Positions 1 to 64,000 of a stretch of DNA of 64,000 nucleotides are shown here, piece after piece. Each line of letters begins with the position of its first letter. Position 1 is the first letter of the stretch. The position numbers and the translations under genes were made by a program. Location of the stretch: the NCBI GenBank assembly GCA_016183565.1, contig JACPEJ010000001.1, positions 486,479 through 550,478 on the forward strand, read 5' to 3'. A model generated the notes under the pieces. It ran no database searches, was not told the DNA's origin, and worked only from the letters and a program-made list of their open reading frames with translations. This DNA comes from Candidatus Blackburnbacteria bacterium. GTDB taxonomy: Bacteria > Patescibacteriota > Microgenomatia > UBA8517 > UBA10165.

Positions 1-643
1 TGAAACCTGAACCTATTGCATATTGCTTATAGAATTGTGGAGATTGTGCTAGATATGCTCTTTTCCCAAAGTAATCTTTGAGCTCGAATAATTCGGCTCC
101 TGACTCACTGGGAACTCCCATAATCTTAGGGGAATGTATTTCAATAAAACCATCTCTACTCCAGAATTCGCGCATCGCATGTTCAGCTGTAGTCTGTAAT
201 TGAAAAATTAAGTGGTTTTCTGGCCTTCTTAAATCTAGAAATCTCCAATCTAATCTGTTTTGTAAGCTAGAAGGTCGTTCTTTCGTGCTTATAGGTAAGG
301 CTGGATCAGACGAAGCTTCGACTTGAATATCTTCTGGTATGATTTCTAGTCCACCAACCTTAACTACATCGTTTTTAACCACTTTCCCCCTGAGTCTTAC
401 TGCAGATTCAACTGTTAAACTGGAAGCCAACTTGCCTAAGTCTTTCTTCTCCTGGCTGTCTATTGTTACTTGCACCATCCCTGTATCATCACGCACCAGA
501 ATAAACTTCATTCTTTTCTGACTTCTTATGGTGTCTATCCACCCTACTACTCGTACTTCATTACCGATGTGCTGGGACAGAGCTTCTATTGGCACTACAC
601 CTAATATTTCTTCTTCTGTCACTCTTGCTAGATGTTCTTTCAT
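1..643 (-). CDS. aspS: Aspartyl-tRNA synthetase, archaeal/non-discriminating type (N-terminal part; gene runs off the left window edge)
   Basis: Reverse-strand translation from the ATG at 643-641 gives MKEHLARVTEEEILGVVPIEALSQHIGNEVRVVGWIDTIRSQKRMKFILVRDDTGMVQV..., an OB-fold anticodon-binding domain. It continues to ...FELKDYFGKRAYLAQSPQFYKQ, which carries the class IIb SPQxYKQ motif. There is no stop before position 1. Confidence 0.75.
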   Translation of the reverse strand, partial: MKEHLARVTEEEILGVVPIEALSQHIGNEVRVVGWIDTIRSQKRMKFILVRDDTGMVQVTIDSQEKKDLGKLASSLTVESAVRLRGKVVKNDVVKVGGLEIIPEDIQVEASSDPALPISTKERPSSLQNRLDWRFLDLRRPENHLIFQLQTTAEHAMREFWSRDGFIEIHSPKIMGVPSESGAELFELKDYFGKRAYLAQSPQFYKQYAIGSGF

Positions 644-1092
644 TGTCGGCCTTGACTATCGAGCGTATGTCTTATGAAAATTACGACACCTAACGCTTCT
701 TGCAACTGCCCTAAATTTGCTTCTTTGCCTTCGAAATCTTTTACTTCCCCGTTTGGAAGAACTTCGTACATACTCCATTCGTCTTTTTGTTCGACAAAAC
801 GGGCTCTAATTTGAGTGGCCACAACTCCTTGTGAAAATTTTTCGATAGCCCTTACTTCTATATCGTTAAAAGCTAATACCCATCTAGTACTATAGTGTGC
901 GTCACACTCGTTACTATTTATAACCTCGCTGTTTACAACTGTCTGGGGAGACCCTGTAGCGAAATCGCGGACTTTATTAAGACGTACAAGTCTTTGTGTC
1001 TCGTGTTTCAAAGTTGAATAGGTATCCCTTTTAATTGCCTCTTGTGCAACTCGACTGATGGTATCTTGTAAAGTTTCTTTGGGGCTTGACAT
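640..1092 (-). CDS. Hypothetical protein (150 aa)
   Basis: Complete ORF from the six-frame track. Its stop overlaps the aspS start (ATGA overlap), suggesting co-transcription. No recognisable motif. Confidence 0.45.
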   Translation of the reverse strand: MSSPKETLQDTISRVAQEAIKRDTYSTLKHETQRLVRLNKVRDFATGSPQTVVNSEVINSNECDAHYSTRWVLAFNDIEVRAIEKFSQGVVATQIRARFVEQKDEWSMYEVLPNGEVKDFEGKEANLGQLQEALGVVIFIRHTLDSQGRQ

Positions 1093-1143
1093 TGAAGTAA
1101 TGGCATTATAAGTCTTTGGAAATAAGGTGTCAAGCTTCCGATA

Positions 1144-1173
1144 TTGACATTTCTATCTGTTAAACGCTAGTAT
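1144..1173 (+). promoter_or_regulatory. Putative sigma70-like promoter (TTGACA, 18-nt spacer, TAGTAT) upstream of the 1180 ORF
   Basis: TTGACA at 1144-1149 and TAGTAT at 1168-1173, by direct reading. Confidence 0.3.
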
Positions 1174-1179
1174 GGATAT

Positions 1180-1665
1180 ATGAGGAATGGGTTGGTTTTT
1201 GTTGCTAGTGCTTCGACAGTTGTTGTTGTTCTTTTGAGTTTCTTATTTCTTAATTACTTCAACGTGCTTTCGCTTTCCCAAATGTTCCCGAAGCAGTTTG
1301 GCTGGTTGCCACAAAGAACTAGCCTTGTTGAAAAGTCGAGAGCTGGCCAGAGAGCCGTCTCGCAAACAGTGCATCTTAAAGCAAGTTCACTTTTTACAGG
1401 GCAAACAGCAACAATTGAGGGGAAGATTAGGGAGGTAAGAGGAAACACTTTAGTGGTCGAGGGTAAGAGTGGCCTGGTTGATGAGTTCCCTTTATCTTCA
1501 AACTTTACGGTATATACTTATTCTCCTGGGTCTACTGAGCCAAGCACCTCACGTGATCCTAAGTCAATTGATTTGGCTAAAAATTGGGTGATAGCTCTAC
1601 AGGTTGAGGGGAACGAGTACAAGATTGTTTCTGCCTCCCATGTTCCTGCTGTTAGTAATCCTTGA
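1180..1665 (+). CDS. Hypothetical membrane-anchored or secreted protein (161 aa)
   Basis: ORF with an N-terminal hydrophobic segment (LVFVASASTVVVVLLSFLFLNYF). No catalytic motif recognised. Confidence 0.4.
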   Translation: MRNGLVFVASASTVVVVLLSFLFLNYFNVLSLSQMFPKQFGWLPQRTSLVEKSRAGQRAVSQTVHLKASSLFTGQTATIEGKIREVRGNTLVVEGKSGLVDEFPLSSNFTVYTYSPGSTEPSTSRDPKSIDLAKNWVIALQVEGNEYKIVSASHVPAVSNP

Positions 1666-1719
1666 CGAGACGAGGCCAAATATGATATCATAGGCGTTAT
1701 ACAAGTCAAATAGCTTCTA

Positions 1720-2991
1720 TTGTTTGGCTTAAATATCAGGGCAGAAAAATATATGTTAGGGAGAGAATTTCAGTTAACTCGCAGGGACCTTCTTCGTGGT
1801 ACTTCTGCTGCCTTAGGGCTTGCAGCCACAGGTCGGCTTTCTTCCGAAGCATCTGCCCAAAGTTTGCCTCCAAGCGCTATAAACATTGAAAAAGATCCCA
1901 CTAAAATTGCCGAGATTACAAGATCATTGATTGCTAAAATTAATCGGATGTTTAGCGATTCTGATACGAGGGTTAATGCCACAGGTTATAGAATAAGCGA
2001 GGGGTGGCATGGACAAGACAATTTTAAATACATTGCTTTTCAGAGAGTAATCTTCCAAGAAGAACCAAGTGGAAGAGTTAATTTCTGGAACACGTTGGAC
2101 AACATGTCTGAATTTGGTTTGGACCCAAAACTTGATAGCGGAGAACTTGGCGTTACCATTCCTCCGATGCAGAGGTTCAACGACAGAAGCACTGATTTAG
2201 AAGGAATTTTTGAAGAAAGAGTTAATGTTCTTAATATGCCTAAAGCAATGGCTGATTACGTGAGAGAGATAAGAAGAATAGCTGAGACAGGAGTGTTTAC
2301 TGCTTTCAAGGACTATGGCCCTTACAAAGTAGGCAGGTATCAAAGGGGTGCGGTTATGGAATGGACTGATGGTTCGCAAAAGGGTCTTGTCCAGGGTATA
2401 TTGGCAGGAGATGCTGCAAACGCAGCAGGACTTATTCCTAAGGAAGTACAGCTTGATACACCTGACCTTGGAAGTGGTGGAGGAGGAAGAGAAATATCTA
2501 AGAACAGAGATTTTGAGGACAGATATGTAAGTCCGTCAGGCAATTCGGAGATAGTAAATCCTGCTTCTGGAGCTATTGGTTGGAAAAGTTCTGTAGAAGG
2601 TATGGCAAGAGGCGAAGAGATTACTCAAGCTTTTGGATTAAAAGGATTTAAAATCATTGAGGTGCCTGGTGTGTCTATTGTTAGTGAACGTAGTCGAATA
2701 GTTAGTGCCTGCTTAGACTCTTCTTTCCCCAGATGCAGCTCACCAGTATTTATGACCTGGCTTCCTAGTGTTGAAAACGGGTATCTAGTAATTAGATATG
2801 ATATCCTTGATCCAAACAGGGTATTCTTGCCTGGTGAACTTGATAAATTGGTGGATATAACTTTTAATATGGTGAATGCCACATTAATGGAATTGGGACA
2901 AGACCTTAATAGTTCCCAAGCAATAGCTCTGAGAAGGTCTCTAGCTGGAGAAACCAATATTAGAATTGTAGGGCCTGTTATAACTTCCTAA
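1720..2991 (+). CDS. Tat-signal (twin-arginine) exported protein of unknown function (423 aa; start possibly at M12, nt 1753)
   Basis: The N-terminus LTRRDLLRGTSAALGLAATG is a canonical twin-arginine motif followed by a hydrophobic h-region and an AxA-like site (ASAQ). Confidence 0.55.
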   Translation: MFGLNIRAEKYMLGREFQLTRRDLLRGTSAALGLAATGRLSSEASAQSLPPSAINIEKDPTKIAEITRSLIAKINRMFSDSDTRVNATGYRISEGWHGQDNFKYIAFQRVIFQEEPSGRVNFWNTLDNMSEFGLDPKLDSGELGVTIPPMQRFNDRSTDLEGIFEERVNVLNMPKAMADYVREIRRIAETGVFTAFKDYGPYKVGRYQRGAVMEWTDGSQKGLVQGILAGDAANAAGLIPKEVQLDTPDLGSGGGGREISKNRDFEDRYVSPSGNSEIVNPASGAIGWKSSVEGMARGEEITQAFGLKGFKIIEVPGVSIVSERSRIVSACLDSSFPRCSSPVFMTWLPSVENGYLVIRYDILDPNRVFLPGELDKLVDITFNMVNATLMELGQDLNSSQAIALRRSLAGETNIRIVGPVITS

Positions 2992-3013
2992 AATCTGTTA
3001 ATATTTTAAACAG

Positions 3014-6000
3014 ATGATAAAGTTGCCGGTTTCTTGTAAAATTAGCTTTACTTTTGCAATATTATTCTTTATTCTTGCTTCTTTTCCCTCGATAGCCAAG
3101 GCTTCTAATCACAGGTGTGGAGATTACAACGTAACACAACAATGCGCATTTGTAGAATCACTTCCTGTAACATACCCCAGTGGTTGTAGCGGAGCCAGAG
3201 ATTTGTATAACTGTAATGGCTTAACTTGTGCTATTGAATCTGCTCCCAGTTGTAGCGTTGTACAGCGTGTTTGTGAATATAATAGCGACAGATATAACTG
3301 TGGAGAAGCTTTCGCCGATCCCAGCTACTGCAAAACAGTTCTTCAAGGCGGTGATGGGGTAGGAGGATATGGCTCAATAAATACGTGGCCACCCAATCGC
3401 AATAGTCAAAACGCCTATTGCGGTAAGTACAAAGACTCTGATCCTCGTGACCCGCGTCCTTATTGTGATGATTGGTGGAACGCTTGTTTAGCAAGCTGCG
3501 AAGGAGCTACTTCAGACACTAATTATGCATGTCCAGGAGTTCAACAGTGTGACCAGTCTCACGTTTGTGTTACTCAAGCACCACAAACCACTTTGTTGGT
3601 TAATAGCCAGTCTTCGGTCACTATTACAGAAGGCAATAGCGCAACTCTTGCCTGGTCTTCAGTTCGAGCCGAAACGTGTACGGCGTCGGGGGCATGGAGT
3701 GGCGGTAAAGTACATCAAGGCAGTGAGTCTACAGGTGATTTATCAGTCAGACAGGGGGACGGAAATCAGTCTACTTATACTTATACGTTGACTTGCTCGA
3801 ACACAGCCGGAAGTGGAAATAGCCCTGTGAGTGTTACAGTTATTGTTACGCGGGCAGCCACTCCCAACACCCCAACTCCCACTACTCCAGTTATAACAAA
3901 CACACCTACTCCTACTGCCACCACTGCTCCACCTTGGACTTGTGATGTTTGGTCCACAGAGGGAGACAGAAATGCTGCGGGGGGGGCGTGCAATGCAAAT
4001 GAGTATTGCGTTGAACTTGGTGGAACTTACAATGATCCGAATAATGCAATAAGGTGGCCTGTGCAGCAGAATTGGACTTGGGGGTCAAACCTAACACCCG
4101 CGAGAACTTTTAAGAGTTTCCCCTACAACAGCAGTACTTTGGTTAATATGACTGCGGTTGATAATAGCGGTTCAGGCACTTCTCAAGCTTGCACTCCCAA
4201 AACTGTGAATGTAGGTCCTCAGAGTAATCCCGGAGGAACAACACCTACTCCTAATCGTGGGGGTGGAAGGGCAACACCCACTCCAACGACCGGGCAACCT
4301 TTGTCAGGTACTGGAGCAATAAGGTTTTTTAACTCTAATTGTATTACCCCCTATACTGGCCCAAGTACTTTGCGCGTTCTAACACATGCTCAGTTTGGTG
4401 ATGGATCATGGGAAAACGGGAACGGGCATAACAGCTTGTTTTACCCCTCTGTTACTCATAGTAGCGCTCAGGATACAGGTATTTGTGACAGGCGGGAGTG
4501 GCATTATTATTATGATCCTGGTTATCAGATTAGTAGCGATGGCACTTTTGCCGGCTGTCCTGCTCAAAATATGGATGGTACCGGGGAATGGGTGTGTACT
4601 GGGCAGCCAGATTGTGGTTACAATGCGTACGGAGACTGGGAATGCCAGCAGTGTCCAGGCTACAGGGATGGTGAAGGCAATGACGTTTGCAAAGAAGATA
4701 CTGATTCGGAAGAAAGATTTCCCCGTTGCTTTTCCGCTTTTTCCAGTCCTGCAACAATAACTTCTGCTAACCCAACTCTTAGTGTGCACAGCGAACGCAG
4801 TATGCAAAGAACTTTTAGTGTCGGAGCCCCAACAGGTGTGAGGATTAAGGTTATTAGGGTTTGTACTGGGGATGGGTGTAATTGGTCCAGGGTTGGTGAT
4901 CCTTCTGTTTCTCCTAATGGAGGTGGTGGTGCTAGTGTTGTTAAAGACTTTGGTACGAGCAGCGCCGGGCCCACTAATTACTTCGCAAGTCCCATGGAAG
5001 GAGCCGATGGTAATACAAGCTCATATGTGTATGATGTTTGTGTTGAAGATGGTACTGGTGGGGTTACTGTTGGCGGTAATGTGTTTACTGATTATGGTTG
5101 TGATGGGAGGAAAGATGCTGTTGATACGAATTATGGAGGCGCGAGGATAAGGATTACCGGGGGAAGTACGGACGAGATAAAGACAACCGATAGCTCGGGC
5201 AATTATACTTCCTCTGCGCTTGTGAAGGGGCAAAACTATACTGCAGATGTTGAGGTGCCTTCGGGCCACCGAGCGTCTACAACAGACCCGTTAGTCTACA
5301 ATAATCTTAATAGTAATATTACTAATGCTAACTTTGGGTTTTGTCCTACTGCATCTTCTTGGTTTCAAACTAAAGATTCGGATTTGCTCTCTTCCGGGAA
5401 TATGAATTCAAGCATTCCTAGGCAGTGTGTACAGCAGTTGGATTCTTGTTCGCCGTATCTTTCTTTAAATGGGGATGGGGGGTATCCTGGGGTACCTGTT
5501 TATAATGGTACTTTGAGTTTAGGTTGGGGGACGGTTTCAGCAAATACTTCGTCAACCGGTTGGAATGCGAATACGCGATATACAGGTCGAGCATATACTT
5601 ATGCGTCGTTTGCTGCAAAGATGCCAACGAGCGGGGTAACAACGACCCCCGATACTATTGATAGTGATGGTTACTTTAGCTTAAGCGGGACTCCTGACAG
5701 TAATGGGTATAAGTGGTTTAAGGCTACTGGCAACTTAACGATAAATGGGGAGGGCAATATTAACAATCAGAAAGTGATTTTGTTTGTGCCTGGGAATTTG
5801 ACAATTAACAATAGAGTGAGGCTTAGGAAAGGGGAAGGGTTTTTTGCGGTGTTTGTTGGGGGAGAGATATCAATAAGTCCGGAGGTAATCTACCAATCTC
5901 AACCTGCGCCAAAGAGTAATTCGCAACCCGGGCTTGAGGGGATGTTCTTTGCTGATGGGAATATAAGGACTGGTACAAGAAGTACTGCAACACCTGTTAA

Positions 6001-6199
6001 TGATGATCAGCTTTTTGTACGAGGCGCTTTGGTAAGCAAGAGTGGCATTCTTCTTCAAAGAGATTTGGATCCGGCAAGAAGTGGTACGGGAAATAATACT
6101 ACGCCTTCGGAGTTTGTCGAGTATGCTCCGGATTTAGTCTTCAATTTTCCCACAGCTTTGAGTCGGGAGGGGGTGGTTTGGGAAGAGGTTGCACCGTAG
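3014..6199 (+). CDS. Large Cys-rich secreted surface protein (1061 aa) with Thr/Pro linker
   Basis: Signal peptide (ILFFILASFPSIAKAS). Cys-rich N-terminal module. Low-complexity T/P linkers (PTPTPTTPVITNTPTPTATT, GTTPTPNRGGGRATPTPTT). C-terminal motif EFVEYAPDLVFNFPTALSREGVVWEEVAP. Confidence 0.6.
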   Translation: MIKLPVSCKISFTFAILFFILASFPSIAKASNHRCGDYNVTQQCAFVESLPVTYPSGCSGARDLYNCNGLTCAIESAPSCSVVQRVCEYNSDRYNCGEAFADPSYCKTVLQGGDGVGGYGSINTWPPNRNSQNAYCGKYKDSDPRDPRPYCDDWWNACLASCEGATSDTNYACPGVQQCDQSHVCVTQAPQTTLLVNSQSSVTITEGNSATLAWSSVRAETCTASGAWSGGKVHQGSESTGDLSVRQGDGNQSTYTYTLTCSNTAGSGNSPVSVTVIVTRAATPNTPTPTTPVITNTPTPTATTAPPWTCDVWSTEGDRNAAGGACNANEYCVELGGTYNDPNNAIRWPVQQNWTWGSNLTPARTFKSFPYNSSTLVNMTAVDNSGSGTSQACTPKTVNVGPQSNPGGTTPTPNRGGGRATPTPTTGQPLSGTGAIRFFNSNCITPYTGPSTLRVLTHAQFGDGSWENGNGHNSLFYPSVTHSSAQDTGICDRREWHYYYDPGYQISSDGTFAGCPAQNMDGTGEWVCTGQPDCGYNAYGDWECQQCPGYRDGEGNDVCKEDTDSEERFPRCFSAFSSPATITSANPTLSVHSERSMQRTFSVGAPTGVRIKVIRVCTGDGCNWSRVGDPSVSPNGGGGASVVKDFGTSSAGPTNYFASPMEGADGNTSSYVYDVCVEDGTGGVTVGGNVFTDYGCDGRKDAVDTNYGGARIRITGGSTDEIKTTDSSGNYTSSALVKGQNYTADVEVPSGHRASTTDPLVYNNLNSNITNANFGFCPTASSWFQTKDSDLLSSGNMNSSIPRQCVQQLDSCSPYLSLNGDGGYPGVPVYNGTLSLGWGTVSANTSSTGWNANTRYTGRAYTYASFAAKMPTSGVTTTPDTIDSDGYFSLSGTPDSNGYKWFKATGNLTINGEGNINNQKVILFVPGNLTINNRVRLRKGEGFFAVFVGGEISISPEVIYQSQPAPKSNSQPGLEGMFFADGNIRTGTRSTATPVNDDQLFVRGALVSKSGILLQRDLDPARSGTGNNTTPSEFVEYAPDLVFNFPTALSREGVVWEEVAP

Positions 6200-6251
6200 G
6201 GTAAAAACTTAAACATCGGTGATATAATAATCTAGAGAATTAGATCTGAAC

Positions 6252-7067
6252 ATGTATAAGTCATTGCTGGTTGTCAAACTTGGTGGAAGTGTAATAACCG
6301 ACAAAGAAAGTTTTGTGCCAAGACCTAGGTTAAAGATTGTTGGGCAATTAACCAAAGACATAGCAACAATCTACAAGAAGAAAAGACATAAGATCATACT
6401 AGTTCATGGCGCAGGATCGTTTGGTCACCCGATTGTAAAGAAGTATGGTCTTCACAAGGGAATGAACAGTGAGGCACAAAAGTTAGCCTACAGTCAAACG
6501 CTTCAGAACATGATTGAGCTAAACAGTATTGTGATACAAAACTTAATCAAACTTGGAGTTCCGGCCGTAAGTTTACCACCCCATGCTTTTACTATTCACA
6601 CTAAAAGTAGGCTCACAAAGCTAGACTCTAAAATAATAGAAATATATCTAAAAAACGGCCAAGTACCTGTTTTGTTCGGAGATGCAGTTTTAGATGAAGA
6701 ATGGGGTTGCTCCATTCTTTCAGGCGATACTATTGTTTCTTATTTTGCCAGGAGGCTTAAAGCAAAAAAAGTGGTATTTCTGTCTGATGTGGACGGAATA
6801 TTTAACAATGATCCCAAAACTAACCCCAACGCAAAACTTATCCCGTTAATAAACAATAAGAACTTGCCAAGTGTGCTAGAAAGTTTGCGGGCAAACAGCA
6901 GTAGGAGTGAAAGGGCAGATGTAACCGGCGAGGTGTATGGCAAGATATTGTCAATTAAGAAAGATCTAAAGGGTATTGAGACTGTTATAGCCAACGGGCT
7001 TGGCTTGAACAGCTTAACCGATGCTTTGCAAAATAGAGGAAGGTTAACAAGGTTTTACTTTGGTTAG
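6252..7067 (+). CDS. ipk: Isopentenyl phosphate kinase (amino-acid-kinase fold)
   Basis: VVKLGGSVITDK ... ILVHGAGSFGHP ... ILSGDTIVSYFA ... LSDVDGIFNNDP ... DVTGEV. These match the characteristic IPK motifs (KLGGS, HGGGxFGHP, SGDxIV, DVTGGM). Confidence 0.75.
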   Translation: MYKSLLVVKLGGSVITDKESFVPRPRLKIVGQLTKDIATIYKKKRHKIILVHGAGSFGHPIVKKYGLHKGMNSEAQKLAYSQTLQNMIELNSIVIQNLIKLGVPAVSLPPHAFTIHTKSRLTKLDSKIIEIYLKNGQVPVLFGDAVLDEEWGCSILSGDTIVSYFARRLKAKKVVFLSDVDGIFNNDPKTNPNAKLIPLINNKNLPSVLESLRANSSRSERADVTGEVYGKILSIKKDLKGIETVIANGLGLNSLTDALQNRGRLTRFYFG

Positions 7068-7068
7068 T

Positions 7069-7743
7069 TCAACTACTTGTAGTTGTAGATGATAGAGGCT
7101 CGGTTGCTTTCAAGGAGTCTAAGGAGAGGGGTACCAACTTGTTGGTAGGTGAGATTAGGTTCTCAAAGCTACCATCAATGATGCATCCTTCGAGAATCTT
7201 TTTTACGCCAGGTCTGAGAGGGTACTCCAGAAGTTCTTGTGGTTTTCGCCATCCCACTGCGACTACTTCACCGTCGCCAGATGTACCGATGAGGCTGTTT
7301 GGTTCTCCAGTGTAGTGCAAAATCACCACGCGTGCCAAAACACCCGGTCCAAAAACACTCTCTCCGAGAAAACATTTATCAGGATTTACTGCAAGGTGTC
7401 CATTGGCCAGAACTTCTGGGCCAAGTTCTTCTTGAATTCCACGGATTACATTGCTTGCCCAATCCTCGCCCCGTTCTGCAGTTTCACAAACAACACTAAA
7501 ATTCCCAATTTGCCCTCCGTCAGTGTCGTGAACTCTATTTTCCTGTACCAGAAGCATTTCTCCTTGGTTGTTTACGATGAATAAGACTGCCCCGATCTTT
7601 CTATAGTGTTTTTCAAGTTCGCTACTTCTGCTGAGCTTTCTCTCTACCATAGTGTTGGCGCTGTTTAGAACAAAAGGTGCAGCGTTGTGATAGTATACTA
7701 TTAGTTCCTGCTTTGATACAAATGACGCCTGAAGGAAGAACAT
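7069..7743 (-). CDS. Nudix-family hydrolase-like protein (possible IPP isomerase-type role given context); start possibly internal at nt 7650
   Basis: Contains E-x7-R-G-I-x-E-E-L-G (EDWASNVIRGIQEELGP), resembling the Nudix box ExxxxxxxREUxEExGU with one deviation. It is flanked by isoprenoid genes. No IDI-1 CCSHP motif, so function is uncertain. Confidence 0.4.
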   Translation of the reverse strand: MFFLQASFVSKQELIVYYHNAAPFVLNSANTMVERKLSRSSELEKHYRKIGAVLFIVNNQGEMLLVQENRVHDTDGGQIGNFSVVCETAERGEDWASNVIRGIQEELGPEVLANGHLAVNPDKCFLGESVFGPGVLARVVILHYTGEPNSLIGTSGDGEVVAVGWRKPQELLEYPLRPGVKKILEGCIIDGSFENLISPTNKLVPLSLDSLKATEPLSSTTTSS

Positions 7744-9548
7744 CGCCCGAGTCCGAACGTTGGGTAGTTCCCAGACACCTTGTTATTATCCCCGACGGAA
7801 ATGGTAGGTGGGCTCAAAAACACAACCTTCCCATAATTGAGGGCCATTTACGAGGAGCACGGAATATGCTTTCTTTCGCCGATAGAATAGACCAGCTTGG
7901 TATAGAAGTTTGTACGTTTTGGGGCTTTTCTACAGAAAACTGGACAAGGTCGAAGGAGGAGGTTGATGGGATATTTGCTGTTACACAAAATATGCTTGAG
8001 GAAAATTTGGGGGAGTGGGTAGCAAGAGGTAGGAGATTTATGCATGTTGGTAGAAGAGATAGGTTGCCACCTGAACTTCTAGGGACTATAAAGAGATTTG
8101 AGCAAGCAACAGCTCATAACCGAGGAAAGACCTTTGTTCTGGCTTTTGACTATGGCGGTAGGGATGAGATCGTCCGGGCAATAAGTAAAATAGGTGGACG
8201 GCCAGTAGGGGAGGAAGAGTTTGAAAACCTTCTCGATACGGCGGGCCTGCCGAGGCCGGATCTTATCATAAGGACCTCGGGGGAAATGCGAACATCGGGG
8301 ATTTATCCATATCAAGCAGTTTATGCAGAGTTTGTTTCCTCACAGGTTTTGTTCCCTGATTTTGATTTTAAAGAACTTGACTATTGCCTGCGTGAATTTG
8401 GAAGAAGGAAACGTCGATTCGGCGCTAGATTAGAAACTAGAACTGAACAACCATTTGGATGGTTGGGATTGCAAGAAGCGACGTTTAAAAACTTCCTAGA
8501 AGCTGTTTTGCCGAAAATTAACAATGCAACACAGTTATTTTTAGGTAACTGGAGGCATGGGAGATTTTACCGCTCCTTGGGATTGCAAGAGGATGTGGAT
8601 ATGTATAAAGATTTGCTTGTAGGCGGTAAGAAATTAAGAGCGGCTCTTGTTGTGTTTGGGTTTGAGAATGCAGGAGGAGAACCAGAGTTTCGCGATGGAG
8701 TTCTTACAGCGGCCGTAGGGTATGAAGTGATCCATAATGCTTTCTTGATTCACGACGATATAATGGACGCTTCACCTATAAGACGAGGGCAACCGAGTGT
8801 TCACGAAAGATACCGCACAAGGCACGAGCAGGGTGGTGGTATGATAAACCACTCCCAATATGGACAAGCGATCGCGCTCAACACAGGCAGTCTTGGTCCT
8901 CTTAGGGCTCAAGAAGTGTTGTGGAGTATTCAGAATAAACAAGATAGGATTGTAGAGGCGCAAAAGTTTGTTCGTTCTGTTATAGAAATCACGTTACTTG
9001 GCCAAAGGCGGGATATGACTGAGATTTCTCTTGGTAGTCTAACGGCACGGCAGGTGTTTGAGATTTGTCACCAAAAAACGGCAGTTTACTCGGTTGTTGG
9101 ACCTTTTGCATTGGGAGCAATTCTTGCCGGTGCTTCACGAAAAGAGGTTGGTCTCATTAATAGTTTTGGTGTTAATCTTGGGATTTCTTTCCAGATGATA
9201 GATGATCATCTTGGTCTTTTTGGCTCTGAAGATATAATAGGTAAGCCAGTCGGGTCGGATTTGACTGAAGCGAAGAAAACTTTACACTTTGTTAACGCTT
9301 GGGAGCGAGCAGACAATGAGCAAAGGAGATTTTTAGAGAACGTTTGGGGTAATCAAAATGTTACACTTGAGGATATAGATCATGTTAAGCAGTTAGTAGA
9401 AGATTTGGGAGTGAGGAAAGAGGTGTTGGATACAGCGAGAAGGCTTGCCAATAAAGCTAGATGTCTGGTTCCTAAAATATCCACTAGCCTAACTGCCGCA
9501 GCAATTTTGGACGAACTGATAACGTTTGTTACCGAAAGGGAGTTTTAG
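7677..9548 (+). CDS. uppS: Fusion protein: N-terminal undecaprenyl-diphosphate synthase (cis-IPPS, UppS) plus C-terminal trans-polyprenyl diphosphate synthase
   Basis: N-half: HLVIIPDGNGRWAQKHNL...GH..G...TFWGFSTENWTRSKEEV...FDYGGRDEI...DLIIRTSGEMRTSG...RKRRFG, which is canonical UppS. C-half: GGKKLRAALVV, FARM LIHDDIMDASPIRRG, FQMIDDHLGLFGSEDIIGKPVGSDLTEAKKT (SARM variant DDHLG), KT. Single 623-aa ORF. Confidence 0.8.
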   Translation: MQRCDSILLVPALIQMTPEGRTSPESERWVVPRHLVIIPDGNGRWAQKHNLPIIEGHLRGARNMLSFADRIDQLGIEVCTFWGFSTENWTRSKEEVDGIFAVTQNMLEENLGEWVARGRRFMHVGRRDRLPPELLGTIKRFEQATAHNRGKTFVLAFDYGGRDEIVRAISKIGGRPVGEEEFENLLDTAGLPRPDLIIRTSGEMRTSGIYPYQAVYAEFVSSQVLFPDFDFKELDYCLREFGRRKRRFGARLETRTEQPFGWLGLQEATFKNFLEAVLPKINNATQLFLGNWRHGRFYRSLGLQEDVDMYKDLLVGGKKLRAALVVFGFENAGGEPEFRDGVLTAAVGYEVIHNAFLIHDDIMDASPIRRGQPSVHERYRTRHEQGGGMINHSQYGQAIALNTGSLGPLRAQEVLWSIQNKQDRIVEAQKFVRSVIEITLLGQRRDMTEISLGSLTARQVFEICHQKTAVYSVVGPFALGAILAGASRKEVGLINSFGVNLGISFQMIDDHLGLFGSEDIIGKPVGSDLTEAKKTLHFVNAWERADNEQRRFLENVWGNQNVTLEDIDHVKQLVEDLGVRKEVLDTARRLANKARCLVPKISTSLTAAAILDELITFVTEREF

Positions 9549-9564
9549 ATCCAGATCGAACGGA

Positions 9565-9675
9565 ATGGGGCAGCAAACACCTACTGAGTATGTCGAATAT
9601 GCTCCTGATTTAGTCTTCAATTTTCCCACAGCGCTTTCTCGGGAGGGGTTGGTTTGGGAAGAGGTTGCACCTTGA
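9565..9675 (+). pseudogene. Orphan 36-codon remnant duplicating the C-terminal module of the 3014-6199 surface protein
   Basis: MGQQTPTEYVEYAPDLVFNFPTALSREGLVWEEVAP* is about 90% nt-identical to 6107-6199 (EFVEYAPDLVFNFPTALSREGVVWEEVAP*). No upstream domain is present. Confidence 0.4.
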
Positions 9676-9746
9676 GGCACGACTTGCATTTTGATGTCAT
9701 GATGTTACAATGGGCGAAAGCAAACCTGCCCCGTTGAACTTCAATT

Positions 9747-10889
9747 ATGGCCCTAGTTAAGCCTGATACATCTCGTTTAGCAAGAATAAGAGTTGTTGCG
9801 ATTGGTGGTGGGGGAGGAAACTCGATTGCTCATATGATCGAGGAGACGAGAATTGATGGAGTTGAATTTATTACGGTTAATACAGACGCCCAGGTACTTC
9901 TTAATAATCCCGCGGATACAAAGCTTCAGATTGGGGAGAAATTAACTCGTGGTTTAGGTTCCGGTGGCGATCCCGGTATGGGGGAGCAGGCTGCTGAGGA
10001 GTCTCGGGAAAGGGTAAAGGACCTTCTTTTGGATTCGGATATGGTTTTTTTGACGGCTGGGATGGGGGGTGGGACGGGAACCGGCGCAACCCCGGTTATT
10101 GCACAAATCGCAAAAGAATGTGGTGCTTTGACGGTTGCTATTGTTACGAAACCTTTTGCTTTCGAGGGAACTCGGAGGATGGTTGTTGCTGAGGAAGGGA
10201 TAGAGAAGTTGAATGGGAATGTTGATGCTTTGATTGTTATTCCGAACCAGAGGCTGATGGATGTTATAGATAGGAGGACAACTCTTGCTGATGCGTTTAA
10301 GGTTGTTGATTCTGTGCTTTCGCAAGGTGTACAAGGAATTTCTGAGATTATTACGACACCTGGTCTTATTAACGTTGACTTTGCTGATGTCAGGGCAATT
10401 ATGAAGGATGCCGGGTCTGCGCTTTTGGGAATAGGAACGGGGGTTGGCGAGAACAGGGCGCAGATGGCGGCACGGGCCGCGATTTCTTCTCCGCTTCTTG
10501 AGGTTTCTATAGAGGGGGCAAAGGGGGTTCTTTTTAATATTGCCGGTGGTCCGGATATTACGATGTCTGAGGTTGATGAGGCAGCAAGGATTATTTCGGA
10601 GAATGCTGATGCTGATGCAAATATAATTTTTGGAGCGACTGTTAATCCTAAGCTTTCGGATCAGATAAGAATTACAGTTGTTGCAACTGGGTTTGATGAG
10701 ATGCGGGCGAGACTGGGGCGTATGGTTAATCCTGTAAAGCCAGCTCCTGTTCAACCGGAGGGTCTTATTAGCCAGCTTCCTGAGACGCGACCTGAGATTA
10801 GTCGTCCGATTATTCGGGAAGATAATGAGAAAGATGAGTGGGGTGAGAAGTTTGAGATTCCAGCATTTCTCCGGAAGGGGAAGTCGTAG
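9747..10889 (+). CDS. ftsZ: Cell division GTPase FtsZ
   Basis: RVVAIGGGGGNSIAHMIEE, VNTDAQ, the tubulin signature GGGTGTGATPVIAQIAKE, NVDFADV, and a C-terminal tail. Confidence 0.95.
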   Translation: MALVKPDTSRLARIRVVAIGGGGGNSIAHMIEETRIDGVEFITVNTDAQVLLNNPADTKLQIGEKLTRGLGSGGDPGMGEQAAEESRERVKDLLLDSDMVFLTAGMGGGTGTGATPVIAQIAKECGALTVAIVTKPFAFEGTRRMVVAEEGIEKLNGNVDALIVIPNQRLMDVIDRRTTLADAFKVVDSVLSQGVQGISEIITTPGLINVDFADVRAIMKDAGSALLGIGTGVGENRAQMAARAAISSPLLEVSIEGAKGVLFNIAGGPDITMSEVDEAARIISENADADANIIFGATVNPKLSDQIRITVVATGFDEMRARLGRMVNPVKPAPVQPEGLISQLPETRPEISRPIIREDNEKDEWGEKFEIPAFLRKGKS

Positions 10890-10907
10890 TTTACAAAATA
10901 AATTTTT

Positions 10908-10925
10908 AAGGGGACGCCTTGCAAC
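10908..10925. repeat. REP palindrome copy a (reverse orientation): aaggggacgccttgcaa
   Basis: Reverse complement of TTGCAAGGCGTCCCCTT. Imperfect palindrome TGCAAGG-CGTCC-CCTTGCA. Confidence 0.7.
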
Positions 10926-10934
10926 CGTACTGAA

Positions 10935-11612
10935 CTAGTCGTCTTCAATAATTAGGTTGCTAGTTATCTGAGGAATTTCTTCCAATGCCATAAATTGTAT
11001 GTAGGACTTATGCTGTGTTTTGGGAAAGAAATTCAGAATTTCCTCTGGATGGATCCACGTGGTGTTGCGTAGTCCGCAATATTCGGGGTAGGAGCTTGGT
11101 TGGTTTTGCAAGGCGTCCCCTTGCAGGATTAAGGCTTGTTTGTGAATATACCGTGACAGATGCAGAAGCTGTTCATCAGTTTTAACAAGAACGGCTTTAT
11201 AGACATCTTGGTATAATGGTCCGACTCTCTTATACTTGGAATTAAAGTACATGGTATAGCGGGTTCCTAATGAGTTCATAAAGGGGTCAATTGCACTTTG
11301 GTTATTTTGTTTGATAAGAATGTGAAAGTGGTTGGGCATGAGGCAATATGCAACGAGGATAATGTCTGTTGCGAAGTTGTTAAGCCGAAGTAGCTTTCTG
11401 ATTCGATCTTTCTCATAAGGTGAGGTTGATTGATTTCCTAATTGCTCCATAAGTAGGTCTTTGTTAGCAGGTAGCAAGTATGTTTTTAGATAGGATAGGA
11501 ATACGCCGTAGTCCTGTTGATCCTGAAAGATAAGCCTTTTCTCTACCCCGCGGTTGTAGATATGGTAGTATCCGGTTGTTACATACTCCTTAACACTGTT
11601 TTTGGAGGGCAT
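10935..11612 (-). CDS. IS200-like / REP-associated tyrosine transposase (RAYT, HUH Y1 family)
   Basis: YHIYNRGVEKRLIF ... LVAYCLMPNHFHILIK (HUH motif) ... LSRYIHKQ (catalytic Tyr region). 225 aa. Confidence 0.7.
   Translation of the reverse strand: MPSKNSVKEYVTTGYYHIYNRGVEKRLIFQDQQDYGVFLSYLKTYLLPANKDLLMEQLGNQSTSPYEKDRIRKLLRLNNFATDIILVAYCLMPNHFHILIKQNNQSAIDPFMNSLGTRYTMYFNSKYKRVGPLYQDVYKAVLVKTDEQLLHLSRYIHKQALILQGDALQNQPSSYPEYCGLRNTTWIHPEEILNFFPKTQHKSYIQFMALEEIPQITSNLIIEDD
11104..11127. repeat. REP palindrome copy b, embedded in-frame in the RAYT ORF
   Basis: ttttgcaaggcgtccccttgcagg encodes ILQGDALQNQ on the minus strand, immediately after the RYIHKQ motif. Confidence 0.65.
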
Positions 11613-11640
11613 ACCTTAGGTTAATGGTATTGATTTGGTT

Positions 11641-11674
11641 TTGCAAGGTGTGCAAGGCGTCCCCTTGCAGGGGT
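11641..11674. repeat. REP palindrome copy c (tandem partial plus full copy)
   Basis: ttgcaaggtg tgcaaggcgtccccttgcagggg. Confidence 0.7.
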
Positions 11675-11713
11675 GGGTTGGGTAATGCAAATTATGGGGG
11701 AATGGGTATATAA

Positions 11714-14671
11714 TTGGGAAATATGGCTTCGGGAAAATTTAAATCCATCGACAAAGCTCAGGACCGAAATAAATTTCGGCCTGTTGATACTAAGGTTGAT
11801 TTTGTGGCGTTGGAGAGGGAATTGTTAAAGTTTTGGTATGATGCGCAGATTGTTGACAAGTACTTGACTAAGAATAGTGCTTCAGAAAAAAAATTCTCTT
11901 TTCTTGATGGCCCAATTACAGCTAATAACCCGATGGGGGTTCATCATGCCTGGGGTAGGACATACAAAGATTTGTTCCAGCGGTTTAAGAATATGCAGGG
12001 TTACAAACAGCGTTTTCAGAATGGGTTTGATGAACAAGGTTTGTGGGTTGAGGTTGAGGTGGAGAAAGAACTAGGGCTTAAAAGTAAAAAAGATATTGAA
12101 AATTTAGTGCCTAAGGATAAGTTTGCCTCTTTGGAAAAGTTTGTAAACTTGTGCAAGGAAAGGGTCAAAAAGTATTCTCTAGTTCAAACAGAACAGTCTA
12201 AACGTCTTGGTTATTTCATGGATTGGGATAATTCTTACCATACATCTTCAGATGAAAACAATTACTGGATTTGGCATTTTTTAAAAACTGTCCACGATAA
12301 AGGGTGGTTGTATAAAGGAAGAGACTCTGTGCCATGGTGCCCTCGTTGTGGTACAGCTATTTCACAACATGAGATTTTAACTGAGGAGTATAAGGAAGTA
12401 ACACACCAATCGGTTTTTGTAGAATATCCAGTATCCGGACAGGAAAACACTTATCTTCTTGTTTGGACAACTACTCCGTGGACACTACCGGCTAATGTGG
12501 CTGTTGCAGTTGATCCGAATTTGGATTATGTGCAAGTTGAAAAAGAAGGGAAGGTGTATGTTGTTGCTAAGGGTGCGGTGGGGAGGGTGTTTGGGGATCT
12601 GCCAGCCGGCGGAAAGGTGATTAGGGAATGCAAGGGAATTGATCTAGTTGGTTGGGTGTACGAGGGTCCTTTTGATAATTTGCCTCGTGTCAGGAAATCT
12701 TTAGGAGAATATAAACACGAAGCTGTTGCTACGGATCCTCTTATTTTGCCTATTAGCGATGAGGAAGGAACCGGTCTTGTGCATATTGCGCCTGGTGCAG
12801 GCTCTGAGGACTTTCAGCTGTGTAAAAAGCTTGATCTACCTGTAATTGATATTATAGATGAAGGCGCGGTTTTATTAGGAGAGTTGGGGGAGTTGGGGGA
12901 GTTGGGAGTAAAGGAGGTAATTCAACCGATTGTTTCTTACCTTGAGGAAGGTGGTTATTTGTATAAGGTTCAGGGGTATGTTCACCGATATCCGACATGT
13001 TGGAGATGTAAATCGGAGCTGGTTTGGAGGGTAGTTGACGAGTGGTACATAGCGATGGACAGGCCATCGAAATCAAAAGTCAAAAGGGAAACTTTTAGGG
13101 AGCAGATGATAGAGGTTGCGAAGAAAATAAATTGGTTGCCGAAATGGGGGTTGGACAGAGAATTAGATTGGTTAAAGAATATGCACGATTGGCTAATATC
13201 TAAGAAAAGATATTGGGGATTGGCTCTGCCAATTTGGGAATGCCGCAAATGTGGTAATTTCGAGGTGATTGGGGGTAAAGATGAACTGAGAGAAAAAGTA
13301 GTAGAAGGTTGGGATGAATTCGAGGGACATTCTCCACACAAACCTTGGATTGACCAACTGAAAATAAAGTGCTCTAAATGTAATGAGGTAACATCACGTA
13401 TTCCTGATGTTGGGAACCCTTGGTTGGATGCCGGGATAGTACCATTTTCCACAATGCCTGCGGATTGGTTCCCTGCGGATTTTATAACCGAAAGCTTCCC
13501 TGGACAATTTAAGAACTGGTTTTATGCTTTGATTGCCATGTCCACGGTCCTAAAAAGAACAAATCCTTTTAAGAGTTTATTGGGGCATGCTTTAGTGGTA
13601 GATGAAAAGGGAGAGCCAATGCACAAGAGTTCTAAAAACTTTATACCTTTTGATGAGGGAGTAGAAAAAATGGGGGCAGATGTTATGCGCTGGATTTACT
13701 CCTCACAGGATCCTTGTGCCAATGTTCCTTTAACGTACGGTATGGGGGAAGAGAAGAAGAGAAGGTTCTTTTTGATGCTTTGGAATGTTTATAACTTTTT
13801 TGTGACTTATGCAAACCTTGATGGGTGGGGGGAGGGGAATAGTTCAAAGGATATTAAATCGCAGAATATTTTGGATAGGTGGGTTATTTCTCGGTTATAT
13901 GGGACGGTAGATGAGGTAACAAAGTCTTTGGAGAATTATGATGCCAGGACTGCTGTAAATTGTATTGAGGAGTTTGTTCAGGATTTGTCTTTGTGGTATG
14001 TGCGGCGTTCTAGGGACAGAGTAGGTGTTACTGCAGAAGACTCAGCGGACAAACAATCTTTTTACCTTACGCTTTGGAGTGTTTTGACAACCCTCTCGAG
14101 GCTTCTTGCTCCTTTTGTTCCTTTTGCATCTGAGGAGATTTACAAGAACTTAACAAGAGGAGATTCTGTTCATCTTGCCTCTTGGCCTTTAGGTAACGCG
14201 GAATTGCGAGATGAGACGTTGGAAAAAAATATGACTCTTGTTAGGAAGATTGTAGAGAGAGGGCATGCGGTGAGAAAGGAGGCAAGCGTTCCGGTACGGC
14301 AACCGCTAGCAAGTGCAAAGTGCAAAGTGAAAAGTGAAAAGTTAAATGAGGAAGTACTTCAGTTGATTAAAGATGAGCTAAATGTAAAAGATGTTGAGTG
14401 GGAGGTGCAGAATGACTTAAAAGATCCGGAAGTTGAACTTGATACAACAATAACCCCTGAACTTGAAGAGGAGGGAAAAGCCAGAGAATTAGCAAGACAG
14501 ATTCAGGAGGAGAGAAAAAAGCTTGATGTTCCATTGGACGAGAAGGTGAATGTTGTTGCTCCTTGGTTGCCCGAAAGGTCGGAGGTTTTAGAGTGGCTGA
14601 AACGTAGGACTTTGGTGCAACAGTGTTCGACAGGTGATAAACTGCTGGTGGAGAGGGTAGATGAGGGTTGA
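11714..14671 (+). CDS. ileS: Isoleucyl-tRNA synthetase
   Basis: WTTTPWTLPANVAV (IleRS-specific); GFDEQGL; a degenerate HIGH region (MGVHHAWG); a KMSKS-like MHKSSKN; zinc-knuckle CPRCGT/CWRCKS; 985 aa. Confidence 0.85.
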   Translation: MGNMASGKFKSIDKAQDRNKFRPVDTKVDFVALERELLKFWYDAQIVDKYLTKNSASEKKFSFLDGPITANNPMGVHHAWGRTYKDLFQRFKNMQGYKQRFQNGFDEQGLWVEVEVEKELGLKSKKDIENLVPKDKFASLEKFVNLCKERVKKYSLVQTEQSKRLGYFMDWDNSYHTSSDENNYWIWHFLKTVHDKGWLYKGRDSVPWCPRCGTAISQHEILTEEYKEVTHQSVFVEYPVSGQENTYLLVWTTTPWTLPANVAVAVDPNLDYVQVEKEGKVYVVAKGAVGRVFGDLPAGGKVIRECKGIDLVGWVYEGPFDNLPRVRKSLGEYKHEAVATDPLILPISDEEGTGLVHIAPGAGSEDFQLCKKLDLPVIDIIDEGAVLLGELGELGELGVKEVIQPIVSYLEEGGYLYKVQGYVHRYPTCWRCKSELVWRVVDEWYIAMDRPSKSKVKRETFREQMIEVAKKINWLPKWGLDRELDWLKNMHDWLISKKRYWGLALPIWECRKCGNFEVIGGKDELREKVVEGWDEFEGHSPHKPWIDQLKIKCSKCNEVTSRIPDVGNPWLDAGIVPFSTMPADWFPADFITESFPGQFKNWFYALIAMSTVLKRTNPFKSLLGHALVVDEKGEPMHKSSKNFIPFDEGVEKMGADVMRWIYSSQDPCANVPLTYGMGEEKKRRFFLMLWNVYNFFVTYANLDGWGEGNSSKDIKSQNILDRWVISRLYGTVDEVTKSLENYDARTAVNCIEEFVQDLSLWYVRRSRDRVGVTAEDSADKQSFYLTLWSVLTTLSRLLAPFVPFASEEIYKNLTRGDSVHLASWPLGNAELRDETLEKNMTLVRKIVERGHAVRKEASVPVRQPLASAKCKVKSEKLNEEVLQLIKDELNVKDVEWEVQNDLKDPEVELDTTITPELEEEGKARELARQIQEERKKLDVPLDEKVNVVAPWLPERSEVLEWLKRRTLVQQCSTGDKLLVERVDEG
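12881..12908. repeat. In-frame 9-bp tandem repeat (gagttgggg x3) inside ileS encoding LGELGELGELG
   Basis: Direct reading. Confidence 0.6.
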
Positions 14672-15725
14672 TCCTTGGATTTTTTTGCCAGCAGTTTTTT
14701 TATCCGTTATCGGGATTTTGATTTTATCGAGTGTTTCACAGGACTCTTTCCCCAATCATTTTTTCTATCTGGGTGCAGCTTTTATTGTTTTTGTTTTGTT
14801 TGCCAATACAGACATTAAGATACTAAGGCAATTTTCGCCGGTTTTTTATTTTGTTTCAATCCTCTTTTTGCTTTTAACGCTAATATTTGCGGGTAACGTA
14901 AGAGGTTCAAGTCGGTGGCTGGCGCTTGGTGGTTTTATGTTTCAACCTTCTGAGTTGGTAAAGCCCTTCTTGGTTTTGTTTTTTGCGCATATTGTGGCAA
15001 GGGGGAGAAAACTTAAGTTTCTTTGGGTTTCTTTATTGTTTTTACCCCCTTGGTTGTTGGTTTTTCTACAACCTGATTTTGGGAGCAGTATGGTTTTGTT
15101 GAGTGGTTTTTTGGGTGTTGTTTTTTTAGGTGGTATACCTTTGCGGTTGGCAGGTTGCGCTTTTGGTGTGTTAGTCGTAGGAGCGCCTATTTTTTGGAAG
15201 TTTTTAGAGGAGTATCAAAAACATCGTATATTTTCGTTTCTTTCTCCTGGTAGCGATCCTTTAGGTACTGGCTATAATTCTATCCAGTCGGTTATAGCAG
15301 TAGGGAGCGGAGGTTTGTTGGGTCGTGGGTTGGGGCAGGGGACCCAGTCACAGCTTGCTTTTTTGCCGGAACGTCATACTGATTTTATCTTTGCTGCTAT
15401 GTCTGAAGATCTGGGTTTTATAGCGAGTGTTGCAGTTATTTTTGGCTTTGGTGTTATTTTGTTTCGTATTGTGAGTTTGATGAAGAATGATACTGAGATT
15501 TTTTCTCAAGCGCTTTTAGCTGGCATATTTTCTGTGCTGTTTGTGCATGTGGTGATAAATATTGGGATGAATGTCGGAGTGTTGCCTATAACAGGTATTC
15601 CTCTGCCTTTTATTTCGTCGGGGGGATCTTCGCTTATTTCTATGTCGGCTATGTTGGGAATGGTGTCGCAGATAGCGGGAGATTTGAATAAGAGGGGGAG
15701 TTTGGGTATAATGGGGGGAAAGTAA
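14661..15725 (+). CDS. ftsW: SEDS-family peptidoglycan glycosyltransferase (FtsW/RodA)
   Basis: About 10 TM segments. LLGRGLGQGTQSQLAFLPERHTDFIFAAMSEDLGF is the SEDS signature. Overlaps the ileS stop. Confidence 0.8.
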   Translation: MRVDPWIFLPAVFLSVIGILILSSVSQDSFPNHFFYLGAAFIVFVLFANTDIKILRQFSPVFYFVSILFLLLTLIFAGNVRGSSRWLALGGFMFQPSELVKPFLVLFFAHIVARGRKLKFLWVSLLFLPPWLLVFLQPDFGSSMVLLSGFLGVVFLGGIPLRLAGCAFGVLVVGAPIFWKFLEEYQKHRIFSFLSPGSDPLGTGYNSIQSVIAVGSGGLLGRGLGQGTQSQLAFLPERHTDFIFAAMSEDLGFIASVAVIFGFGVILFRIVSLMKNDTEIFSQALLAGIFSVLFVHVVINIGMNVGVLPITGIPLPFISSGGSSLISMSAMLGMVSQIAGDLNKRGSLGIMGGK

Positions 15726-15727
15726 AA

Positions 15728-16066
15728 ATGGTAAAAGATATGAAATACGCAGTATTTTCTCATGCTGGGAAGCAGTACAAAGTTTCGGAGGGAGATGAGG
15801 TCTTACTTCCAGGTAGCTTGGGTTCTGATCCTAAAGATTTGGAGCTTTCTCAAATTTTGCTTGTGAGCGATGAGGAAAAGGTTAAGATAGGGACTCCTTT
15901 AGTGACAGGAGCAAAAATCGCGTGTGAAATCTTAGGTGAGGAGAAGGGCAAAAAAATAGAGGTTTTTAAATATAAGGCAAAATCTCGGTATCGTAAGCAC
16001 ACTGGTCATAGGAGTCTTTATACTAGAGTGAGAGTGCAAAAAATTACACATTCTTCAAAAGACTAG
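15728..16066 (+). CDS. rplU: 50S ribosomal protein L21
   Basis: MKYAVFSHAGKQYKVSEGDEVLLP matches the L21 N-terminus. Confidence 0.85.
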   Translation: MVKDMKYAVFSHAGKQYKVSEGDEVLLPGSLGSDPKDLELSQILLVSDEEKVKIGTPLVTGAKIACEILGEEKGKKIEVFKYKAKSRYRKHTGHRSLYTRVRVQKITHSSKD

Positions 16067-16083
16067 CTTCTGAGATGATTAAA

Positions 16084-16172
16084 GATACAACTCGTTTCAA
16101 AACTCGTAGATTAATCTTATTAAATTTTTTGAAACGAGATTGGAGAAGCTGTTTTGAAACAGCTTCATAAAG
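16084..16172 (+). repeat. Copy A of a roughly 90-bp structured repeat element (two hairpins) in the rpmA leader
   Basis: gatacaactcgtttcaaaactcgtagattaatcttattaaattttttgaaacgagattggagaagctgttttgaaacagcttcata. Near-identical to 54045-54133; 5' and 3' parts shared with 40675-40764. Confidence 0.6.
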
Positions 16173-16240
16173 TAGTACAATCTATATTGAAGTGGTCTAT
16201 TGACTTGCGTGAAAAAGTGATGTAAAGTGAAAATGCTACA

Positions 16241-16486
16241 ATGTCTAAGAAGAAACAGGGTGGAAAAGTCAGACAACATCATCAGCGTGCGGGTAAGCGC
16301 CTTGGTTTGAAAATTTCTGGTAATCAGAAGGTTTCGACTGGTGCGATTTTGGTTCGCCAGCGGGGGACTAAATTTCATGCTGGTTGTAATGTTAAGGTAG
16401 GCAGAGATCACACTTTATATGCAGTAGGTACCGGAAAAGTGCAATTTAAGACGAGAAATGGTAAAGCGGTTGTGGATGTTGTCTAA
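16241..16486 (+). CDS. rpmA: 50S ribosomal protein L27
   Basis: GGKVRQHHQRAGKRLGLKISGNQKVSTGAILVRQRGTKFHAGCNVKVGRDHTLYA is the L27 signature. Confidence 0.9.
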   Translation: MSKKKQGGKVRQHHQRAGKRLGLKISGNQKVSTGAILVRQRGTKFHAGCNVKVGRDHTLYAVGTGKVQFKTRNGKAVVDVV

Positions 16487-16498
16487 ACTTTAACTCAT

Positions 16499-17347
16499 AT
16501 GGTTGACTTGTCATCAACTCAAATAGTCCAAATTCCGGTTGACGAACTGCAGCCTAATCCTCTACAGCCTCGCGGTGTAATAACCCCTGAAAGTTTAGTT
16601 GATCTTATAGATTCAATAAAAGAGCATGGAATTTTGGAACCTCTTGTTGTTGCGAAAACTCCTGCTGGATATCAGCTGATAGCTGGTGAAAGACGTTGGA
16701 GAGCGTCAAAGTATGCAGGGTTAACGCATGTTCCAGTTGTTGTCAAAGAAACTTCTCCTCGTGGGATGTTGGAGTTGGCGATTGTTGAGAATGTTCAAAG
16801 AGTTGATCTTAACGCTTTGGATCGCGCCAAAGGTTTCCAAAGATTAATGGAAGAGTTTGGTTTGACGAATGCCGATATTTCACAGAGGGTGGGTAAAAGT
16901 CCTGCATATGTTGCTAACAGCTTGAGATTACTTCGTTTGCCGGATGCTTTAAAGGATGGTCTTTTGTCAGGTCTTATTACGGAGGGGCATGCGCGAGCTC
17001 TTGCTGCGATTGAAGATCCAACTTTGATGGTTGAAGCTTATAAAATAATTTTGCGGGAGTCGGGTTCTGTGAGGAGGGCTGAAGATTTGGCCAGGAGAAT
17101 GAAAGCAAGTTCAGGTCAACCTGAGAACAAGAAAACTCCGCCTAAGCACCCGATTCTTGTTAGTGAGGAAGTAGATCGTATGACTGAAAGACTTAAGAGT
17201 GCATTGAGTGATGACGGTGTCGATAGGCCGACTAATATTAGGCTGTTGCGTTCCAGACGAGAGACAAGGATTGTGATAGTTTTTAAGGGTGGTCTTGAGG
17301 AAACAGAAGATAGGCTTCAGAAGTTAGTACAAGGTGTGGCTTCGTAA
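16499..17347 (+). CDS. parB: Chromosome partitioning protein ParB/Spo0J (no parA adjacent)
   Basis: HGILEPLVV ... YQLIAGERRWRASKYAGL (ParB box), plus an HTH region. Confidence 0.8.
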   Translation: MVDLSSTQIVQIPVDELQPNPLQPRGVITPESLVDLIDSIKEHGILEPLVVAKTPAGYQLIAGERRWRASKYAGLTHVPVVVKETSPRGMLELAIVENVQRVDLNALDRAKGFQRLMEEFGLTNADISQRVGKSPAYVANSLRLLRLPDALKDGLLSGLITEGHARALAAIEDPTLMVEAYKIILRESGSVRRAEDLARRMKASSGQPENKKTPPKHPILVSEEVDRMTERLKSALSDDGVDRPTNIRLLRSRRETRIVIVFKGGLEETEDRLQKLVQGVAS

Positions 17348-17356
17348 GTTTTAACC

Positions 17357-17911
17357 TCATTTTGCGTACTGAACAAACCCGAATTTTGCTGGTGGCCAGT
17401 ATACAAACCAGGCACGTCCCACAATTTTCTTTCTTTTCACGGGTCCCCAACGTCGACTATCGGAGGAGTTAGAACGATTGTCTCCCACCACAAAGTATTC
17501 ATCTTGACCCAGTTCTACTGGTTTTCCTTCCGGGCTCCATAGACCTACAGTTGTGTGGGTCTCAGGAGGAAGATAGTCTTCATTTAATATTTTGCCATTT
17601 ATAGATATTCTGCTTTCTTTGACCATTACTGTTTCGCCCGGAAGTCCAATAATGCGTTTTATATAATCTTCCCCTGGGGAGGGAGGCGCTGCAAAGACTA
17701 CCACATCGCCCCTTTTTGGTTTGCCAAAACGGTAGGAGATTTTGTCTGTTAGGAGGTATTCGTTGTCTTGGAAACTGGGGGACATGGAGTCACCTTTTAC
17801 TTGGTGGGGTTGAAATAGGAAGAGATATGCTAAAAGAAAGATGGCGAGTGCCAAGACTATTGTTTGGAGAAGGTCGAGAGTGAATGCTTTAAGGTTTTTT
17901 TCTTCGGGCAT
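17357..17911 (-). CDS. lepB: Signal peptidase I
   Basis: N-terminal TM; GDSMSPSF (Ser box), KRIIGLPGETV (Lys box), YFVVGDNRSNSSDSRRWG. Confidence 0.85.
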   Translation of the reverse strand: MPEEKNLKAFTLDLLQTIVLALAIFLLAYLFLFQPHQVKGDSMSPSFQDNEYLLTDKISYRFGKPKRGDVVVFAAPPSPGEDYIKRIIGLPGETVMVKESRISINGKILNEDYLPPETHTTVGLWSPEGKPVELGQDEYFVVGDNRSNSSDSRRWGPVKRKKIVGRAWFVYWPPAKFGFVQYAK

Positions 17912-17945
17912 GGTGACAAGTCTAACTTGCCTACTAAGTCAGACT

Positions 17946-18022
17946 TGGTGGACTCGGAAGGACTTGAACCTTCGACCCCTGCAATGTGAATGCAATGCTC
18001 TAGCCAACTGAGCTACGAGTCC
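17946..18022 (-). tRNA. tRNA-Val (anticodon CAC)
   Basis: Reverse-complement GGACTCGTAGCTCAGTTGGCTAGAGCATTGCATTCACATTGCAGGGGTCGAAGGTTCAAGTCCTTCCGAGTCCACCA folds as a cloverleaf. Anticodon loop TTCACAT; CCA encoded. Confidence 0.8.
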
Positions 18023-18029
18023 TTTGTTT

Positions 18030-18140
18030 CAAAACCCAATTAGTGGGTCCTGTCAGGAGCTCGTCCCATCCGACGTCCTCGCCAACGCTGCGGTCACTCG
18101 ATGGGACTCCCCCCGCTCCTGACACCCACTAATTTTGGAA
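18030..18140. other. Roughly 100-nt GC-rich nested perfect hairpin (candidate structured RNA) between tRNA-Val and GT2
   Basis: Three stem segments: aattagtgggt/acccactaatt, gtcaggagc/gctcctgac, gtcccatc/gatgggac. GC content is far above the flanks. Confidence 0.4.
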
Positions 18141-18235
18141 ATGAGTTCTGGTTTATTTTACCACCTTTGTTTACGGGTATCTATTGTTTTTTGCCTTTGA
18201 TATACTTTGGCTAACCAGGGGTACAAAACTTCAAC

Positions 18236-19036
18236 ATGATTAGTGCAGTCGTTCTTGCTAAAAATGAAGAAAAGAATATAGGCGACTGTCTTTCTTCTCT
18301 TTCTTGGTGCGATGAGATTGTAGTGATTGATGATTTTTCGCAGGATAATACTATTCGAATTGCTAAAGCAGATGGGGCCAAGGTGTTTCAAAGGTCTTTG
18401 GATGATGATTTTGCGGGACAAAGAAATTTTGGGTTGGAGAAGACGGCTGGTGATTGGGTTTTGTTTGTAGATGCTGATGAACGAGTGTCTCCGGGATTAG
18501 CAAAAGAAATTATGACCGAGGTGCAGGTAGGATTCCACTTCGGGAGTGGAACAGACCTGCCCGTCCGGCAGGCGGGTACGCCACCTCGGGGTTTTTATCT
18601 TAAAAGAACCGATGTTGTGTGGGGAAAAGAGCTGAAGCATGGGGAGAATGGAAATATAAAACTCCTGCGGTTGGCGAGACGTGGCTCTGGTCAATGGGAG
18701 AGGGCTGTGCATGAGACCTGGAACATACGAGGAAAAACAGAGGAGCTTAAAAGTCCCTTGTTACATTTTCCCCACCCAACTTTGCGTGAATTTGTTTCGG
18801 ATATTGACAAGTATTCGACTCTTCATGCTTTAGAGAACCTTAAAGAAGGAAAACACTCAAGTCTTTTTAAGATTATTTTTTATCCCCCGGCAAAATTTTT
18901 TTCTAATTGGATATTGCGTTTAGGTTTTCTTGATGGTACGGTGGGTTTAAATATGGCTATGATTTTAAGTTTACATTCTTTCTTAGCTTGGGGTAAACTT
19001 TGGCTTTTTGAGAAAAGACGAACACAAAGATTGTAA
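18236..19036 (+). CDS. Family 2 glycosyltransferase
   Basis: ISAVVLAKNEEKNIGDCLSSL...VIDDFSQDNT...VDADERVS has the GT2 DxD architecture. Confidence 0.75.
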   Translation: MISAVVLAKNEEKNIGDCLSSLSWCDEIVVIDDFSQDNTIRIAKADGAKVFQRSLDDDFAGQRNFGLEKTAGDWVLFVDADERVSPGLAKEIMTEVQVGFHFGSGTDLPVRQAGTPPRGFYLKRTDVVWGKELKHGENGNIKLLRLARRGSGQWERAVHETWNIRGKTEELKSPLLHFPHPTLREFVSDIDKYSTLHALENLKEGKHSSLFKIIFYPPAKFFSNWILRLGFLDGTVGLNMAMILSLHSFLAWGKLWLFEKRRTQRL

Positions 19037-20229
19037 TGAATTTGCTGTTTTTTTCACTACTTGCTATATTTCCGTTCGGGCAACTAGGAAGATTTCAGCT
19101 GACTTCGACAATAGCTATTCATCTTATTGATCTTTTTGCTTTTTTGTTAGCTTTTTTTTGGTTGATACTTGTCTTTCGGACGAAAAAAATTGCAAAAAGT
19201 GCGCTTGACATACCTTTGGTTTCTTTCACTTTTGCTGCTGTTTTTTCTTTTTTAATAGGGAGCCTTGCTGTTGGTGGTAGCCAACTTCTGGAGGCACTAT
19301 TTTATCTTATTCGTTGGGGTTCGTATGCAGCCCTTTTTCTTGTTGTAATAGACTTTACCAGAAAGAACAAGAAATTTTTTACTCAATTACCAGATGCGCT
19401 TCTTGTTATTGGGGCGTCTACGGCAATTTTTGGGATTGTTCAGTATTTTTGGTTTCCTGATGTACGGCTTATGAGTGGGAATGGTTGGGACCCGCATTAT
19501 TATAGATTGGTTGGGACTTTTTTAGACCCTGGTTTTACTGGAATAATTTTAGTTTTTTTCACGCTTCTTGTTTTTTCACGGAAATGGGGTGGGGTAGGGA
19601 GGTGGTTGGGGATGCTGTTGTTCTTTCTCGGAGTAGTGACTGTTGCTCTGACTTTTTCTCGGGCAAGTTATCTGGCGTTAGTAGTGGGTATGTTATCTTT
19701 GTATATTGTGCGACGTAATTTTTTAAAAACAGCAGGGGCACTGTTCTTTTTCTTTATACTTGTGTCCCTTATTCCTAAGCCTGGGGGTGAAGGAGTTAAC
19801 CTTGCTCGTACTTCTACTGTTGTTAAGCGTTTATCAAATTATGAGGAAGCTGTGAAAACTGCAAAAACTCATCCTCTTTTTGGAGTTGGTTTTAATTTTT
19901 ATAGGTACAAAAGAGTTGGTGCTTCTTTGATTGCCAAGCAGCAAGTACCTAATCATTCTGGTGGTGGTGCTGATTCAAGTCTTCTGTTTGTGCTTGCTAC
20001 AACGGGGGTTGTTGGGTTGATTGCTTTTATGGGGTTGTGGTGGAAGTTGTTAAGCATTGGCTGGGTAGAAAACCAAACTGTTTCGGGTTTAGCACTTTTT
20101 GCTTCTACTGTTTCTCTTTTTGCTCATTCTTTATTTGATAATTCGCTATTTTATCCTTGGGTTTTGGTTTGGATTGCTATTCTTGCGGGAGTTTGTTGTG
20201 GAAGATCTAAGGGGTATATAAAACTTTAA
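19036..20229 (+). CDS. Polytopic membrane protein, O-antigen ligase/polymerase (Wzy_C)-like
   Basis: About 10-12 TM helices. Central periplasmic loop with SRASYLALVVG, typical of Wzy_C-like proteins. Weak assignment. Confidence 0.4.
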   Translation: MNLLFFSLLAIFPFGQLGRFQLTSTIAIHLIDLFAFLLAFFWLILVFRTKKIAKSALDIPLVSFTFAAVFSFLIGSLAVGGSQLLEALFYLIRWGSYAALFLVVIDFTRKNKKFFTQLPDALLVIGASTAIFGIVQYFWFPDVRLMSGNGWDPHYYRLVGTFLDPGFTGIILVFFTLLVFSRKWGGVGRWLGMLLFFLGVVTVALTFSRASYLALVVGMLSLYIVRRNFLKTAGALFFFFILVSLIPKPGGEGVNLARTSTVVKRLSNYEEAVKTAKTHPLFGVGFNFYRYKRVGASLIAKQQVPNHSGGGADSSLLFVLATTGVVGLIAFMGLWWKLLSIGWVENQTVSGLALFASTVSLFAHSLFDNSLFYPWVLVWIAILAGVCCGRSKGYIKL

Positions 20230-20914
20230 TAGTTTTTTCTGTTTTGTTTTCCGCAGGATCTATTGCTACAAAAAGGAGTTCATTTTGGCCTTCTGAGAGA
20301 GTGTATTTAACCGTAAAATTGCCGGTTCCATCAACTGCTGCGATTCTATCGTTTACGGTAACTTTTGCTTCAGGTTCTGTCGTACCGTTAATTGTTAGAG
20401 TTTCCTCATCAGTTCCCCCGAAGCTTTCGCCATCAGAAGGAGAAGAAATCTCAAGTTTTGGTGGTTCAAGGTCGAAAAACACAGTTTGTGGTATTTTTTC
20501 ACTTTCGTTTCCGGAAGCGTCTGTTGCAGTTACCCAGATTATGTTTTTCCCTTTCGATAATTTGATTTCTAAAGAGAACTTGCTATCGTCGAGGATTGTT
20601 GCTTCGCGTACTACTTCTTCGTTTTTGTATAGTTTAAGGCGAGAGCCGACTTCTGCTTTCCCGGTAACTATTAATTTGTCTGTTTGGGTGTTATGGGGTA
20701 GAGTGTCCATATTTGGGCGGGCTGGGGGGGTTTTATCTTCTTGAGATTGTGATTTGGAGTTTCCATTGGAATTTCCCATTAGGGATGTTAGTTGCGCAAG
20801 ACTGTTGGTGCCGAAAAAAACGAAACCTACTAAGAGGAGTCCTGAGAGGGTAATAAGAAGATAGGCCTTGCGGGTCTTTCTTTTTTCTTCAACTCGGAGA
20901 CGTCTTGAAAACAT
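20207..20914 (-). CDS. Membrane-anchored secreted protein with Ig-like beta domain
   Basis: N-terminal TM (AYLLITLSGLLLVGFVFF), then a beta-rich ectodomain. Start abuts tRNA-Thr. Confidence 0.4.
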   Translation of the reverse strand: MFSRRLRVEEKRKTRKAYLLITLSGLLLVGFVFFGTNSLAQLTSLMGNSNGNSKSQSQEDKTPPARPNMDTLPHNTQTDKLIVTGKAEVGSRLKLYKNEEVVREATILDDSKFSLEIKLSKGKNIIWVTATDASGNESEKIPQTVFFDLEPPKLEISSPSDGESFGGTDEETLTINGTTEPEAKVTVNDRIAAVDGTGNFTVKYTLSEGQNELLFVAIDPAENKTEKTIKVLYTP

Positions 20915-20990
20915 GGGAGCCGTCTGTCGGATTCGAACCGACGACCTGCTGTTTACGATACAGCCGCTCTACCAACTGAGCTAAGACGGC
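20915..20990 (-). tRNA. tRNA-Thr (anticodon CGT)
   Basis: Reverse-complement GCCGTCTTAGCTCAGTTGGTAGAGCGGCTGTATCGTAAACAGCAGGTCGTCGGTTCGAATCCGACAGACGGCT. Anticodon loop ATCGTAA. Confidence 0.75.
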
Positions 20991-21062
20991 GTGGTTCTAG
21001 GGTTTAGGTTATTTTAACACAGATAAGGAAAGTTTGGGAAGTTAGTGAGTAATGGAATTGTT

Positions 21063-24000
21063 TTAGTCTACACGATGTGGGTTTTTACCGAGGTGCCAAC
21101 GTATTCCACCTCCCAGGTGGAATAGCCAGGAGGCAATTAAAGTGGTAGGAATTAAAAATAAACCTATATATTGGAGGTATTGAGGTAGGAAAAATACTAC
21201 AACATTTCCTTTATTAGTGTTTTCGGGTATGGTCCACGCATTTGCCCAATTATTGTAGATGATATGGTTTTCTAGCTTTTTACCTCGGACAAACGGTAGG
21301 GTTTTGTCTAATGTGTTCGGTATATTGGAAAAGGTGTAGGCGTGCCAGCCTGGGTCGAAGCTCTGATGAAAAACCAGCAAGCTGGGGAGAGAAGAATTGT
21401 TTGGGTTAACAAACTTAATGTCGTTTAAAAACTGATAAGGGATTGGGTAGACCTCAACGTTCTTTAGGTCGTTTTCTGTTTCCTCATTTCCAATAGAGAT
21501 ATTATTAAAGTTTAAGTTGTACCCAATACCATCCGCCTTCATTGGTGGAATGATTAGATAGTCGCTTTCAAAATTAGTGTGGTTGGGTAATTGCACATCT
21601 ATATCCGGCTTGCGGGAATCGGGGTTGAGGATTGCAAACTCAAGCGCCTTTCCTTTAATGTGGCGGCTTTCAATTTTTACTAGATAGGCGTTCTTGTTTT
21701 CCAACTTGTTAAGGATAATAGAATAGCAGTTGTCCGAATTTTTTGAGTGGAAACGTAGATATTTTGTGTCAATTACGACTTGCTCAAATTTCCCGTCAGG
21801 TGGAGGGGTATTACAGGAGAAGGCCTTGTGGTTTAGGAAAAATGGATCCTGTATGCTTAGATATATTTCCGTTTCGGGGGACTTGGGGGTAGTAACTGAT
21901 ATGGCGTTGTCATTCTGTGAAACCGTGATAATACTCTCTAAAATACCAGCTTTCTGTTTGTCGAACTGAATGGTTAGTCTCTCTGCTTCTTTAGGAATTG
22001 TCGAAACGAAGTCGAAACGGTCGCTCTGGTCTTGGATAGTAAAAGGTAGTTCGTCAAGCTTGCGTGTTGTGAGTAGCGAACGATAGGGATAATAAACAGA
22101 CCAGGGAGCTTGGCTGTCCGTAAAGTAATCTCCTTGGTTTAGGTAAGCCTGATCAAGGTGGGTGTAATTATAAAGCGGTTGAATGTTTTTAACATTCCCT
22201 GCGACAACGGTACTTTTTTCCGCCCCGGCTTGGTTGTTTAAACTCACTTTGTATACAGATATATCCCGGATCTCTACCTTCTTGGAGGAAAATGTTTTTG
22301 TTTTTTCGTACTTTGTGTTTGAATTAAGGTAATTTTCAACCTTTTCCGTATACAAATGGCTTCGTGGATTGGCATAAGGAATAATATTTTTGTCCAAAAT
22401 AATAAAAGAGATGTGATATTTCTCTACTAGTTTATCTATAAGAGGAAAGTTTTCAGAATATATAGCATATTCAAGCTGCCAAAAGTAATCTTCATTATAT
22501 TTACCCCAAACATCAAAAGCTCTGTCCATTATTGGCTGCTCTATTCCATACCACAGAAACCCGGATCCTGAATAACCCCAACGGTAAACACTCCAGCCCC
22601 AATTCCATCCTTGAGGAAAGTTGGCGATACGTTCGTTTGGGTTTTGGCTCTTAAAGAAATCAAAAAGTTGGAAATAAGATTGTGGAATGTTGAGTTTTGT
22701 CCTGTCGTACAATAACTTTCCATTGAAGAAAGGCCAGCCAAAGGTGATTAGTGAAAAGGTGACTAGTGGATAGAGTGAAACAAGCATATATTTTTGTGTC
22801 AAAAACTTTTTTGCAACAGGGATTATCTGTGTAATCCCTAAAGTAAACAATATCGCATACAAAAGTGCTAAAGCTATGGAAAATTTAGTGAACGCGACTC
22901 GGAAAGCTTGTTTAAGAACTGGAATGTCTTGAAGGACTTTTGAGATGTAAGAGAATGGTGGGGTGTTTGTGGCAAGAAGGGAGAACACCAGAACAAAAGA
23001 AACTATTAAAAAGAGATTTGCCGGATGTTTTCTAACATTTTTAACGCATGACAGAAAACCCACAAGGATGATACCAAATAATGCATATCCAATTGTCTTA
23101 ACAAATATATTCAAGTGTTGTTCCCAGGGAGCAAAAATTGGGAAAATGTCCCCATTGTTTGTTGCGTCAATGGCTTCGAAAATAAATCCTTTTAAAAGTG
23201 CAACATTAGCTACATCTCCATATTTTTTATTTTTAAGGATAAAGTCCTCAGTTGAAGAGATGTTGTTGTAGGCGTTAAGATATGTTCCGCTGTGGGTTGT
23301 TGTAAAGTAAGACACTGGCAGTAACCAGTAAAGGTTTAAGGTAATTGTGATTACAAAAACTGTAAGGACCCTTTGTAGAGTTTTAAGTGTGAGGCTGTAA
23401 AGATAGTGGCTTCCGAGAAATATCGCCAGTAAAAGCATGTAGACGATAAATAGCGGTGGGATAAAGCCCATACTTGAGGTAAAAATGGTGATTGTTGTGA
23501 AGATGATTAAATTCTTTTTGGCGGGGTTATCCAGAAATCTTCTAACAGACCAGAAAAGCCAGGGAAGAGCAGCAAAATGGATTGTGAAGGGCTCAAGTTG
23601 AATATAAAATTGCTGTGCTGTCGCTAGATTAAAAATATAGAATAACGCGCTTAAAAAAGATGAACCGTTTCGTATCTGTTCGTTTGCGTCTTTAAGAAGT
23701 TGTCTAACTAAGAAAAAAACGCCAAAACTGCCGGCAAAAAGCATTAAAAATGTAAACGTGGAGCGCAGATACTGCTCCGGAATGATAAAAGAGAGGAGCC
23801 AGAGAACAAAAGTGTGGGGAAGAGTTGCGGCATATCCGTGACCTCCGTATGTCCCCAACCCTTGATTAGGTTGCCAAACAGAAGTTAAGGCACGTGTGAA
23901 ATTAAGAGGGAAGTTAAACTCGGGGTGCAAATTATCCCAGCCTGTATACCACGTGCCAAAAGGAAAGTTCTTTAGAAGAAGAATGGCACAAACTAAGGTA

Positions 24001-24080
24001 AGGAGGCTAAGCCAAGGCAGGAGCGATGACTTTCGTGCTTTTTTGATCCATTGCATACAATTGATTGTAGCAAGACTCAA
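21063..24080 (-). CDS. Large polytopic membrane protein (1005 aa), putative glycosyltransferase of the YfhO/DUF2298-like class
   Basis: N-terminal about 600 aa carry many TM helices. C-terminal about 400 aa form a beta-rich extracytoplasmic domain. Context is a glycosylation cluster. No precise motif recognised. Confidence 0.45.
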   Translation of the reverse strand: MSLATINCMQWIKKARKSSLLPWLSLLTLVCAILLLKNFPFGTWYTGWDNLHPEFNFPLNFTRALTSVWQPNQGLGTYGGHGYAATLPHTFVLWLLSFIIPEQYLRSTFTFLMLFAGSFGVFFLVRQLLKDANEQIRNGSSFLSALFYIFNLATAQQFYIQLEPFTIHFAALPWLFWSVRRFLDNPAKKNLIIFTTITIFTSSMGFIPPLFIVYMLLLAIFLGSHYLYSLTLKTLQRVLTVFVITITLNLYWLLPVSYFTTTHSGTYLNAYNNISSTEDFILKNKKYGDVANVALLKGFIFEAIDATNNGDIFPIFAPWEQHLNIFVKTIGYALFGIILVGFLSCVKNVRKHPANLFLIVSFVLVFSLLATNTPPFSYISKVLQDIPVLKQAFRVAFTKFSIALALLYAILFTLGITQIIPVAKKFLTQKYMLVSLYPLVTFSLITFGWPFFNGKLLYDRTKLNIPQSYFQLFDFFKSQNPNERIANFPQGWNWGWSVYRWGYSGSGFLWYGIEQPIMDRAFDVWGKYNEDYFWQLEYAIYSENFPLIDKLVEKYHISFIILDKNIIPYANPRSHLYTEKVENYLNSNTKYEKTKTFSSKKVEIRDISVYKVSLNNQAGAEKSTVVAGNVKNIQPLYNYTHLDQAYLNQGDYFTDSQAPWSVYYPYRSLLTTRKLDELPFTIQDQSDRFDFVSTIPKEAERLTIQFDKQKAGILESIITVSQNDNAISVTTPKSPETEIYLSIQDPFFLNHKAFSCNTPPPDGKFEQVVIDTKYLRFHSKNSDNCYSIILNKLENKNAYLVKIESRHIKGKALEFAILNPDSRKPDIDVQLPNHTNFESDYLIIPPMKADGIGYNLNFNNISIGNEETENDLKNVEVYPIPYQFLNDIKFVNPNNSSLPSLLVFHQSFDPGWHAYTFSNIPNTLDKTLPFVRGKKLENHIIYNNWANAWTIPENTNKGNVVVFFLPQYLQYIGLFLIPTTLIASWLFHLGGGIRWHLGKNPHRVD

Positions 24081-25392
24081 GCAATTTGTCCTTGCTTCGT
24101 GCTATTCCTAAATCACACGACACAGAAGTCAATTTCTCAAGAATTTCTTTATCTTGCGCTTTCAATATTGTATTTGCAAAAGATTTGATGTTGTGAGAAA
24201 ACGAGATTTCACTCTCATTTATGTTGTTTTTACTTATTGCAAACTCCACATCTTTGTTTTTCAATACCTCCCCCATTGCGCGGCTTATCACAAAAGGCTT
24301 TTTGTGGGTGATTGCCTGAGAAAGAGTGGCCGAGCTTCCAATCAGTCCTCGGTAAGGAAGAACAACCAAGTCAGAAGCCGAAAAGTATATACCGATTGCA
24401 TTTTCAGGAACAAAGCCGGTTATACATATTTTCTTTTGATCCTTGGCGCTTGCAAGAACTTGGGCGTAAAACTTTTTGTAATAGGCTTTGTCCTTCAAGG
24501 AATAAGCTTCTCCCCCGGCCAAAATGAGATTGATTCGTGTGAATTGGTTTTGTTGGCGAAGTTTTTTGACTGTTTTAATAATCCAATCCGCACCTTTGTA
24601 GTAAGTAATAAATCCGAAGTAAAGAAGAATAAAATCGTTTTTCGCGACATTAATTTTGGTTCGTGCTGTTTTTTGGGAAACTGTATTTTTCTTTTCAATC
24701 CAGAAAGGGTGGAGGAAAATTTTATTAGGGCTTACGAAGAAGGACAGCCTTTTGTAAATGGCCTCGTCCATAACTACAAAACGGTCAAGTAATATTCCCA
24801 AAGTCTTATAGAAGGCAATAACACCAATGTTTAAAATCTTAACAAGTAGAGAATTTTTCTTGTATCCCAAATGAGGAGCAATAGAATCAAAACTTGTAAT
24901 TACATTGTGTGAATAATATGTAATGTGCTTGCTGGCAAGCTTGATAAGCAACATAAAGGGGAACAAAAGCATGAAGTTTTTTATGCCGCCATTTGTGCAA
25001 AATTCCGAATGGATATCGACGTATTTGACTTTATTGAAAATAGAAAGCCAGTGGAGGATACGAGGAAATAGGGTTGGGTGTCTTTGGTCAAAAACTCGCA
25101 AAACAAGGATGCGTCCTCCAGCTGCCAGTTGGGGTTTGTTGCTTTGGCCTTTTTCTCCGAGCACAACAAAGCGCATATTGTAATCGTGCGCCAGAGATTG
25201 GTAAAGCTCTTTGGTGTACCAGGCGATGCCGTAGTTTTTTTCTCCTTTTTTGGTCTTTTCAGGCCAATCGGAGATTACCAAACGGGTATTTTTGTTGTTG
25301 AATTTTTGAATTAGATTTTGCATGTTTTTGTAGTAGCGGAATTTATTTCGCATGGCTATGTGTAAATTTAAAATAAAGGGGGGAGGCCACAA
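24007..25392 (-). CDS. Family 1 (GT4-like) glycosyltransferase; probable true start at 25353 or 25323
   Basis: C-terminal half ILAGGEAY...ITGFVPENAIGIYFSASDLVVLPY resembles a GT1 nucleotide-sugar-binding domain. The track ORF begins with an alternative TTG. Confidence 0.5.
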   Translation of the reverse strand: MWPPPFILNLHIAMRNKFRYYKNMQNLIQKFNNKNTRLVISDWPEKTKKGEKNYGIAWYTKELYQSLAHDYNMRFVVLGEKGQSNKPQLAAGGRILVLRVFDQRHPTLFPRILHWLSIFNKVKYVDIHSEFCTNGGIKNFMLLFPFMLLIKLASKHITYYSHNVITSFDSIAPHLGYKKNSLLVKILNIGVIAFYKTLGILLDRFVVMDEAIYKRLSFFVSPNKIFLHPFWIEKKNTVSQKTARTKINVAKNDFILLYFGFITYYKGADWIIKTVKKLRQQNQFTRINLILAGGEAYSLKDKAYYKKFYAQVLASAKDQKKICITGFVPENAIGIYFSASDLVVLPYRGLIGSSATLSQAITHKKPFVISRAMGEVLKNKDVEFAISKNNINESEISFSHNIKSFANTILKAQDKEILEKLTSVSCDLGIARSKDKLLESCYNQLYAMDQKSTKVIAPALA

Positions 25393-25441
25393 TCGAGAGC
25401 GAGTTGCTTAATCGAAAGTGGTCTCCCCGTGGGAAACAGTT

Positions 25442-26020
25442 CTAGCCGCCACCGAGCCGGCTGGTGAACTGACCCCAATTGAGGCCAGATGTCCAGATGG
25501 TCACTGGACCATTGGCCACGACGTTGGTGTACAACGTCGAGGGGTTCCTCTGGTCCGGCGTGTGCTGGACAGTTCCGGGCCCGGTCGCGATTCGCGATGG
25601 CACGTCCGTTGTCACGATGTTGGGCCAATTGACCCGAAGGCCTGTGGCCCGAACTTGGACCCCGGAGGCCAAGACGCGGCCGGCTGGGGAGGTCTCCTCC
25701 TCAATCTGCCGAGCCTCGACGGCCAGTCCGTCCCAGGTAAGGCCGGCGGCGCGAAGCCATGCCTCGATTCCCTGGGAGCGAAAGACCGGGTCCAGCTGCT
25801 CTAGCCGAGACCAGTGGGTTTGCACCGAGGCCGTAGCGGGTGCAGCTGTAGCCGCGGGTGGTCCACCTCCGACAGCCGGCGGTGCTGACGTGGCGGTAGC
25901 AACAGCAACCGGGCCGGGTGTTGCCGTTGGCCGAGCCGGACCGAGGGGGTCGCCTACCTCACAGGCTGCTGCCGCCAATGCCAATATCGTTGTCGTGATC
26001 ACTGCGATGATGGTCTTCAT
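25442..26020 (-). CDS. Putative lipoprotein (192 aa) within the high-GC island
   Basis: MKTIIAVITTTILALAAAAC: signal peptide with Cys (lipobox-like), then a Pro/Ala/Thr-rich linker. Confidence 0.5.
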   Translation of the reverse strand: MKTIIAVITTTILALAAAACEVGDPLGPARPTATPGPVAVATATSAPPAVGGGPPAATAAPATASVQTHWSRLEQLDPVFRSQGIEAWLRAAGLTWDGLAVEARQIEEETSPAGRVLASGVQVRATGLRVNWPNIVTTDVPSRIATGPGTVQHTPDQRNPSTLYTNVVANGPVTIWTSGLNWGQFTSRLGGG

Positions 26021-26030
26021 GACTCCTCCT

Positions 26031-26522
26031 CTACTCCCAGATTTGCCGCGCCGTCCAGGCGTCTTGGATAGTGATCAGGATTAGGACGGCGAACAGTGTC
26101 CAGAACGTTACGAACTCGGGCAACCCAACCCTGAAGTTGGTCAAGAACAGGGCTGCCAGAGTAAAGAACACCGATGTACCGACTGCGATTAGGCCACGAA
26201 CGACGCGCTGTCTGGTCCAGAAGCCAGCGGCGCCGGGTGCTACAGCCGGTACACGCAATAGGTAGACGGCTTCGATCACGTCCACTAGGAGCGTGATCAC
26301 CAGCTCGATATTGAGCGCAGCCTGCCTTGTGACGCTGGTCAAGAAGAACAGCGCCCCGAAGGCCAGAATGTCCAAGCCGAGTTCGGCCGGGACCAAGAGA
26401 GTGATGAGCCGACGCCAGAACGACATATTGGATCTCCTTTTTGGGATTTGTGCTAGAACCCTCGGGTTTACTGCAGTCCGAGGGACGACGATGACAACCG
26501 AACCTTCCCTCCTTTCAGGCAC
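26031..26522 (-). CDS. Small integral membrane protein (start possibly M33, nt 26426) within the high-GC island
   Basis: Four predicted TM helices. No motif recognised. Confidence 0.4.
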   Translation of the reverse strand: MPERREGSVVIVVPRTAVNPRVLAQIPKRRSNMSFWRRLITLLVPAELGLDILAFGALFFLTSVTRQAALNIELVITLLVDVIEAVYLLRVPAVAPGAAGFWTRQRVVRGLIAVGTSVFFTLAALFLTNFRVGLPEFVTFWTLFAVLILITIQDAWTARQIWE

Positions 26523-27491
26523 CTATCGGCAGGCCGTGAACCAGATCGTTCCGGCTTGGGTCTTTGGGGACCACACTCCGGGTTGACTGTACCGCACGCC
26601 GTTCACGTCCACGACCCACATGTCGTGGGCCATCAGCGGGCGTGCACGCTCGCTTGAGCTTGCTATGAACTTCCACCCGTTGCCAGGTGAAAGCTGCCGC
26701 AGCTCCCGGGTGAGCCTTCCGATTTCGTCTTCCGGCTGACCGGTTTTCCACTCAAGAAGAATCCGGGCCACCTCGGTGGCGTTGCGCGGGCAGGCAGCAG
26801 TGGGCTGTGTGATAGCCTGTGTTACGGCTTGCTGCGGGCCGCCGTGTTGGTCAACCCAGGCGTGCCAGGCAAACTCCGGACCGTAAACGGTCACGAAAGT
26901 TGCGATCACTTCCTGGGGCTGATTCCAGAATACCTGGCCATCCGCAGCAACTGCGGCACTGTCCCCAAGCTTGAGAAAGATATCCGATTGTTCGGGCCTC
27001 TCAATCTTGAAAACCCAATGGCTTGCGTCACCGTCCCAGTAGGTAAACGTCCGCGCCTCTGCTGGAACCGCAAACGTCGTTACCTCCTCCGGTGTTACCA
27101 CCTGCTGCGCAGCTACCTCGGCTCCCTGCACGAGGGATAGCGTCCTCTCGCCAGGGTTGGGTTGATACTCTGTAGGTCCCACAGGGGTGCACACAGAATT
27201 GGCCCAAACCGTTCCCCAGACTGGACTTTCGGTGCTACCGTCTACACGGCTGACGTTTCCACCCTCTACCTGGAGTGTGTCTCCAGGGTTGGGTGTCCAG
27301 GCTGTCGTGAAAGCAACCACTGCGCCTGCGGGACGGCTCTTGCCGTCGATAAGTACCTGCTGAACAACCCCGACCCACGTGTCGAGGCCTTCGAACGACC
27401 AGCAGTCGGCTGCTGCCACTCTTTGTGGAGTCAACAGCAAGCCAAGTACCAGTCCGATAGCGGCGAGCACGGTGCTCATACTGAGATACAT
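26523..27491 (-). CDS. Secreted hypothetical protein (322 aa) within the high-GC island
   Basis: Signal peptide MYLSMSTVLAAIGLVLGLLLTPQRVAAA. Strong SD. Confidence 0.5.
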   Translation of the reverse strand: MYLSMSTVLAAIGLVLGLLLTPQRVAAADCWSFEGLDTWVGVVQQVLIDGKSRPAGAVVAFTTAWTPNPGDTLQVEGGNVSRVDGSTESPVWGTVWANSVCTPVGPTEYQPNPGERTLSLVQGAEVAAQQVVTPEEVTTFAVPAEARTFTYWDGDASHWVFKIERPEQSDIFLKLGDSAAVAADGQVFWNQPQEVIATFVTVYGPEFAWHAWVDQHGGPQQAVTQAITQPTAACPRNATEVARILLEWKTGQPEDEIGRLTRELRQLSPGNGWKFIASSSERARPLMAHDMWVVDVNGVRYSQPGVWSPKTQAGTIWFTACR

Positions 27492-27608
27492 TTTGGACCT
27501 CCCTTTCCTGTTCCTGCTTGTATTTTTGTTTCCCTGTAAAAGTGCTCCGCTTGAGAGCGGAGAGAACGGTTTTACCTGCGTGGAACCGCTTTCTCCACGC
27601 TCAAAAGA

Positions 27609-28283
27609 TTAGGCGATCTTTTTAAGCGATTTTAAAGAAAATAATTTTGTGCCTACGAACCCTATTACTGACAACATAAGGATGGCGAGAACTGTGTTTT
27701 GGGAACCAGCCTTAGGTAGTGCTTTAATAGGTTTTCTTTCTACACAAACTTGTGCTTTATCTTCATCGTTTTTGTCACCTGTTACAGCTTTGGCAACGTT
27801 AAAATCGCAAGTCTCGAGCTTGTCTTGAGGTAACTTATCGGAGGTAACAACACGGGCCTTAAGTTCCTTTTCAACCACTTGGTCAACTTTTAGATCCTTT
27901 ATCTCGAAAGAGAACTCGCCAGAAACAGGTTCAAGGAGGTTTGGCAAAGTGTCGGTTACTTGGATTTTATCTAAGGTTTTGTCACCAATATTTTTTATTC
28001 TGAGTCTGAAGGTAATTTCATCGCCTGGGGAAAATTTGTGGATACTAGCTGGAATATTATCTTTCCACTCTTTTTCTTTGATCTTTTCAGTGGGATCGAG
28101 GACCTCTTTATTTATTTGAATTACACCTACTGCTGGACATTCGCCACCGTAAGGTGCAGCCACGCCGTATTGAGCGGGACATGGGGCGGCAGCAAAGGTT
28201 GAGGATGTGGCAGCAATAAGCAGTCCGGATACTAGGATTATTGCGGCTCCTATTTTGTTTGCATAAGTTAGAGTGTTTTCCAT
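27609..28283 (-). CDS. DUF11 (conserved repeat domain) surface protein with C-terminal LPKAG sortase sorting signal
   Basis: Signal peptide; ITFRLRIKNIGDKTLDKIQVTDTLPNLLEP (DUF11-like). The C-terminus LPKAG plus a hydrophobic stretch plus KKIA is an LPxTG-type cell-wall sorting signal. Confidence 0.6.
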   Translation of the reverse strand: MENTLTYANKIGAAIILVSGLLIAATSSTFAAAPCPAQYGVAAPYGGECPAVGVIQINKEVLDPTEKIKEKEWKDNIPASIHKFSPGDEITFRLRIKNIGDKTLDKIQVTDTLPNLLEPVSGEFSFEIKDLKVDQVVEKELKARVVTSDKLPQDKLETCDFNVAKAVTGDKNDEDKAQVCVERKPIKALPKAGSQNTVLAILMLSVIGFVGTKLFSLKSLKKIA

Positions 28284-28284
28284 T

Positions 28285-28320
28285 TTACAAAAAACCTGCT
28301 TCCCGAGGGCAGCAGGTTTT
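28285..28320 (-). terminator. Rho-independent terminator downstream of the sortase gene
   Basis: 8-bp stem aacctgct/agcaggtt with a 10-nt loop, followed by a U-run on the minus strand (A-run on plus). Confidence 0.5.
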
Positions 28321-28381
28321 CTAACAATATGGGTTATTCTAACATAGGTGTGTTTATTTTGTCAAGCTTTGTTTTGCACCT

Positions 28382-29269
28382 TTACACACCACCATAGATG
28401 ATTTCTTCTTGACCTGTTTCGCTTCGATTCAGGTTATTTAGATCTGAGGGACTTTCCTCTTTATCTGGGTAGGCGATTACAACCAGTCTTTTCCAGGTAG
28501 TTCCGGGAGGCCAGCAGGTTTGCAAAATTAAGCGTTCTGCCCCATTTTGAGCCTTGTTTAGCCAGGAAACATCATCGGCGTCGACAATATGTTTTTCAGC
28601 AACTCTGTATTTGTACAGTTTTCCATCGTAGAAGACATAGATTTCGTCTTGGTTTTTGGGATCGAGTTCTCTTAAAAGGTAAAATACTGCGTTGTATTGG
28701 GAAACGTTCCAAGGCCCGTTGGTGGAGTGGGCAAAAAGGTAGGTGCCCCCATTTGTTCCTGGTAAAGAGGAGCCTTGGGCATGGGCGATGCCGTTTTTTA
28801 GTGCAGTTGTGTAATCTTTTTCGTTTCCTGCGTCAACATTTTTTATAACCGGAGATCGTGCGTCGATTTTAGGGATGTAGACAGAAAAGTCGAGATTTGT
28901 TATGCCAACTTGTTCTGCGAAAGTTTGAGCGTATTGGCGGTCAGCTTTATCTTGGTTTTGTATTGCCAAAAGTTCTGCGGTTTCTTTTTGCTTAGCGTAG
29001 GTTTGGAGCAAACTGTTTACGCGATAGTTGGTTTCGGAAGAAATAAGCGGGTAGCTGGCAAAACCCAGACCGGAAATACTTGTGATTATAAGCCCAAGAC
29101 CGATTCCTCGGATAAGTCCTAAGGCTGCTTCTGAATCTTGCAGGTGTTCCCATGTTTGGGTGAGCCTGTTATATACTAGCGCAAGACGGGACCCACGCTC
29201 GTAGATTATAATTATTTCCCCGGAATTTAAGCCCCATTTTGCATCGTAAATTACGCCTTGTGCGATCAT
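28382..29269 (-). CDS. Sortase (transpeptidase)
   Basis: N-terminal TM; catalytic triad context TYLFAHST (His), LILQTCWPPG (TLxTC Cys), WKRLVV (Arg). Confidence 0.7.
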   Translation of the reverse strand: MIAQGVIYDAKWGLNSGEIIIIYERGSRLALVYNRLTQTWEHLQDSEAALGLIRGIGLGLIITSISGLGFASYPLISSETNYRVNSLLQTYAKQKETAELLAIQNQDKADRQYAQTFAEQVGITNLDFSVYIPKIDARSPVIKNVDAGNEKDYTTALKNGIAHAQGSSLPGTNGGTYLFAHSTNGPWNVSQYNAVFYLLRELDPKNQDEIYVFYDGKLYKYRVAEKHIVDADDVSWLNKAQNGAERLILQTCWPPGTTWKRLVVIAYPDKEESPSDLNNLNRSETGQEEIIYGGV

Positions 29270-29380
29270 TTTAGTGAGGGTTTAGTAGCCCGTAGTATTT
29301 TATCATGTGGTATTAAAAATCGCTAGTTTAGTAGTTGGTGGCTATTAAGTGGTATGATATTATTGTTTTGTAAAGATTTC

Positions 29381-29455
29381 GCGGGTGTAGTTGAGTGGTA
29401 CAATGCTTCCTTCCCAAGGAAGAGTTCGTGGGTTCGATTCCCATCACCCGCTCCA
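29381..29455 (+). tRNA. tRNA-Gly (anticodon CCC)
   Basis: GCGGGTGTAGTTGAGTGGTACAATGCTTCCTTCCCAAGGAAGAGTTCGTGGGTTCGATTCCCATCACCCGCTCCA. Anticodon loop TTCCCAA; CCA encoded. Confidence 0.8.
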
Positions 29456-29463
29456 AACAAAAA

Positions 29464-29558
29464 GATCGAACTTTGCAAATTTTAGCTTCAGGAAATTGTT
29501 AAAGTTTACTGAAATCTAGGCTCATAACGTTATACCCAGAAGGGAATCGAACTTTTTA
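29464..29558. repeat. Left copy of a roughly 95-bp degenerate direct repeat (att-like) immediately 3' of tRNA-Gly
   Basis: gatcgaactttgcaaattttagcttcaggaaattgttaaag...gggaatcgaact is about 75% identical to 32343-32437. Confidence 0.5.
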
Positions 29559-29626
29559 GTTCAATCTGATAAAAATAGTTGAGCTTGGGAAAAACTACGC
29601 TTAAAGCTATAAAAGAGGCACTAAGT

Positions 29627-30616
29627 TTATTTTTTAGATAAGTCGCATTTGTAGTAACACAAGCCAGTTTTACCAATTATATTTTGTTTTGGAACAAAAC
29701 CCCATTCACGAGAGTCTGAACTGTATGGTCTATTATCTCCTAATACAAAATAACTATCAGCAGGTACAGTTATTTGTTGGCCTTCTTGCAAGAAAGCACC
29801 ACCATAAGTCTGTACATCAGATTTGAGATAAGAACTTTCATCAAGGGGCTGGTTATTTACAAGAACTTTCCCATTTTGTAATGCTACAGTGTCATTTGAA
29901 AGTCCGATGATTCTCTTGATGAAGTCTTTGTCAGGCTCTTTCGGGTACTTAAACACTACAACATCACCACGAGTAGGCTCACTTGATCTGTATACCATTT
30001 TGTTGACAAGGTAGTATTGACCATTCACATAATTTGGCGACATAGCTTGTCCTGCAATTTGGAAAGGTTGTGCAATGAATAAATAAACGATTAAGAAAAC
30101 TGTTGCAGCAGGGATAGGTAAACCGAACACTACAAACAGTAAGCCAAAGGTGACTTTCTGGCCTTTTGTCACCTTTTCTTCTTCAGTTATAGGAATTAAA
30201 ACACCTGTGCTATCTGTTTTGACAACAAAGGTTTTAGCGAGCTTATCGTGCCATGCTTGCCTCTTGCCATTGATGATTACCCATAAATACCCCAAGTTGA
30301 AGATTAAACCAGAGAGTAGTTTTCCGATACTTTCCCGAAGAAGTGCAGAACCAAAGCTAACTGGTTGGTAAGAACCATTAACAACTTTCAACTTTAATAA
30401 CTTTTTCCCTGGAGTGTGTCCTGATTTCCAAATGAATAGTGTTCCATATAAGATTGAAACTATCCAAAATAGCAAATTAAGAAGTACTTTTGCCAATGAA
30501 GCAAGTATGAAGGACAGTACAAGAGTAACTACAAAGAGGATAATTTCGTCAATGATTAAAGCGAGTAGCCGTTCCCAGAACGTTCCTTTCTTATAAATTC
30601 TGTTTTCTATTTCCAT
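29627..30616 (-). CDS. RDD-domain membrane module fused to signal peptidase I
   Basis: N-terminus WERLLALIIDEIILFVV plus TM helices (RDD-like). C-terminus GQAMSPNYVNGQYY...GDVVVFKYP...KRIIGLSNDTV...YFVLGDNRPYSSDSREWG is SPase I. Confidence 0.65.
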   Translation of the reverse strand: MEIENRIYKKGTFWERLLALIIDEIILFVVTLVLSFILASLAKVLLNLLFWIVSILYGTLFIWKSGHTPGKKLLKLKVVNGSYQPVSFGSALLRESIGKLLSGLIFNLGYLWVIINGKRQAWHDKLAKTFVVKTDSTGVLIPITEEEKVTKGQKVTFGLLFVVFGLPIPAATVFLIVYLFIAQPFQIAGQAMSPNYVNGQYYLVNKMVYRSSEPTRGDVVVFKYPKEPDKDFIKRIIGLSNDTVALQNGKVLVNNQPLDESSYLKSDVQTYGGAFLQEGQQITVPADSYFVLGDNRPYSSDSREWGFVPKQNIIGKTGLCYYKCDLSKK

Positions 30617-30717
30617 AATAAGATTAGTATTTCAAAGAAAATTGACAAAAGCAATGATCTTAAAATAATAATTCATCTTTACCGCAAGGATCGCTTTATT
30701 GCACAGCAAGAACTTGT

Positions 30718-31554
30718 TCATTTTAAAAGTCTCTTACTTTGTTTTTTAGGTAAATAATTCCGTGAGGTTATTACTTTCCTGCCGGTTTCTTTTTCCAAAT
30801 TAGATCTGGCATCTCCGGCAATTTTGCCTCCACGCTTTGAGACTTGTTTATTTTTCTCAAACCCTTTGGGATGTTCTGTTTTGGTAATTTCTGTGGTTGC
30901 TGCTTCACCCAATTGGGAAAACAAAAGTTCCAAATCACTCATATGATCACGCAGGTTTTGACGTTTGAGTCCTTTTATTTTCTTATGTTCCGATGGAGTA
31001 ACACCAAAAGTGGCTTTAGATATCTCGGCAGTCAGTATTTTATACTCTTTTGCCAGTTCTACACCATGTTTTTGCCATTCATCCGTCAATTCTTCCCTAA
31101 TGGCAATAGAACGCATTCTTCTTTCGATCCAATCCTCTGGATAGCCTTTGGCTTTATAAAGCGCTCGGGCCCGTTTTTGGGCTAACTCCGGATCTTCTAT
31201 CTCTTGCACCCTTTCATAACCAACCTTGGCTAACCATCTTTTAAAAGGTTCTGCTTTAGGGGAAGGAACCGATTGAATAATTCGGAAAATTCCCTCAGTA
31301 TTTGCACATCTTACTTTTTGTTTTCCTCCTGAAGTTTCTATCAAAAGGGGGTGTTCAATTTGAACCCACCCTTTAGCCAGTTCTTCGTCTCGGTTAAGCA
31401 TATTCTTTAAATATTGTTTGGGGTTTTGCGAATCAGTTAAAGTAGCGATTACGTCAGTAATAACAAACCACCACTCATTTTTATGGATAGTCTTTCTTAT
31501 TTTTCTGTTTCGGAAAACAGCTATTTTAGTTATTTGGGTTATTTCTTGATTCAT
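30718..31554 (-). CDS. Bro-N domain protein (phage antirepressor / DinD-like)
   Basis: FRNRKIRKTIHKNEWWFVITDVIATL resembles the Bro-N N-terminal domain. Basic C-terminus. Confidence 0.5.
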   Translation of the reverse strand: MNQEITQITKIAVFRNRKIRKTIHKNEWWFVITDVIATLTDSQNPKQYLKNMLNRDEELAKGWVQIEHPLLIETSGGKQKVRCANTEGIFRIIQSVPSPKAEPFKRWLAKVGYERVQEIEDPELAQKRARALYKAKGYPEDWIERRMRSIAIREELTDEWQKHGVELAKEYKILTAEISKATFGVTPSEHKKIKGLKRQNLRDHMSDLELLFSQLGEAATTEITKTEHPKGFEKNKQVSKRGGKIAGDARSNLEKETGRKVITSRNYLPKKQSKRLLK

Positions 31555-31700
31555 CTTTATTAAAAATTGTTGCTATACTTTATTATACATAGGAAACCCG
31601 TAATTACTAGTAGCTTTATAAGAGAAAACCAGTTTATTCTTTGGTCGGAGAACTTTTTAGGACTAAATTAGGCTCCAATTCGTACAAAAAATCTGGTAAA

Positions 31701-31716
31701 ATAAGCATAGCTTGAT
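31701..31716. promoter_or_regulatory. Palindromic operator-like motif ATAAGC-ATA-GCTTGAT
   Basis: One of three copies of ATCAAGC-N3-GCTTGAT, located in the divergent intergenic region. Confidence 0.35.
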
Positions 31717-31866
31717 ACTCGCTGGTGCTCGTATTAGGCGAGGAGCTAAATTCTTGGATAAATCCTGTCAGTCTGTGTAACAGTACGTCAGGATCTCCAA
31801 AAGTGACAGAAATAAACAGAAAATTACATTAACTGATACAAACTAGATCAAAAAACAAGTCAAGTT

Positions 31867-32202
31867 ATGTTAGAACAAGAAACAGAAAGAATCTCACCAA
31901 TTGAATATTTGAGAATCCTACGTGACGATTATTCTAATGAAATTCCAGAACAGGTACTACACGGACCAGTCACCAACTCAGATAGAAAGAAATTTAAGGT
32001 TAGAAGGAATTGGTGGAATGGTGTTGTTGGAGGTTTAGGAAGATTGCGGTTAAAAGGTTTAGTGCCCACAGGATTAGAACAAGAAGTACAAGATTTTGTT
32101 GACCATTATTCGTCTGAAGAATTCCACAGTCAACCACTCACTACAGCAGAGGATATCGCAAGAGCAAACGAGATAATTACAAAAATTGTTGGAGATAGGT
32201 AG
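31867..32202 (+). CDS. Hypothetical protein (111 aa)
   Basis: ORF only. No motif. Confidence 0.3.
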   Translation: MLEQETERISPIEYLRILRDDYSNEIPEQVLHGPVTNSDRKKFKVRRNWWNGVVGGLGRLRLKGLVPTGLEQEVQDFVDHYSSEEFHSQPLTTAEDIARANEIITKIVGDR

Positions 32203-32342
32203 TATCATTCAAAGTTGTAGGAAATTTTGAATACCCACTCGTTCTTTAAGAGCTTGCAACTGTAAAACTAGATCTGTTGTGATATAGTCGCCCAGGCCAA
32301 AGTGGTTCGAGCCAATTACGGTATCCAGCTCCATAGGATTTT

Positions 32343-32437
32343 AATCGAACTCGTGGATTTTAGCTTCAGAAAGTCGTTAAATTTCGCTAAAATCTAATTC
32401 TATAACTTAATACCCTAACGGGAATCGAACTGTTTTT
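32343..32437. repeat. Right copy of the roughly 95-bp direct repeat, preceded by a tRNA-3'-end-like fragment
   Basis: aatcgaactcgtggattttagcttcagaaagtcgttaaat...gggaatcgaact. Upstream ...gtggttcgagcc...gctcca resembles a tRNA T-arm / 3' end. Confidence 0.5.
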
Positions 32438-32461
32438 GGGGCGTAAAATTATACCTAATCA

Positions 32462-33538
32462 TCAGTTAGAACATTCAGGATTTCTGGCAATATCCTCTGG
32501 GTCGTCACACATCCTTGCTTTTTGCATCCCTTCTAAGTCATTTATCCCAACTCCAATGTAAACATCCTGCTCTTCAAGCGGTAAGTCTTCAACGCGCCCA
32601 CTGTCAAAGTAAGGAGGACGGTCGCTAAAGTTAGGACCACCTTGTTTAAATTTACAAGGATGAGTAAGACGATATTCTTTTGAAAGGGTCATATCCTCAC
32701 GGCTTTTGAGCCCTGGTATGGCAGCCTGATACCGGGCAAAAACTTCATCTGTCATATAATTAAATACTGAATTCAATTTCTTATATGGCTCACCATTACC
32801 ATTTTTAAACATCGGAGGTATAGCGATAACACCCATTCTCACCTGTGTACCTTTAATTCTTTGGCCATAACGGTCAAGAGCATTCACATAACCAACCAAA
32901 GTTCCTGCTTTAACAAAATGGATTGGTGGATCCTGAAACTGCGGCAAGACATGAGTATGATTCATAGCAAACCTCCACTGATTAAACGGCCACCAAGGAA
33001 TTCCAGATTTAGGGACCATTGTTACCCCTTCGTCAACTAAAGTATTCGGCGCACTACCTAAAATATAACCGTCAAATGGTGCATAGATTCCTATTTTATC
33101 AGGATCGACACTTGCAAGAATGGGGATATAATGCTGCATATTACTAACAGGCTCATCAGAATATTGGTCCACAGTTTGGTGCCCACTGCAACTTCGATAT
33201 TTAGTAAATCTGTGAACTTGATTAAGATCAATAAAATTCTTAGTAATCAAAAAATCTTTCGGCGGTTTATCAGGAGCAAACTGGCTGATTAAACTAAGTA
33301 ATACCAAAATAGTAATCGGAGTAAAAACAATCCACCGGAGGACACGCTTTAACAGAATTTGCTTAACCAACAGTTGAGATAAGAAAGACGAGACAAAGTA
33401 TAGAGGAATCAGAGTTAGCAGCCACACGGGCTGGACAGTTTCAGGATGGGTAAAAAGTAAAAATAAAAAAGAGGTAAGAAGAAATAAAAAAATTGTAATA
33501 CCTATGTTATCCAAATTGGGTTTAAGCAGTTTACCCAT
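32462..33538 (-). CDS. Hypothetical membrane protein (358 aa)
   Basis: N-terminal TM helices, then a Cys-containing soluble domain. No motif. Confidence 0.4.
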   Translation of the reverse strand: MGKLLKPNLDNIGITIFLFLLTSFLFLLFTHPETVQPVWLLTLIPLYFVSSFLSQLLVKQILLKRVLRWIVFTPITILVLLSLISQFAPDKPPKDFLITKNFIDLNQVHRFTKYRSCSGHQTVDQYSDEPVSNMQHYIPILASVDPDKIGIYAPFDGYILGSAPNTLVDEGVTMVPKSGIPWWPFNQWRFAMNHTHVLPQFQDPPIHFVKAGTLVGYVNALDRYGQRIKGTQVRMGVIAIPPMFKNGNGEPYKKLNSVFNYMTDEVFARYQAAIPGLKSREDMTLSKEYRLTHPCKFKQGGPNFSDRPPYFDSGRVEDLPLEEQDVYIGVGINDLEGMQKARMCDDPEDIARNPECSN

Positions 33539-33676
33539 ACCTTTAGTAAATCATAGTTAAGAGCTAGTATCAATAACTTTTTGAATATCTACAATTTTTA
33601 GAAAAAACTGGATCTGGAATTAGAAATTATATCGAATTTCTAATATGCATACTTATACAGTTTTTAGTTCTAAAAC

Positions 33677-33692
33677 ATAAGCAGAGCTTGAT
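33677..33692. promoter_or_regulatory. Palindromic operator-like motif ATAAGC-AGA-GCTTGAT
   Basis: Second copy, about 130 bp upstream of the 33538 start. Confidence 0.35.
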
Positions 33693-33801
33693 TTCTCGCA
33701 AGCTCGAAATTAGACTAAATCGGGTAATAGACCGTCAGACAGGAACAATCTTATGAACTCTGGCAGTCTGGCTAAGATCACGTCAGGAGCTCATCAGAAA
33801 G

Positions 33802-34425
33802 TTATTTTGATGCAGGGGCTTGGCTGATTTCGCCTCGAGGGAGTTTGAGGACTTGGCCTATTTCAATTAGATCTGGATTTTTTACTTCGTTTGTTTGCGC
33901 GATTTTTACCCATTGATAACCATCTCCGTATGCTCTGACTGCGATTCCCCAAAGATGGTCGCCTTTTTCAACAGTGTATATGTCTCCTTGTATTGCTGGA
34001 CCAAAAGTGTTTGTTGCGTCTGTTTTAATAGTTGCTAAGGTGATTTTCTTTGCTTGAACTTCTGGGATTTTAAGTTCTTGGCCTATTTCGATTTGACCGG
34101 GGTGTTTCAGTTCATTTGCATTTGCAATATCAACCCAGTTGTATCCTGAGCCGTAATATTTTTCTGCGATGCCCCAGAGGTGCTCGCCTTTCTCTACCTT
34201 GTGAGTGTTGGGTAAGTTGGTTGGGACTTTCCCTTCTTCTGTTGATGTTGAAGTCTGATTGGTTGTTTGGGGGGCTTGGTTTGAGATGGAAGGTTGTGTT
34301 TGGGCCCTGTTTCGGAAGTAGTTCGCTCCTAGAAAGACAACTGCCAATACTAGGGCTGCGCCGAAGACCATGCTTAGGGCCGATTCGTTGAGCTTTAGAA
34401 ATTTAAGGGTATTTTTAAGATCCAT
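33802..34425 (-). CDS. LysM-domain peptidoglycan-binding protein (two LysM repeats)
   Basis: Two copies of HKVEKGEHLWGIAEKYYGSGYNWVDIANANEL... / YTVEKGDHLWGIAVRAYGDGYQWVKIAQTNEV..., each followed by IEIGQxLKIP. Confidence 0.7.
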   Translation of the reverse strand: MDLKNTLKFLKLNESALSMVFGAALVLAVVFLGANYFRNRAQTQPSISNQAPQTTNQTSTSTEEGKVPTNLPNTHKVEKGEHLWGIAEKYYGSGYNWVDIANANELKHPGQIEIGQELKIPEVQAKKITLATIKTDATNTFGPAIQGDIYTVEKGDHLWGIAVRAYGDGYQWVKIAQTNEVKNPDLIEIGQVLKLPRGEISQAPASK

Positions 34426-34520
34426 CTGCTGCCTTTTGTGTGAAAGTATGTCAAATTAGAGCAGTTAATTTCTGGGCTCATATAACCAGATAGAAAGAAG
34501 AATGTCAAGAGGGATTTTTG

Positions 34521-34594
34521 CGGGACCGACGGGGCTCGAACCCGCAACCTCTGCCGTGACAGGGCAGCACTCTAACCAATTGAGCTACGGTCCC
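34521..34594 (-). tRNA. tRNA-Asp (anticodon GTC)
   Basis: Reverse-complement GGGACCGTAGCTCAATTGGTTAGAGTGCTGCCCTGTCACGGCAGAGGTTGCGGGTTCGAGCCCCGTCGGTCCCG. Anticodon loop CTGTCAC. Confidence 0.8.
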
Positions 34595-34677
34595 AACATG
34601 TTCGCATTTTTAGTATATCATTTTTCCTAAAGAAAAGCACGGCTGTTTTGAATGTTGTATCATTTACTTAGGTCTTT

Positions 34678-36519
34678 ATGAGAATGCATAAGGAGATGAC
34701 TAATGCTGAAGTTGCGCGGCTTTTGCGGGGAGTTGCTGCGGCATATGAAATTAAGGGGAAAGATTCGCCAAATACTAGGTTTAGGGTGATTGCGTACGAG
34801 CGTGCTGCTGATAGTATAGAACGCTCAACGGTTGAGGTGAAGGATCTTTGGGAGGATGGAAAACTGGGTCAGGTTCCTGGGATTGGTACGAGCATGGCTG
34901 AATACCTGGATGAGCTTTTTAAAACGGGCAAGGTAAGGCATTTTGAAAAGTTGCTTGATTCCTTGCCCGAGGCTATGTTTGAGCTTTTGGATATTCCGGG
35001 GATTGGGGCAAAAAGAGCTTACAAGCTTGTCAAGGAGCTTGGCATTACAAAAGCTCATGGTGCTTCTGAGAAACTTCTTAGGCTTGCGGAGAAAGGCCGA
35101 ATTCGTACCATTGAAGGGTTTGGGGAGCAGTCTGAGAAGGAGATAATAGATGCTATTCAAGGTGTTTATCGTAAGACGAAAAGATTTTTGCTTCCCTTTG
35201 CAACAGAAGTTGCTGAGAATATTCTTGAATATCTTCGAAAGAACCCTCGTGTTAAACGGGCTGATCCTTTAGGTTCTTTGCGCCGTTGTGTTTCAAGTGT
35301 TGGGGATGTTGATATTTCTGTTGCTTCTGATGATCCAGAGGAAGTAATCAAATATTTTACTGCCTACAAGAATAAGAGTGAGGTTATTGAGTCTGGTGAG
35401 CACACAGCTTCCATTCTTCTGCCTAACGGAATGCAGATTGACCTTATGGTACAGCCTCCGGATACTTATGGGGCTTTGCTTCAGCATTTTACAGGTTCGA
35501 AAGAGCATAATGTTGCTCTGCGCGAGTATGCCCTTAAAAAGGGGATGAGCTTATCGGAATATGGGATTAGATTTCTCCAGAAATCTAAAGTCCAAAAGTC
35601 AAAATTCAAAAGTCAAAATTACAATGCAAAATTAAAAATTTATCAATTTGCCGATGAGAAGAGCTTCTATAACTCTCTGGGGATGGAGTGGATACCTCCA
35701 GAGCTGCGAGAGAACCAGGGGGAGATTGAAGCGTCTATTGAGGGTGAATTACCAAGCCTTGTTGAGGTTGAAGATATAAAAGGTGATTTGCATCTGCATT
35801 CTAATTTTCTTAAGGATACAAGCCACGACGAGGGGGCTAACTCTATAGAGAGCATGGTTGAAGAAGCAGATCGTTTGGGGTATGAATATCTTCTTTTCAC
35901 AGAACATAACCCTAAGATAGATGAGCAAGAGGAAAAAATAATGGACGTTTTAAGGAGGAAAAAAGAGTATATTGATAAAACTAATTACTCGCGTGAAAAT
36001 CGTAGTGGAAAAAGGGTAAGAAAGGTATTCAATGGATTGGAGATTGATATTCGGCCCGATGGGGAGGTTGCACTTCCCGATAGGGCGTGGGATTTTTTGG
36101 ATTTTGCGGTTGTTTCTGTTCACTCAAGTTTCAGAGGTTCTCGGGACAAACAGACTAAGAGAATTCTTAGAGGGCTTGAGCATCCGAAAGCGAAGATTCT
36201 TGGTCATCCGACAGGAAGACGAATTGGGGAGCGAGAGGGGATTGAGGTTGACTGGGGGGAAGTTTTTGAGTTTTGCAAGACTAATGATAAGTGGCTTGAG
36301 ATTAATAGTTGGTGGGATAGATTAGATCTTCCAGATATACTTGTTTGCCAGGCTATAAAGGTTGGTGTAAAATTGGTTATAAGTACAGATAGCCATGCAA
36401 CTGATCAGATGGTTTTGATGAGATATGGGGTTTCTGTTGCCCGTCGGGGTTGGGCTGAGAAAGGAGATATTGTTAATACTTTAGGGTACAATGATTTTAC
36501 AAAGGAGGTGAGAATATGA
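34678..36519 (+). CDS. polX: DNA polymerase X family protein with C-terminal PHP domain
   Basis: N-terminal Pol-beta-like helix-hairpin-helix (NAEVARLLRGVAAAYEIKG). C-terminal PHP (HLHSNFL...TEHNP...HPTGR). Contains a low-complexity insert KSKVQKSKFKSQNYNAKLKI. Confidence 0.8.
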   Translation: MRMHKEMTNAEVARLLRGVAAAYEIKGKDSPNTRFRVIAYERAADSIERSTVEVKDLWEDGKLGQVPGIGTSMAEYLDELFKTGKVRHFEKLLDSLPEAMFELLDIPGIGAKRAYKLVKELGITKAHGASEKLLRLAEKGRIRTIEGFGEQSEKEIIDAIQGVYRKTKRFLLPFATEVAENILEYLRKNPRVKRADPLGSLRRCVSSVGDVDISVASDDPEEVIKYFTAYKNKSEVIESGEHTASILLPNGMQIDLMVQPPDTYGALLQHFTGSKEHNVALREYALKKGMSLSEYGIRFLQKSKVQKSKFKSQNYNAKLKIYQFADEKSFYNSLGMEWIPPELRENQGEIEASIEGELPSLVEVEDIKGDLHLHSNFLKDTSHDEGANSIESMVEEADRLGYEYLLFTEHNPKIDEQEEKIMDVLRRKKEYIDKTNYSRENRSGKRVRKVFNGLEIDIRPDGEVALPDRAWDFLDFAVVSVHSSFRGSRDKQTKRILRGLEHPKAKILGHPTGRRIGEREGIEVDWGEVFEFCKTNDKWLEINSWWDRLDLPDILVCQAIKVGVKLVISTDSHATDQMVLMRYGVSVARRGWAEKGDIVNTLGYNDFTKEVRI

Positions 36520-37106
36520 GTCCTATTTTAATTGGCATAATTGTTGCTATAGTTTTGGTCGCAGGCTACGTCCTTCTAACTTACAATAATTTTGTCACTA
36601 CACGTGTTCGGATTAAGGCTTCTATTCAGGAAATTGGAAATCAGCTTAAACGTCAGGCTGGTTTGATACCGAATCTTGAATCATCTGCGAAGGCTTATCT
36701 TAAACACGAGAAAGATATTTTCGAAAAGCTGACCGAGGCAAGGAAGGCGGTTTTGAGTGCGCAAAAATCCGGAAGTATTGAGGATGCGGAGAAGGCTAGT
36801 CAATTAATTTCTGGTATTATTCCGAGTATTAGAATACTTGTTGAGAGCAATCCTGAGATGAAGGGTGCAGATGTTGTTAGGCAATTGATGGAGGAGTTGC
36901 GTGATACGGCGGATAAGATTATGTATTCAAGACGCACTTTAATTGATCTTGCGGCGGATTATAATAGCTTGCGTGTTCAGTTTCCATCAAGCTTGATTGC
37001 TAGTGCCTTTGGTTTCGGGGAGGAGAAGGGGTTGACAGTTGCGGAGTCGGGTGAGCATATTGAGGTAAGTGACAATGAGCTTAAGACGCCGAAGGTGAGT
37101 TTGTGA
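36516..37106 (+). CDS. lemA: LemA family protein
   Basis: Single N-terminal TM plus YNNFVTTRVRIKASIQEIGNQLKRQAGLIPNL is the LemA signature. Overlaps polX and htpX by 4 nt. Confidence 0.8.
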   Translation: MSPILIGIIVAIVLVAGYVLLTYNNFVTTRVRIKASIQEIGNQLKRQAGLIPNLESSAKAYLKHEKDIFEKLTEARKAVLSAQKSGSIEDAEKASQLISGIIPSIRILVESNPEMKGADVVRQLMEELRDTADKIMYSRRTLIDLAADYNSLRVQFPSSLIASAFGFGEEKGLTVAESGEHIEVSDNELKTPKVSL

Positions 37107-38011
37107 TGAAAAATATTACCAACGTTTATGAAGCTGTTGGTTGGAACAAAGCCAAAAGCACTTTGGTTATTGTGCTTTTTATTGCTTTTGTTGTTGGTGT
37201 GGTTTGGGTTTTTACTCAAGCGTTTGGTTATGGTCCTGAGCTGATAGGTAGTGCTCTAATTTTTTCGGGTTTGATGAGTTTTGCAAGCTATTGGTTTTCC
37301 GATAGAATAATTTTATCTATATCTGGGGCAAGGCCGGCAGACAGGAAGAGGGATTTTCATTTTTATACTGTTGCGGAGAATTTGGCCCTGGCTGCGGGTT
37401 TACCGAAGCCGAAATTGTATGTTATCGACGATTCTTCTCCTAATGCTTTTGCAACTGGTCGAGATCCGGGGCATGCTGTTGTTTGTGCGACGACAGGTTT
37501 GTTGGAAAAATTGGATCGGACCGAACTTGAGGGGGTTATTGGTCACGAGCTGTCTCATGTGGGCAATTACGATACGCGTTTAATGAGTATTGTGGCAATA
37601 CTTGCGGGCATTGTAGTGCTTTTGGCAGACTGGATGCTTCGTATGTCTTGGCATTCTGATGATGATCGGGATAATAAGGCTAGGGGTGTTTTGATGGTTG
37701 TTGCTATTCTTCTTGCGCTTCTTTCGCCTATTATTGCTCAGCTTATACAGCTTGCTATCTCAAGAAGGAGGGAGTTTCTGGCTGATGCTTCGTCGGCTAA
37801 ACTTACTCGTTTTCCGGAAGGATTGGCGAGGGCTCTTGTGAAAATTTCAGCGGATCGTGAACCTTTGGAGGCAGCGAACAAGGCTACTGCGCATCTTTAT
37901 ATAGTGAACCCTCTTAAAAATCGCCATGATGCAGTTGGTTGGTTTGCTGGACTTTTTAATACTCACCCACCTGTTGAGGAACGTATTAAAGCACTTCGCG
38001 CTATGGTTTAG
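37103..38011 (+). CDS. htpX: M48 zinc metalloprotease HtpX
   Basis: TM helices; HELSHV (HExxH); a downstream Glu; NTHPPVEERIKAL C-terminal motif. Confidence 0.85.
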   Translation: MMKNITNVYEAVGWNKAKSTLVIVLFIAFVVGVVWVFTQAFGYGPELIGSALIFSGLMSFASYWFSDRIILSISGARPADRKRDFHFYTVAENLALAAGLPKPKLYVIDDSSPNAFATGRDPGHAVVCATTGLLEKLDRTELEGVIGHELSHVGNYDTRLMSIVAILAGIVVLLADWMLRMSWHSDDDRDNKARGVLMVVAILLALLSPIIAQLIQLAISRRREFLADASSAKLTRFPEGLARALVKISADREPLEAANKATAHLYIVNPLKNRHDAVGWFAGLFNTHPPVEERIKALRAMV

Positions 38012-38066
38012 TCAGCTAGCACTTGTCTTGACAGAGTGCTAAACGGTATATTAATCTTTTTAAAGT

Positions 38067-40220
38067 ATGTCTAATGGACCAAGTGCTATCGAAGACTTTT
38101 TAAAACCCGTAAATTCCCAGGAGGCTATTGGAAAGTACACTGTAAACCTTACTCAGCTGGCTCGTGAGGGGAAGACTGATCCTGTTATTGGTCGTGATTC
38201 TGAGATCCGTCGGGTTATGCAGATACTTTCAAGGCGGACTAAAAATAATCCGGTTTTGATTGGGGATCCTGGTGTCGGAAAAACAGCTATAGTTGAGGGG
38301 CTTGCACAAAGGATTGTTTCTAATGAGGTTCCAACCACACTTGTAGACAGAGAGCTTCTGGTCTTGGATTTTGCGCTTCTTTTAGCCGGGGCTAAGTTTC
38401 GCGGGGAGTTTGAGGAGCGTTTGAAGGCTGTTATTAAGGGAGTTGAGGAGTCGAGCGGAAAATACATTATTTTTATTGATGAGCTTCATACGATAGTTGG
38501 TGGAGGTGCTGCAGAAGGTGCGACGGACGCTGCAAACATGCTTAAGCCTGCTTTGGCTCGTGGGACATTGAGGATGATCGGCGCAACTACGATTGAGGAG
38601 TACCGGAAGTATATAGAAAAAGATGCAGCTTTGGCTCGACGCTTTCAGCCGGTTTTGGTTGAGGAACCGACAGTTGGGGATACAATTACGATTCTTCGAG
38701 GAATAAAGGAACGGTATGAACTTCATCATGGGATAAGAATTACTGATGATGCACTGATTGCTGCGGCAAAATTTTCTGATCGTTATATAACTAATCGTTT
38801 TTTGCCGGACAAGGCAATAGATTTAGTTGATGAGGCAGCTTCGGCTATAAAAATTGAGACTGAAAGTAGGCCTGTGGAATTGGATACTATTAAGAGACGT
38901 TTGGTGCAACTTGAGATTGAGCAGGCTGCATTGAAGAAGGAGAAAGAGGCTACGGTGGAGAAGCGGAAGATACAGATACAGAAACAGATACAGGAGCTTA
39001 AGGATCAAATTGAAGTGTTGGAGAAAAGGTGGCAGGAGCAGAAAGATATTATTGCCAAAATACAAGAGGCTCGAGCGAAAATTGATAAATTGCGAGGTGA
39101 GCTTGAGCAAGCGGAAAGAAGTGTGGAGTTGGAGCGTGCAGCAGAGATAAAGTATGGCAAGCTTCCAGAGCTTGAGAAGCAGCTTGAACTTTACGAGAAA
39201 CAGTGGCGGGTAATACCAGAGGAGGAGCGAGTGTTGCGGGAGGAGGTAAGCGAGGAAGATATCGCGAAAGTTATTGCTCGCTGGACTGGGATTCCTGTAA
39301 CGAGACTTTTGGGGTCTGAGAGAGAACGTTTGGTAAATCTTGAGGATGAGCTTAGAAGAAGAGTTATCGGTCAGGATGAAGCCATAACAAAAGTAGCAGC
39401 AGCGATCCGTCGCTCTCGCGCGGGCTTGAGTCCGCAAAATCGTCCAATTGGCTCGTTTTTGTTTATTGGTCCGACTGGTGTAGGAAAGACAGAAATGGCT
39501 CGGGCATTGGCGGAGTTTTTGTTTAATGATGAACATGCGATTGTGAGGATTGATATGTCCGAGTATCAAGAAGCTCATACTGTGGCAAGACTTGTTGGTG
39601 CTCCCCCTGGGTATGTTGGGTTTGAGGAAGGTGGGCAATTGACTGAAGCAGTTAGGAGACGACCCTACTCTGTTGTGCTTTTTGACGAGATCGAGAAGGC
39701 TCATCCTCAGGTTTTTAATTTGTTTTTGCAAATTCTTGATGATGGTAGGTTGACTGATAGCAAGGGGGTAACTGTGGATTTTAGGAACGCGATAATTATT
39801 ATGACTAGTAATTTGGGTAGTGATATTATACGGGAGGGGTTTAGCGCAAAACGGGAAAATGTTGAGAAGAAGATTTGGGAGCTTCTACATATGACCTTTA
39901 GGCCTGAGTTTTTAAATAGGCTCGATAATGTTGTATTCTTCAATCCCCTTTCTCCTGAAGTTATTTGGGATATTGCAAAAATTCAACTTGAGCAGGTGAA
40001 GAATACTTTTTTTGAGAAGGGTATTGAGTTGATGGTGGATAACGATTTGGTGTCTTATTTTGCCAAGAAGGGTTATGACCCGGTTTTTGGCGCAAGGCCT
40101 TTGCGACGAGCTATTGAACAAGAGCTTTTGGATGAGATAGCTCTGCAGATTATTGAGGAAAAGGTTAAGGCTGGAGAGAGTGTTACTCCTCAAGTTAAGG
40201 ATGGTAGGCTTGTTTTTTGA
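38067..40220 (+). CDS. clpB: ClpB-type AAA+ chaperone lacking the N-terminal domain
   Basis: Two AAA modules (GDPGVGKT; GPTGVGKT). A long coiled-coil M-domain between them. VIGQDEA, and a C-terminal D2-small domain. Only 717 aa, starting directly at NBD1. Confidence 0.8.
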
Positions 40221-40339
40221 TCTGGGGCTTCAGGTTTTAAATCCCATAGCCTTGACTTTTGGTGGTTTTTCTGTTACAGTTTTAATACTTCAGAAGGAGA
40301 TTTAGATTTTCCCAAAGATTAGTTAATTTTAGTTGGAAA

Positions 40340-40640
40340 TCTGCCTAATTTTTAATCTGGAGATACCATCCTAGCGCGCTATGATGGTGCACATTGAAAG
40401 ATTCCCGAGGTGTCGTATCTTTCTTTTTACTTGCCGGCAGCGTTTTGGGTATTTGCTCCCTTCAAGTGCTTGAAACGCTGCCTTAAGGCAAGCAAGAGAT
40501 AGGAGGAGAACGTGGCCAAGTGGTTGGTACGTGGGTGCAAACGATGGAGAGGAGCGGCCACTCCCGAGGTGTAGCTTGGCCCCTGGAGGGTTTTTCAAGT
40601 TTGGCTTGATAACCTTCCGGGGGATTTTTTTGGCAAAAGT
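40340..40640. ncRNA. Candidate structured non-coding RNA region (elevated GC, multiple hairpins) between clpB and gatC
   Basis: ccatcctagcgcgctatgatgg hairpin; ggcagcgttt...aaacgctgcc 10-bp stem; repeated tcccgaggtgt motif. No convincing ORF. Identity not established. Confidence 0.25.
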
Positions 40641-40674
40641 TAGCAAGTTTGTGATATAGTTTGATTTGATGACA

Positions 40675-40764
40675 GATACAACTCGTTTCAAAACTCACGC
40701 GTTAGCTTCCGCTAACTTGTGTAAAGGTGAGATTGGAGAAGCTGTTTTGAAACAGCTTCATAAA
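40675..40764 (+). repeat. Copy B of the structured repeat element, in the gatC leader (variant central segment)
   Basis: gatacaactcgtttcaaaactc...gagattggagaagctgttttgaaacagcttcataaag. The central part is replaced by the gttagcttccgctaac hairpin. Confidence 0.55.
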
Positions 40765-40773
40765 GTTGGTTTG

Positions 40774-41064
40774 ACTCCAGAGTTGGTTCGTAAGATTGCA
40801 GGTCTTGCAAATCTTCAGTTGACTGTGGATGAAGAGAAGCTTTATGCACCACAGCTTTCTTCGATATTGGATTATGTGGAGCAATTATCTTCGGTTGATA
40901 CCTTGGCCGTAGAGCCTACTTTTAGTGTAAGAGATCTAAAAAATGTGATGCGGGAAGATGTAGCTTCCTCGGAAGTTGAGCTATCTCAGGAGGAAGCGTT
41001 GAAGGGTGCACTGGCTGTAGAAGGGGGAATGTTTAAGGTGGAGGTAGGGAATAAAGAATCATGA
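40774..41064 (+). CDS. gatC: Asp/Glu-tRNA amidotransferase subunit C (probable TTG start)
   Basis: LTPELVRKIAGLANLQLTVDEEKLYAPQLSSILDYVEQL matches GatC. Directly upstream of gatA. Confidence 0.65.
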   Translation, partial: TPELVRKIAGLANLQLTVDEEKLYAPQLSSILDYVEQLSSVDTLAVEPTFSVRDLKNVMREDVASSEVELSQEEALKGALAVEGGMFKVEVGNKES

Positions 41065-41081
41065 ATAATGAATCGTGAATT

Positions 41082-42455
41082 ATGGAAGAACTAACTAAAC
41101 TTACCCTTGTGGAAACACTAGAAGGATTAGAGGATAAGAAATTTTCTACAGAGGAGCTTTGTGTTGCATATACCCAGAGGATTGGAGAGCTTGACTCTAA
41201 ACTTAATGCTTTTTTGACTGTGAACGAGGAATGTGGGGGAATTCCGGTGGCGGTGAAGGATATAATAGTTACGAAAGGTATAAAAACTACTGCCGGTTCG
41301 AAGATTTTGGAGACTTTTATTCCTCCTTATAATGCTACTGTTATCGAGAGACTTTTTGACAAAGGCGTTGGGGTAATCGGGAAAACTAATTGTGACGAGT
41401 TCGCTATGGGTTCTTCTGGAGAAAATTCCGCTTATGGCTGTACTCGCAATCCGTGGGATTTAGAGCGAGTTCCTGGAGGTTCCTCAAGTGGGTCTGCTGC
41501 CGCGGTTGCTGCTAACTTGTGTGTTTTTGCACTTGGTACAGATACTGGAGGTTCGGTAAGGCAACCTGCTTCTTTGTGTGGTGTTGTGGGATTTAAGCCT
41601 ACGTATGGTCTAGTGTCGCGATATGGTTTGATTGCCTATGGAAGTTCACTTGATTGCGTTGGTTCGATAACAAAATCAGTTGAAGATGCTGCAACGGTTT
41701 TAGAATGGATAAGTGGACCAGACGGAAAAGACTCTAATTGTAGCCAACAGTTTAAACTCGATCGGACAAAGCTAAAATCAGGGGTCAAGGGCTTGATAGT
41801 TGGTATTCCAGGGGAATATTTTAGTCAAGGGCTAGATAAGAAGGTTAAAGAAGTTATAAAAACCTCTATTAGAAAGCTTGAGGCGTTAGGATGTAAAACT
41901 GTTGAGGTAGAATTGGCCCATACAAAGTACGCAATTGCTACTTATTATATAATTGCAACTTCGGAGGCTTCAGCAAACCTTTCTAGATATGACGGTATAA
42001 GATTTGGTGGTGCCCGTGATTTATTTGGACAAGAAGTAAAGCGTCGAATTATGCTTGGAACCTTTTCTTTGTCTGTTGGTTATTATGACGATTATTATGC
42101 GAAAGCAGCAAGAGTTAGGACGCTTATAAAGCAAGACTTTGAAAAGGTTTTTGAAAGGTGTGATGTAATTGTTGGTCCAGTTTCTCCAACTACTGCATGG
42201 AAACTTGGTGAGAAACTAAATGACCCCCTTTCAATGTACTTATCTGATATTTACACAGTTACTGCGAATTTGGCAGGTCTTCCTGGGCTTTCAGTGCCAT
42301 GTGGTTTTGCGGACAACTTACCCGTGGGTTTACAAATTTTGGGGCCAAGGTTTAGTGAAGAGAAGATTTTGAGAGTTGGATATGTTTGTGAGCAGGTGGG
42401 GGGGAGAAAGCTTCGTCCCGATGTGCAAAGCTATTCCACATCGGGAGTGGAATAG
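41082..42455 (+). CDS. gatA: Asp/Glu-tRNA amidotransferase subunit A (amidase signature)
   Basis: GGSSSGSAAAVAA amidase signature. KDIIVTKGIKTTAGSKIL. 457 aa. Confidence 0.9.
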   Translation: MEELTKLTLVETLEGLEDKKFSTEELCVAYTQRIGELDSKLNAFLTVNEECGGIPVAVKDIIVTKGIKTTAGSKILETFIPPYNATVIERLFDKGVGVIGKTNCDEFAMGSSGENSAYGCTRNPWDLERVPGGSSSGSAAAVAANLCVFALGTDTGGSVRQPASLCGVVGFKPTYGLVSRYGLIAYGSSLDCVGSITKSVEDAATVLEWISGPDGKDSNCSQQFKLDRTKLKSGVKGLIVGIPGEYFSQGLDKKVKEVIKTSIRKLEALGCKTVEVELAHTKYAIATYYIIATSEASANLSRYDGIRFGGARDLFGQEVKRRIMLGTFSLSVGYYDDYYAKAARVRTLIKQDFEKVFERCDVIVGPVSPTTAWKLGEKLNDPLSMYLSDIYTVTANLAGLPGLSVPCGFADNLPVGLQILGPRFSEEKILRVGYVCEQVGGRKLRPDVQSYSTSGVE

Positions 42456-42480
42456 ACCCATCGGGAGTGGAATAGACCCA
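42441..42480. repeat. Perfect 20-bp tandem duplication (tcgggagtggaatagaccca x2) at the gatA/gatB junction
   Basis: The first copy encodes the gatA C-terminus and stop. The second copy supplies the gatB upstream region and ATG. Confidence 0.7.
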
Positions 42481-43868
42481 TGAAGACTCGACAACGACAA
42501 CACGAACCAGTAATCGGTCTTGAGGTGCACGTGGAGTTGAATACAGAATCTAAGATGTTCTGTTCTAACTCGACGCAATATTTTGGGCAAACGCCAAATA
42601 TTCATACATGCCCGGTTTGTTTAGGCTTCCCCGGAGCTTTGCCGTATACAAACAAGAAAGCCATTGAGTATTGTATAAAGATTGGTCTTGCCTTGGGTTG
42701 CGAGATTGCAGAAGAAACCGTATTTGAACGCAAGAATTATTTTTATTCTGATTTGCCAAAGGGGTATCAGATTTCTCAATATCGTTGGCCATTATGCAGA
42801 GGTGGAAGGATGGTGGTTAAAAACAAGGTAGGAGAAGAAAGGGAAATAAGGGTAAACAGGGTTCATATGGAGGAGGATACGGCGAAATTGGTGCACCAGT
42901 TTGGAATTTCCAATTCAAAAGGAGCTACGCTGATAGATTTTAATCGATCTGGTGTGCCGTTGGTGGAAATTGTGACCGAGCCGGATTTTAGGGATTTGGC
43001 TGAAATTAGAGATTATGCCAAGAAACTTCAGCAGGTTATGCGGTATCTCGGTGTTTCAAACGCGGACATGGAGAAAGGGGATATGAGACTAGAGGCGAAC
43101 GTATCCGTTCGCCAAGTTCAAAGTTCAAAGTTCAAAGTTCAAAATGAATTACCAAAATACAGAATTGAATTGAAGAATATTAACAGTTTTAGGTTTATGG
43201 TGGCGGCTGTTCAATATGAGATAGAAAGGCAGATTGAAGCTCTAGAGAAAGGAGAGAAGCTTGTGCAGGAGACAAGGGGTTGGGATGAAAATAATAGGAG
43301 AACATATGTGCAGCGGGTCAAGGAGGAGGCCACTGATTATAGATATTTTCCTGAGCCGGATATACCCCCCATAGAAATAGATAAAGATATAGAAACAGAG
43401 TTGAGAAGGCAGATGCCGGAGCTGCCTTGGGAGAAAACAGAAAGGCTAATCCAAGAATACAGTCTAAGTTCAAGCCAGGCGAGGGTTTTGTCTGAGACAC
43501 AAGAGTTTGCAGATTACTTTGAAGAGGCTGTGAAAGTGGTTAACAGTCTAAGTCTAAGTCTAAGTCTAAGTCTAAGTCCGGTCAGAATTGCCAATGTTTT
43601 AATTAACAAGAAGTTTGATCGAGAGCAAGTTTTACCAGCCAGGTTTGTGGAGATGATACGAGAAGAGGAAGATCGGCCTGGTGTTTCTTCGGAGGAATTG
43701 GAAGGAGCTGTGCATAGTGTGATAGCTGAAAATACTAAGGCAGTTGCGGATTACCGAAAGGGCAAAGAAGCGTCGTTACAGTTTCTCTTGGGACAGGTTA
43801 TGGCAAAGACTCGAGGACAATCTAATCCTGTAGCGATACGAGAAGCATTATTGAGGAATTTGCGGTAG
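42480..43868 (+). CDS. gatB: Asp/Glu-tRNA amidotransferase subunit B
   Basis: VIGLEVHVELNTESKMFC, CPVCLGFPGALP, the C-terminal GatB/YqeY domain. Contains in-frame repeats (SLSLSLSLSLSL; QVQSSKFKVQ). Confidence 0.9.
   Translation: MKTRQRQHEPVIGLEVHVELNTESKMFCSNSTQYFGQTPNIHTCPVCLGFPGALPYTNKKAIEYCIKIGLALGCEIAEETVFERKNYFYSDLPKGYQISQYRWPLCRGGRMVVKNKVGEEREIRVNRVHMEEDTAKLVHQFGISNSKGATLIDFNRSGVPLVEIVTEPDFRDLAEIRDYAKKLQQVMRYLGVSNADMEKGDMRLEANVSVRQVQSSKFKVQNELPKYRIELKNINSFRFMVAAVQYEIERQIEALEKGEKLVQETRGWDENNRRTYVQRVKEEATDYRYFPEPDIPPIEIDKDIETELRRQMPELPWEKTERLIQEYSLSSSQARVLSETQEFADYFEEAVKVVNSLSLSLSLSLSPVRIANVLINKKFDREQVLPARFVEMIREEEDRPGVSSEELEGAVHSVIAENTKAVADYRKGKEASLQFLLGQVMAKTRGQSNPVAIREALLRNLR
43114..43143. 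repeat. 7-bp tandem repeat (aagttca x4) inside gatB
   Basis: Direct reading: gccaagttcaaagttcaaagttcaaagttcaaaatg. Confidence 0.6.
43565..43598. repeat. 6-bp tandem repeat (agtcta x5.5) inside gatB encoding (SL)6
   Basis: Direct reading. Confidence 0.65.
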
Positions 43869-43900
43869 CGTATTTTGCGTGAAAAGAGTAAAATGTTTGC

Positions 43901-46900
43901 ATGTTGGATGGTCGTTTTGTGCATCTTCATGTTCACTCAGAGTATTCACTTCTTGACGGCTTTGGGAAGCCAAAAAACATTATAAAACGGGCTTCTGAAT
44001 TAGGCCAGAAGGCTATTGCAATAACTGATCATGGAACAATGTATGGTGCTGTTGAATTTTATAAGGCTGGGCTTGAGATGGGCGTGAAACCTATTGTTGG
44101 GGTTGAGGCCTACATAACCAATCAAGATCATAAACTACGTGGCAAAGATCAAAAAATAGAAACATTCCACGTCATTCTTTTAGCTTGCAATGAAGAAGGT
44201 TATCGGAACCTTATGAAATTGACGAGTATTGCGCATTTGGAAGGCTATTACTATAAACCAAAGGTTGATAAGGAGACCTTAAAAAAATATTCAAAAGGGA
44301 TTATTGCTTGCTCGGGTTGTACCTTGGGTGAGCTTTCGCAGCTTTTAATAGCGGAGGATTGGAAGAAAGTTCGTGAAATAGCTCGCTGGTACCAAGATGT
44401 TTTTGGTGAGAACTACTATTTGGAGATACAAAGACATGAGTATGAGAGGTTTATTCCAAGTGCTTTGAATGCTGATATTAAAAATGATCTTGAGAAAATG
44501 GTTAGGAATGAAAAGATTGTTAATGAGGGGGTTATAAAACTCTCAAGAGAAATTGGGGTTCCGATTGTTGCTACAAATGATGCACATTATATAAGGCAAG
44601 AGGATGCGGTAGCACAGGATGTTTTGGTTTGTGTTGCTACAGGCAAGTTTGTGACGGACACTAAAAGGATTAGATACATAGACACCCAGACTTTTTATAT
44701 AAGACCAACTGAGGAGATGGAGGCTTTGTTTGTGGATCTTCCTGAGGCTATTGAAAATACGACGAAACTTGCTGAGAAATGTAACCTTGAGATATCAACA
44801 TACGGGAAGTGGTTTTTCCCAAAATTCAGTTTACCTCACGGTAAGACTGCTGAGGAGCATTTGCATGACATGGTTTATGAAAAAATATCTGAGACATACC
44901 CGGATGCGAGCAAGGAAATATACGAAAGAGCTGATTACGAGCTCAGTATTATTTCTCAAAAGGGTTACGCGCCGTACTTTCTTATTGTTGCTGATTTTGC
45001 GCAATGGGCAGGAGAAGTAGGCATTATTACAAACACTCGAGGTTCTACAGCTGGTTCAATAGTTTCTTATATAGTTGGGATTACAACTGTTGATCCTATA
45101 AAGTATTATTTACCATTTGAACGCTTCTTAAATCCCTACAGGCCTTCTCCGCCTGATATTGACTTTGATGTTGCAGATTGCAAACGTGATGAGGTTATTG
45201 GCTATATAACTTCGCGTTATGGTAAAGAAAGTGTTGCTCAAATTTGTACGTTTGGGCGAATGCTGGCTCGATCTTCGGTAAGGGATGTTGCGCGTGTTTT
45301 AGGATTGCCTTATGCAACCGGAGATAGGATTGCAAAAGTAATCCCGCCGCCTAAGCAAGGGTTTCCTATTGATGTTCCTAGGGCTTTGGAGATGTCACCA
45401 CCTTTGAAGGAGCTTTATGATAATGATCCTGAGGCGAAGAAGATCTTGGATATTGCGCACTCGCTTGAGGGAAGCGCAAGGCACATATCAGTACACGCGG
45501 CAGGGGTTGTTGTTGCTCCTTCGGATTTGACGGATTTTACCCCACTTCAGTATGAGCCATCTGGGACAAAAACTATTACACAGTATGAGATGCATGCTTG
45601 TGAAGAAGTGGGGCTTATAAAGTTTGACATACTGGGGATAACAAATTTGTCAATTCTTGGATCTGCAGTTCAGCTTGTCAAAGAAACTCGAAATATTAAG
45701 ATTGATTTAAGAAATATTCCTTTGGATGACAAGAAAACTTTTGAGATGTTGAGCCGTGGGGAGACAATGGGGGTTTTCCAGATGGGTTCTAGTGGTATGA
45801 CGAAATATATTAAGGAGTTGCGGCCGACTTGTATTGAGGACTTGATGGCGATGGTTGCTCTTTATCGGCCTGGTCCGATAGCGGTTATTCCTGAATACAT
45901 TGAGAGGAAACATTCTGGTAAAAAAATAAAGTATTTGGATCCGAGAATGGAGAAGTTTTTAGATAAGTCGTTTGGTCTTTTGGTTTATCAAGACGATCTT
46001 CTTTTCTGCGCGTTGGATCTTGCAGGTTATACATGGGAGGAGGCGGATAAATTTAGGAAAGCTGTTGGCAAGAAGATTCCGGAGGAAATGGCTGCCCAGA
46101 AGGAGAAGCTGATAAAGGGTATTGTTGAGCATGGGCAGACTCCCGAGTTTGCAGAGATGTTGTGGAAACTTTTTGAACCTTTCCAGGCATATGGGTTTAA
46201 CAAAGCGCATGCTGCTTCGTATGGTATGGTTGCGTATCAAACGGCTTATATGAAAGCTAATTTTCCGGTTGAATATATGTGTGCGCTTTTGACTTCGGAA
46301 TCTAATAATACTGAAAAAGTTGCGTTGGGGGTTGGTGAGGCGAAGCGGATGGGTATTAGTGTTTTGCCTCCGAGTATTAATGAAAGCGGTATTGGTTTTA
46401 CAATAGTGCCTCAGAAGGATTCGTTAGGGGAGCGTGGAATTCGCTTTGGTTTGTCTGCGATTAAGAATGTTGGCGGTGCGGCTATTGAGGCAATTTTGAC
46501 AAGTCGCGAGAAAGATGGGGCGTTTCGTTCGTTTTCTGATTTCTGTAGTAGAGTAGATAGTCGGCGAGTTAATAAAAAAGTTCTTGAAAGTCTTATAAAA
46601 GCAGGGGGATTTGATTCTTTTGGGAATCGTGCCAGTCTTCTTGCCGGAATTGATCAGATAAGGGAACAGGTACTTAAGGCGGCGGCGGCTTCCTTAAGCG
46701 GGCAAGGTGGGTTGTTTGATGATTCAGAAGAAGAAAAGGACACACCCCCTTATTTGGTTGATAATCTACCAAATGTTGAAGATTTTTCGCGGGAAGAGAA
46801 GTTGGCTTTAGAGAAACAGTTGCTGGGTCTTTATTTGACTGAACACCCATTGACTGCTTCACTTTCCGCTTTATTTGATCGAATTACTCACAAAATTGCG

Positions 46901-47440
46901 GAGCTTTCAAGTGATGAACATGTGGGTCAAATTGTAAAGGTTGGTGGGATTATAATAAGCTGCCGTGTGGTTACTACAAAAAATAGCGGCAAGCAAATGT
47001 GTTTTGCAACTATAGAGGATGATACTGGATCTTTGGATCTTGTGGTTTTTCCGCAGGCGTATGAGAAGACGCGCGTTCACTGGGAAGGTGGGGAACCTTT
47101 GGTTATAGAAGGGAAGGTTGAACATCGGGAGGAAGCATTGTCGCTTATTGTAGAGCAAGTAAAAACATTAAGTGAGGCCCTGCCTATTGAGGGTCTTGAG
47201 AATTCCTTGAGGAATTCGAGGGTGCTGGGATTGAGTGAACCTGTTGTGTTAAGAATCCCTCGGGGGATAAGGTCATCCGTTTTGTTGGAACTTAATCAAC
47301 TTTTGCAATCGAACAAGGGTGATCAGGACTTAACAATTGTTGTTGAGAATGGGTTTGGAGAGAAGAGGATAAAGTTGCCGTATGGAGTGGCGTGGAATAG
47401 AGAGCTTGAGCAGAGGATAAAGAGTTTGCTTTCCAATTAA
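43901..47440 (+). CDS. dnaE: DNA polymerase III alpha subunit
   Basis: N-terminal PHP domain ([17 protein letters not shown]...[14 protein letters not shown]), polymerase core, an OB-fold near the C-terminus. 1179 aa. Confidence 0.9.
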
Positions 47441-47457
47441 TTTTCAATGTTACAATT

Positions 47458-47898
47458 TTGAAAAGCGGGAAATGGGATTTTTTTGTTCGAGTTTCAAGGG
47501 TAATTATGGTACAATATATTCCTATGGCGTTGACAATTACCCATAATGAGAGGAAATTTTCGGTTGGTGATACGGTTCGGGTTTTGTTGAGGATAACCGA
47601 AGCCCGAGCCAAGGGAGAGAAAGTTCGTGTTCAGCCGTTTGAGGGCATGCTTATTGGGGTTCGTGGCGAGGGTGTTAATAAGTCATTCACTGTACGACGA
47701 GCTGGAAGCGGAGGAATTGGTATTGAGCGGATTTTTCCTTTGTTTTCTCCTTTGATAGAGGGCGTGGAGCTTGTGAATCATGGTCTTGTTAGACGGTCTA
47801 AACTTTATTACATCAGAGAGAAGAGCCAAAAAGAAATTGCTGAGATTGCAAAAGGATATTTGCGTCGACAATCAAAAGCCAAAGGGATAAGGTCTTAA
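47458..47898 (+). CDS. rplS: 50S ribosomal protein L19 (true start probably internal, about 47505-47520)
   Basis: [48 protein letters not shown]...[19 protein letters not shown] matches L19. Confidence 0.8.
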
Positions 47899-47920
47899 AG
47901 AAAGTTTAAAAATTTTCTGA

Positions 47921-48274
47921 ATGGACAAACAAGCTACAGGAAGACTCGGAGAGGATTTAGCTGTAGGTTTTCTTCAAAAGCAAGGCTATAAAATACTTAC
48001 GCGAAATTTTCGGTCACACTTCGGAGAGGTAGATATTGTCGCACAGGACAAAAAAACTTTAGTGTTTGTTGAAGTAAAGATGCGTGATGATTACAGTTTC
48101 GGATACCCCGAGGAAGCTGTTACTCCAAGAAAGATTAGTTCAATTATTAAAACTGGTCAGTATTACAAACTTGTGTATCCTGGCACGCCTTCTTTAATGA
48201 GAGTGGATGTGGTAGCGATAGATATGATTGGTGACCAACCACAGATTCGTCTTCATAAGAATATCACCCTTTGA
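47921..48274 (+). CDS. yraN: YraN family (UPF0102) putative endonuclease
   Basis: GRLGEDLAVGFLQKQGYKILTRNFRSHFGEVDIVAQD...VFVEVKMR is the YraN signature. Confidence 0.7.
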   Translation: MDKQATGRLGEDLAVGFLQKQGYKILTRNFRSHFGEVDIVAQDKKTLVFVEVKMRDDYSFGYPEEAVTPRKISSIIKTGQYYKLVYPGTPSLMRVDVVAIDMIGDQPQIRLHKNITL

Positions 48275-48292
48275 CTGGTAGGAGTCTACTAC

Positions 48293-48574
48293 TTGTTACT
48301 AGGTTCTTACAATGTCTTCACCCCAATCTTACCGCACAATAGTAACCTTGTTGGGATTTGTACGCAGTTGGAAAATTTTTTTATTTGTTATATGAGAAGC
48401 AAAGGGGGTGATTTACGAAAAATGGCAATACAAGGAAGTCTTAGAGGGTTTGCGGCAATGTCTCCCGAGAAAAGACGTAAGATCGCACAGAAAGGTGGTC
48501 AGATGAGTGGAGGCAAATTTAAAGAAGGTTCGCAACGAGCTAGAGAAGCAGGTCGGAGAGGTGGATCTAGGTGA
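48293..48574 (+). CDS. KGG-repeat general stress protein (YciG-like); start probably at M21
   Basis: Repeated KGG/QKGGQMSGGKFKEGSQRAREAGRRGG motifs. Confidence 0.5.
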   Translation: MLLGSYNVFTPILPHNSNLVGICTQLENFFICYMRSKGGDLRKMAIQGSLRGFAAMSPEKRRKIAQKGGQMSGGKFKEGSQRAREAGRRGGSR

Positions 48575-48618
48575 AGTAACTAGTAGTTAAGTAGTTTAGT
48601 TAAAGGCAGGCTCAACAG

Positions 48619-48650
48619 CAGGCGGTGTAAAGACTGCCTGTTTGTTTTTT
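48619..48650 (+). terminator. Putative Rho-independent terminator after the KGG-protein gene
   Basis: caggc-12nt-gcctg followed by tttgtttttt. The stem is short. Confidence 0.35.
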
Positions 48651-48894
48651 GTGTTGTGAGCCGCTTAGTGCCTTAAACAGACTGAAAGAATTTTTCAAAT
48701 TATTCCTTACTGATGGTCTAAACTCCGAATTTGCTTATACCTTTGGTCTAAAAGATGCATAATTAAGTACATTAACTTTTTTTAGATCCGCAAGTGCGGA
48801 TCGCAAGCTCTGCTTATAGGGTTATTGACTTCTGTACTTATTTATGGTTAAATAAAAATAATCACGCCCCTCGAGAAATCGGGGGGGTATTTTT

Positions 48895-49493
48895 TTAAAC
48901 GAAGATGTCTACCCCTAATTTATCTACAGCCTTAGTAAAAATTCTTTTCTCGATCTGATAAACTTCCTTACCCATATGCCCGTGAGCAAAAATCACAATC
49001 ACCTGTTTGTGTAGGCTTATTAAAAGTTTGTATAAAGGAGCGAAATCACCATCTCCTGAGAAAAACAAAAAGGATTCAAAATCATTTTTTATTGCTTTGT
49101 GAGCGTCTATAGAAATTTCCATATCGAAATCACACTTTCTTCGTAGAACCTTGCGGCTTAGGATCTGTAGAATTTTTTCTATATCCTTTGCTTCAAGATT
49201 TTTAATTAAGGACAGAGAGTTCTTTATTTCTAGAGATAGGTTCTTATATCTCCGGGTAGTGTTTTAGATTCTTAAATAACTTCTTTTGGATCAACCTCTT
49301 TTTTTAGGGATTTCGTCCAGCCATAAATATTTGCCCAATCAATAAAAACTACGGTTTTACCTTTTAATTTGAATCTAAATTCAGAATTGCTCATTATTTT
49401 TATAATAGCACAAAGAAAACCTCCGGGTCGAAGTGAGCCGGAGGGAATAAGGTTACTATCCTTGTGGCTCGCCTTTGGCGGCATAAGGATCAT
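48895..49493 (-). pseudogene. Disrupted NYN/LabA-like nuclease gene split into two ORFs
   Basis: 49272-49493 encodes the N-terminal half (KTVVFIDWANIYGW). 48895-49122 encodes the C-terminal half (FLFFSGDGDFAPLYKLLISLHKQVIVI). They are separated by a 150-bp segment with frame disruption. Confidence 0.5.
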
Positions 49494-49552
49494 TCGGTGG
49501 GATTAGTATAGCACAAACTTGTTCTTAGTTTTTGGTATATAATATTAACTAA

Positions 49553-49906
49553 TTGTCCTGTTTTATGAGTATAAATTATGAAGATTTCGAAAAAGTTGAT
49601 ATAAGGTTGGGTAAAGTTATTGATGTGCAGGATTTTCCTGAGGCTAGAAAGCCAGCCTTGAAACTTAAAATTGATTTTGGTCCCGAAATAGGGATTAAAA
49701 CTTCAAGTGCGCAGCTTGTAGGAGCTTATACAAAAGAAGAATTACACGGTATGTTAGTGATGTGCGTAATAAATTTTTTACCTAAACAAGTAGGCCCTTT
49801 TGTTTCAGAAGTATTAACACTGGGATTCGCGAATACAAGTGGAGAAGGTTTTATTCTCGCAACGCCCTCTAAGAATTCAGTGGGATTGGGAAATAAATTG
49901 AGATAA
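49553..49906 (+). CDS. tRNA-binding domain protein (CsaA/Trbp111-like)
   Basis: FEKVDIRLGKVIDVQDFPEARKPALKLKIDFGPEIGIKTSSAQL has the Myf/EMAP-II OB-fold pattern. Confidence 0.65.
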   Translation: MSCFMSINYEDFEKVDIRLGKVIDVQDFPEARKPALKLKIDFGPEIGIKTSSAQLVGAYTKEELHGMLVMCVINFLPKQVGPFVSEVLTLGFANTSGEGFILATPSKNSVGLGNKLR

Positions 49907-49918
49907 AGAAATACTAAT

Positions 49919-50358
49919 ATGAAAACAGTTGGAATTATTGGTGGTCTTGGACCAGAAACCACGGCTAGGTTTTATCAGGAAATTATTGCTTCTTGTTTTG
50001 AGAAGAATAAAGATAAACGTCCTCCAATACTTATATGGAGTGTTCCATTACCTTACAAGATAGAGGAAGATTTAATTAAAAATGCACAGGGAGAAGAAAG
50101 ATACCTTCCTTCTGGTGAAGAACAATAATCGAGAGTAGGTGAAGTTATTTTCAATCTCGTTAATTACAAGTATACCAGCCAAGATGAGAAACAAATTGTG
50201 GATATATTAGACAGTTTCGAACATAAAGACGTAAAAGTGGTTTTACTTGCATGTACTGATTTGCAGTTACTTAATCTTTCACATCCGAATCTCAAGATAT
50301 ATGACACCATGAAAATTCTCGCCGATGCTGCAGCAGAAAATATATTAATGGAAAAATA
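49919..50358 (+). pseudogene. Degraded Asp/Glu racemase-family gene (in-frame TAA at 50126, middle portion missing)
   Basis: The N-terminus MKTVGIIGGLGPETTARFYQEII is a racemase motif. After the in-frame TAA the same frame continues with VVLLACTDLQLL...IYDTMKILADAA, the second half-site motif. The total is far shorter than a functional racemase. Confidence 0.45.
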
Positions 50359-50442
50359 AAAGCTGCTAGAAACGCAAGACCCCACCTCCCTCGCCATTAA
50401 CATAAAATAGTTTTAACTGAAGATAAACAAGGTGGTGATTTA

Positions 50443-50562
50443 AGATGTTACCTCTTGATGTAATTAGAAAATATTGTCCTGATTTGTCGGACGAAGAATT
50501 AAGGAAAATACAAGAATTTATTTACCAGTTGTGTTGTGGAATAATGCAACATTTTTATGGAT
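50443..50562 (+). CDS. Candidate small protein (39 aa, Cys-rich) with strong SD
   Basis: aaggtggtga is 7 nt upstream of ATG. MLPLDVIRKYCPDLSDEELRKIQEFIYQLCCGIMQHFYG. Confidence 0.25.
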
Positions 50563-50648
50563 AGGATTGGGATAAGAATATTGATGAGATAGATTTTGAA
50601 AATGAAAAAGGTTAATAGAAAGGTCTATGGTGATCGGGCTGAGTTTAG

Positions 50649-50722
50649 TGACGCCTGCGGGAGTCGAACCCGCGATTCCTGGGATGAAAACCCAGTGTCC
50701 TAGACCACTAGACGAAGGCGCC
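50649..50722 (-). tRNA. tRNA-Glu (anticodon TTC)
   Basis: Reverse-complement GGCGCCTTCGTCTAGTGGTCTAGGACACTGGGTTTTCATCCCAGGAATCGCGGGTTCGACTCCCGCAGGCGTCA. Anticodon loop TTTTCAT. Confidence 0.8.
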
Positions 50723-50762
50723 CTGATGTATATTTTAGCATTTTTTCGGGTGAATTTATACT

Positions 50763-51143
50763 CTAGTGGTGTTTTAGGGGTGTGGGTTTGCGGGTGTGTT
50801 TTTTGATTTTTGTGAGTAATTGGTCTATGTCGAATGGTTTTGCCAAGAAATCGTTAGCTCCATTCTTTTTAGCGATTTCCTCAGCGCCTGGGTGGGCTGA
50901 GATCATAATTATTGGCAGATTTTTTGTGGATTTATTTTTTTTGAATTGTTTTATTACGTCTCTACCATTTTTGCCGGCGAGAAGTAGATCTAATAACATT
51001 ATGTCAGGGGAGATATCTTTTGCTTTTTGGAATGCTTCTTCGGCGTCTATGATGGTGTGGACCTCAAATCCTGTGTATTCAAACACTGCTCTGATAGCTT
51101 CTAGTATTCCTTCGTCGTCGTCGACTACTAGTATTTTAAGCAT
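50763..51143 (-). CDS. Single-domain response regulator (CheY-like receiver)
   Basis: MLKILVVDDDEGILEAI...DIMLLDLLLAGKNG...IIMISAH...AKPF carries the receiver-domain Asp pocket. Confidence 0.8.
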   Translation of the reverse strand: MLKILVVDDDEGILEAIRAVFEYTGFEVHTIIDAEEAFQKAKDISPDIMLLDLLLAGKNGRDVIKQFKKNKSTKNLPIIMISAHPGAEEIAKKNGANDFLAKPFDIDQLLTKIKKHTRKPTPLKHH

Positions 51144-51366
51144 ATGAAAACAACTTTTTAGTTATACGCAGTTGAAGCGTTTTATACCCAAAATACTCTA
51201 GTTTGCAACTTCCAAATAGTATTTTGGGTTCTAACTATTTAAAGAAGAGTTACCTGTCTGCCGACAGGCAGGTAAACTCGAGTTAAATAGGTATATCTAA
51301 AACGATTATACCTCTCTTATGCCAGCGGACTTTAGTTCGGTTGAGTAGAGCTGGTAAACTAGATAT

Positions 51367-52542
51367 ATGCATCATCACATACATCTTAGAGACATAGATC
51401 AGCTTCATCGAGAAATTTTAAGATTTTTAGTCTCATTAAATCTTGAGGAAACATATAAGGTGATAGTTGACGGGGCATTGAAATTAGTTGAGGGAGATTC
51501 TGGGTCTATTCTTTTAGGCAAGAAAGGTGGCCTTAAGAGGGTTTATGCTTCCTCGGAAGTTCTTTTTAAGGTTAAACCAAGAAGACGTGGTATTGTTTAT
51601 GGTGTTTTTAAGACATGTGAGCCGAGGGTGCTCTCGGCAAAAGAGATAAGAGATGTTGAGAAGCGACACCCTGCACTTAAGGAATTGCCTGCTCGCTCGA
51701 TTCTTCTTATCCCTCTTTCGTATTTAGGAAAGTCTATGGGTGTTTTGACTGTTTTGTCGAAGGAGGATATAGATTTTACACAGAAAGAGTTTAATATGCT
51801 GAAACTTTTTGGTACTGCTGGAAGTCTAGCTATCCGAAAAGCACAACTTTATCAACAGACTCGGGAAGCTTTGGAAACTCGGGATTTGTTTATTTCTCTT
51901 GCAGCTCATGAGTTGCGCACTCCCCTTACAACTATCAATGGTTATGTTCAGCTTCTTGCTCATAAACTATCAGGCGATTCTGTGGAGGCTAGCTGGACGG
52001 ATGGGTTAAAATGGGAGATCAAGAGACTGACGCGGATGGTAAATGAGCTTCTGGATGTACAGCTTATTAAAACCGGTCAGTTTATATGTCAAAAACATAA
52101 AGTTAGCTTAAAAGATGTTGCGCGACGTGCTATTTTGGAGTCTAAGTTTGCATATCCAAAACATAAGTTTGGTTTTGAGGATGACTTGGGAAGTAAGCCA
52201 GATATTTTAGAAGGTGATCCTGATAAGTTGGTACAGGTAGTTGCAAACCTTTTGGACAATGCTGCGAAATTTTCTCTTCCTGGACAAAAGATACTGGTGC
52301 GGTTGAGGTCTAATCATTCTTCGTTTGTAATAGAGGTACAGGATCATGGTCTTGGCATTGAGGGGAAAGAAGCGTCGCAGGTGTTCAGTAGATTTTACAA
52401 AGGGCAGAACAATTACAAGAGAGGCATGGGATTGGGTTTATTTTTAGCCAAACAAATTGTAGAATGTCATGATGGATCTATTAATTTGAAATCGGAGGTA
52501 AATAAAGGAACAAAAATTTTTGTTGTGTTGCCTAAATCTTAA
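51367..52542 (+). CDS. Sensor histidine kinase (GAF-like N-domain, HisKA, HATPase_c); apparently cytoplasmic
   Basis: H-box LAAHELRTPLTTINGYVQLL; N-box DNAAKFS; G-box GMGLGLFLAKQIV. Confidence 0.8.
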   Translation: MHHHIHLRDIDQLHREILRFLVSLNLEETYKVIVDGALKLVEGDSGSILLGKKGGLKRVYASSEVLFKVKPRRRGIVYGVFKTCEPRVLSAKEIRDVEKRHPALKELPARSILLIPLSYLGKSMGVLTVLSKEDIDFTQKEFNMLKLFGTAGSLAIRKAQLYQQTREALETRDLFISLAAHELRTPLTTINGYVQLLAHKLSGDSVEASWTDGLKWEIKRLTRMVNELLDVQLIKTGQFICQKHKVSLKDVARRAILESKFAYPKHKFGFEDDLGSKPDILEGDPDKLVQVVANLLDNAAKFSLPGQKILVRLRSNHSSFVIEVQDHGLGIEGKEASQVFSRFYKGQNNYKRGMGLGLFLAKQIVECHDGSINLKSEVNKGTKIFVVLPKS

Positions 52543-52554
52543 CTGCTATTTATT

Positions 52555-53634
52555 ATGTTTGCTGAACGAGAAGTTGATGGACCGAATCCCGTTGTAGTAG
52601 GAGAATCTGAGTTGGATAGGATGCTAGCGGACAGGTCAGAGGTTCTTTATTCCTTGGTTGATCTGAAGGGTAGGCCCGTGGGCAAAGAACTTGTTTCTAG
52701 AGTTCTTACTTCTGCGGAACGTGTTGTTGTTTTTGGCGAACCTGCCGCTAATAAGAGTACGATTCTTGGGCAGTTAGTGAGGGAGGTGACTATTTTGTCT
52801 GGTGGGCGGATTGCACCTACGGTAGTACTTTTTGACCAAGTTCTTGTTGATTGTCAGCTTGAGTTTGGTAAGCCTAGGCAGGAGTGGGGTACGGAAGAGT
52901 GGGACAGGTTTGATAGATGGGTTGAAAAGAGAATAGAGGAGCCGGCTGAGGGGGTTGGTCCTTCGCGCAGACACGTTAGGTTTGTGGAAATTGTAGGTCT
53001 TCGGGGGAAGGGGGTGCCTAATAATAGGGCTGTGACTACCTTGGAGAACTTAGCTAGACGGGCTAGGCAAGAACCCGAGGATGCACCGAAAACCTTGATC
53101 GTGGCTGTAGCTCCAGACTCTCGGTCACAGTACAGGACGGGAATTATGCGTGAACGGGTGCTATCGGTTCAGCCAGAGGAGGTTCTGGGTGTTTTGCGCT
53201 GTGAATTTAATATCGAACCTGTGGGGTTAAGTGAAACTGATGCATACAGAGCGGGAGTTTTCCTTCAGGAGAAAGTTCGCTCTATGGCCCGAGCAGAAGA
53301 TATCGGGCGGATTAGGAGTGAGATGTTGTGTGAGGCCAGGAGTTGGTCGTGTGGCTTGAGTGCTGAAGAATTTGCAGCTATATGGAGGTTGTTTGATTTA
53401 ATACGAATGCCTGTAGAAGTAGGGGCGTTTAAGGATAACGAATTTAATGAGTATCAGCTTAAGGCTGCGCATTTGGGGTATATTGTATGGGCTAAACTTG
53501 GGTTAGGACAGCATCAGGGTTTTGTCGTCTTTAGTCTATTCCAAGAACACGGGACGATTCATTGGCCCATTCAGTTGGATACGTTGCGCGGCTATACTCG
53601 TTCCGGAAAACCCATGAATACAGGTGGGTTTTGA
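52555..53634 (+). CDS. Hypothetical protein with degenerate Walker-A-like motif (359 aa), slightly GC-elevated
   Basis: VVVFGEPAANKSTILGQL resembles GxxxxGKST with G replaced by A/N. No other recognisable domain. Immediately downstream of the HK. Confidence 0.4.
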   Translation: MFAEREVDGPNPVVVGESELDRMLADRSEVLYSLVDLKGRPVGKELVSRVLTSAERVVVFGEPAANKSTILGQLVREVTILSGGRIAPTVVLFDQVLVDCQLEFGKPRQEWGTEEWDRFDRWVEKRIEEPAEGVGPSRRHVRFVEIVGLRGKGVPNNRAVTTLENLARRARQEPEDAPKTLIVAVAPDSRSQYRTGIMRERVLSVQPEEVLGVLRCEFNIEPVGLSETDAYRAGVFLQEKVRSMARAEDIGRIRSEMLCEARSWSCGLSAEEFAAIWRLFDLIRMPVEVGAFKDNEFNEYQLKAAHLGYIVWAKLGLGQHQGFVVFSLFQEHGTIHWPIQLDTLRGYTRSGKPMNTGGF

Positions 53635-53667
53635 GGATGCAGAGGAGACCAGTATCAGACACTGTAC

Positions 53668-53979
53668 CTACTTTTTCAAAATGTCCTTGAGGAGGGTGAG
53701 AATTTGTTCGAGAAATTTTGCAACTTCATCTCTTGGGCCGCGGACCTTAGCCTTAATCTCCACTCTTGTATCTGAATTTACAGCCGCGGGAGTCGCTGTT
53801 TGATCGGAAGCTGTTGTGGTAGGCGTAGGAAGGATTTCATCCTCCTGCCTATTTTCGATTTTTACCTCTATCCTATTTTTCCCGCTTCCCTGGTTGTCTC
53901 CATGCGAGAGCGCGACTGATGGTACGCTTATCAGAAGAAATAAAATTGTAAATGTTGAAAGAAGAATTTTTCCGTTCAT
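53668..53979 (-). CDS. Small secreted hypothetical protein (start taken at internal M, signal peptide)
   Basis: MNGKILLSTFTILFLLISVPSVALS signal peptide. The upstream ORF portion is encoded by the repeat element and is probably not translated. Confidence 0.35.
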   Translation of the reverse strand: MNGKILLSTFTILFLLISVPSVALSHGDNQGSGKNRIEVKIENRQEDEILPTPTTTASDQTATPAAVNSDTRVEIKAKVRGPRDEVAKFLEQILTLLKDILKK

Positions 53980-54044
53980 ACATATATAACGGATAATTCT
54001 AAAATTTGTTACAAAACACTCTTTCAAACGTTTTATTAATGCGT

Positions 54045-54133
54045 GGATACAACTCGTTTCAAAACTCATAGATTAGTCTTATTAAATTTTTTGAAACGAG
54101 ATTGGAGAAGCTGTTTTGAAACAGCTTCATAGT
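54045..54133 (+). repeat. Copy C of the structured repeat element, in the ECF sigma gene leader
   Basis: gatacaactcgtttcaaaactcatagattagtcttattaaattttttgaaacgagattggagaagctgttttgaaacagcttcata. Confidence 0.6.
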
Positions 54134-54146
54134 ATAATAAGCCTGT

Positions 54147-54686
54147 ATGGATGATGAGATACTTGGTCTTGTTATACGTGCCAAAAGGGGCGATAAAAAT
54201 GCATTCGGCAAACTTTATAATCTTTACTTCAAAAAGATTTATCGATACGTGTATTATTCTATTTATGGTCATGAATTATCAGAAGATATTACCCAAAATA
54301 CTTTTCTTAAGGCATGGAAATCGCTGCCTTCGTTTACTGTGGAAAAAGGAACTTTTCAGGCCTATATTTTTATGATCGCAAGAAACCTTGTCACTGACTA
54401 TCAAAGAAAGAGAAAAGAAATATCTCTTGAAGTAATCGAAGATACTACTTTTTCCGAGGAGGATTTGGCGGAGCAAATATCAAGGGAACAAAACAAAGAT
54501 ATGGTGCAAAATGTTCTTTCAGGCTTGAACGGTTTTGAAAAGCAAATTGTTATTTTGCGCTTTTTTGAAGAGTTATCTTTTTCTGAAATTGCAAGAGTTA
54601 TTGGGAAAAAGGAAGGAGCCCTAAGGGTGCAAATTCATAGAATTCTTAAAAAACTTGCGGAGAGATTAAAAGATTATGGAAACTAA
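54147..54686 (+). CDS. ECF-type RNA polymerase sigma factor (sigma-70 regions 2 and 4)
   Basis: Region 2: YRYVYYSIYGHELSEDITQNTFLKAWKSL. Region 4 HTH: LSFSEIARVIGKKEGALRVQIHRILKKL. Confidence 0.8.
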   Translation: MDDEILGLVIRAKRGDKNAFGKLYNLYFKKIYRYVYYSIYGHELSEDITQNTFLKAWKSLPSFTVEKGTFQAYIFMIARNLVTDYQRKRKEISLEVIEDTTFSEEDLAEQISREQNKDMVQNVLSGLNGFEKQIVILRFFEELSFSEIARVIGKKEGALRVQIHRILKKLAERLKDYGN

Positions 54687-55296
54687 CAAATATATAGAAA
54701 AACTTAAAAAAGAATATTTAAAACTTTCTCCCCCAAAAACCCTCGTTGAGCAGGGGTGGACAGAACTTGAGAAGTCCCTTGCGCCGCAGGAGAAATTTCT
54801 TTCACTTTTTGTTTTTAGACGAGGTGTATTGTTTGCCGTTATCGTCCTATTTTTATCTTTTGGCATACTTTTTGGAAGTTTGGTTCAAGCTGCCCAAGGC
54901 GCTTTTCCAGGAGAGCCTCTTTATCCTATTAAGCGTTTGTCAGAGGAAGTGATCTTTCTTACACCTGACAAAGAGAAAGTTGAGCGCCGAGCAGACGAGA
55001 TAATTGAGCTTACAAAAAAAGGGGGAAACAAAGATATCTTGGGAAAATCCATAAGGGGTTACAAAAAAACTATTCTTGAAACTAAAAAAGAAATATTAAA
55101 TTCAGGAAAGGGAAAAAAAGAACTTGATGAGAGTTTAAATTTGCAGGAAAAAAGATTTAGGGAGGTTATTAAACAGCAGTCTTCAGAAGAAGTTCGAGAA
55201 GCAATCGAAATCGCGCGAGAGGGAAGGAATGGCAGAGACGATATTGATGGTGACCGTAAAGAAGAAGATAAAAAAGAAGATAGAGAAACAAAATGA
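54676..55296 (+). CDS. Putative membrane-anchored anti-sigma factor (by context)
   Basis: Overlaps the sigma gene by 11 nt. Single central TM (VLFAVIVLFLSFGILFGSLV). Charged coiled-coil C-terminus. Assignment by synteny only. Confidence 0.35.
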   Translation: METNKYIEKLKKEYLKLSPPKTLVEQGWTELEKSLAPQEKFLSLFVFRRGVLFAVIVLFLSFGILFGSLVQAAQGAFPGEPLYPIKRLSEEVIFLTPDKEKVERRADEIIELTKKGGNKDILGKSIRGYKKTILETKKEILNSGKGKKELDESLNLQEKRFREVIKQQSSEEVREAIEIAREGRNGRDDIDGDRKEEDKKEDRETK

Positions 55297-55340
55297 AAGA
55301 GAATGAAACATCCTAGAAAGTTAGTGTGATTCTTGGTATA

Positions 55341-55357
55341 ATCAAGCATAGCTTGAT
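55341..55357. promoter_or_regulatory. Perfect palindrome ATCAAGC-ATA-GCTTGAT upstream of tRNA-Lys/ruvC
   Basis: Third and perfect copy of the operator-like motif. Confidence 0.4.
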
Positions 55358-55366
55358 TGAAGCGAC

Positions 55367-55394
55367 TTGTAACGATTATTAGGAGCGCTATAAT
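55367..55394 (+). promoter_or_regulatory. Putative sigma70-like promoter of tRNA-Lys (TTGTAA, 16-nt spacer, TATAAT)
   Basis: TTGTAA 55367-55372; TATAAT 55389-55394; tRNA starts at 55427. Confidence 0.4.
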
Positions 55395-55426
55395 TGCTAC
55401 GTATTTCTTCTTATGATTTAGACATT

Positions 55427-55500
55427 GGGGGTATAGCTCAATGGTAGAGTAGTGGCCTTTTAAGCCATTGGTTCAGGGTTCGAATCCCTGTGCCCCCACC
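55427..55500 (+). tRNA. tRNA-Lys (anticodon TTT)
   Basis: GGGGGTATAGCTCAATGGTAGAGTAGTGGCCTTTTAAGCCATTGGTTCAGGGTTCGAATCCCTGTGCCCCCACC. Anticodon loop CTTTTAA. Confidence 0.8.
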
Positions 55501-55542
55501 TTCTTTGAAAAAACAGCCTTTGGAATTTAGTGTTATACTGTC

Positions 55543-56079
55543 TTGATGCGCGTATTGGGGATAGATCCTGGCACTGCAACTACTGGATATGGGTTTTTGG
55601 AAACAAACGGTGACGGCACTCCATACCTTAGGAGTTATGGTTGGATTGAGACTAAAGATAATGGTGATCCTGCCAAAAGGCTTGTCGAGATCTATAATGG
55701 TATTAAGGATTTGCTTTCCAAACATAGTCCTGATGTTGTGGCAATGGAACGCTTGTTTTTCTTTTCCAATCAGAGGACTGCTATGAGAGTAAGTCAGGCA
55801 CAGGGGATATTTTTGCTGGCTGCTGCTCAAAAAAATATACCCTTGTTTGAGTATCCACCCGGGCAGGTCAAGTTAAAGATTGCGGGGAGTGGGAGAGCAG
55901 ATAAAAAATTAATGCAGGAAACTATAAAAGAGATTTTTAACATTAAGGCGCCTGATAAGAAAAAAACTCATTTTGATGATGTGGCGGATGCGATAGCGAT
56001 TGCGTTGTGCCATATACGGGTAAAACGGGAAACACAAAACGAAAAACGTGATACACAAAACGTACAACGAAAAACGTGA
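55543..56079 (+). CDS. ruvC: Holliday junction resolvase RuvC
   Basis: MRVLGIDPGTATTGYG...VVAMERLFFFSNQRTAMRVSQAQG...ADKKLMQETIKEIF...DDVADAIAIALCH. The C-terminal tail is low-complexity from tandem repeats. Confidence 0.85.
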   Translation: MMRVLGIDPGTATTGYGFLETNGDGTPYLRSYGWIETKDNGDPAKRLVEIYNGIKDLLSKHSPDVVAMERLFFFSNQRTAMRVSQAQGIFLLAAAQKNIPLFEYPPGQVKLKIAGSGRADKKLMQETIKEIFNIKAPDKKKTHFDDVADAIAIALCHIRVKRETQNEKRDTQNVQRKT

Positions 56080-56140
56080 TACGCAAAACGAAGAAGCATT
56101 TAACGTCTGCCATTTTACGTTTTACGTTTTACATTCCAGA
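56021..56140. repeat. Tandem about 21-bp aaaacg-rich repeats followed by inverted cgttttacgttttac copies at the ruvC 3' end
   Basis: cacaaaacgaaaaacgtgata / cacaaaacgtacaacgaaaaacgtgata ... cattttacgttttacgttttac. Confidence 0.5.
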
Positions 56141-56154
56141 GGGGGTGATATCTA

Positions 56155-56406
56155 ATGGCTACTAAGATTGGGCGGGTTCTTCATTATTATGATAAGATTG
56201 GGGTTGCAGTAGTTGAACTGGCTGAAAATCTTTCAGTTGGAGAAAAAATTCGTTTTGCAAGGGGGGGTGAGGATTTGTTTGATCAAAGCGTTTCTTCTAT
56301 GCAATCAGAGCACGAAGAGATAGAAACAGCTAAGTCAGGTGAGATAGTTGGACTTAAGGTTGATCAGCCTGTGAAGGAAGGGGCGGAGGTGCTGAAGGAG
56401 GAGTGA
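56155..56406 (+). CDS. Hypothetical small protein (83 aa), strong SD
   Basis: agagggggtga is 6 nt upstream of ATG. MATKIGRVLHYYDKIGVAVVELAENLSVGEKIRF has a beta-barrel-like pattern. No confident family. Confidence 0.4.
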   Translation: MATKIGRVLHYYDKIGVAVVELAENLSVGEKIRFARGGEDLFDQSVSSMQSEHEEIETAKSGEIVGLKVDQPVKEGAEVLKEE

Positions 56407-56416
56407 TTGGTGATTA

Positions 56417-64000: not shown

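What the first reader, a model, noticed from the sequence alone, without database searches (positions are those of the whole stretch)
6252..9675. Compact isoprenoid module: archaeal-type IPK, a Nudix-like protein, and a single-polypeptide UppS (cis) + trans-polyprenyl synthase fusion
The 623-aa ORF at 7677-9548 joins a complete undecaprenyl-diphosphate synthase domain to a complete trans-isoprenyl diphosphate synthase domain. The UppS domain carries the DGNGRW and RTSGE motifs. The trans domain carries GKKLR, DDIMD and a variant second Asp-rich motif DDHLG. This would channel the allylic primer directly into lipid-carrier elongation. The two prenyltransferase classes are normally separate proteins, so this is an unusual architecture. 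Next to it are an isopentenyl phosphate kinase, typical of the alternative/archaeal mevalonate route and uncommon in bacteria, and a divergent Nudix-like gene. The Nudix-like protein could be an IPP isomerase-type or phosphatase partner, but that is only a hypothesis. The degenerate SARM (DDHLG rather than DDxxD) raises the question of whether the trans domain is catalytic or has become a regulatory or primer-binding module.
Basis: partly seen in the sequence, partly recalled or inferred. Interest (0 to 1): 0.7.

Follow-up and report, generated by a model that had tools for sequence, protein, structure and literature searches.

The report
Fused cis–trans prenyl diphosphate synthase
A tiny-genome (CPR) bacterium encodes, as one real protein, the two normally separate enzymes that build the long lipid carrier for cell-surface sugars, next to a kinase that supplies the building block; this is a rare but understandable gene fusion, not a new kind of system.

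Summary
Window 7722-9548 (+) encodes one 608-aa protein, starting at ATG 7722 rather than GTG 7677. It has a complete UppS-type cis-prenyltransferase domain and a complete short-chain trans-prenyl diphosphate synthase domain. Both score far above Pfam thresholds, and all catalytic residues are conserved.

The fusion is not an artefact. It recurs in about 32 sequence clusters (50-80% identity), in independent assemblies, and in NCBI as MBI2268313.1 (Candidatus Blackburnbacteria), which is named only for its cis half.

The "degenerate" DDHLG motif is the normal form in this enzyme subfamily. The active, three-metal-binding M. tuberculosis enzyme Rv2173 has it, and it is fixed in 31 of 33 family members.

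The fusion probably arose from a widespread adjacent cis-then-trans gene pair. One relative has only a TAG stop and two codons between the halves.

IPK is genuine, but its presence in CPR Microgenomates is already published. An independent IPK-UppS fusion supports the functional link.

The window's Nudix is not an IPP isomerase, and its role is unknown.

In Daviesbacteria-like relatives the fusion sits beside a much better conserved standalone trans/cis pair. It may therefore be a second carrier-lipid system rather than the housekeeping one.

Verdict: a new variant of a known kind, of moderate interest.

The parts
6252..7067 (+). Isopentenyl phosphate kinase (IPK), 271 aa; NCBI MBI2268311.1
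   Evidence: NF040647 IPPK_Arch scores 218.7 bits against a cut-off of 120. PF00696 scores 152 bits. Solved IPKs match at 148.7 bits (8u0k) and 134 bits (3ll9), with the KLGGSVITDK loop and the VHGAGSFGHP motif aligned.
7069..7650 (-). Divergent Nudix-fold protein ('type A'), 193 aa, convergent with IPK and divergent from the fusion gene. The mechanical ORF runs on to 7743.
   Evidence: PF00293 scores 34.2 bits against a cut-off of 21.1. It is 100% identical to the NCBI 193-aa 'NUDIX hydrolase' of Ca. Blackburnbacteria, and only 7 homologous clusters exist. It has no IDI hit. The best solved-structure match is NudG at E=1e-3. The AF2 model has pLDDT 65.5, and Foldseek returns generic Nudix hydrolases. 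The Nudix box reads E-x7-R-G-I-Q-E-E-L-G.
7651..7721 (.). 71-bp divergent intergenic region between the Nudix and fusion start codons; presumed shared promoter region
   Evidence: The consensus scan found no above-chance promoter or terminator signal.
7722..9548 (+). Fused cis-trans prenyl diphosphate synthase, 608 aa plus stop; NCBI MBI2268313.1, annotated only as 'di-trans,poly-cis-decaprenylcistransferase'
   Evidence: The AF2 model has pLDDT 90.2 and pTM 0.67.
7788..8423 (+). N-terminal cis-prenyltransferase (UppS-type) domain, including DGNGRW (7794-7811) and RTSGE (8271-8285)
   Evidence: PF01255 scores 203.7 bits and TIGR00055 scores 174.4 bits against a cut-off of 109.55. S. aureus UppS matches at 156 bits. 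Foldseek TM-scores are 0.86-0.88 to B. subtilis and S. aureus UppS. Invariant in the family (623-aa numbering): D40 G41 N42 R44 W45, F84 N88 R91, R199 T200 G202 E203 R205 S207, E218, R244 R246.
8424..8483 (+). Short inter-domain linker (about 20 aa: GARLETRTEQPFGWLGLQEA)
   Evidence: This is the only low-confidence internal segment of the model, at residues about 229-254 in 608-aa numbering. Unfused orthologues of the trans half start just before the conserved 'F.WL.L'.
8484..9545 (+). C-terminal short-chain trans-prenyl diphosphate synthase domain, with GKKLR (8625-8639), first Asp-rich motif DDIMD (8754-8768) and second motif DDHLG (9201-9215)
   Evidence: PF00348 scores 173.7 bits. The best solved relatives are Rv2173 (8f8f, 113 bits) and C. 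glutamicum GGPPS (3lk5), both with DDxLG. Foldseek TM-score is 0.91 to Rv2173. The first motif is DDxxD in 33/33 members, the second starts DD in 33/33 with Gly at the fifth position in 31/33, and Phe is at -4 in 31/33.

Best explanation
The 608-aa protein is a genuine bifunctional prenyl diphosphate synthase.

**Proposed mechanism.**
1. The C-terminal trans domain belongs to the Rv2173/IdsA-like subfamily. It condenses DMAPP with IPP to make a short all-E allylic diphosphate, most likely C15 and possibly up to C20.
2. The N-terminal UppS-type cis domain extends that primer with further IPP units into a medium-chain polyprenyl diphosphate of about C50-C60. After dephosphorylation this serves as a glycosyl carrier lipid.
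3. The adjacent IPK converts isopentenyl phosphate to IPP. This feeds the enzyme, which needs about ten IPP-derived units per product.

**Origin.** The fusion arose by loss of the stop codon in a widespread adjacent, often overlapping, cis-then-trans gene pair.

**Likely role.** In this lineage the module lies among cell-wall and division genes, so it probably feeds envelope glycan synthesis.

**Shown here.** The architecture is real. Both folds and both catalytic residue sets are conserved. The synteny is conserved.

**Inferred only.** Activity, product lengths, any channelling between the domains, and which glycan pathway is fed. The Nudix partner's role is unknown. The most plausible guess is a hydrolase acting on a (prenyl) diphosphate.
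For: **Both domains look like working enzymes.**
- Both score far above the curated thresholds.
- The catalytic residues of both domains are invariant or nearly so across 20-33 fused homologues at 50-80% identity.
- The AF2 model has pLDDT 90.2. The two domains superpose on UppS (TM 0.86-0.88) and on Rv2173 (TM 0.91).
- The DDxLG second motif is shared with Rv2173, an active E-C10-15 synthase proposed to act in glycosyl-carrier-lipid biosynthesis.

**The fusion is real.**
- It occurs in about 32 clusters, in NCBI record MBI2268313.1, and in independent Logan assemblies.

**It came from an adjacent gene pair.**
- Separate cis-then-trans genes lie side by side in Roizmanbacteria, Eisenbacteria and other MAGs.
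- L008 has the two genes in the same frame, separated only by TAG and two codons.

**IPK is functionally linked.**
- IPK lies within one or two genes of the fusion in the window, L001, L003 and L004.
- In L092 it overlaps the fusion's start by 8 nt.
- P0231 is an IPK-UppS fusion.

**Envelope context.**
- In L003 the module lies between MraY and FtsW/MurG/FtsA.
- In the window FtsZ follows directly and FtsW is 5 kb away.

**A short-chain trans product is likely.**
- Phe is fixed at -4 before the first Asp-rich motif, with Ala or Ser at -5. Bulky residues at these positions limit chain length (PMC12035560).
Against: - No biochemical data exist for any member.
- Chain lengths cannot be read reliably from sequence.
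- In Daviesbacteria-like relatives the fusion sits beside a standalone trans-PT/UppS pair. The UppS of that pair is far more conserved and widespread: more than 120 clusters at 73-86% identity, against about 32 fused clusters.
- One genome with the same backbone lacks the fusion and the IPK altogether. The fusion may therefore be an accessory system rather than the main carrier-lipid synthase.
- The window contains no IDI or mevalonate-pathway genes. The sources of DMAPP and of isopentenyl phosphate are unknown.
- The model's pTM of 0.67 gives no fixed inter-domain geometry. Channelling has no structural support.
Confidence: 0.65

Rival explanations
1. The fusion is an accessory, second polyprenyl system rather than the housekeeping UppS. 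The fused enzyme would make a carrier lipid that differs in primer, chain length or destination from the product of a standalone trans-PT/UppS pair. For example, it might be GGPP-primed, or used for surface or protein glycosylation. This overlaps with the best explanation on enzymology and differs on physiological role.
For: - A standalone trans-PT and UppS lie directly beside the fusion in L001 and L093. At least the standalone trans-PT does so in L092.
- The standalone UppS is much more conserved and more common than the fusion.
- L088 has the same backbone with the standalone pair but without the fusion or IPK.
- A glycosyltransferase-like protein (weak PpgS match) and a PLPC-like gene travel with the fusion in L001 and L092.
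- The residues before the first Asp-rich motif differ: Phe at -4 in the fusion, Ile at -4 in the standalone enzyme.
Against: - In the window's own clade, no standalone copy is seen within 64 kb (window) or 16 kb (L003).
- There the gene lies among dcw genes.
- In L004 the fusion occupies the slot that the standalone pair holds in L088, which could mean replacement rather than addition.
Confidence: 0.3
2. The trans domain has lost catalysis and serves as a regulatory or primer-binding module.
For: The fifth position of the second Asp-rich motif is Gly rather than Asp.
Against: - DDxLG is shared with Rv2173, which is active and binds three metals, and with C. glutamicum GGPPS.
- The standalone Daviesbacteria trans-PT also has DDILG.
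- Invariant in the family (623-aa numbering): the first motif D360/D361/D364, R369, K467/T468, Q506, D509/D510, K523 and D528.
Confidence: 0.07
3. The single ORF is an assembly or sequencing artefact that merges two adjacent genes.
For: Adjacent cis-then-trans gene pairs exist in other lineages, and in L008 they are in the same frame.
Against: - The uninterrupted frame is kept in about 32 clusters at 50-80% identity, from many samples and sources.
- Logan assemblies give an identical product.
- The linker aligns without frame breaks.
Confidence: 0.02
4. The cis domain makes a short-chain Z-prenyl or irregular (lavandulyl-type) diphosphate rather than a long carrier lipid.
For: Short-chain plant cis-PTs and lavandulyl diphosphate synthase match the domain nearly as well as UppS does (131-140 bits against 150-156 bits).
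Against: - The best matches are bacterial UppS enzymes.
- The TIGR00055 equivalog threshold is passed.
- The genomic context is cell-envelope genes.
Confidence: 0.05

Closest known systems
Separate short-chain E-prenyl diphosphate synthase plus UppS-type cis-prenyltransferase (E. coli IspA + UppS; M. tuberculosis Rv2173 feeding the decaprenyl-phosphate cis-prenyltransferases)
   Same: The two reactions come in the same order: DMAPP + IPP gives an allylic primer, which becomes a polyprenyl-PP carrier lipid. The trans domain's closest solved relative is Rv2173, with the same DDxLG motif and the same insertion after the first Asp-rich motif. Rv2173 has been proposed to act in glycosyl-carrier-lipid biosynthesis (PMC12035560).
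   Different: Here the two non-homologous enzymes are one polypeptide joined by a linker of about 20 aa. I found no solved chain with this architecture and no paper describing it.
Adjacent, unfused cis-then-trans gene pairs in other uncultivated bacteria (L038 Roizmanbacteria; L013 and L018 Eisenbacteria; L008, L011, L020)
   Same: The gene order is the same and the genes often overlap. L008 differs from a fusion only by a TAG stop and two codons.
   Different: They are two polypeptides, and identity to the fused protein is 28-46%.
CPR mevalonate/IPK/IDI-I/cis-IPPS gene clusters (Hoshino & Gaucher 2018, PMC6107057)
   Same: IPK in Microgenomates, and its synteny with IDI-I-like Nudix genes and with cis-IPPS, are exactly what that paper reports. 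L090 shows the full MVA cluster next to trans-PT and UppS.
   Different: The paper does not mention a cis-trans fusion. The window has no MVA genes or IDI-like gene within 64 kb.
Plant IPK / Nudix hydrolase pair that sets the IP:IPP ratio (Henry et al. 2015 and 2018, as cited in PMC8248349)
   Same: An IPK and a Nudix protein are associated with prenyl diphosphate synthesis.
   Different: No substrate is known for the window's Nudix. It is unrelated to the plant enzymes beyond the fold, and its Nudix box is incomplete.
Other UppS fusions in CPR/DPANN: IPK-UppS (P0231) and acylphosphatase-UppS (e.g. P0041)
   Same: UppS is fused to another enzyme of phosphate or isoprenoid metabolism in reduced genomes.
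   Different: The partners and the domain order differ. None of them contains a trans-prenyltransferase.
Fungal chimeric prenyltransferase-terpene synthases such as fusicoccadiene synthase (the enzyme is named in PMC7839719; its bifunctional architecture is from my own knowledge)
   Same: A trans-prenyltransferase is fused to the enzyme that uses its product.
   Different: The partner there is a terpene cyclase, not a cis-prenyltransferase, and the organisms are eukaryotic.

Membership tests
cis-prenyltransferase / UppS (PF01255, TIGR00055) | Family HMM score above the curated threshold | tested here: met
   PF01255 scores 203.7 bits (cut-off 27). TIGR00055 scores 174.4 bits (cut-off 109.55).
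cis-prenyltransferase / UppS (PF01255, TIGR00055) | Catalytic Asp in the DGNxRW loop, the RTSGE motif and the C-terminal RxG | tested here: met
   DGNGRW, RTSGE and RRFG are present. D40, N42, R44, W45, R199, E203, R244 and R246 are invariant in 20 homologues, and they align with S. aureus and M. luteus UppS.
cis-prenyltransferase / UppS (PF01255, TIGR00055) | UppS fold | tested here: met
   The AF2 model matches B. subtilis and S. aureus UppS with TM 0.86-0.88 and rmsd about 2 A.
cis-prenyltransferase / UppS (PF01255, TIGR00055) | Product is C55 di-trans,octa-cis undecaprenyl diphosphate | not testable with these tools
   This needs an enzyme assay. Short-chain cis-PTs score almost as well.
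trans-isoprenyl diphosphate synthase (PF00348) | Family HMM score above the curated threshold, and the all-alpha fold | tested here: met
   PF00348 scores 173.7 bits (cut-off 27). The model matches Rv2173 with TM 0.91.
trans-isoprenyl diphosphate synthase (PF00348) | First Asp-rich motif DDxxD | tested here: met
   DDIMD is present, and DDxxD occurs in 33/33 family members.
trans-isoprenyl diphosphate synthase (PF00348) | Second Asp-rich motif DDxxD | tested here: inconclusive
   The motif is DDHLG, so the strict consensus is not met at the fifth position. The same DDxLG occurs in the active Rv2173 and in C. glutamicum GGPPS, and it is fixed in 31/33 members.
trans-isoprenyl diphosphate synthase (PF00348) | No named equivalog (FPPS, GGPPS etc.) reached its cut-off | tested here: not met
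   The best models are the f2 encapsulin cargo prenyltransferase at 194 bits (cut-off 450) and GGPP_syn at 153.6 bits (cut-off 500). Product class is therefore unassigned.
Isopentenyl phosphate kinase (NF040647) | Equivalog HMM score above the cut-off | tested here: met
   218.7 bits against a cut-off of 120.
Isopentenyl phosphate kinase (NF040647) | Gly-rich N-terminal loop and the GSFGH histidine motif | tested here: met
   KLGGSVITDK and VHGAGSFGHP align with solved IPKs 8u0k and 3ll9.
Isopentenyl phosphate kinase (NF040647) | Phosphorylates isopentenyl phosphate in vivo; source of IP | not testable with these tools
   The function of CPR IPKs is explicitly uncharacterised (PMC6107057).
Type-1 IPP isomerase (IDI-1; TIGR02150, NF002995), for the window's Nudix | Family HMM match | tested here: not met
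   No IDI model matched at E<=0.01. The neighbouring type B and type C Nudix genes of relatives do match, at 66-89 bits, but below the cut-off of 127.
Type-1 IPP isomerase (IDI-1; TIGR02150, NF002995), for the window's Nudix | Catalytic Cys/Glu pair and the His/Glu metal ligands (residue set recalled for E. coli IDI) | tested here: not met
   An invariant Cys (C55) may align with the catalytic Cys position. The two N-terminal His, the His after the Cys and the E-N-E motif are all absent.
Nudix hydrolase (PF00293), for the window's Nudix | Pfam score above the cut-off, and the Nudix fold | tested here: met
   34.2 bits against a cut-off of 21.1. Foldseek hits are RppH, DR1025, ADP-ribose diphosphatase and NudG, but the model is weak (pLDDT 65.5).
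Nudix hydrolase (PF00293), for the window's Nudix | Complete Nudix box GX5EX7REUXEEXGU | tested here: inconclusive
   The box reads E-x7-R-G-I-Q-E-E-L-G. The E-x7-R and EE parts are kept, while the leading Gly and the Glu after Arg are missing. This form is invariant in all 7 family members.

The most novel reading that the evidence does not exclude
The fused cis-trans synthase, IPK and the odd Nudix together form a self-contained second carrier-lipid pathway in these ultra-small bacteria. It would run in parallel to the conserved standalone trans-PT/UppS pair. It would be fed by (re)phosphorylation of isopentenyl phosphate and would give a chemically distinct polyprenyl phosphate, for example with an archaeal-like GGPP primer, for a separate surface-glycan route. 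The Nudix might act on a prenyl diphosphate, either IPP/DMAPP to IP/DMAP or polyprenyl-PP to polyprenyl-P on the cytoplasmic side.
Probability: 0.15. Interest if true: 0.6.

Novelty: new variant of a known kind. Interest (0 to 1): 0.38.

Why it matters
- **A natural test of coupling.** This is a natural covalent fusion of the two structurally unrelated prenyltransferase classes. It offers a ready-made system to test whether the FPP/GGPP primer passes directly to a cis-prenyltransferase.
- **An oligomer question.** Both parent enzyme families are homodimers (PMC7839719). How two dimer-forming domains on one chain assemble is open.
- **A pointer to IPK function.** Hoshino & Gaucher called the CPR isopentenyl phosphate kinases enigmatic. 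The tight linkage to cis-prenyltransferases (8-nt overlap in L092, an IPK-UppS fusion) suggests a role in carrier-lipid synthesis.
- **An annotation fix.** Public records name the protein only for its cis half, so metabolic reconstructions of these genomes will miss the short-chain prenyl diphosphate synthase activity.
- **Limits.** It is not a new type of system. Both domains, the IPK and the general gene neighbourhood are known kinds.

Tried and rejected
1. **Frameshift or assembly artefact.** Rejected on conservation and independent assemblies.
2. **Degenerate second Asp-rich motif.** Rejected.
3. **The window's Nudix is an IPP isomerase.** Rejected by HMM, residues and fold. The AF2 model was weak (pLDDT 65.5), so the fold search only confirms a generic Nudix fold.
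4. **Mevalonate genes, IDI, standalone prenyltransferases or a UPP phosphatase in the 64-kb window.** None found in four Pfam batches and a tblastn search.
5. **Promoter, terminator or RNA elements around the module.** Signals were at chance level, and only six tRNAs were found elsewhere.
6. **GTDB genome scan for the taxonomic range of the fusion.**
   - Every match spanning both halves proved to be two adjacent genes.
   - The window's own lineage did not appear, so the range of true fusions rests.
7. **P0167 (742 aa, two matched stretches).** I suspected another cis-trans fusion. It is a trans-trans tandem.
8. **Cluster look-ups for organism names of fused homologues.** No names were returned.
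9. **Which cis enzyme is ancestral or housekeeping.** Identity comparison was inconclusive, because the comparison pool had been selected with the window protein.
10. **Literature searches for a described natural cis-trans fusion.** Nothing found. The held library lacks many subscription-journal papers, so absence is not proof.

Full report
**1. What is in the sequence**

The region holds three genes.

*IPK, 6252-7067 (+), 271 aa.*
- It scores 218.7 bits on NCBIfam equivalog NF040647, against a cut-off of 120.
- It matches solved IPKs at 148.7 bits (8u0k) and 134 bits (3ll9). The glycine-rich KLGGSVITDK loop and the VHGAGSFGHP motif align.

*Nudix-fold gene, minus strand.*
- As a mechanical ORF it runs 7069-7743.
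- NCBI annotates a 100%-identical 193-aa protein from a Candidatus Blackburnbacteria MAG (686-kb contig). That places the start at 7650.

*Two-domain ORF, 7677-9548 (+).*
- Homologue N-termini and the exact NCBI protein MBI2268313.1 (608 aa) put the real start at ATG 7722.
- NCBI names it "di-trans,poly-cis-decaprenylcistransferase", that is, for its cis half only.
- Residues 38-249 (623-aa numbering) score 203.7 bits on PF01255. Residues 309-574 score 173.7 bits on PF00348. Both cut-offs are 27.
- TIGR00055 uppS is passed at 174.4 bits against 109.55.

**2. The fusion is real**

- A search of 5.8 billion proteins found the same two-domain architecture in about 32 clusters. Twenty-nine share 50-80% identity with the window protein and are 560-631 aa long. 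Two more distant members share 37% and 30%.
- One member lies on a complete 820-kb Daviesbacteria chromosome.
- A product 100% identical across the junction was assembled independently by Logan on six contigs.
- The alignment runs through the junction without frame breaks.
- The architecture is rare. Among the top hits from 1.84 billion representatives at 50% identity, only two are full-length fusions.
- A 742-aa candidate turned out to be a trans-trans tandem.

**3. Both halves look catalytically competent**

*Conservation (623-aa numbering).*
- Cis side: D40, G41, N42, R44, W45, F84, N88, R91, R199, T200, G202, E203, R205, S207, E218, R244 and R246 are invariant.
- Trans side: G317, K318, R321, H359, D360, D361, D364, R369, K467, T468, Q506, D509, D510, K523 and D528 are invariant.

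*Structure.*
- An AlphaFold2 model built on 39 sequences has mean pLDDT 90.2.
- The cis domain superposes on B. subtilis and S. aureus UppS with TM 0.86-0.88. The trans domain superposes on M. tuberculosis Rv2173 with TM 0.91.
- No solved chain covers both domains.
- The only low-confidence internal segment is a short linker, about residues 229-254 in 608-aa numbering.
- The pTM of 0.67 means the model gives no fixed orientation between the domains.

**4. The "degenerate" DDHLG motif**

- The two closest solved relatives of the trans half carry the same variant. Rv2173 has "DDVLGVFG" and C. glutamicum GGPPS has "DDLLGVFG".
- Rv2173 is reported as an active E-C10-15 synthase, has been proposed to act in glycosyl-carrier-lipid biosynthesis, and binds three metal ions in its IPP complex. 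The construct sequence printed in the paper contains DDVLG (PMC12035560).
- Within the fused family the first motif is DDxxD in 33/33. The second starts DD in 33/33 and has Gly at the fifth position in 31/33.
- The standalone Daviesbacteria trans enzyme also has DDILG.
- This is purifying selection on a subfamily-typical motif, not decay.
- Phe is fixed at -4 before the first motif (31/33), with Ala or Ser at -5. Bulky residues at these positions limit chain length (PMC12035560). A short product of C15, perhaps C20, is therefore the best guess. It cannot be settled from sequence.
- No product-specific NCBIfam equivalog reached its cut-off.

**5. Origin of the fusion**

It returned six loci where both halves matched.
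- All six are two adjacent genes in the order cis then trans. Most are in different frames and several overlap. They include Roizmanbacteria L038, Eisenbacteria L013 and L018, and L011 and L020.
- In L008 the two genes share a frame. They are separated only by TAG, two codons and an ATG: "...RQRRFGK* HP MASV...".
- Unfused orthologues of the trans half exist at 52-55% identity. They include the N-terminal extension that forms the apparent linker (L006, L007). In L007 a separate cis gene follows in the opposite order.
- The simplest history is loss of a stop codon in a translationally coupled cis-then-trans pair. This is a classic Rosetta-stone fusion of consecutive enzymes.

**6. Neighbourhood**

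*Conserved synteny.* Nudix, the fusion and IPK stay together across the family.
- L003 (77% identity): MraY - Nudix(B) - IPK - Nudix(A, minus strand) - fusion - FtsW - MurG - (a gene with no Pfam hit) - FtsA.
- L001: Nudix(B) - fusion - PLPC-like - hypothetical 325-aa protein - IPK - trans-PT - YjbQ - UppS.
- L004 and L005: Nudix(B) - Nudix(C) - fusion - methyltransferase - HD - IPK(minus strand).
- L092: Nudix(B) - PLPC-like - hypothetical - IPK, overlapping the fusion by 8 nt - fusion - trans-PT.

*The window.* FtsZ follows the fusion directly (9747-10889), and FtsW lies at 14661-15725.

*Independent link between IPK and the cis enzyme.* P0231 is an IPK-UppS fusion. Its IPPK_Arch score is 168.9 bits (cut-off 120) and its uppS score is 226.7 bits (cut-off 109.55).

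*What was already published.* IPK in Microgenomates, and its synteny with IDI-I and cis-IPPS genes, were described by Hoshino & Gaucher in 2018. They called the function of CPR IPK uncharacterised and did not mention a fusion.

*A mevalonate cluster in a relative.* L090 shows a full cluster next to separate trans-PT and UppS genes. It holds HMGR, HMGS, thiolase, two GHMP kinases and a Nudix-MVD fusion.

*What the window lacks.* It has no mevalonate genes, IDI-like gene, standalone prenyltransferase or UPP phosphatase.

**7. The Nudix gene**

At least three Nudix types occur at these loci.
- *Type B* ("WDITGATHP") and *type C* ("LLHKAVN...YWDISAxEH") match IDI-1 models best. They score 72-89 bits, below the cut-off of 127.
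- *Type A*, the window's gene, is different.
  - It has only seven homologous clusters.
  - It has no IDI hit.
  - Its best solved-sequence match is NudG at E=1e-3.
  - Its Nudix box is incomplete (E-x7-R-G-I-Q-E-E-L-G) and invariant in the family.
  - It lacks the His and Glu metal ligands of IDI-1. That residue set is recalled for E. coli IDI. One invariant Cys may align with the catalytic Cys position.
  - Its model is weak (pLDDT 65.5). Foldseek gives only generic Nudix hydrolases and no isomerase in the top 50.

Its function is unknown. The closest functional precedent is the plant IPK/Nudix pair that sets the IP:IPP ratio. That is an analogy, not evidence.

**8.

- The standalone UppS of Daviesbacteria (L001:15987-16697) has more than 120 clusters at 73-86% identity, and the list was saturated at that level. 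The fused family has about 32 clusters and is more divergent.
- L088 shares the same backbone and has trans-PT-YjbQ-UppS, but no fusion and no IPK.
- In L001 and L093 the fusion sits directly beside the standalone trans-PT and UppS. In L092 at least the standalone trans-PT is there before the contig ends.
- The fused halves are only 31-34% identical to the standalone enzymes.
- In those lineages the fusion is therefore a second, patchily distributed system.
- In the window's clade no standalone copy is visible within 64 kb (window) or 16 kb (L003), and the context is cell-wall and division genes. Only the full genome can decide.

**9. Verdict**

This is a real bifunctional enzyme and primer hand-over is plausible.
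- It is wrong on the degenerate motif and on an isomerase-type Nudix. It overstates how unusual the IPK is.
- The physiological role, whether housekeeping or a second carrier-lipid pathway, is unresolved.
- It is a new variant (a domain fusion) of well-known enzyme kinds. The sequences are already in public databases but are annotated only for the cis half, and I found no paper describing the architecture.
- Interest is moderate.

Noticed in passing
P0231 (504 aa): A natural IPK-UppS fusion. The N-terminal domain scores 168.9 bits on IPPK_Arch (cut-off 120) and the C-terminal domain scores 226.7 bits on uppS. It links the enigmatic CPR-type IPK directly to carrier-lipid synthesis.
   Followed up: partly
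P0033-P0120, e.g. P0041: Most of the other CPR/DPANN UppS homologues listed carry an N-terminal acylphosphatase domain (PF00708) fused to UppS, giving proteins of about 345 aa. Another group of about 425 aa has a C-terminal extension with no Pfam hit (P0045). The role of a phosphatase-like domain on UppS is unexplained.
   Followed up: partly
L091:8919-9872(-), L093:2481-3440(-), L006:2-328(-): In loci where no IPK is near the fused or trans gene, a ThiL-like (PurM/AIRS superfamily) kinase sits divergently upstream. It scores 159.5 bits on TIGR01379, below the cut-off of 184. In L091 and L093 it is paired with a type C IDI-like Nudix. ThiL phosphorylates a monophosphate to a diphosphate. Whether this protein is an analogue of IPK or simply ThiL is untested.
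   Followed up: partly
L001:9446-9979, L003:8027-8548, L004:8928-9473, L088:6640-7206, L090:1007-1534: The IDI-I-like Nudix proteins of these Microgenomates score below the NCBIfam IDI cut-offs (72-89 bits against 127). They read 'WDITGATHP' where E. coli IDI-1 has its catalytic Cys ('NSVCGHP', from memory), so the Cys is replaced by Ala. The His and E-N-E ligands are kept. Whether they are real isomerases is open.
   Followed up: partly
L090:1692-3200(-): A 502-aa fusion of an IDI-like Nudix domain with diphosphomevalonate decarboxylase. It scores 260 bits on TIGR01240 against a cut-off of 171. It lies inside a complete mevalonate cluster next to trans-PT and UppS.
   Followed up: partly
L008:8580-8700: Cis- and trans-prenyltransferase genes lie in the same reading frame, separated only by TAG, two codons and ATG. 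This is a near-fusion state in a MAG labelled Chloroflexota.
   Followed up: yes
L001:11856-13588 and L092:4739-6493: Two conserved genes travel with the fusion and IPK in Daviesbacteria-like loci. One is a 238-240-aa protein with a PF00882 Zn_dep_PLPC hit on record (marked weak in L001). The other is a 325-327-aa protein with only a faint match to polyprenyl-phospho-GalNAc synthase PpgS (E=1e-4). Their functions are unknown.
   Followed up: partly
window 10935-11612 (-): An IS200-like Y1 transposase (PF01797, 43 bits) is inserted between ftsZ and ileS. This breaks what is a contiguous dcw-type arrangement in the relative L003.
   Followed up: no
window 3014-6199 (+): A 1061-aa Cys-rich, Thr/Pro-linker-containing secreted protein sits where L003 has MraY and the IDI-like Nudix. 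Its only match is a sub-threshold SdrD_B hit (28.1 bits against a cut-off of 29.7).
   Followed up: no
window 25400-28300: GC content rises locally to 0.54, against about 0.42 for the window. The region contains ORFs with no Pfam hits (25442-27491, minus strand). Next to them are a DUF11 surface-repeat protein (27609-28283) and a sortase (28382-29269). This may be an acquired surface-protein island.
   Followed up: no
window 30718-31554 (-) and 56417-56848 (+): Two phage-associated domains occur in the window: Bro-N (54.8 bits) and a putative phage metallopeptidase (60.5 bits).
   Followed up: no
P0167 (742 aa): A tandem fusion of two trans-polyprenyl synthetase domains (PF00348, two stretches, 251 bits). 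This is another unusual prenyltransferase architecture.
   Followed up: partly

Follow-up and report, generated by a model that had tools for sequence, protein, structure and literature searches.

In the REPtrons of E. coli and Pseudomonas, a Y1 HUH enzyme (RAYT or TnpA-REP) is accompanied by REP, BIME or REPIN repeats (Nunvar 2010; Bertels & Rainey 2011; Ton-Hoang 2012). The enzyme gene is single-copy and apparently vertically inherited, with a housekeeping-like rate of divergence. One short GC-rich palindrome stands on both sides of the gene, further copies elsewhere amount to tens to hundreds per genome, and enzyme and hairpin change together between lineages. A canonical REP bears a 5′ GT[AG]G tetranucleotide at the hairpin foot, and the Y motif of class 2 enzymes reads Y---NP, according to the classification by Quentin, Siguier, Chandler and Fichant (2018, PMC6006769). 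The 16-mer flanking the gene occurs 57–140 times per replicon in RAYT groups 2 and 3 and about 12 times in group 1 (Bertels 2017). The related IS200/IS605 transposases (IS608, ISDra2 TnpA) recognise subterminal hairpins in single-stranded DNA and make no target-site duplication; such insertion sequences have several near-identical copies per genome, distinct left and right ends, a core protein of ~150 aa, and often tnpB.

Two further subclasses of TnpA-Y1 enzymes are relevant here (PMC6006769). In subclass 2.4 (Cyanobacteria, Bacteroidetes), REPs lie in frame within tnpAREP as well as beside it, in a peripheral and variable part of a ~194-aa protein with the motifs NH[IFV]H, WQ, and YIxNNP; the REPs concerned carry GT[AG]G and are either long or 'double foot'. 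Subclass 2.1, which comprises the TIRYTs of TIRtrons (Di Nocera 2013, PMC3733652; Bertels group 1), has the signature NH[YF]H, FQ for WQ, Y[IV]HLNP, and an 'SS' proximal tail motif in ~238 aa, is reported to lack REP-like hairpins, having TIRs in their place, and to possess C-terminal HTH/DnaA_C-like domains, and has flanking repeats of low genomic abundance. Rickettsia palindromic elements (~100–150 bp, with no known associated enzyme; Ogata 2000) and intragenic GTAG/CGTC REPs (Di Nocera 2013, PMC3733652) also lie in frame in probably functional genes, including housekeeping genes.

The locus described here belongs to a reduced-genome CPR lineage and lies on a contig of 686 kb. The window, that is, the whole stretch of 64,000 nucleotides that was analysed, contains the following features.

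10905–10924, − strand: downstream (3′) flanking hairpin copy, 2 mismatches
10935–11612, − strand: Y1 HUH (TnpA-Y1/RAYT-like) gene, an ORF of 225 aa with Pfam Y1_Tnp
11106–11125, + strand: in-ORF hairpin copy (site B), exact match to the palindrome
11148–11150, − strand: codon of the catalytic Tyr155 (R-Y-I-H-K-Q), read from the sequence
11322–11333, − strand: HUH motif N94-H95-F96-H97, read from the sequence
11650–11669, + strand: upstream (5′) flanking hairpin copy, 1 mismatch
59492–64000, + strand, running off the window: host gene of the dispersed copy (P0121, 1531 aa, hypothetical), open frame 59486–64000+
60119–60142, + strand: dispersed hairpin copy, exact 20-mer at 60120–60139, 24-nt unit TTTGCAAGGCGTCCCCTTGCAAAC

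The window gene encodes a Y1 HUH enzyme and occupies the gap between the convergent ftsZ (9747–10889, + strand) and the divergent ileS (11714–14671, + strand). Its product shares 100% identity with P0001 ('transposase [Candidatus Blackburnbacteria bacterium]') and matches Pfam Y1_Tnp (PF01797) over residues 68–159 of the 225-aa protein with 43.1 bits against a cut-off of 23. N94, H95, F96, H97, and Y155 are invariant in the homologue alignments A1 and A3, and the HUH motif and YIHKQ align with the HUH motif and YIESQ of ISDra2 TnpA. Gln159 takes the Y+4 position, where the YIHRNP of relatives has Asn. In the AlphaFold model, whose overall confidence is moderate (pLDDT 67), a helix of residues 146–162 bears Y155, and the hairpin-coded segment lies at the C-terminal end of this helix, in a stretch of low confidence (pLDDT of 56 over residues 161–170). 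The 18 best Foldseek matches in the PDB are all Y1 transposases (ISDra2, 4er8 TnpA-REP, IS200, and IS608), with probabilities of 0.84–1.00 and weak E-values (~1e-3). The entry 4er8 shows E. coli TnpA-REP bound to a REP hairpin.

The four palindrome copies reported by the earlier note all exist, at most 2 nt from where it had placed them, and the Y1 gene of this window does lie between flanking copies that are inverted relative to each other. The palindrome TTGCAAGGCGTCCCCTTGCA has four sites in 64 kb, against 0.00 expected from 100 dinucleotide-preserving shuffles. Its core in the window is TGCAAGG-N5-CCTTGCA; all four copies carry GGGGACGCC, and the 9-nt core GGCGTCCCC is confined to these four sites within the window. 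Among the 16-mers of the window, that of the hairpin ties for the first rank in frequency with one from a tandem hexamer repeat; it has four occurrences, three of them at the Y1 gene.

The copies differ in their state of preservation. The in-ORF copy pairs the stems 11107–11113 and 11119–11125 around the loop CGTCC and folds as DNA at −6.9 kcal/mol (z = −3.15). Read along the gene strand, its sequence is CTG CAA GGG GAC GCC TTG CAA, which codes for L162–Q168 (of ILQGDALQNQ). It lies seven codons 3′ of the Tyr155 codon; the in-frame position after the catalytic Tyr motif claimed earlier is confirmed, and the match is exact. The upstream copy ends 38 nt short of the Y1 start codon, has the loop orientation of the internal copy, and has alternative folds at −7.9 kcal/mol; beside it the half-arm TTTGCAAGG is duplicated at 11640–11648, giving an element of 11640–11669. 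The downstream copy, 11 nt past the Y1 stop and 16 nt past the ftsZ stop, is decayed, with an outer stem CCTTAAA instead of CCTTGCA, the opposite loop orientation, and no stable hairpin (minimum free energy −2.3 kcal/mol, z = −0.23). In the dispersed copy the stem is lengthened to 9 bp over 60119–60141 and the DNA fold reaches −8.6 kcal/mol (z = −4.24).

The bases 5′ of TGCAAGG at the four copies are cccc, atcc, cgtt, and cggt; GTAG and GTGG are absent, no shared target or guide motif was seen beside the copies, and no target-site duplication was seen at 60119–60142. Across the locus, four independent assemblies agree at 100% identity, with no within-species loop flip, gain or loss. The exact 20-mer also occurs in three proteobacterial MAG contigs (L003, L007, and L008; 42–55% GC) that have no Y1 gene at the locus. 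We leave these matches as unexplained or due to chance, the expected number of exact matches in 596 Gb being about one.

The family is very large: its profile matches 22,870 clusters (50% identity) with E ≤ 1e-3, and 636 with E ≤ 1e-30. The flanking hairpins recur in this family. A repeat pair upstream and downstream, at most 90 nt from the gene, is present at 38 of 50 loci, against 9 of 400 mismatched-locus controls; nearly all of these repeats are GC-rich stems around AGG...CCT. Their orientation is direct, not inverted, at 17 of 23 related loci. The genomic context of the gene varies between distant lineages, and locus L028 holds a second paralogue 1.3 kb off with the same flanking doublets.

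The linker after the catalytic Tyr carries the hairpin of both gene flanks at 22 of 50 homologous loci, against 14 of 800 controls, where a match means at least 13 nt shared with both flanks and reaches 38–47 nt. The hairpin sequence itself is lineage-specific (e.g. CCTGCAGGGCCAGGCCCTGCAGG, ACTTCAGGTTCCGAACTTGAAGT, CCTTTCGGGAGTCTCCCGAAAGG, and CAGCTTCAAAAGGAAGTTCCTT), and in the syntenic sister species (L090) each of the three copies carries GGGGACCCC, where those of the window share GGGGACGCC. When whole genes were scanned against their own flanks, matches were found at 37 of 60 loci (~60%) and clustered at two sites, residues 46–59 (site A) and 141–167 (site B). The remaining 23 loci have no internal copy, and most of them retain flanking hairpins. 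In some lineages the internal peptide is wholly different (PAGPGPAG, TSGSELEV, PFRESPERL, and KGLTLKE) and again matches the flanks of that lineage. The in-ORF copy is derived from DNA and is no protein motif: within each lineage it agrees with the flanks of its own gene, although the hairpin varies from one lineage to another. The internal and flanking copies appear to evolve in concert.

Close homologues nearly all carry the peptide, with the consensus QALALQGDALQ. Site B is occupied in ~105 of the 120 close homologues that are the top matches, and at loci down to ~40% identity. The LQGDALQNQ segment, which the earlier note had considered as potentially lineage-specific, is thus the consensus state of the close subfamily, where occupation of site B seems to be old, neither recent nor lineage-specific. 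Among the 105 close homologues with an occupied site, the loop tripeptides are GDA (47), GEA (13), GET (13), GVA (8), GDP (7), GLA (6), GQA (5), GVP (3), GDS (2), and GLT (1), and most of them pair as reverse complements (GDA/GVP, GEA/GLA, GET/GLT). In P0100/L002 the 20-mer itself is flipped and codes for GVP, not GDA. The residues Q..L and K..F co-vary as the base pairs CAA:TTG and AAA:TTT predict (Fisher p = 4e-5, phylogeny ignored). At L093 the internal segment no longer matches the flanks, yet an 8-of-9 bp hairpin is kept. The conserved entity at site B is therefore the DNA, not the peptide. The internal copy also seems dispensable, since it is deleted in some close homologues with intact ORFs (KQALALQDQP, KQALPLQP, and KQALILRNQP) and absent from minimal relatives (YIHxNPxxYxxWxxSS) in which the flanking hairpins are present. 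The idea of an insertion in the gene holds insofar as the segment is repeat-derived DNA that matches its own flanks in each lineage, flips, and is deleted, but not as a recent event. That homologues share the peptide, which the earlier note would have taken as evidence against an insertion, is correct at the peptide level; the DNA still points to a repeat origin.

The distant in-frame copy in the giant protein gene was also confirmed as an exact match, coding for FARRPLAN. The host protein P0121 has a signal-peptide-like N-terminus followed by ~260 acidic low-complexity residues, and the copy lies within this acidic N-terminal region. P0121 is an orphan: its C-terminal 899 aa found only their own match among 5.8 billion proteins at E ≤ 1e-10, and residues 3–605 gave no match among 8000 candidates, a list apparently taken up by low-complexity word matches. 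Contigs of strain variants that share the upstream neighbour are short and stop before the site of the copy. In related genomes, two Daviesbacteria carry a hairpin copy in frame in a gatA-like amidase (AARGRLA[KR]), and L058 carries one within a 646-aa membrane protein. In the gatA-like gene it takes the place of a variable loop, with no obvious net gain in length, and this copy therefore fits a simple insertion model poorly. Both embedded copies of the window do keep the reading frame, as claimed earlier. However, all six frames of the 24-nt unit are free of stop codons, so that any insert of 3n nt stays open, and frame preservation is weak evidence for this reason; the unit is seen in real ORFs in four of the six frames. 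Since dispersed copies are rare (one outside the locus in 63 kb of the window and, among the long related loci that were scanned, typically 0–2 in 20 kb), spreading of the hairpin is weakly documented.

A second Blackburnbacteria species has a Y1 orthologue of 66% identity in the same ileS–ftsZ gap, while the neighbours FtsZ and FtsW are 79% and 56% identical between the two species. Among the loci compared, synteny is confined to this sister species; tblastn with FtsZ, IleRS, and neighbours over 80 metagenome loci found none. Judged from these comparisons, the Y1 gene seems to be resident rather than hopping, and is apparently inherited vertically with housekeeping-like divergence.

With these properties, the locus resembles a REPtron: a single-copy and apparently vertical Y1 HUH gene has one short GC-rich palindrome on both sides and a further copy elsewhere, enzyme and hairpin change together between lineages, and the gene diverges at a housekeeping-like rate. 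It differs from a REPtron in lacking the 5′ GT[AG]G foot, in its Y motif YIHKQ(A) instead of Y---NP (distant relatives in the family have YIH[RL]NP), in having one dispersed copy per 63 kb, in the mostly direct flanking copies across the family, and in its reduced-genome CPR host. With the NCBIfam equivalog NF047646 (REP_Tyr_transpos), the window protein scores 35.5 bits, below the cut-off of 80. On account of this score, the missing foot, and the few dispersed copies, a canonical RAYT identity was rejected, and the description as a 'classic' REP-RAYT arrangement in the earlier note does not hold, also because the flanks of relatives are mostly direct. The density of the 16-mer (four in 64 kb, three at the gene) resembles that of Bertels' group 1.

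A cognate repeat in frame within the enzyme gene and also flanking it, in a peripheral and variable part of the protein, is shared with subclass 2.4 (PMC6006769). Here, however, the hot spots lie before the HUH motif (~residue 50) and just after the catalytic Tyr. The window copy follows the Y motif (residues 162–168), the W-motif reads YQ or FQ, and the Y motif YIHKQ or YIHRNP; the family pattern NHFH/[YF]Q/YIH[KRL][QN][AP] in ~225 aa and the window hairpin are both unlike their counterparts in that subclass. By eye, the best-fitting signature in Table 1 of PMC6006769 is that of subclass 2.1, whose motifs and SS(Y) tail the window family seems to fit. The low abundance of the flanking repeats is likewise shared with TIRtrons, and the TIR consensus GGGGWSAS (PMC3733652) agrees with GGGGACGC of the window hairpin at 7 of 8 positions. 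On the other hand, the window flanks are true hairpins, and a domain search found no HTH/DnaA_C domain in the window protein; an affinity via a C-terminal HTH domain is unsupported, and the long relatives carry an SH3_3 domain instead. Compared with Rickettsia palindromic elements, the repeat here is short (20–30 nt) and tied to the Y1 gene that carries it. An in-gene REP, which the earlier note had treated as unusual, is not unprecedented, since in-frame REPs in tnpAREP and in unrelated genes are published (PMC3733652 and PMC6006769). Loop flips, a match to the own flanks across lineages, and concerted evolution were not found in the consulted sections of PMC6006769.

We consider that the locus is probably a REPtron-like module: its cognate hairpin would spread locally and last only at permissive sites that keep the reading frame. 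The 225-aa enzyme of the module, a member of a large Y1 HUH family of the CPR (Patescibacteria), may bind the short GC-rich hairpin in single-stranded DNA and cut and rejoin beside it; that this enzyme recognises and moves this hairpin is suggested by analogy, since the solved relatives act in this way. The cognate hairpin, standing on both sides of the gene, would now and then be copied elsewhere. With intergenic space nearly lacking in these genomes, new copies would persist only where they are harmless, either beside the Y1 gene or in frame in poorly structured protein segments. The enzyme's gene would offer two such permissive places, the linker after the Tyr helix (site B, occupied here) and site A around residue 50. 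Site B would have been occupied for long in the subfamily, its sequence being kept like the flanks by concerted evolution, presumably through gene conversion between copies ~0.5 kb apart or through enzyme-mediated replacement. The internal copy would have no function of its own. This reading builds on the observed anatomy of the locus, the family-wide co-variation of internal and flanking copies, the loop flips, the gains and losses, and the vertical inheritance.

The in-gene hairpin could instead be a functional cis-acting site and not a tolerated passenger, serving autoregulation or cis-preference of the enzyme, forming one heritable enzyme–substrate unit, or acting as a protected master copy for the flanking and dispersed copies. 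In phiX174 gene A and pT181 repC, the nick site lies within the HUH gene itself, so that the recognition site of the enzyme is part of its own coding sequence. Those sites are replication origins of autonomous replicons with demonstrated function, whereas a use of the internal copy in the window is conjecture. The wide occupation of site B down to ~40% identity, the way in which internal copies follow their flanks through many changes of hairpin sequence, and the intact internal copy beside a decayed 3′ flanking copy in the window all fit a cis-acting site; the long persistence at site B and the unmatched hairpin of L093 are compatible with selection for the internal copy. However, 23 of 60 loci do without it, most of them with flanking hairpins, and the ORF stays intact in close homologues from which the segment is cleanly deleted. 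The two hot spots and the free orientation are as expected of a tolerated insert, and no regulatory signal was found, the sole terminator-like match (11100–11132) being on the antisense strand of the Y1 gene. We therefore regard a cis-acting function as unlikely. If it were true, enzyme and substrate would be inherited and co-evolve as one indivisible unit, and thousands of natural enzyme/hairpin pairs would provide a readable specificity code for Y1 HUH enzymes.

It is quite improbable that the hairpin–gene–hairpin arrangement is an autonomous insertion sequence of the IS200/IS605 type, with the flanks as its ends and the internal copy as an alternative or relic end. Transposases of this type share the fold and the catalytic motifs and are among the best PDB matches. 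In favour of such an element, the mostly same-strand flanking copies resemble the ends of IS608; the context differs between distant lineages; L028 has its nearby paralogue; and the window motif Y-x-x-x-Q is that of class 1 transposases in Table 1 of PMC6006769. Yet the gene is present once in 64 kb without a tnpB neighbour, its orthologue in the sister species keeps the conserved position with a divergence between those of FtsZ and FtsW, its 225 aa include a conserved C-terminal tail beyond the ~150-aa IS200 core, the same hairpin stands at both ends without distinct left-end and right-end structures, and viral contigs contain no exact match to the hairpin. Ordinary host regulatory structures (a terminator or an mRNA-stabilising stem) unrelated to the enzyme, with an incidental internal likeness, are less credible still and highly unlikely. 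The 3′ copy does lie between the convergent ftsZ and Y1 genes close to both stops, a position that many REPs occupy (PMC3733652), and a promoter-like site at 11720–11691 would put the 5′ copy in a transcript leader. The arrangement, however, recurs with lineage-specific sequences round this gene family in dozens of unrelated contexts; no T-run follows the window copies, the 3′ copy does not fold, and the window hairpins have no Rfam match. Finally, LQGDALQ might be a conserved protein motif, with the palindrome as a by-product of its codons (TTGCAA is self-complementary) and the flanks as chance matches or gene fragments. The peptide is indeed the consensus of the close subfamily, and two LQ dipeptides coded by TTG CAA necessarily yield complementary arms. 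Non-coding flanks are nevertheless identical to the internal copy, entirely different internal peptides of other lineages match their own flanks, loop flips alter the peptide (GDA to GVP) and keep the DNA, and the region is of low confidence in the structure model. This explanation was rejected because of the flank co-variation and the loop flips, and we give it almost no credence.

Returning to the REPtron-like module, a hairpin within its own transposase gene has been described before in other bacteria, and here the phenomenon takes a lineage-wide form; what is added is scope and detail rather than a new principle. Co-evolution of RAYT-type enzymes and their repeats is known mainly from Proteobacteria. 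For annotation, LQGDALQ-type segments of these 'transposases' are best taken as repeat-derived and not as a protein motif. The family also illustrates how repeats are distributed when a genome is nearly devoid of non-coding space: there are few copies, they stay local, and several of the dispersed ones lie in frame within proteins, one of them encoded by a gatA-like housekeeping gene. Since the hairpin can be read beside the gene (38 of 50 loci) and inside it (~60%), the family provides many matched enzyme/hairpin pairs, which may help to work out how Y1 HUH enzymes choose their DNA.

Three copies of a short palindrome, the 20-mer TTGCAAGGCGTCCCCTTGCA, starting at 10905, 11106, and 11650, belong to a Y1 HUH gene (Y1 gene) that occupies the gap between ftsZ (9747‒10889) and ileS (11714‒14671). 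The 20-mer has a 7-bp stem (TGCAAGG/CCTTGCA) and the loop CGTCC. At up to three mismatches it matches four sites in the window, against 0.00 expected from dinucleotide-preserving shuffles, and within the window its 9-nt core, GGCGTCCCC, is confined to these four sites.

10905‒10924, minus orientation, hairpin copy in the 3′ flank of the Y1 gene, 2 mismatches
10935‒11612, minus strand, Y1 gene, ORF of 225 aa
11106‒11125, hairpin copy inside the Y1 ORF, exact match
11650‒11669, hairpin copy in the upstream flank of the Y1 gene, 1 mismatch
59492‒64000 (runs on), plus strand, gene for P0121, a hypothetical protein of 1531 aa hosting the distant copy
60120‒60139, distant hairpin copy in the giant-protein gene, exact match

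The mismatch search, shuffles, and core search confirm the observation of the earlier note that there are four copies, two of them embedded in ORFs. As single-stranded DNA, the internal copy (-6.9 kcal/mol, z = -3.15) and the distant copy (-8.6 kcal/mol, z = -4.24) fold well, and the 3′ flanking copy, whose outer stem is gone, fails to fold (z = -0.23). Both embedded copies are translated in frame, as the earlier note stressed, but since all six frames of the 24-nt hairpin unit are free of stop codons, frame preservation alone is weak evidence. The hairpin 16-mer is the joint most frequent 16-mer of the window, level with a short tandem array of the hexamer AGTCTA (43545‒43580). A second repeat with no relation to the hairpin is also dispersed in the window; its unit of about 75 nt (GATACAACTCGTTTCAAAACTC, about 25 variable nt, GAGATTGGAGAAGCTGTTTTGAAAC) holds the inverted repeat GTTTCAAAAC/GTTTTGAAAC and has no match in Rfam. 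Each of its copies lies upstream of a plus-strand ORF.

16084‒16160, plus strand, second repeat
40675‒40750, plus strand, second repeat
54046‒54122, plus strand, second repeat

The catalytic features of Y1 HUH transposases are all present in the Y1 protein. It matches Pfam Y1_Tnp at 43.1 bits (cut-off 23), with NHFH at residues 94‒97 and Tyr155 within RYIHKQ, and in structure it comes closest to ISDra2 TnpA, E. coli TnpA-REP with a REP hairpin (4er8), IS608, and IS200. On the gene strand, the internal hairpin reads CTG CAA GGG GAC GCC TTG CAA, corresponding to Leu162‒Gln168. In the structure model (mean pLDDT 67), Tyr155 is located on helix 146‒162, and the residues coded by the hairpin come where this helix ends, in a low-confidence stretch, a predicted location compatible with a permissive position.

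The Y1 family is very large. A first search gave at least 7918 matches at E ≤ 0.001 among 8000 candidates scored, including a Candidatus Blackburnbacteria protein (P0001) 100% identical to the window protein, and a profile search gave 22,870 clusters (50% identity) at E ≤ 1e-3. Since the consensus of aligned close homologues is RYIHKQALALQGDALQxQPSSY, the peptide is not lineage-specific, contrary to what an insertion would have suggested. This peptide result is negative only superficially, and the DNA evidence points in the opposite direction. Among 185,579 species genomes, the exact 20-mer was found in Daviesbacteria, Levybacteria, Parcubacteria, and another Patescibacteria genome. Two Daviesbacteria loci with a homologue (L001 and L009) carry it at three positions, upstream, in the ORF, and downstream, and in locus L002 the in-ORF copy is flipped and codes for LQGVPLQ versus LQGDALQ.

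For comparison of genes with their own flanks, 80 further homologous loci (37‒66% identity) were taken from metagenomes, and 50 loci with at least 90 nt on either side of the gene were analyzed. The linker was defined as the 126 nt after the catalytic Tyr. The linker shares at least 13 nt, and up to 38‒47 nt, with both flanks in 22 of the 50 loci, against 14/800 when linkers were paired with flanks from different loci. An upstream/downstream repeat pair is present in 38/50 loci versus 9/400 controls. The repeated sequence is a hairpin, distinct by lineage. In a hairpin set pre-selected for pairing, the AGG...CCT apex is constant and the stem positions around it show many kinds of Watson-Crick pair.

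Lineage hairpins of the window and of six homologous loci
Window: TGCAAGGGGACGCCTTGCA
L043: CCTGCAGGGCCAGGCCCTGCAGG
L044: CCTGCGAGGTCCGACCTCGCAGG
L050: ACTTCAGGTTCCGAACTTGAAGT
L069: CCTTTCGGGAGTCTCCCGAAAGG
L017: AAAAGGACTAACCTTAAAGGAGT
L019: CAGCTTCAAAAGGAAGTTCCTT... (longer)

A whole-gene scan against own flanks gave matches in 37/60 loci, clustered at only two sites, site A (residues 46‒59) and site B (residues 141‒167, directly after the Tyr). Both are occupied in frame in six loci (L043, L049, L064, L069, L035, and L059), with copies at about +150 to +175 nt and +450 to +480 nt of the gene; eight further loci carry the copy near residue 50 alone. Alignment with minimal relatives (YIHxNPxxYxxWxxSS), which retain the flanking hairpins, shows that both sites vary in length. 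The site B segment is absent from a close relative, L013, and further clean deletions are seen in homologue peptides (KQALALQDQP, KQALILRNQP, and KQALNLDNQP). The proposal of REP insertion into ORFs holds in part: the in-ORF copies are repeat-derived and translated, but the copy in the Y1 gene is old and family-wide.

The constraint at site B acts on DNA, not on the peptide. The loop tripeptides of 105 close homologues (GDA 47, GEA 13, GET 13, GVA 8, GDP 7, GLA 6, GQA 5, GVP 3, GDS 2, and GLT 1) are mostly reverse-complement partners, GAC/GTC, GAG/CTC, and CAG/CTG between GGN and NCC. The loop-adjacent residues co-vary as base-pairing predicts (Q..L 79, Q..F 3, K..L 5, K..F 6; Fisher p = 4e-5, phylogeny ignored).

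In the closest other species (P0002, 66% identity), the Y1 gene lies in the same ileS-ftsZ gap, and FtsZ and FtsW are 79% and 56% identical to those of the window. The shared gap and the intermediate divergence indicate that the Y1 gene is vertically inherited and diverges at a housekeeping-like rate. All three hairpins of that species are GGGGACCCC, and all four of the window are GGGGACGCC; thus, a substitution has been carried to every copy. Homogenization is imperfect in places: two loop bases differ between the flanks and internal copy of L002, and the internal segment of L093 is still a hairpin with flanks that no longer match. Four independent assemblies of the window species are identical over the Y1 locus. 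Independent Logan short-read assemblies of the species, four in number (L096‒L099), all break at one and the same point within ileS, about 620 nt upstream of the Y1 gene. More distant lineages carry the gene in other genomic contexts. At one locus, L028, a second Y1-like ORF (11994‒12775, 245-aa open frame) follows the first 1.3 kb downstream, with the same inverted hairpin doublets on both sides; the two form a tandem paralogue pair.

Copies outside the gene neighbourhood are rare, with 1 in 63 kb of the window and typically 0‒2 per 20 kb in the long related loci scanned, and several are in frame within real genes. The distant window copy, in an open frame at 59486‒64000+, is read FARRPLAN in the acidic low-complexity N-terminal region of P0121, which has a signal-peptide-like start followed by about 260 such residues; a search of 5.8 billion proteins gave no homologue at E ≤ 1e-10. 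In all contigs that carry the neighbour of the P0121 gene, the sequence stops where the low-complexity region of this gene begins. A gatA-like amidase of two Daviesbacteria species holds the 20-mer in frame (…KASPRRAARGRLA[KR]IGVPKEYF…), where it seems to stand in for a variable loop, with no clear increase in length, and at L058 the lineage's own hairpin lies in the gene of a multi-pass membrane protein (646 aa), at a distance of 4.5 kb from the Y1 gene.

L009 3‒1196, plus strand, gatA-like amidase, …NCF[HL]KASPRRAARGRLA[RK]IGVPKEYFAEGLDP…
L005 3690‒5135, minus strand, gatA-like amidase, same reading
L058 5474‒5490, hairpin ACGAGGTTCAACCTCGT, in frame as TRFNLV

Exact 20-mers also occur in contigs binned as Rhodoferax or Gammaproteobacteria (42‒55% GC; L003 7132‒7151, L007 1906‒1925, and L008 1712‒1731), with no Y1 gene within these loci; in L003 and L008 they lie in long ORFs and read LQGDALQ. 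Three such matches are slightly odd, as about one chance match is expected in 596 Gb.

By the mechanism of solved Y1 relatives, the enzyme would bind its own hairpin in single-stranded DNA; cleavage and rejoining next to the hairpin would proceed via a 5′-phosphotyrosine intermediate. New copies would mostly arise nearby and last only where harmless, in tiny intergenic gaps or as in-frame segments of 3n nt in loops or disordered regions, and the Y1 gene itself may offer two permissive loops. The in-gene copy may stay similar to the flanks through gene conversion, the copies being separated by about 0.5 kb, or through enzyme-mediated replacement. The main rival explanation, in which the in-gene copy serves as a cis site in its own right, would account for its long persistence, but sits poorly with its frequent loss, its free orientation, and its two alternative positions in the gene.

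In anatomy the locus matches a REPtron, with a resident enzyme gene between copies of its own repeat, rather than the classic REP-RAYT arrangement the earlier note saw. The family fails the NCBIfam RAYT equivalog, its hairpin lacks the GT[AG]G foot of canonical REPs, its flanking copies are mostly in direct orientation (17/23 loci), and its repeat copy number is low. Its Tyr motif is YIHKQ (YIHRNP in relatives), and its in-gene sites lie outside the HuH-Y interval. By motif signature, it looks closest to subclass 2.1, which is reported without hairpins, whereas hairpins flank the genes of the present family. Di Nocera et al. 2013 (PMC3733652) describe TIRYT genes that have inverted repeats with a GGGGWSAS motif on either side. 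Among the 150 best representatives of the family, about 35 are long (350‒460 aa). All eight of these tested (P0153, P0186, P0190, P0192, P0204, P0219, P0229, and P0242) have, in place of an HTH, a C-terminal bacterial SH3 domain (Pfam SH3_3) after the Y1_Tnp core, seven at 39‒60 bits, above the 27-bit cut-off, and P0242 below it at 22.5; this HUH-SH3 fusion is unexpected.

Embedding of REPs in ORFs, which the earlier note took as a potentially unusual mode of protein diversification, has precedent. Quentin et al. (PMC6006769) describe REPs placed in frame in tnpAREP genes of subclass 2.4 and report REP insertions in unrelated genes, and Di Nocera et al. catalogue intragenic REPs and recall the in-frame Rickettsia palindromic elements; therefore, the general idea is published. 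No paper linking RAYTs to Patescibacteria was found in the literature searched. The present finding is of value for how large and regular the pattern is, and for the matched enzyme/hairpin pairs that the family offers.

Follow-up and report, generated by a model that had tools for sequence, protein, structure and literature searches.

Correia elements of Neisseria and RUP elements of Streptococcus pneumoniae, the latter linked to IS630-Spn1, are multicopy, non-coding repeats of ~100 bp or less, with terminal inverted repeats (TIRs) and duplication of a TA target. They are TA-flanked and intergenic, form hairpins, and can supply parts of outward-directed promoters. Rickettsia palindromic elements (RPE) are small palindromic repeats inserted in frame in protein genes, where they are apparently tolerated; they are not defined by TA-flanked terminal repeats. 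A literature search found no paper linking MITEs with the Candidate Phyla Radiation (CPR).

The repeat analysed here lies in a 64-kb stretch of a Candidatus Blackburnbacteria genome (the window, i.e., the whole stretch of DNA that was analysed, positions 1-64000), a CPR bacterium; the ParB and GatA encoded there are 100% identical to proteins of a MAG of this group, on a contig of 686 kb. A preliminary description had placed its copies in the 5' leaders of rpmA, gatC and an ECF sigma gene, and had read them as a cis-regulatory RNA or leader or, alternatively, as a small MITE that targets promoter regions. Most probably, the copies represent a MITE family that is new and resides in a CPR genome.

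Structure and variation of the element

The window contains three copies, all on the + strand, delimited here from left ATA to right ATA. Copy A (16085-16169) lies between the rplU stop (16066) and a promoter-like site of rpmA, copy B (40676-40762) forms an in-frame, stop-free insertion of 84 nt after codon 2-3 of gatC, and copy C (54047-54131) occupies the spacer from which a small secreted-protein gene and the ECF sigma gene diverge. Their common ends are exact: the 5' 22-mer GATACAACTCGTTTCAAAACTC and the 3' 34-mer GAGATTGGAGAAGCTGTTTTGAAACAGCTTCATA each occur three times in the window, with zero mismatches and always on the + strand, against an expectation of 0 matches in dinucleotide shuffles. 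The copies were present at the positions initially given, with a single correction for the start of copy C, which is 54046 instead of 54045. Copies A and C share a type I centre and are 98% identical over 86 nt, bearing out the near-identity first reported. Copy B retains both ends and has almost the same length, with a different (type II) centre; its replacement hairpin GTTAGC-TTCC-GCTAAC (CACGCGTTAGC/GCTAACTTGTG) was found as described. Two sub-types with unrelated centres and identical ends coexist in the Candidatus Blackburnbacteria genome.

The core between the ATA triplets spans ~79-81 bp, beginning with CAACTCGTTTCAAAAC and ending with GTTTTGAAACAGCTTC. A search combined with direct reading identified TIRs of 16 nt, imperfect (12/16 matching), with a perfect core of 10 nt (GTTTCAAAAC/GTTTTGAAAC). 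In copy A, the left repeat CAACTCGTTTCAAAAC occupies 16088-16103 (+); compared with 16151-16166 as reverse complement, it matches at 12/16. The right repeat (16151-16166) is included in a 22-bp near-palindrome at 16145-16166 (+), GAAGCTGTTT-TG-AAACAGCTTC, referred to as hairpin 2; the second hairpin of the preliminary description, GAAGCTG..CAGCTTC, is exact and actually belongs to this longer near-palindrome. The 12-bp perfect inverted repeat, CTCGTTTCAAAA/TTTTGAAACGAG, is equally exact, and type I copies (A, C and those of loci L001 and L076) hold a third TTTTGAAACGAG in the centre. Coding capacity is absent from the 85-87 bp element, the internal ORFs ending after 19-23 codons. Among these is the minus-strand ORF beginning MKLFQNSFSNL, which does exist and meets a stop inside the element after 23 codons in copy A and 19 in copy B.

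With the addition of related loci, 12 distinct CPR-type insertions were available, all of 85-87 bp from ATA to ATA. Their centres are of three types, unrelated to one another and each forming a different hairpin. ATA was found on both flanks in 11 of these 12, and TA on most other members of the family. Individual copies fold more stably than their shuffles (z of -3 to -6.5), the two strands behaving about equally, and in related subfamilies compensatory changes preserve the stem of hairpin 2. In the set of 12 CPR-type copies, double-sided variation with pairing retained was seen at four positions of the stems, corresponding to ~4 events among 12 sequences; shuffles reached this in 0-1 of 500 cases, and slid controls were exceeded as well. 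The excess over shuffles suggests some structural or dyad-symmetry requirement beyond simple recognition of the ends. As far as the letters can tell, these changes may equally reflect a structural requirement (RNA or an ssDNA hairpin) or a co-evolving, dyad-symmetric protein site. Applied to the 12 copies, RNAalifold gave nothing beyond the constant end-to-end pairing, which the search pattern had already imposed.

Insertion sites and orthologous loci

The rplU-rpmA spacer measures 174 nt in the window and 98-129 nt in four syntenic relatives (L083, L084, L086 and L088), where copy A is missing from the orthologous position. The relatives keep the gene order ftsW-rplU-rpmA-parB, with ParB 79-86% identical, and no copy of the element was found in the ~20-kb locus of any of the four. 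Even these nearest relatives are too diverged to define an exact empty site. Downstream of copy A, and outside it, a promoter-like site of rpmA (TTGACT-17-TAAAGT; 16200-16228, +) contains the arrangement TTGAC..GTGAAAA..TAAAGT that is common to the window and to the relatives lacking the element. Copy A itself may form an outward hybrid promoter, TTGAAA-16-TACAAT, with the -35 TTGAAA in the end of the element and the -10 in the flank. As a general trait of the element this layout was rejected, only copy A and L012 (TTGAAA-17-TAATAT) fitting it and the other ten copies failing to do so. Promoter assignments at A, B and C are inferred from consensus matches and conservation. In one of the four relatives, a groundwater genome, FtsZ carries an intein with a LAGLIDADG domain (L084, 1576-3927).

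The dnaE-rplS junction is a second polymorphic site: in L023, a relative from a metagenome, a copy follows the dnaE stop by 2 nt, whereas the window, L090 and L091 lack the element at this junction. At L025, excision between the ATA triplets restores GGAGGT-8 nt-ATG. For the same organism, Logan contigs assembled from short reads begin within copies A and C (L093 in C), as expected at a multicopy repeat. In another Blackburnbacteria genome (L004), a copy is antisense to a RodZ-like gene and 11 nt from its ATG; at its 3' end this copy directly adjoins CATAGTG repeated four times in tandem (7240-7272, -). The TIRs anticipated for a MITE are present (12/16 over 16 nt). Flanking ATA and the excisions at gatC and L025 give indirect support for a target duplication; the ATA/TA flank being invariant, such a duplication is indistinguishable from conserved termini of the element.

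Copy B begins 7 nt after the ATG of gatC (40669-40671), which is preceded by a -10 box, TATAGT, at 40655-40660 (+), 8 nt away. The orthologue in L090 has identical -10/ATG geometry and the same sequence GATATAGTTTG, which contains TATAGT. The gatC frame crosses copy B without a stop, and deletion of the 84 nt between the flanking ATAs yields a GatC of 103 aa, MTDKVGLTPELVRKIAGLANL.., collinear with the 103-aa GatC of L090, MATKTKLTADLAHKIAGLANL..; an A/C-type centre in the same frame would hit a stop codon. The NCBI annotation is accordingly a read-through GatC of 131 aa (MBI2268340.1), of which 28 residues are encoded by the element. Judged from sequence, copy B is within the ancestral 5' end of gatC. 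Peptides predicted to derive from copy B are FKTHALASANLCK and GEIGEAVLK. The 'empty' GatC proteins, as reconstructed, had no exact match in the collection searched, and a protein search with the element-encoded peptide returned zero candidates, missing the known GatC as well.

Copy C lies upstream of the ECF sigma gene (54147-54686, +), opposite the small secreted-protein gene (53668-53979, -), whose real start is 53979. Its 3' end is 1 nt from a perfect TATAAT (54133-54138), itself 8 nt before the sigma ATG, so that copy C occupies the place of the -35 box of the sigma promoter. A -10 box located exactly 8 nt before the ATG recurs in both gatC (40655-40671) and the ECF sigma gene (54133-54149), an arrangement which suggests that the two mRNAs may be leaderless.

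By position, the copies do stand immediately upstream of gene starts, as first described, with the exception of copy B, which falls within the annotated gatC ORF. The assignment to 5' leaders is probably wrong for A and C, and for B the copy is inside that ORF. Targeting of promoter regions is not established either, since in compact genomes nearly every intergenic insertion adjoins a gene start.

The wider family of related repeats

An exact scan for hairpin 2 in species-representative genomes identified the copy of L004, which is of B-type, with the centre GTCCCGC-TTA-GCGGGAC as opposed to GTTAGC-TTCC-GCTAAC in copy B. A metagenome scan with the pattern TCGTTTCAAAAC-N35-65-GTTTTGAAAC yielded 75 loci or contigs, and the resulting family takes the form (Y)TA-SAAS-TCGTTTCAAAAC ... 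GTTTTGAAAC-NNN-TTC-(A)TA, with unrelated and usually hairpin-forming centres. Compositional bias extends outside the search pattern, both upstream (T47 A55 S A60 A56 S of 77) and downstream (NNN-TTC-(A)TA-R); 29 of the 77 elements show the 5' and 3' signatures together, compared with ~0.5 expected for the 5' signature alone. Some members, such as that of L035, have perfect inverted repeats of 24 nt. The neighbouring genes are diverse, unrelated housekeeping genes, some typical of Planctomycetes, and a Pfam scan of 106 neighbouring ORFs revealed neither a transposase nor a recurrent family. In high-GC metagenome contigs (L052 1840-2272; L016 720-813 and 2285-2400), isolated 22-bp palindromes (CAACTCGTTTCAAAACGAGTTG and variants) occur several per intergenic region, and because of these the palindromic end unit may, to judge by its letters, also occur alone.

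A broader interpretation, which we consider doubtful, is that all these repeats form a cross-phylum superfamily of very small mobile elements that has not been described before, hosted by CPR Microgenomates and by Planctomycete-like and high-GC soil bacteria. The ends SAAS-TCGTTTCAAAAC ... GTTTTGAAAC-NNN-TTC would be conserved, the centres would act as interchangeable hairpin cassettes within a near-constant total length, and the mover would be an enzyme needing a hairpin or dyad at the end. In-frame, translated insertions would then be tolerated even in essential genes, such as gatC, of streamlined CPR genomes. If a single kind of transposase did serve the wider family with GTTTCAAAAC ends, that enzyme would be worth identifying.

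Other repeats of the window were also considered. A candidate fourth, degenerate copy at 18024-18150 was discarded: its GC-rich core is a separate conserved hairpin that also occurs in L001, and conservation does not extend to the flanking GTTTCAAAAC. This ~85-nt hairpin (18043-18129), beside a tRNA at 17949-18022 (-), is 86% identical to L001:6101-6188 (-), shows two compensatory A-T to G-C changes with no Rfam match, and is a candidate conserved small RNA. Direct repeats of 79 nt, 77% identical and 2.9 kb apart (29479-29557 and 32357-32435), start just after a tRNA (29381-29452); between them lie a signal-peptidase/RDD gene and a BRO-N gene, and the whole may represent an integrated element with att-like repeats. 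A further direct repeat of 95 nt, 87% identical and 3.5 kb apart (6101-6195 and 9577-9671), is associated with two long genes, each unit lying at the 3' end or beyond it.

Competing explanations and comparison with known systems

Insertion of a miniature, non-coding element of the MITE type, with TIR ends and a TA or ATA target duplication, is the probable origin of the copies. The element is small and non-coding, is bounded by TIRs, is dispersed in unrelated contexts and within a same-end family, shows insertion polymorphism at both rplU-rpmA and dnaE-rplS, and coincides with assembly breaks; the MITE alternative raised in the preliminary description is therefore the one that gained support. 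The strong folds of the + strand (z of -4 to -5.4), the compensatory changes in hairpin 2 and in the stem closing the centre, the G.U pairs that some + strands contain (B and L076), and the co-orientation of 9 of the 12 CPR-type copies with a gene start 7-70 nt downstream (~p 0.07, weak and not significant) would also suit a structured RNA or leader acting in cis, co-transcribed with the gene downstream and controlling it via alternative pairing of GUUUCAAAAC with two UUUUGAAAC segments. We nevertheless regard this as very unlikely. The minus strand folds equally well, the whole centre is swapped between copies, the downstream genes are functionally unrelated, and the Rfam search that had been suggested gave no match at the elements, either in the window (at gathering thresholds and at E<=1) or in 20 related loci. 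Moreover, instead of keeping a fixed position and orientation in an orthologous leader, the element is absent from the same rpmA leader in four relatives and antisense in L004, and its copies relate differently to transcription units: A lies upstream of a conserved promoter-like site, B within the gatC reading frame, and C against a -10 box in the place of the -35. Such placements make a common leader function unlikely.

Small, intergenic, multicopy hairpins with covarying stems would fit recognition as ssDNA, and a syntenic Y1_Tnp gene is present in the window, so that a REP/REPIN-like or IS200/IS605-derived element moved as ssDNA by this Y1 (HUH) transposase (10935-11612) was weighed and judged unlikely. 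The link to the Y1 gene was rejected: another inverted hairpin repeat, TGCAAGGCGTCCCCTTGCA, flanks the gene, and the relatives L084 and L086 carry the gene but not the element, which also lacks a GTAG-type head and has the symmetric terminal repeats and TA/ATA flanks that Y1 elements lack. For its part, the IS200-like Y1_Tnp gene (10935-11612, -), syntenic in relatives, is flanked by inverted TGCAAGGCGTCCCCTTGCA hairpins within 10908-11670; the hairpin recurs within the gene (11102-11133) and at 60116-60147, and Logan contig L092 ends in the repeat. The gene and TGCAAGGCGTCCCCTTGCA look like a RAYT/REP pair. Dispersed sites at which a host protein would bind DNA (operator, nucleoid or ParB-like), whose unit would be a 22-bp dyad xxxxxxGTTT-YR-AAACxxxxxx kept symmetric by double-sided changes in its half-sites, appear highly improbable. 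The near-perfect 22-bp palindrome at the 3' end, the isolated palindromes of some high-GC loci (L052 and L016) and a TGTTT..AAACA core resembling parS half-sites agree with such a role, as does parB (16499-17347) in a window without canonical parS; yet the half-sites are spaced 4 bp differently from those of parS, the outer stem bases covary instead of being conserved, the neighbours form no regulon-like gene set, and the element is variably present at orthologous sites and is also found within a coding region. A parS-like site was discarded on this spacing, and canonical parS (TGTTTCACGTGAAACA, up to 3 mismatches) was also not found in window 1-64000.

Under the MITE interpretation, a transposase encoded elsewhere would move the element in trans by binding its conserved ends, and insertion would duplicate TA or ATA at the target. 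The TA/ATA flanks point to an IS630/Tc1-mariner-like or IS5-like DDE enzyme, a lead only, and are consistent with IS630/Tc1-mariner, for which no transposase was identified. Neither an autonomous element nor a transposase with these ends was present among the scanned ORFs of the 64-kb window. Plasmid BLAST gave only noise for an autonomous partner, the collection scans covered gaps of <1 kb, pattern scans of viral contigs produced 0 hits and 5 chance hits, and a literature search by element sequence retrieved unrelated primers only. Effects on neighbouring genes would be by-products of insertion: a possible outward hybrid promoter at A, 28 additional residues near the GatC N-terminus at B, and replacement of the sigma -35 region at C. 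Repeats of this kind can rewire promoters or extend proteins, and they break short-read assemblies of these organisms. The analysis puts on record a repeat family of active appearance in a CPR genome, and it strikes out, as a false candidate, the new regulatory RNA that had been proposed for rpmA, gatC and the ECF sigma gene.

Among known systems, Rfam leaders (ribosomal-protein leaders and riboswitches) resemble the element in the position next to rpmA and in the stable fold, but differ in that the element has no Rfam match, is not conserved in orthologous leaders and adjoins unrelated genes. REP/REPIN-RAYT systems share short, intergenic palindromic repeats and a Y1_Tnp gene in the window, but this gene has its own hairpins, relatives that carry the gene lack the element, and a GTAG head is missing. 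RPE resemble copy B, an in-frame, stop-free insertion of 84 nt that is annotated in the protein and, reading from the gene alone, apparently tolerated; of the three copies, however, B alone lies in a gene, and sequence and host are unrelated. The Correia and RUP elements differ from the present one in several respects, as its ends are 12/16 complementary with an internal 22-bp palindrome, its centres are swapped between sub-types, its host belongs to CPR and no cognate IS was found for it. With these elements it shares, as far as their descriptions go, its size, TIRs, TA flanks, intergenic sites, non-coding nature, multiple copies, hairpins and potential to supply outward promoter parts.

Follow-up and report, generated by a model that had tools for sequence, protein, structure and literature searches.

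The GC-rich island and its genes

The GC-rich island is a stretch of ~2.1 kb in a window of Candidatus Blackburnbacteria DNA, the window being the whole 64 kb that was analysed. The island features three genes, A, B and C, which are seen as open reading frames and encode the lipoprotein, the four-TM protein and the 322-aa secreted protein that a sequence-only reading had described on the minus strand. That reading had also reported a GGGAGG Shine-Dalgarno, which is found at the start of gene C, and had placed the island between a GT1 glycosyltransferase and a sortase-substrate pair, with which the domain matches agree. The features of the locus are:

21,063-24,080, minus strand: polytopic membrane protein of ~1000 aa; low GC; paired with the GT1 gene wherever the contig extends that far
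24,007-25,353, minus strand: GT1 glycosyltransferase (PF00534/PF13692); low GC; directly downstream of gene A
25,380-25,428, minus strand: terminator-like hairpin, GGGGAGACCAC...GUGGCCUCCCC, then a T-run at 25,364-25,379; adjoins the GT1 gene
25,442-26,020, minus strand: gene A, an ORF for a lipoprotein-like protein of 192 aa; GC 0.65, GC3 0.69
26,031-26,426, minus strand: gene B, 131 aa with four predicted TM segments; GC3 0.75
26,523-27,491, minus strand: gene C, a secreted modular protein of 322 aa; signal peptide ends VAA/AD; GC3 0.65
27,498-27,503, minus strand: GGGAGG Shine-Dalgarno of gene C as read from the sequence, six nt before its ATG
27,550-27,605, minus strand: long hairpin that separates gene C from the DUF11 stop, at the upstream edge of the island unit
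27,609-28,283, minus strand: DUF11/CLIPPER-type surface protein (Pfam and NCBIfam); low GC; C-terminal LPKAG sorting signal
28,382-29,269, minus strand: sortase (PF04203, E = 4.7e-22)

The product of gene A features a signal peptide with a lipobox-like ...LALAAAAC/E sequence, an Ala/Pro/Thr-rich linker and a conserved domain of ~120 aa ('ARQ[IP]EEET / WPNxVTTD / YTNV'). The AF2 model of this domain is confident (pLDDT 97-98, residues 70-185) and the A protein has no match in Pfam, NCBIfam, PDB or BFVD; the domain is a confidently predicted fold without a known structural relative. Gene B starts with the ATG at 26,426, which is preceded by AAGGAG. Its product is 30% identical to a 134-aa protein at the equivalent position in L044, one of the related loci that are labelled here by L-numbers, and both proteins start with MSxWRRL; L004 does not have B and carries an unrelated 120-aa ORF at its position. 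The C protein consists of the signal peptide, an N-terminal Cys-bracketed domain, a 'DGQ..ATFVTVYG' motif and a C-terminal domain; its orthologue in L004 is 66% identical and its AF2 model is poor (pLDDT 45). The N-terminal domain is also found in protein P0022, joined to the CRPL domain, and the C-terminal domain in P0023, likewise joined to the CRPL domain; in L044 and L045 these proteins occupy the same slot, and the CRPL domain or LysM is present in many A proteins. These arrangements show C as a protein assembled from modules shuffled among the cassette proteins. A, B, C and the large membrane protein are all without a family or fold match, the last having no sequence match in Pfam or PDB. 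Signal peptides, lipoboxes and the neighbouring genes suggest that the cassette proteins would have a cell-surface role alongside the flanking genes (sortase/pilin-like and glycosyltransferase), and the linker of A is a plausible glycosylation target.

The hairpin at 25,380-25,428 has an RNA fold of -27.3 kcal/mol (z = -5.3, 200 shuffles) and, being terminator-like, would end the island transcription unit just ahead of GT1. The region 27,492-27,612 folds with -35.9 kcal/mol (z = -3.0), and the hairpin at 27,550-27,605 is the probable terminator of the DUF11 gene. Shine-Dalgarno sites within it and a hairpin at either end show the cassette, as far as sequence signals can be read, to be a separate transcription unit.

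The island is set off by its composition. Positions 25,380-27,545 have 60.2% GC, compared with 42.3% for the whole window. At 500-bp resolution the minimum inside the island is 0.568 and the maximum outside is 0.522, and none of the 1-kb bins outside it, in all of the 64 kb, is above 0.478. In 200-bp windows the GC rises from 0.385-0.46 at 25,200-25,500 to 0.605-0.685 by 25,400-25,900, stays at 0.525-0.63 in the interior up to ~27,500 and is down to 0.375-0.425 by 27,500-27,800. The steps that had been placed at about 25380 and about 27600 are both sharp, but the right edge is located at ~27,520-27,545, which is 60-80 bp inside 27,600. The GC-rich third positions described earlier are borne out: the three genes have a GC3 of 0.65-0.75, which is 6.5-8.9 sd from the 42 other window genes (mean 0.366 ± 0.043, maximum 0.469). 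GC is elevated at codon positions 1, 2 and 3, with the elevation of GC3 exceeding that of GC1/GC2 in B and many A genes, and the island spacers have 0.47-0.52 GC vs 0.406 in the non-ORF DNA of the window. A codon-adaptation analysis, which had been proposed as a check, gives a foreign-looking index of 0.44-0.56 for the island vs 0.73 ± 0.05 for the background, with the window's own genes as the reference. The codon usage resembles that of a high-GC organism (GAC 0.91, ATC 0.79, TTA absent), and at 4-fold sites cytosine exceeds guanine on the coding strand. The amino acids are shifted too, with Ala at 12.5% vs 6.5% in the background, Lys at 1.1% vs 6.7% and Trp at 4.0% vs 1.4%; the rise in Ala and the fall in Lys point to a force on DNA rather than on codon choice.

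The GC-rich stretch is genuine and correctly assembled. Logan assemblies of SRR12113424, SRR12113430 and SRR12113385 are 100% identical to window positions 21,094-29,455 across both junctions, and these three separately assembled runs gave contigs of 5.1-8.4 kb that extend across both junctions, with none ending at a junction. Diverged genomes of other projects (SRR22387855, SRR22388039) have the same architecture and GC step, and in three diverged genomes, L004, L044 and L045, the same GC-rich module is found in the equivalent place. A chimeric metagenomic assembly, in which DNA of two organisms was joined, had been offered as the alternative; it would explain the abrupt composition change, but given the three runs and the diverged genomes it is vanishingly improbable.

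A conserved slot and exchange between lineages

The island occupies a conserved slot. The order of the locus is sortase, DUF11 sortase substrate, cassette, GT1 and the ~1000-aa polytopic membrane protein. In all of the ~30 loci that extend far enough (among L004, L005, L008, L011, L012-L019, L020-L043, L044 and L046-L049), GT1 has an A-family gene directly upstream; the gene for the large membrane protein also lies downstream where the contig reaches it, and the DUF11 gene is found upstream in many loci. Every cassette has an A-family gene, which encodes a lipoprotein that would be anchored in the membrane, in a survey that found all loci through A or C queries and to which GT1 and large-protein loci with no cassette are invisible. 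B-type four-TM and C-type secreted modular proteins are found in the cassettes of the window's lineage and at least L044. By record names the slot is present in Levyibacteriota, Roizmanbacteria and Gottesmanbacteria, and GT1 identity across loci is 38-60% by tblastn. The three genes had been described as inserted into a glycosylation cluster; the A-family gene is instead a standing member of this cluster. In line with a correct assembly, the window has core genes of normal GC on both sides of the island, which encode DnaE, GatCAB, ClpB, an aminoacyl-tRNA synthetase and ribosomal protein L19. The nearest tRNA gene (tRNA-Gly) is 1.8 kb from the cassette, past the DUF11 and sortase genes, and neither an integrase nor flanking repeats above chance were found.

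The cassettes do not follow their flanks. The pairwise identities of the A domain and GT1 are weakly correlated (r = 0.39) and the A-gene and GT1 trees are discordant. L017 and L032 have GT1 proteins that are 90% identical vs 45% for the A domain. In blastn these two loci align at 82% identity starting 70 bp past the A stop, and an 86-bp upstream leader is 93% identical, with no match between the leader and the downstream block; the pair is a clean case of cassette replacement with the flanks conserved. In L026 the A allele belongs to the L015 clade and the adjacent GT1 to a different one. When the window is compared with L004, the excess 4-fold identity is 0.01-0.06 in four flank genes (z < 1), compared with 0.23 in C (z = 4.4) and 0.14 in A (z = 2.3), so synonymous similarity is found in the island only. 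The horizontal movement implied by the sequence-only reading is thus upheld by the discordant trees, the L017/L032 swap and the window-L004 comparison. Sequence comparison indicates that horizontal exchange does occur among lineages of Microgenomates, ultra-small bacteria of the CPR, and shows that cassettes have been swapped between lineages with vertically inherited flanks. Closely related strain pairs have no excess diversity in A, so exchange is infrequent on short time scales.

Homologue searches addressed the donor. The A family has 73 members among 5.8 billion proteins, all from metagenomes or CPR MAGs, and the members with visible context are all in the same slot of low-GC Microgenomates genomes. 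Eight loci, all of the CPR type, are found among 185,579 species genomes, and 2.9 million viral contigs contain no homologues. A or C family members in a GC-rich context are found neither in 5.8 billion proteins and 1.84 billion cluster representatives nor in 185,579 species genomes, 241 million metagenome records or 2.9 million viral contigs. The closest other copy of the window cassette has 66-85% protein identity and 4-fold sites that are 77-86% randomised. Of the cassettes in different hosts no two are near-identical, and the best pair has 78% nucleotide identity.

These results bear on a single recent acquisition whose high-GC donor could have been the host of an episymbiont, as had been suggested from the sequence alone. 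The sharp step at both ends and the foreign-looking codon usage are what such an import would leave. However, the same module is found at this place in L004, L044 and L045, with flank proteins that are only 45-58% identical to those of the window, the A family holds this slot across Microgenomates, there is no integrase or repeat, and no high-GC genome searched has a homologue. The divergence of the closest copy contradicts the word recent, the CPR and metagenome origin of all 73 members with none in viral contigs gives no support to a high-GC donor or host, and the proposed search for a donor clade found none in the databases. A single recent import is very improbable.

Maintenance of GC-richness in the cassette pool

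GC-richness is a property of the family. Across 25 lineages A has a median GC3 of 0.63 vs a mean of 0.37 for GT1, and A exceeds its GT1 neighbour in 21 of them, with a median difference of +0.24 (Wilcoxon p = 5e-5). The largest gap, +0.59, is found in L005 (0.92 vs 0.33), where 358 bp of non-coding DNA after A also have 0.57 GC vs 0.36 in the adjoining GT1. Pairs including window-L016, window-L019 and L005-L016 are saturated at 4-fold sites, with observed identity equal to that expected from composition, yet all of these copies are GC-rich. GC-richness between copies with randomised synonymous sites indicates that the pool of cassettes is lastingly GC-rich, and that this is not what is left of a single import. 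A parsimony count of AT-to-GC vs GC-to-AT changes gave results that varied with the outgroup.

The reading that we favour, and hold to be probable with some reserve, is that the island is a variable, horizontally exchangeable cassette of a conserved Microgenomates surface locus, with its GC kept up by a recombination-linked process. A process that acts on the DNA and is linked to recurrent recombination at the slot would maintain the GC-richness, be it heteroduplex repair with a GC bias or a greater efficacy of selection for GC, and a high-GC donor organism would be unnecessary. Recombination rate and GC content show a positive correlation in 82% of 146 bacterial species, an effect that is put down to selection and not to biased conversion (PMC11879095). 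A DNA-level force is supported by the GC rise at all codon positions, in the spacers and in the L005 non-coding DNA. Bacterial recombination-GC effects are small beside +0.24 to +0.59 GC3, and this, together with an A GC3 uncorrelated with host GC3 and the close strain pairs without excess A diversity, speaks against the recombination link.

A GC-rich reservoir outside the current sampling could also reseed the slot repeatedly, with the copies then drifting to host GC. Candidate sources are a GC-rich Microgenomates lineage, a CPR plasmid or phage, or the hosts; the low-GC copies L008, L027, L035 and L020 would be old residents and L005 a fresh arrival. Cassette GC3 ranges from 0.22 to 0.92 and is independent of host GC3 (r = -0.09), which a shared external pool would account for no less well than an in-place equilibrium. 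The high-GC type of codon usage, the GC enrichment of non-coding DNA and the demonstrated movement between lineages are also in line with a reservoir. Against it are the lack of any A or C member in a GC-rich context across the protein, genome, metagenome and viral searches and of near-identical cassettes in different hosts. A rough decay model starting at GC3 0.8-1.0 also predicts 0.49-0.66 for the window and L004 copies, whereas 0.60-0.73 is observed. We consider reseeding rather unlikely.

Selection on the nucleotide or codon sequence is a further candidate, in which host-rare GC-rich codons or GC-rich mRNA structure are favoured in the operon and could reduce the speed at which exported proteins are translated, adjust expression or alter the read-through into GT1. 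The GC3 elevation beyond GC1/GC2 in B and many A genes, the host-rare codons, the cytosine excess and the recurrence of the GC excess in 21/25 lineages are consistent with it. However, the exported DUF11 neighbour has an ordinary GC3 of 0.19-0.35, L008 (A GC3 0.33), L027 (0.22) and L035 (0.36) manage without the bias, and the enrichment extends to non-coding DNA and to amino-acid composition, which makes such selection a decidedly improbable explanation.

Comparison with known systems

Classical compositional genomic islands are horizontally acquired DNA with atypical GC and codon usage that is expected to drift towards the host composition. The cassette resembles them in its sharp GC and codon-usage break, its exported and surface proteins and its horizontal movement. 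Unlike these islands, it has no integrase or att-like repeat, does not abut a tRNA gene, sits in a conserved syntenic slot of many diverged lineages and has no donor clade in the databases searched; its GC-richness between synonymous-saturated copies shows nothing of that drift.

In bacteria the association of recombination with GC has been ascribed to GC-biased gene conversion (Lassalle et al. 2015) and to selection efficacy, both hypotheses being discussed in PMC11879095. As in that association, the exchanged segment is GC-richer than the non-exchanged flanks, but the effect here is local, very large (median +0.24, up to +0.59 GC3) and sharp-edged, and it alters amino acids. Gene transfer agent genes have GC above their genome, which PMC7360931 attributes in its title and abstract to selection for cheap amino acids, and they likewise form an exported/released-protein gene set that is persistently GC-richer than the host genome. 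Unlike them, the cassette is rich in costly Trp and its shift is strongest at synonymous positions and extends into non-coding DNA, which is not explained by amino-acid cost.

Surface loci of the cassette type include the O-antigen clusters of E. coli, which lie between galF and gnd, and the pneumococcal capsule loci, which are flanked by dexB and aliA; they are typically lower in GC than their genomes. The Microgenomates locus is like them in its conserved flanks, its middle replaced by divergent or non-homologous alleles, its trees discordant with the flanks, its atypical composition and its putative cell-surface function. Unlike them, it has a far higher GC than its genome, its variable part encodes small exported proteins and not sugar-pathway enzymes, and its exchange spans different candidate phyla, as judged by NCBI taxonomy and record names.

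Composition and gene content of the island

The sequence-only reading described an abrupt GC-rich island with three minus-strand genes for secreted or membrane proteins, one of them behind a GGGAGG ribosome-binding site, next to a GT1 glycosyltransferase and a sortase-substrate pair, and this description is accurate. In 200-bp windows, GC rises from ~0.39-0.46 (25,200-25,500) to 0.60-0.685 (25,400-25,999), stays at 0.525-0.63 up to ~27,500 and is down to 0.375-0.425 by 27,500-27,800. The island has a GC content of 0.60 vs 0.42 for the window. All 1-kb bins outside the island in the 64-kb window are at or below 0.478 GC, and in 500-bp windows the island minimum (0.568) is higher than the non-island maximum (0.522). 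The genes, which are called C, B and A in the order of their transcription, are listed with the structures that bracket them.

Features of the island (window coordinates)
25,380-25,428: terminator-like stem followed by a T-run, fold z = -5.3
25,442-26,020, minus strand: A, a 192-aa lipoprotein-like protein with a signal peptide that has a lipobox-like AAAAC at its end
26,031-26,426, minus strand: B, a 131-aa protein with four hydrophobic segments
26,523-27,491, minus strand: C, a 322-aa secreted protein with a cleavable signal peptide and the GGGAGG ribosome-binding site
27,550-27,605: hairpin, fold z = -3.0 for 27,492-27,612

The island looks like its own transcription unit, since there is a strong hairpin at each end. 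Its neighbours are a GT1 glycosyltransferase and a ~1000-aa membrane protein on the downstream side and a DUF11 protein with an LPKAG sorting signal and a sortase on the upstream side, of which the GT1 and the sortase-substrate pair were confirmed with Pfam and NCBIfam.

The island genes have a GC content at third codon positions (GC3) of 0.65-0.75, exceeding the mean of the other 42 genes in the window (0.366 ± 0.043) by 6.5-8.9 standard deviations, and the codon-adaptation analysis gives an index of 0.44-0.56 for the island vs 0.73 for the background. Codons are used as in a high-GC organism: GAC stands at 0.91 vs 0.28 in the background, ATC at 0.79 vs 0.16, and TTA is absent. GC is elevated at all three codon positions, and the amino acid composition differs from the background as well (Ala 12.5% vs 6.5%, Lys 1.1% vs 6.7%). 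The spacers of the island have a GC content of 0.47-0.52 vs 0.406 for the non-ORF DNA of the window, and in L005, a related locus, a 358-bp non-coding spacer within the cassette is at 0.57. This non-coding enrichment is smaller than the enrichment at third codon positions.

Several sources of a locally high GC content were considered and rejected. An Rfam search of 20-32 kb finds two tRNAs only, even at E ≤ 1, which argues against RNA genes. A conserved antisense gene is not indicated: the window has long plus-strand ORFs, those opposite A in L004, a related locus from another project, are only 76-78 aa, and the plus-strand ORFs of the island are the usual by-product of GC-rich DNA. High expression was dismissed as the cause on a single example, the gene of ribosomal protein L19, which has a GC3 of 0.37. 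A tRNA-Gly(CCC) gene adjoins the sortase gene in both the window (29381-29455) and L004 (650-721), and the idea that it serves GGG codons of the island fails because GGG is rarer there than in the background (0.13 vs 0.27); since GGG is not favoured by the island, no link of this tRNA to the GC-rich codons is apparent. Another large surface-type protein of the window, a 1061-aa protein with a weak SdrD B-like domain (3014-6199), has a GC content of 0.46, a second-position GC of 0.55 and an ordinary GC3 of 0.37.

A chimeric assembly, which had been named as the alternative to horizontal acquisition, is rejected on the strength of independent assemblies. Four additional Logan contigs, assembled from separate runs, encode exactly the same C protein, and L001, L002 and L003 among them were fetched and compared. 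They correspond to 21,094-29,455, 21,094-28,336 and 24,268-29,406 of the window with 0 mismatches, so that three independent runs cross both junctions at 100% identity, and none stops at an island edge. The window itself comes from a 686-kb contig of a Candidatus Blackburnbacteria MAG (Microgenomates group, Patescibacteria), on which core genes of ordinary composition lie on either side of the island, namely those for DNA polymerase III alpha, GatCAB, ClpB, an aminoacyl-tRNA synthetase and ribosomal protein L19.

A conserved slot and its protein families

A search of 5.8 billion proteins gives a single other close homologue of C (66% identity). It is encoded on L004, whose genes run sortase, DUF11, C, 120-aa ORF, A, GT1, ~1000-aa protein. 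Identity between the flank proteins of L004 and those of the window is only 53-58%, and the GC content of L004 is 0.55-0.675 in the cassette stretch and 0.33-0.46 in the flanks. A profile search with C finds two more relatives, L044 and L045, both in the same slot. The order in L044 is sortase, DUF11, C-like, B-like 4-TM, A-family, GT1 and big protein, L045 features DUF11, a C-like gene and a small TM gene, and the cassette GC3 of these loci is 0.67-0.79 vs 0.29-0.34 in the flanks. The C family consists of three members, plus module relatives. A has 16 relatives by single-sequence search and 73 by profile search. An HMM search finds no relatives of B beyond L044 and L045; other small multi-TM proteins are encoded directly upstream of A in L011 and L046.

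Around 40 loci were retrieved from genomes and metagenomes, all via A or C, and empty slots are thus invisible in this set. An A-family gene lies directly upstream of a GT1 orthologue (38-60% identity to that of the window) in all loci with sufficient sequence, which are about 30. The large membrane protein is next after GT1 wherever the contig extends, and DUF11, with or without the sortase, is usually upstream of A. The names on the related records are Blackburnbacteria, Roizmanbacteria, Gottesmanbacteria and Levyibacteriota, and all A and C relatives with visible context are in low-GC loci of CPR bacteria, the ultra-small bacteria that include the Microgenomates. A low-GC CPR-type locus with the same synteny is also found in third-party MAGs that are titled 'uncultured Gammaproteobacteria' or 'Pseudomonadales' (L013/L005, CAZLGV010000001.1; L014, CAZPUU010000047.1; L016, CAZTBN010000003.1; L017, CAYILS010000038.1), and these labels are probably wrong.

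The sequence-only reading took the island to be inserted, recently acquired and derived from a high-GC donor, and none of these three points is sustained by the related loci. The same module occupies the same site in L004, L044 and L045, and A precedes GT1 in the loci described here; the nearest copies are far from recent and the slot is occupied in diverged lineages; and the homologue searches gave, wherever context is visible, only low-GC CPR loci. No close homologues were found in a plausible donor clade, all members of the A (73) and C (3) families with visible context being in CPR-type loci. The island is neither private nor a recent insertion, and it is not a recent gift from a high-GC donor.

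Signatures of mobile elements were also sought. No ORF between 21 and 31 kb resembles an integrase, the flanking repeats amount to a single 11-nt match at chance level, and the tRNA-Gly gene is not adjacent but 1.8 kb past the island, beyond the DUF11 and sortase genes; an integrative element is rejected on these grounds. A viral origin is likewise rejected, as no relatives of A were found in 2.9 million viral contigs and there is no fold match in BFVD. There is no template/variable repeat pair of meaningful length in 24.8-28.2 kb, and the strain pairs L015/L031 and L020/L021 have 0 differences in A. The lack of excess variation in A among close strains, together with the lack of a repeat pair, argues against hypermutation or a diversity-generating retroelement.

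Some further genes were observed around the locus in the window and in some of its relatives.

Genes observed in the wider neighbourhood
Window 30718-31554: Bro-N domain protein, of a family common in phages
L008 1962-2318 and L011 1891-2271: Avd-like genes (PF05635 23S_rRNA_IVP, PF22296 bAvd)
L005 15333-17516 and L047 13480-15642: TraG/TrwB-like ATPase (DUF87, TrwB_AAD_bind, DUF8128)
L046 14381-15966 and 6367-6835, L048 13729-15115: dense toxin-antitoxin genes (HepT/MNT, ParE/Phd, HicA, BrnT/CopG)

The Bro-N gene is within a stretch of lower GC (29600-34000, 0.36-0.40) just past the tRNA-Gly gene and a fused RDD/signal-peptidase I gene, and it may be a mobile-element remnant. The Avd-like genes adjoin large TPR proteins ~8 kb upstream of the slot in only these two lineages, where they may belong to a diversity-generating retroelement as accessory genes, and they have no counterpart near the island of the window. 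In two lineages the ATPase gene immediately follows that of the large membrane protein, and it could be linked to DNA transfer or secretion at the locus. The toxin-antitoxin genes flank the locus, and their density is consistent with surroundings that vary and are prone to recombination.

A, B, C and the large membrane protein have no match in Pfam or NCBIfam. The A-family domain is ~120 aa in length and features the motifs ARQ[IP]EEET, WPNxVTTD and YTNV. N-terminal to it are either a signal peptide with a lipobox or a TM anchor, and then a linker rich in Ala, Pro and Thr, and some members add a LysM domain or a C-terminal Cys...CRPL domain. By eye, against a PROSITE-type pattern, the lipobox of the window's A reads ...ILALAAAAC|EVG, and a Cys is found by eye at the matching position in L008, L011, L016, L017, L027, L032, L044, L046 and L048. 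The AlphaFold model of the A domain is confident (pLDDT 97-98 for residues 70-185) and consists of two helices followed by a beta-sandwich-like body, and the model of C is unreliable (pLDDT 45). The sole match of the A-domain profile among PDB sequences is the uncharacterised 101-aa protein 4ebg_A, which is weak (E = 0.008, 19.6 bits) and is not supported by Foldseek, as a search of PDB and BFVD with the A-domain model gives nothing at E ≤ 0.001. The large membrane protein has no credible match to PDB sequences by single-sequence or profile search; its topology alone raises the suspicion that it may be a GT-C-type glycosyltransferase. From the export signals, lipoboxes, Ala/Pro/Thr linkers, occasional LysM domains and constant neighbours we infer that the cassette proteins may form an assembly at the cell surface, in which A would sit on a flexible stalk that is possibly glycosylated and would have B as its partner in the membrane or, as in L011 and L046, a different small multi-TM protein.

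Exchange of cassettes and possible causes of their GC-richness

The cassette ranges in size from A alone (0.4-1.5 kb) up to C-B-A (2.1 kb) between conserved flanks, its middle gene is B in the window vs an unrelated ORF in L004, and its proteins are mosaics of common modules. Pairwise identities of the A domain and of GT1 are weakly correlated (r = 0.39), and their neighbour-joining trees are incongruent. The GT1 proteins of L017 and L032 are 90% identical and their DNA is 82% identical from 70 bp past the A stop codon onward, and the two loci have a common 86-bp leader upstream of A (93% identity); across the A gene itself there is no nucleotide similarity, and the domains share 45% protein identity. 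This pair shows a clean cassette replacement between conserved flanks. Additionally, L026 combines an A allele of the L015 clade (65-67% identity) with a GT1 of another clade (42-43%). Identity at four-fold degenerate sites between the window and L004 is in excess by 0.01-0.06 (z < 1) in the sortase, DUF11, GT1 and big protein genes vs 0.23 (z = 4.4) in C and 0.14 (z = 2.3) in A. Since the excess is restricted to the island genes, the ancestor of the two island copies is younger than that of the genomes that carry them. The horizontal acquisition proposed earlier is therefore correct in that cassettes move, as indicated by the trees, the L017/L032 swap and the four-fold identity, and incorrect in calling the event recent and the donor a high-GC one; as judged by sequence comparison, the traffic appears to be limited to a pool within these CPR bacteria.

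A non-coding leader of about 86-130 nt is found upstream of A in one sub-clade (L032:702-829, L018:4000-4129, L017:3003-3095, L041:158-177, L042:45-64), where it is 91-93% identical vs 76-82% for coding DNA. The leader, which the window lacks, features a GNRA-loop hairpin, ATAACAAC-GAAA-GTTGTTAT, and does not correspond to a tRNA. Within its sub-clade it may act as a regulatory RNA or serve to anchor recombination when cassettes are exchanged. Differences between close strains are concentrated in the ~1000-aa gene (L015/L031 2701-5148; L020/L021 around 8649-8756, near its 3' end), with A and GT1 being identical, and 21,094, within the 3' end of this gene (region 21063-21094 of the window), is where two Logan contigs from the strain of the window stop. 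These clusters and contig ends suggest strain heterogeneity or recombination tracts in the ~1000-aa gene.

The GC-richness belongs to the A family and not to the genome of the window. Across 25 lineages the A domain has a median GC3 of 0.63 vs a mean of 0.37 for the adjacent GT1, and the difference is positive in 21 of the 25 (median +0.24; Wilcoxon p = 5e-5). The largest gap is +0.59 in L005 (0.92 vs 0.33), and lineages without a GC3 excess in A include L008 (0.33), L027 (0.22) and L035 (0.36). The GC3 of the cassette is uncorrelated with that of its host (r = -0.09). Four pairs of distant GC-rich copies were compared at four-fold sites, the window with L016, L019 and L028, and L005 with L016, and their identity equals the expectation from base composition; the shared GC-richness is thus not the residue of a single ancient import.

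There are three explanations for this composition. The leading one would be a GC bias linked to recurrent recombination at the slot. The relation between recombination and GC is positive in most bacteria, with its cause being debated and its size usually small (PMC11879095). A two-state decay from 0.8-1.0 in low-GC hosts, a rough model based on how far the window and L004 copies have diverged at synonymous sites, predicts a GC3 of 0.49-0.66 where 0.60-0.73 is observed, and this comparison leans towards active maintenance. Three-taxon parsimony counts of AT-to-GC vs GC-to-AT synonymous changes flip with the composition of the outgroup, the sequences being too diverged. A DNA-level force fits better than codon selection, because all three codon positions and the non-coding DNA are raised; selection on codons or mRNA, the third option, is weakened by this non-coding enrichment and by the adjoining DUF11 gene, whose product is exported as well and whose composition is ordinary. 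The main rival is an unsampled GC-rich reservoir that feeds the slot, which would account for a GC3 spread that is wide and independent of the host, but very large searches returned no family member outside the slot. For the recombination-linked bias, the specific proposal that a local process actively drives the cassette DNA of the slot to, and holds it at, 20-60 points above the GC3 of the host is put forward tentatively, as a possibility that may well prove wrong.

Significance of the GC-rich cassette

Atypical GC content and codon usage are routinely taken as signs of recent foreign DNA, and their fading serves as a rough clock. Here, a family is far GC-richer than its genomes at one syntenic position in several candidate phyla, and its synonymous sites have fully turned over. 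Either a local force holds the composition or a hidden GC-rich pool feeds CPR surface loci, and both outcomes are informative. If the GC drive is true, no bacterial case of GC-biased conversion, or of an equivalent local drive, seen so far would be as strong or as sharply bounded, and atypical composition would be a stable property of a locus and not a clock for foreign DNA. The locus is a compact natural test of whether recombination raises bacterial GC via biased conversion or selection. Additionally, the cassette proteins, which are exported and modular and are encoded beside sortase, pilin-like and glycosyltransferase genes, are candidates for the host-contact surface of uncultured CPR episymbionts, and binning or chimera filters that are based on GC could wrongly excise such loci from CPR genomes.

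The island is the part of a conserved Microgenomates surface locus that is exchanged as a cassette and is persistently rich in GC, and it is built around a domain without a described family or detected fold relative. No description of the locus, or of GC-rich conserved genes in CPR genomes, was found in the literature. Among known systems the cassette resembles a cassette-type surface locus or a compositional island, and its compositional behaviour is what merits further attention.
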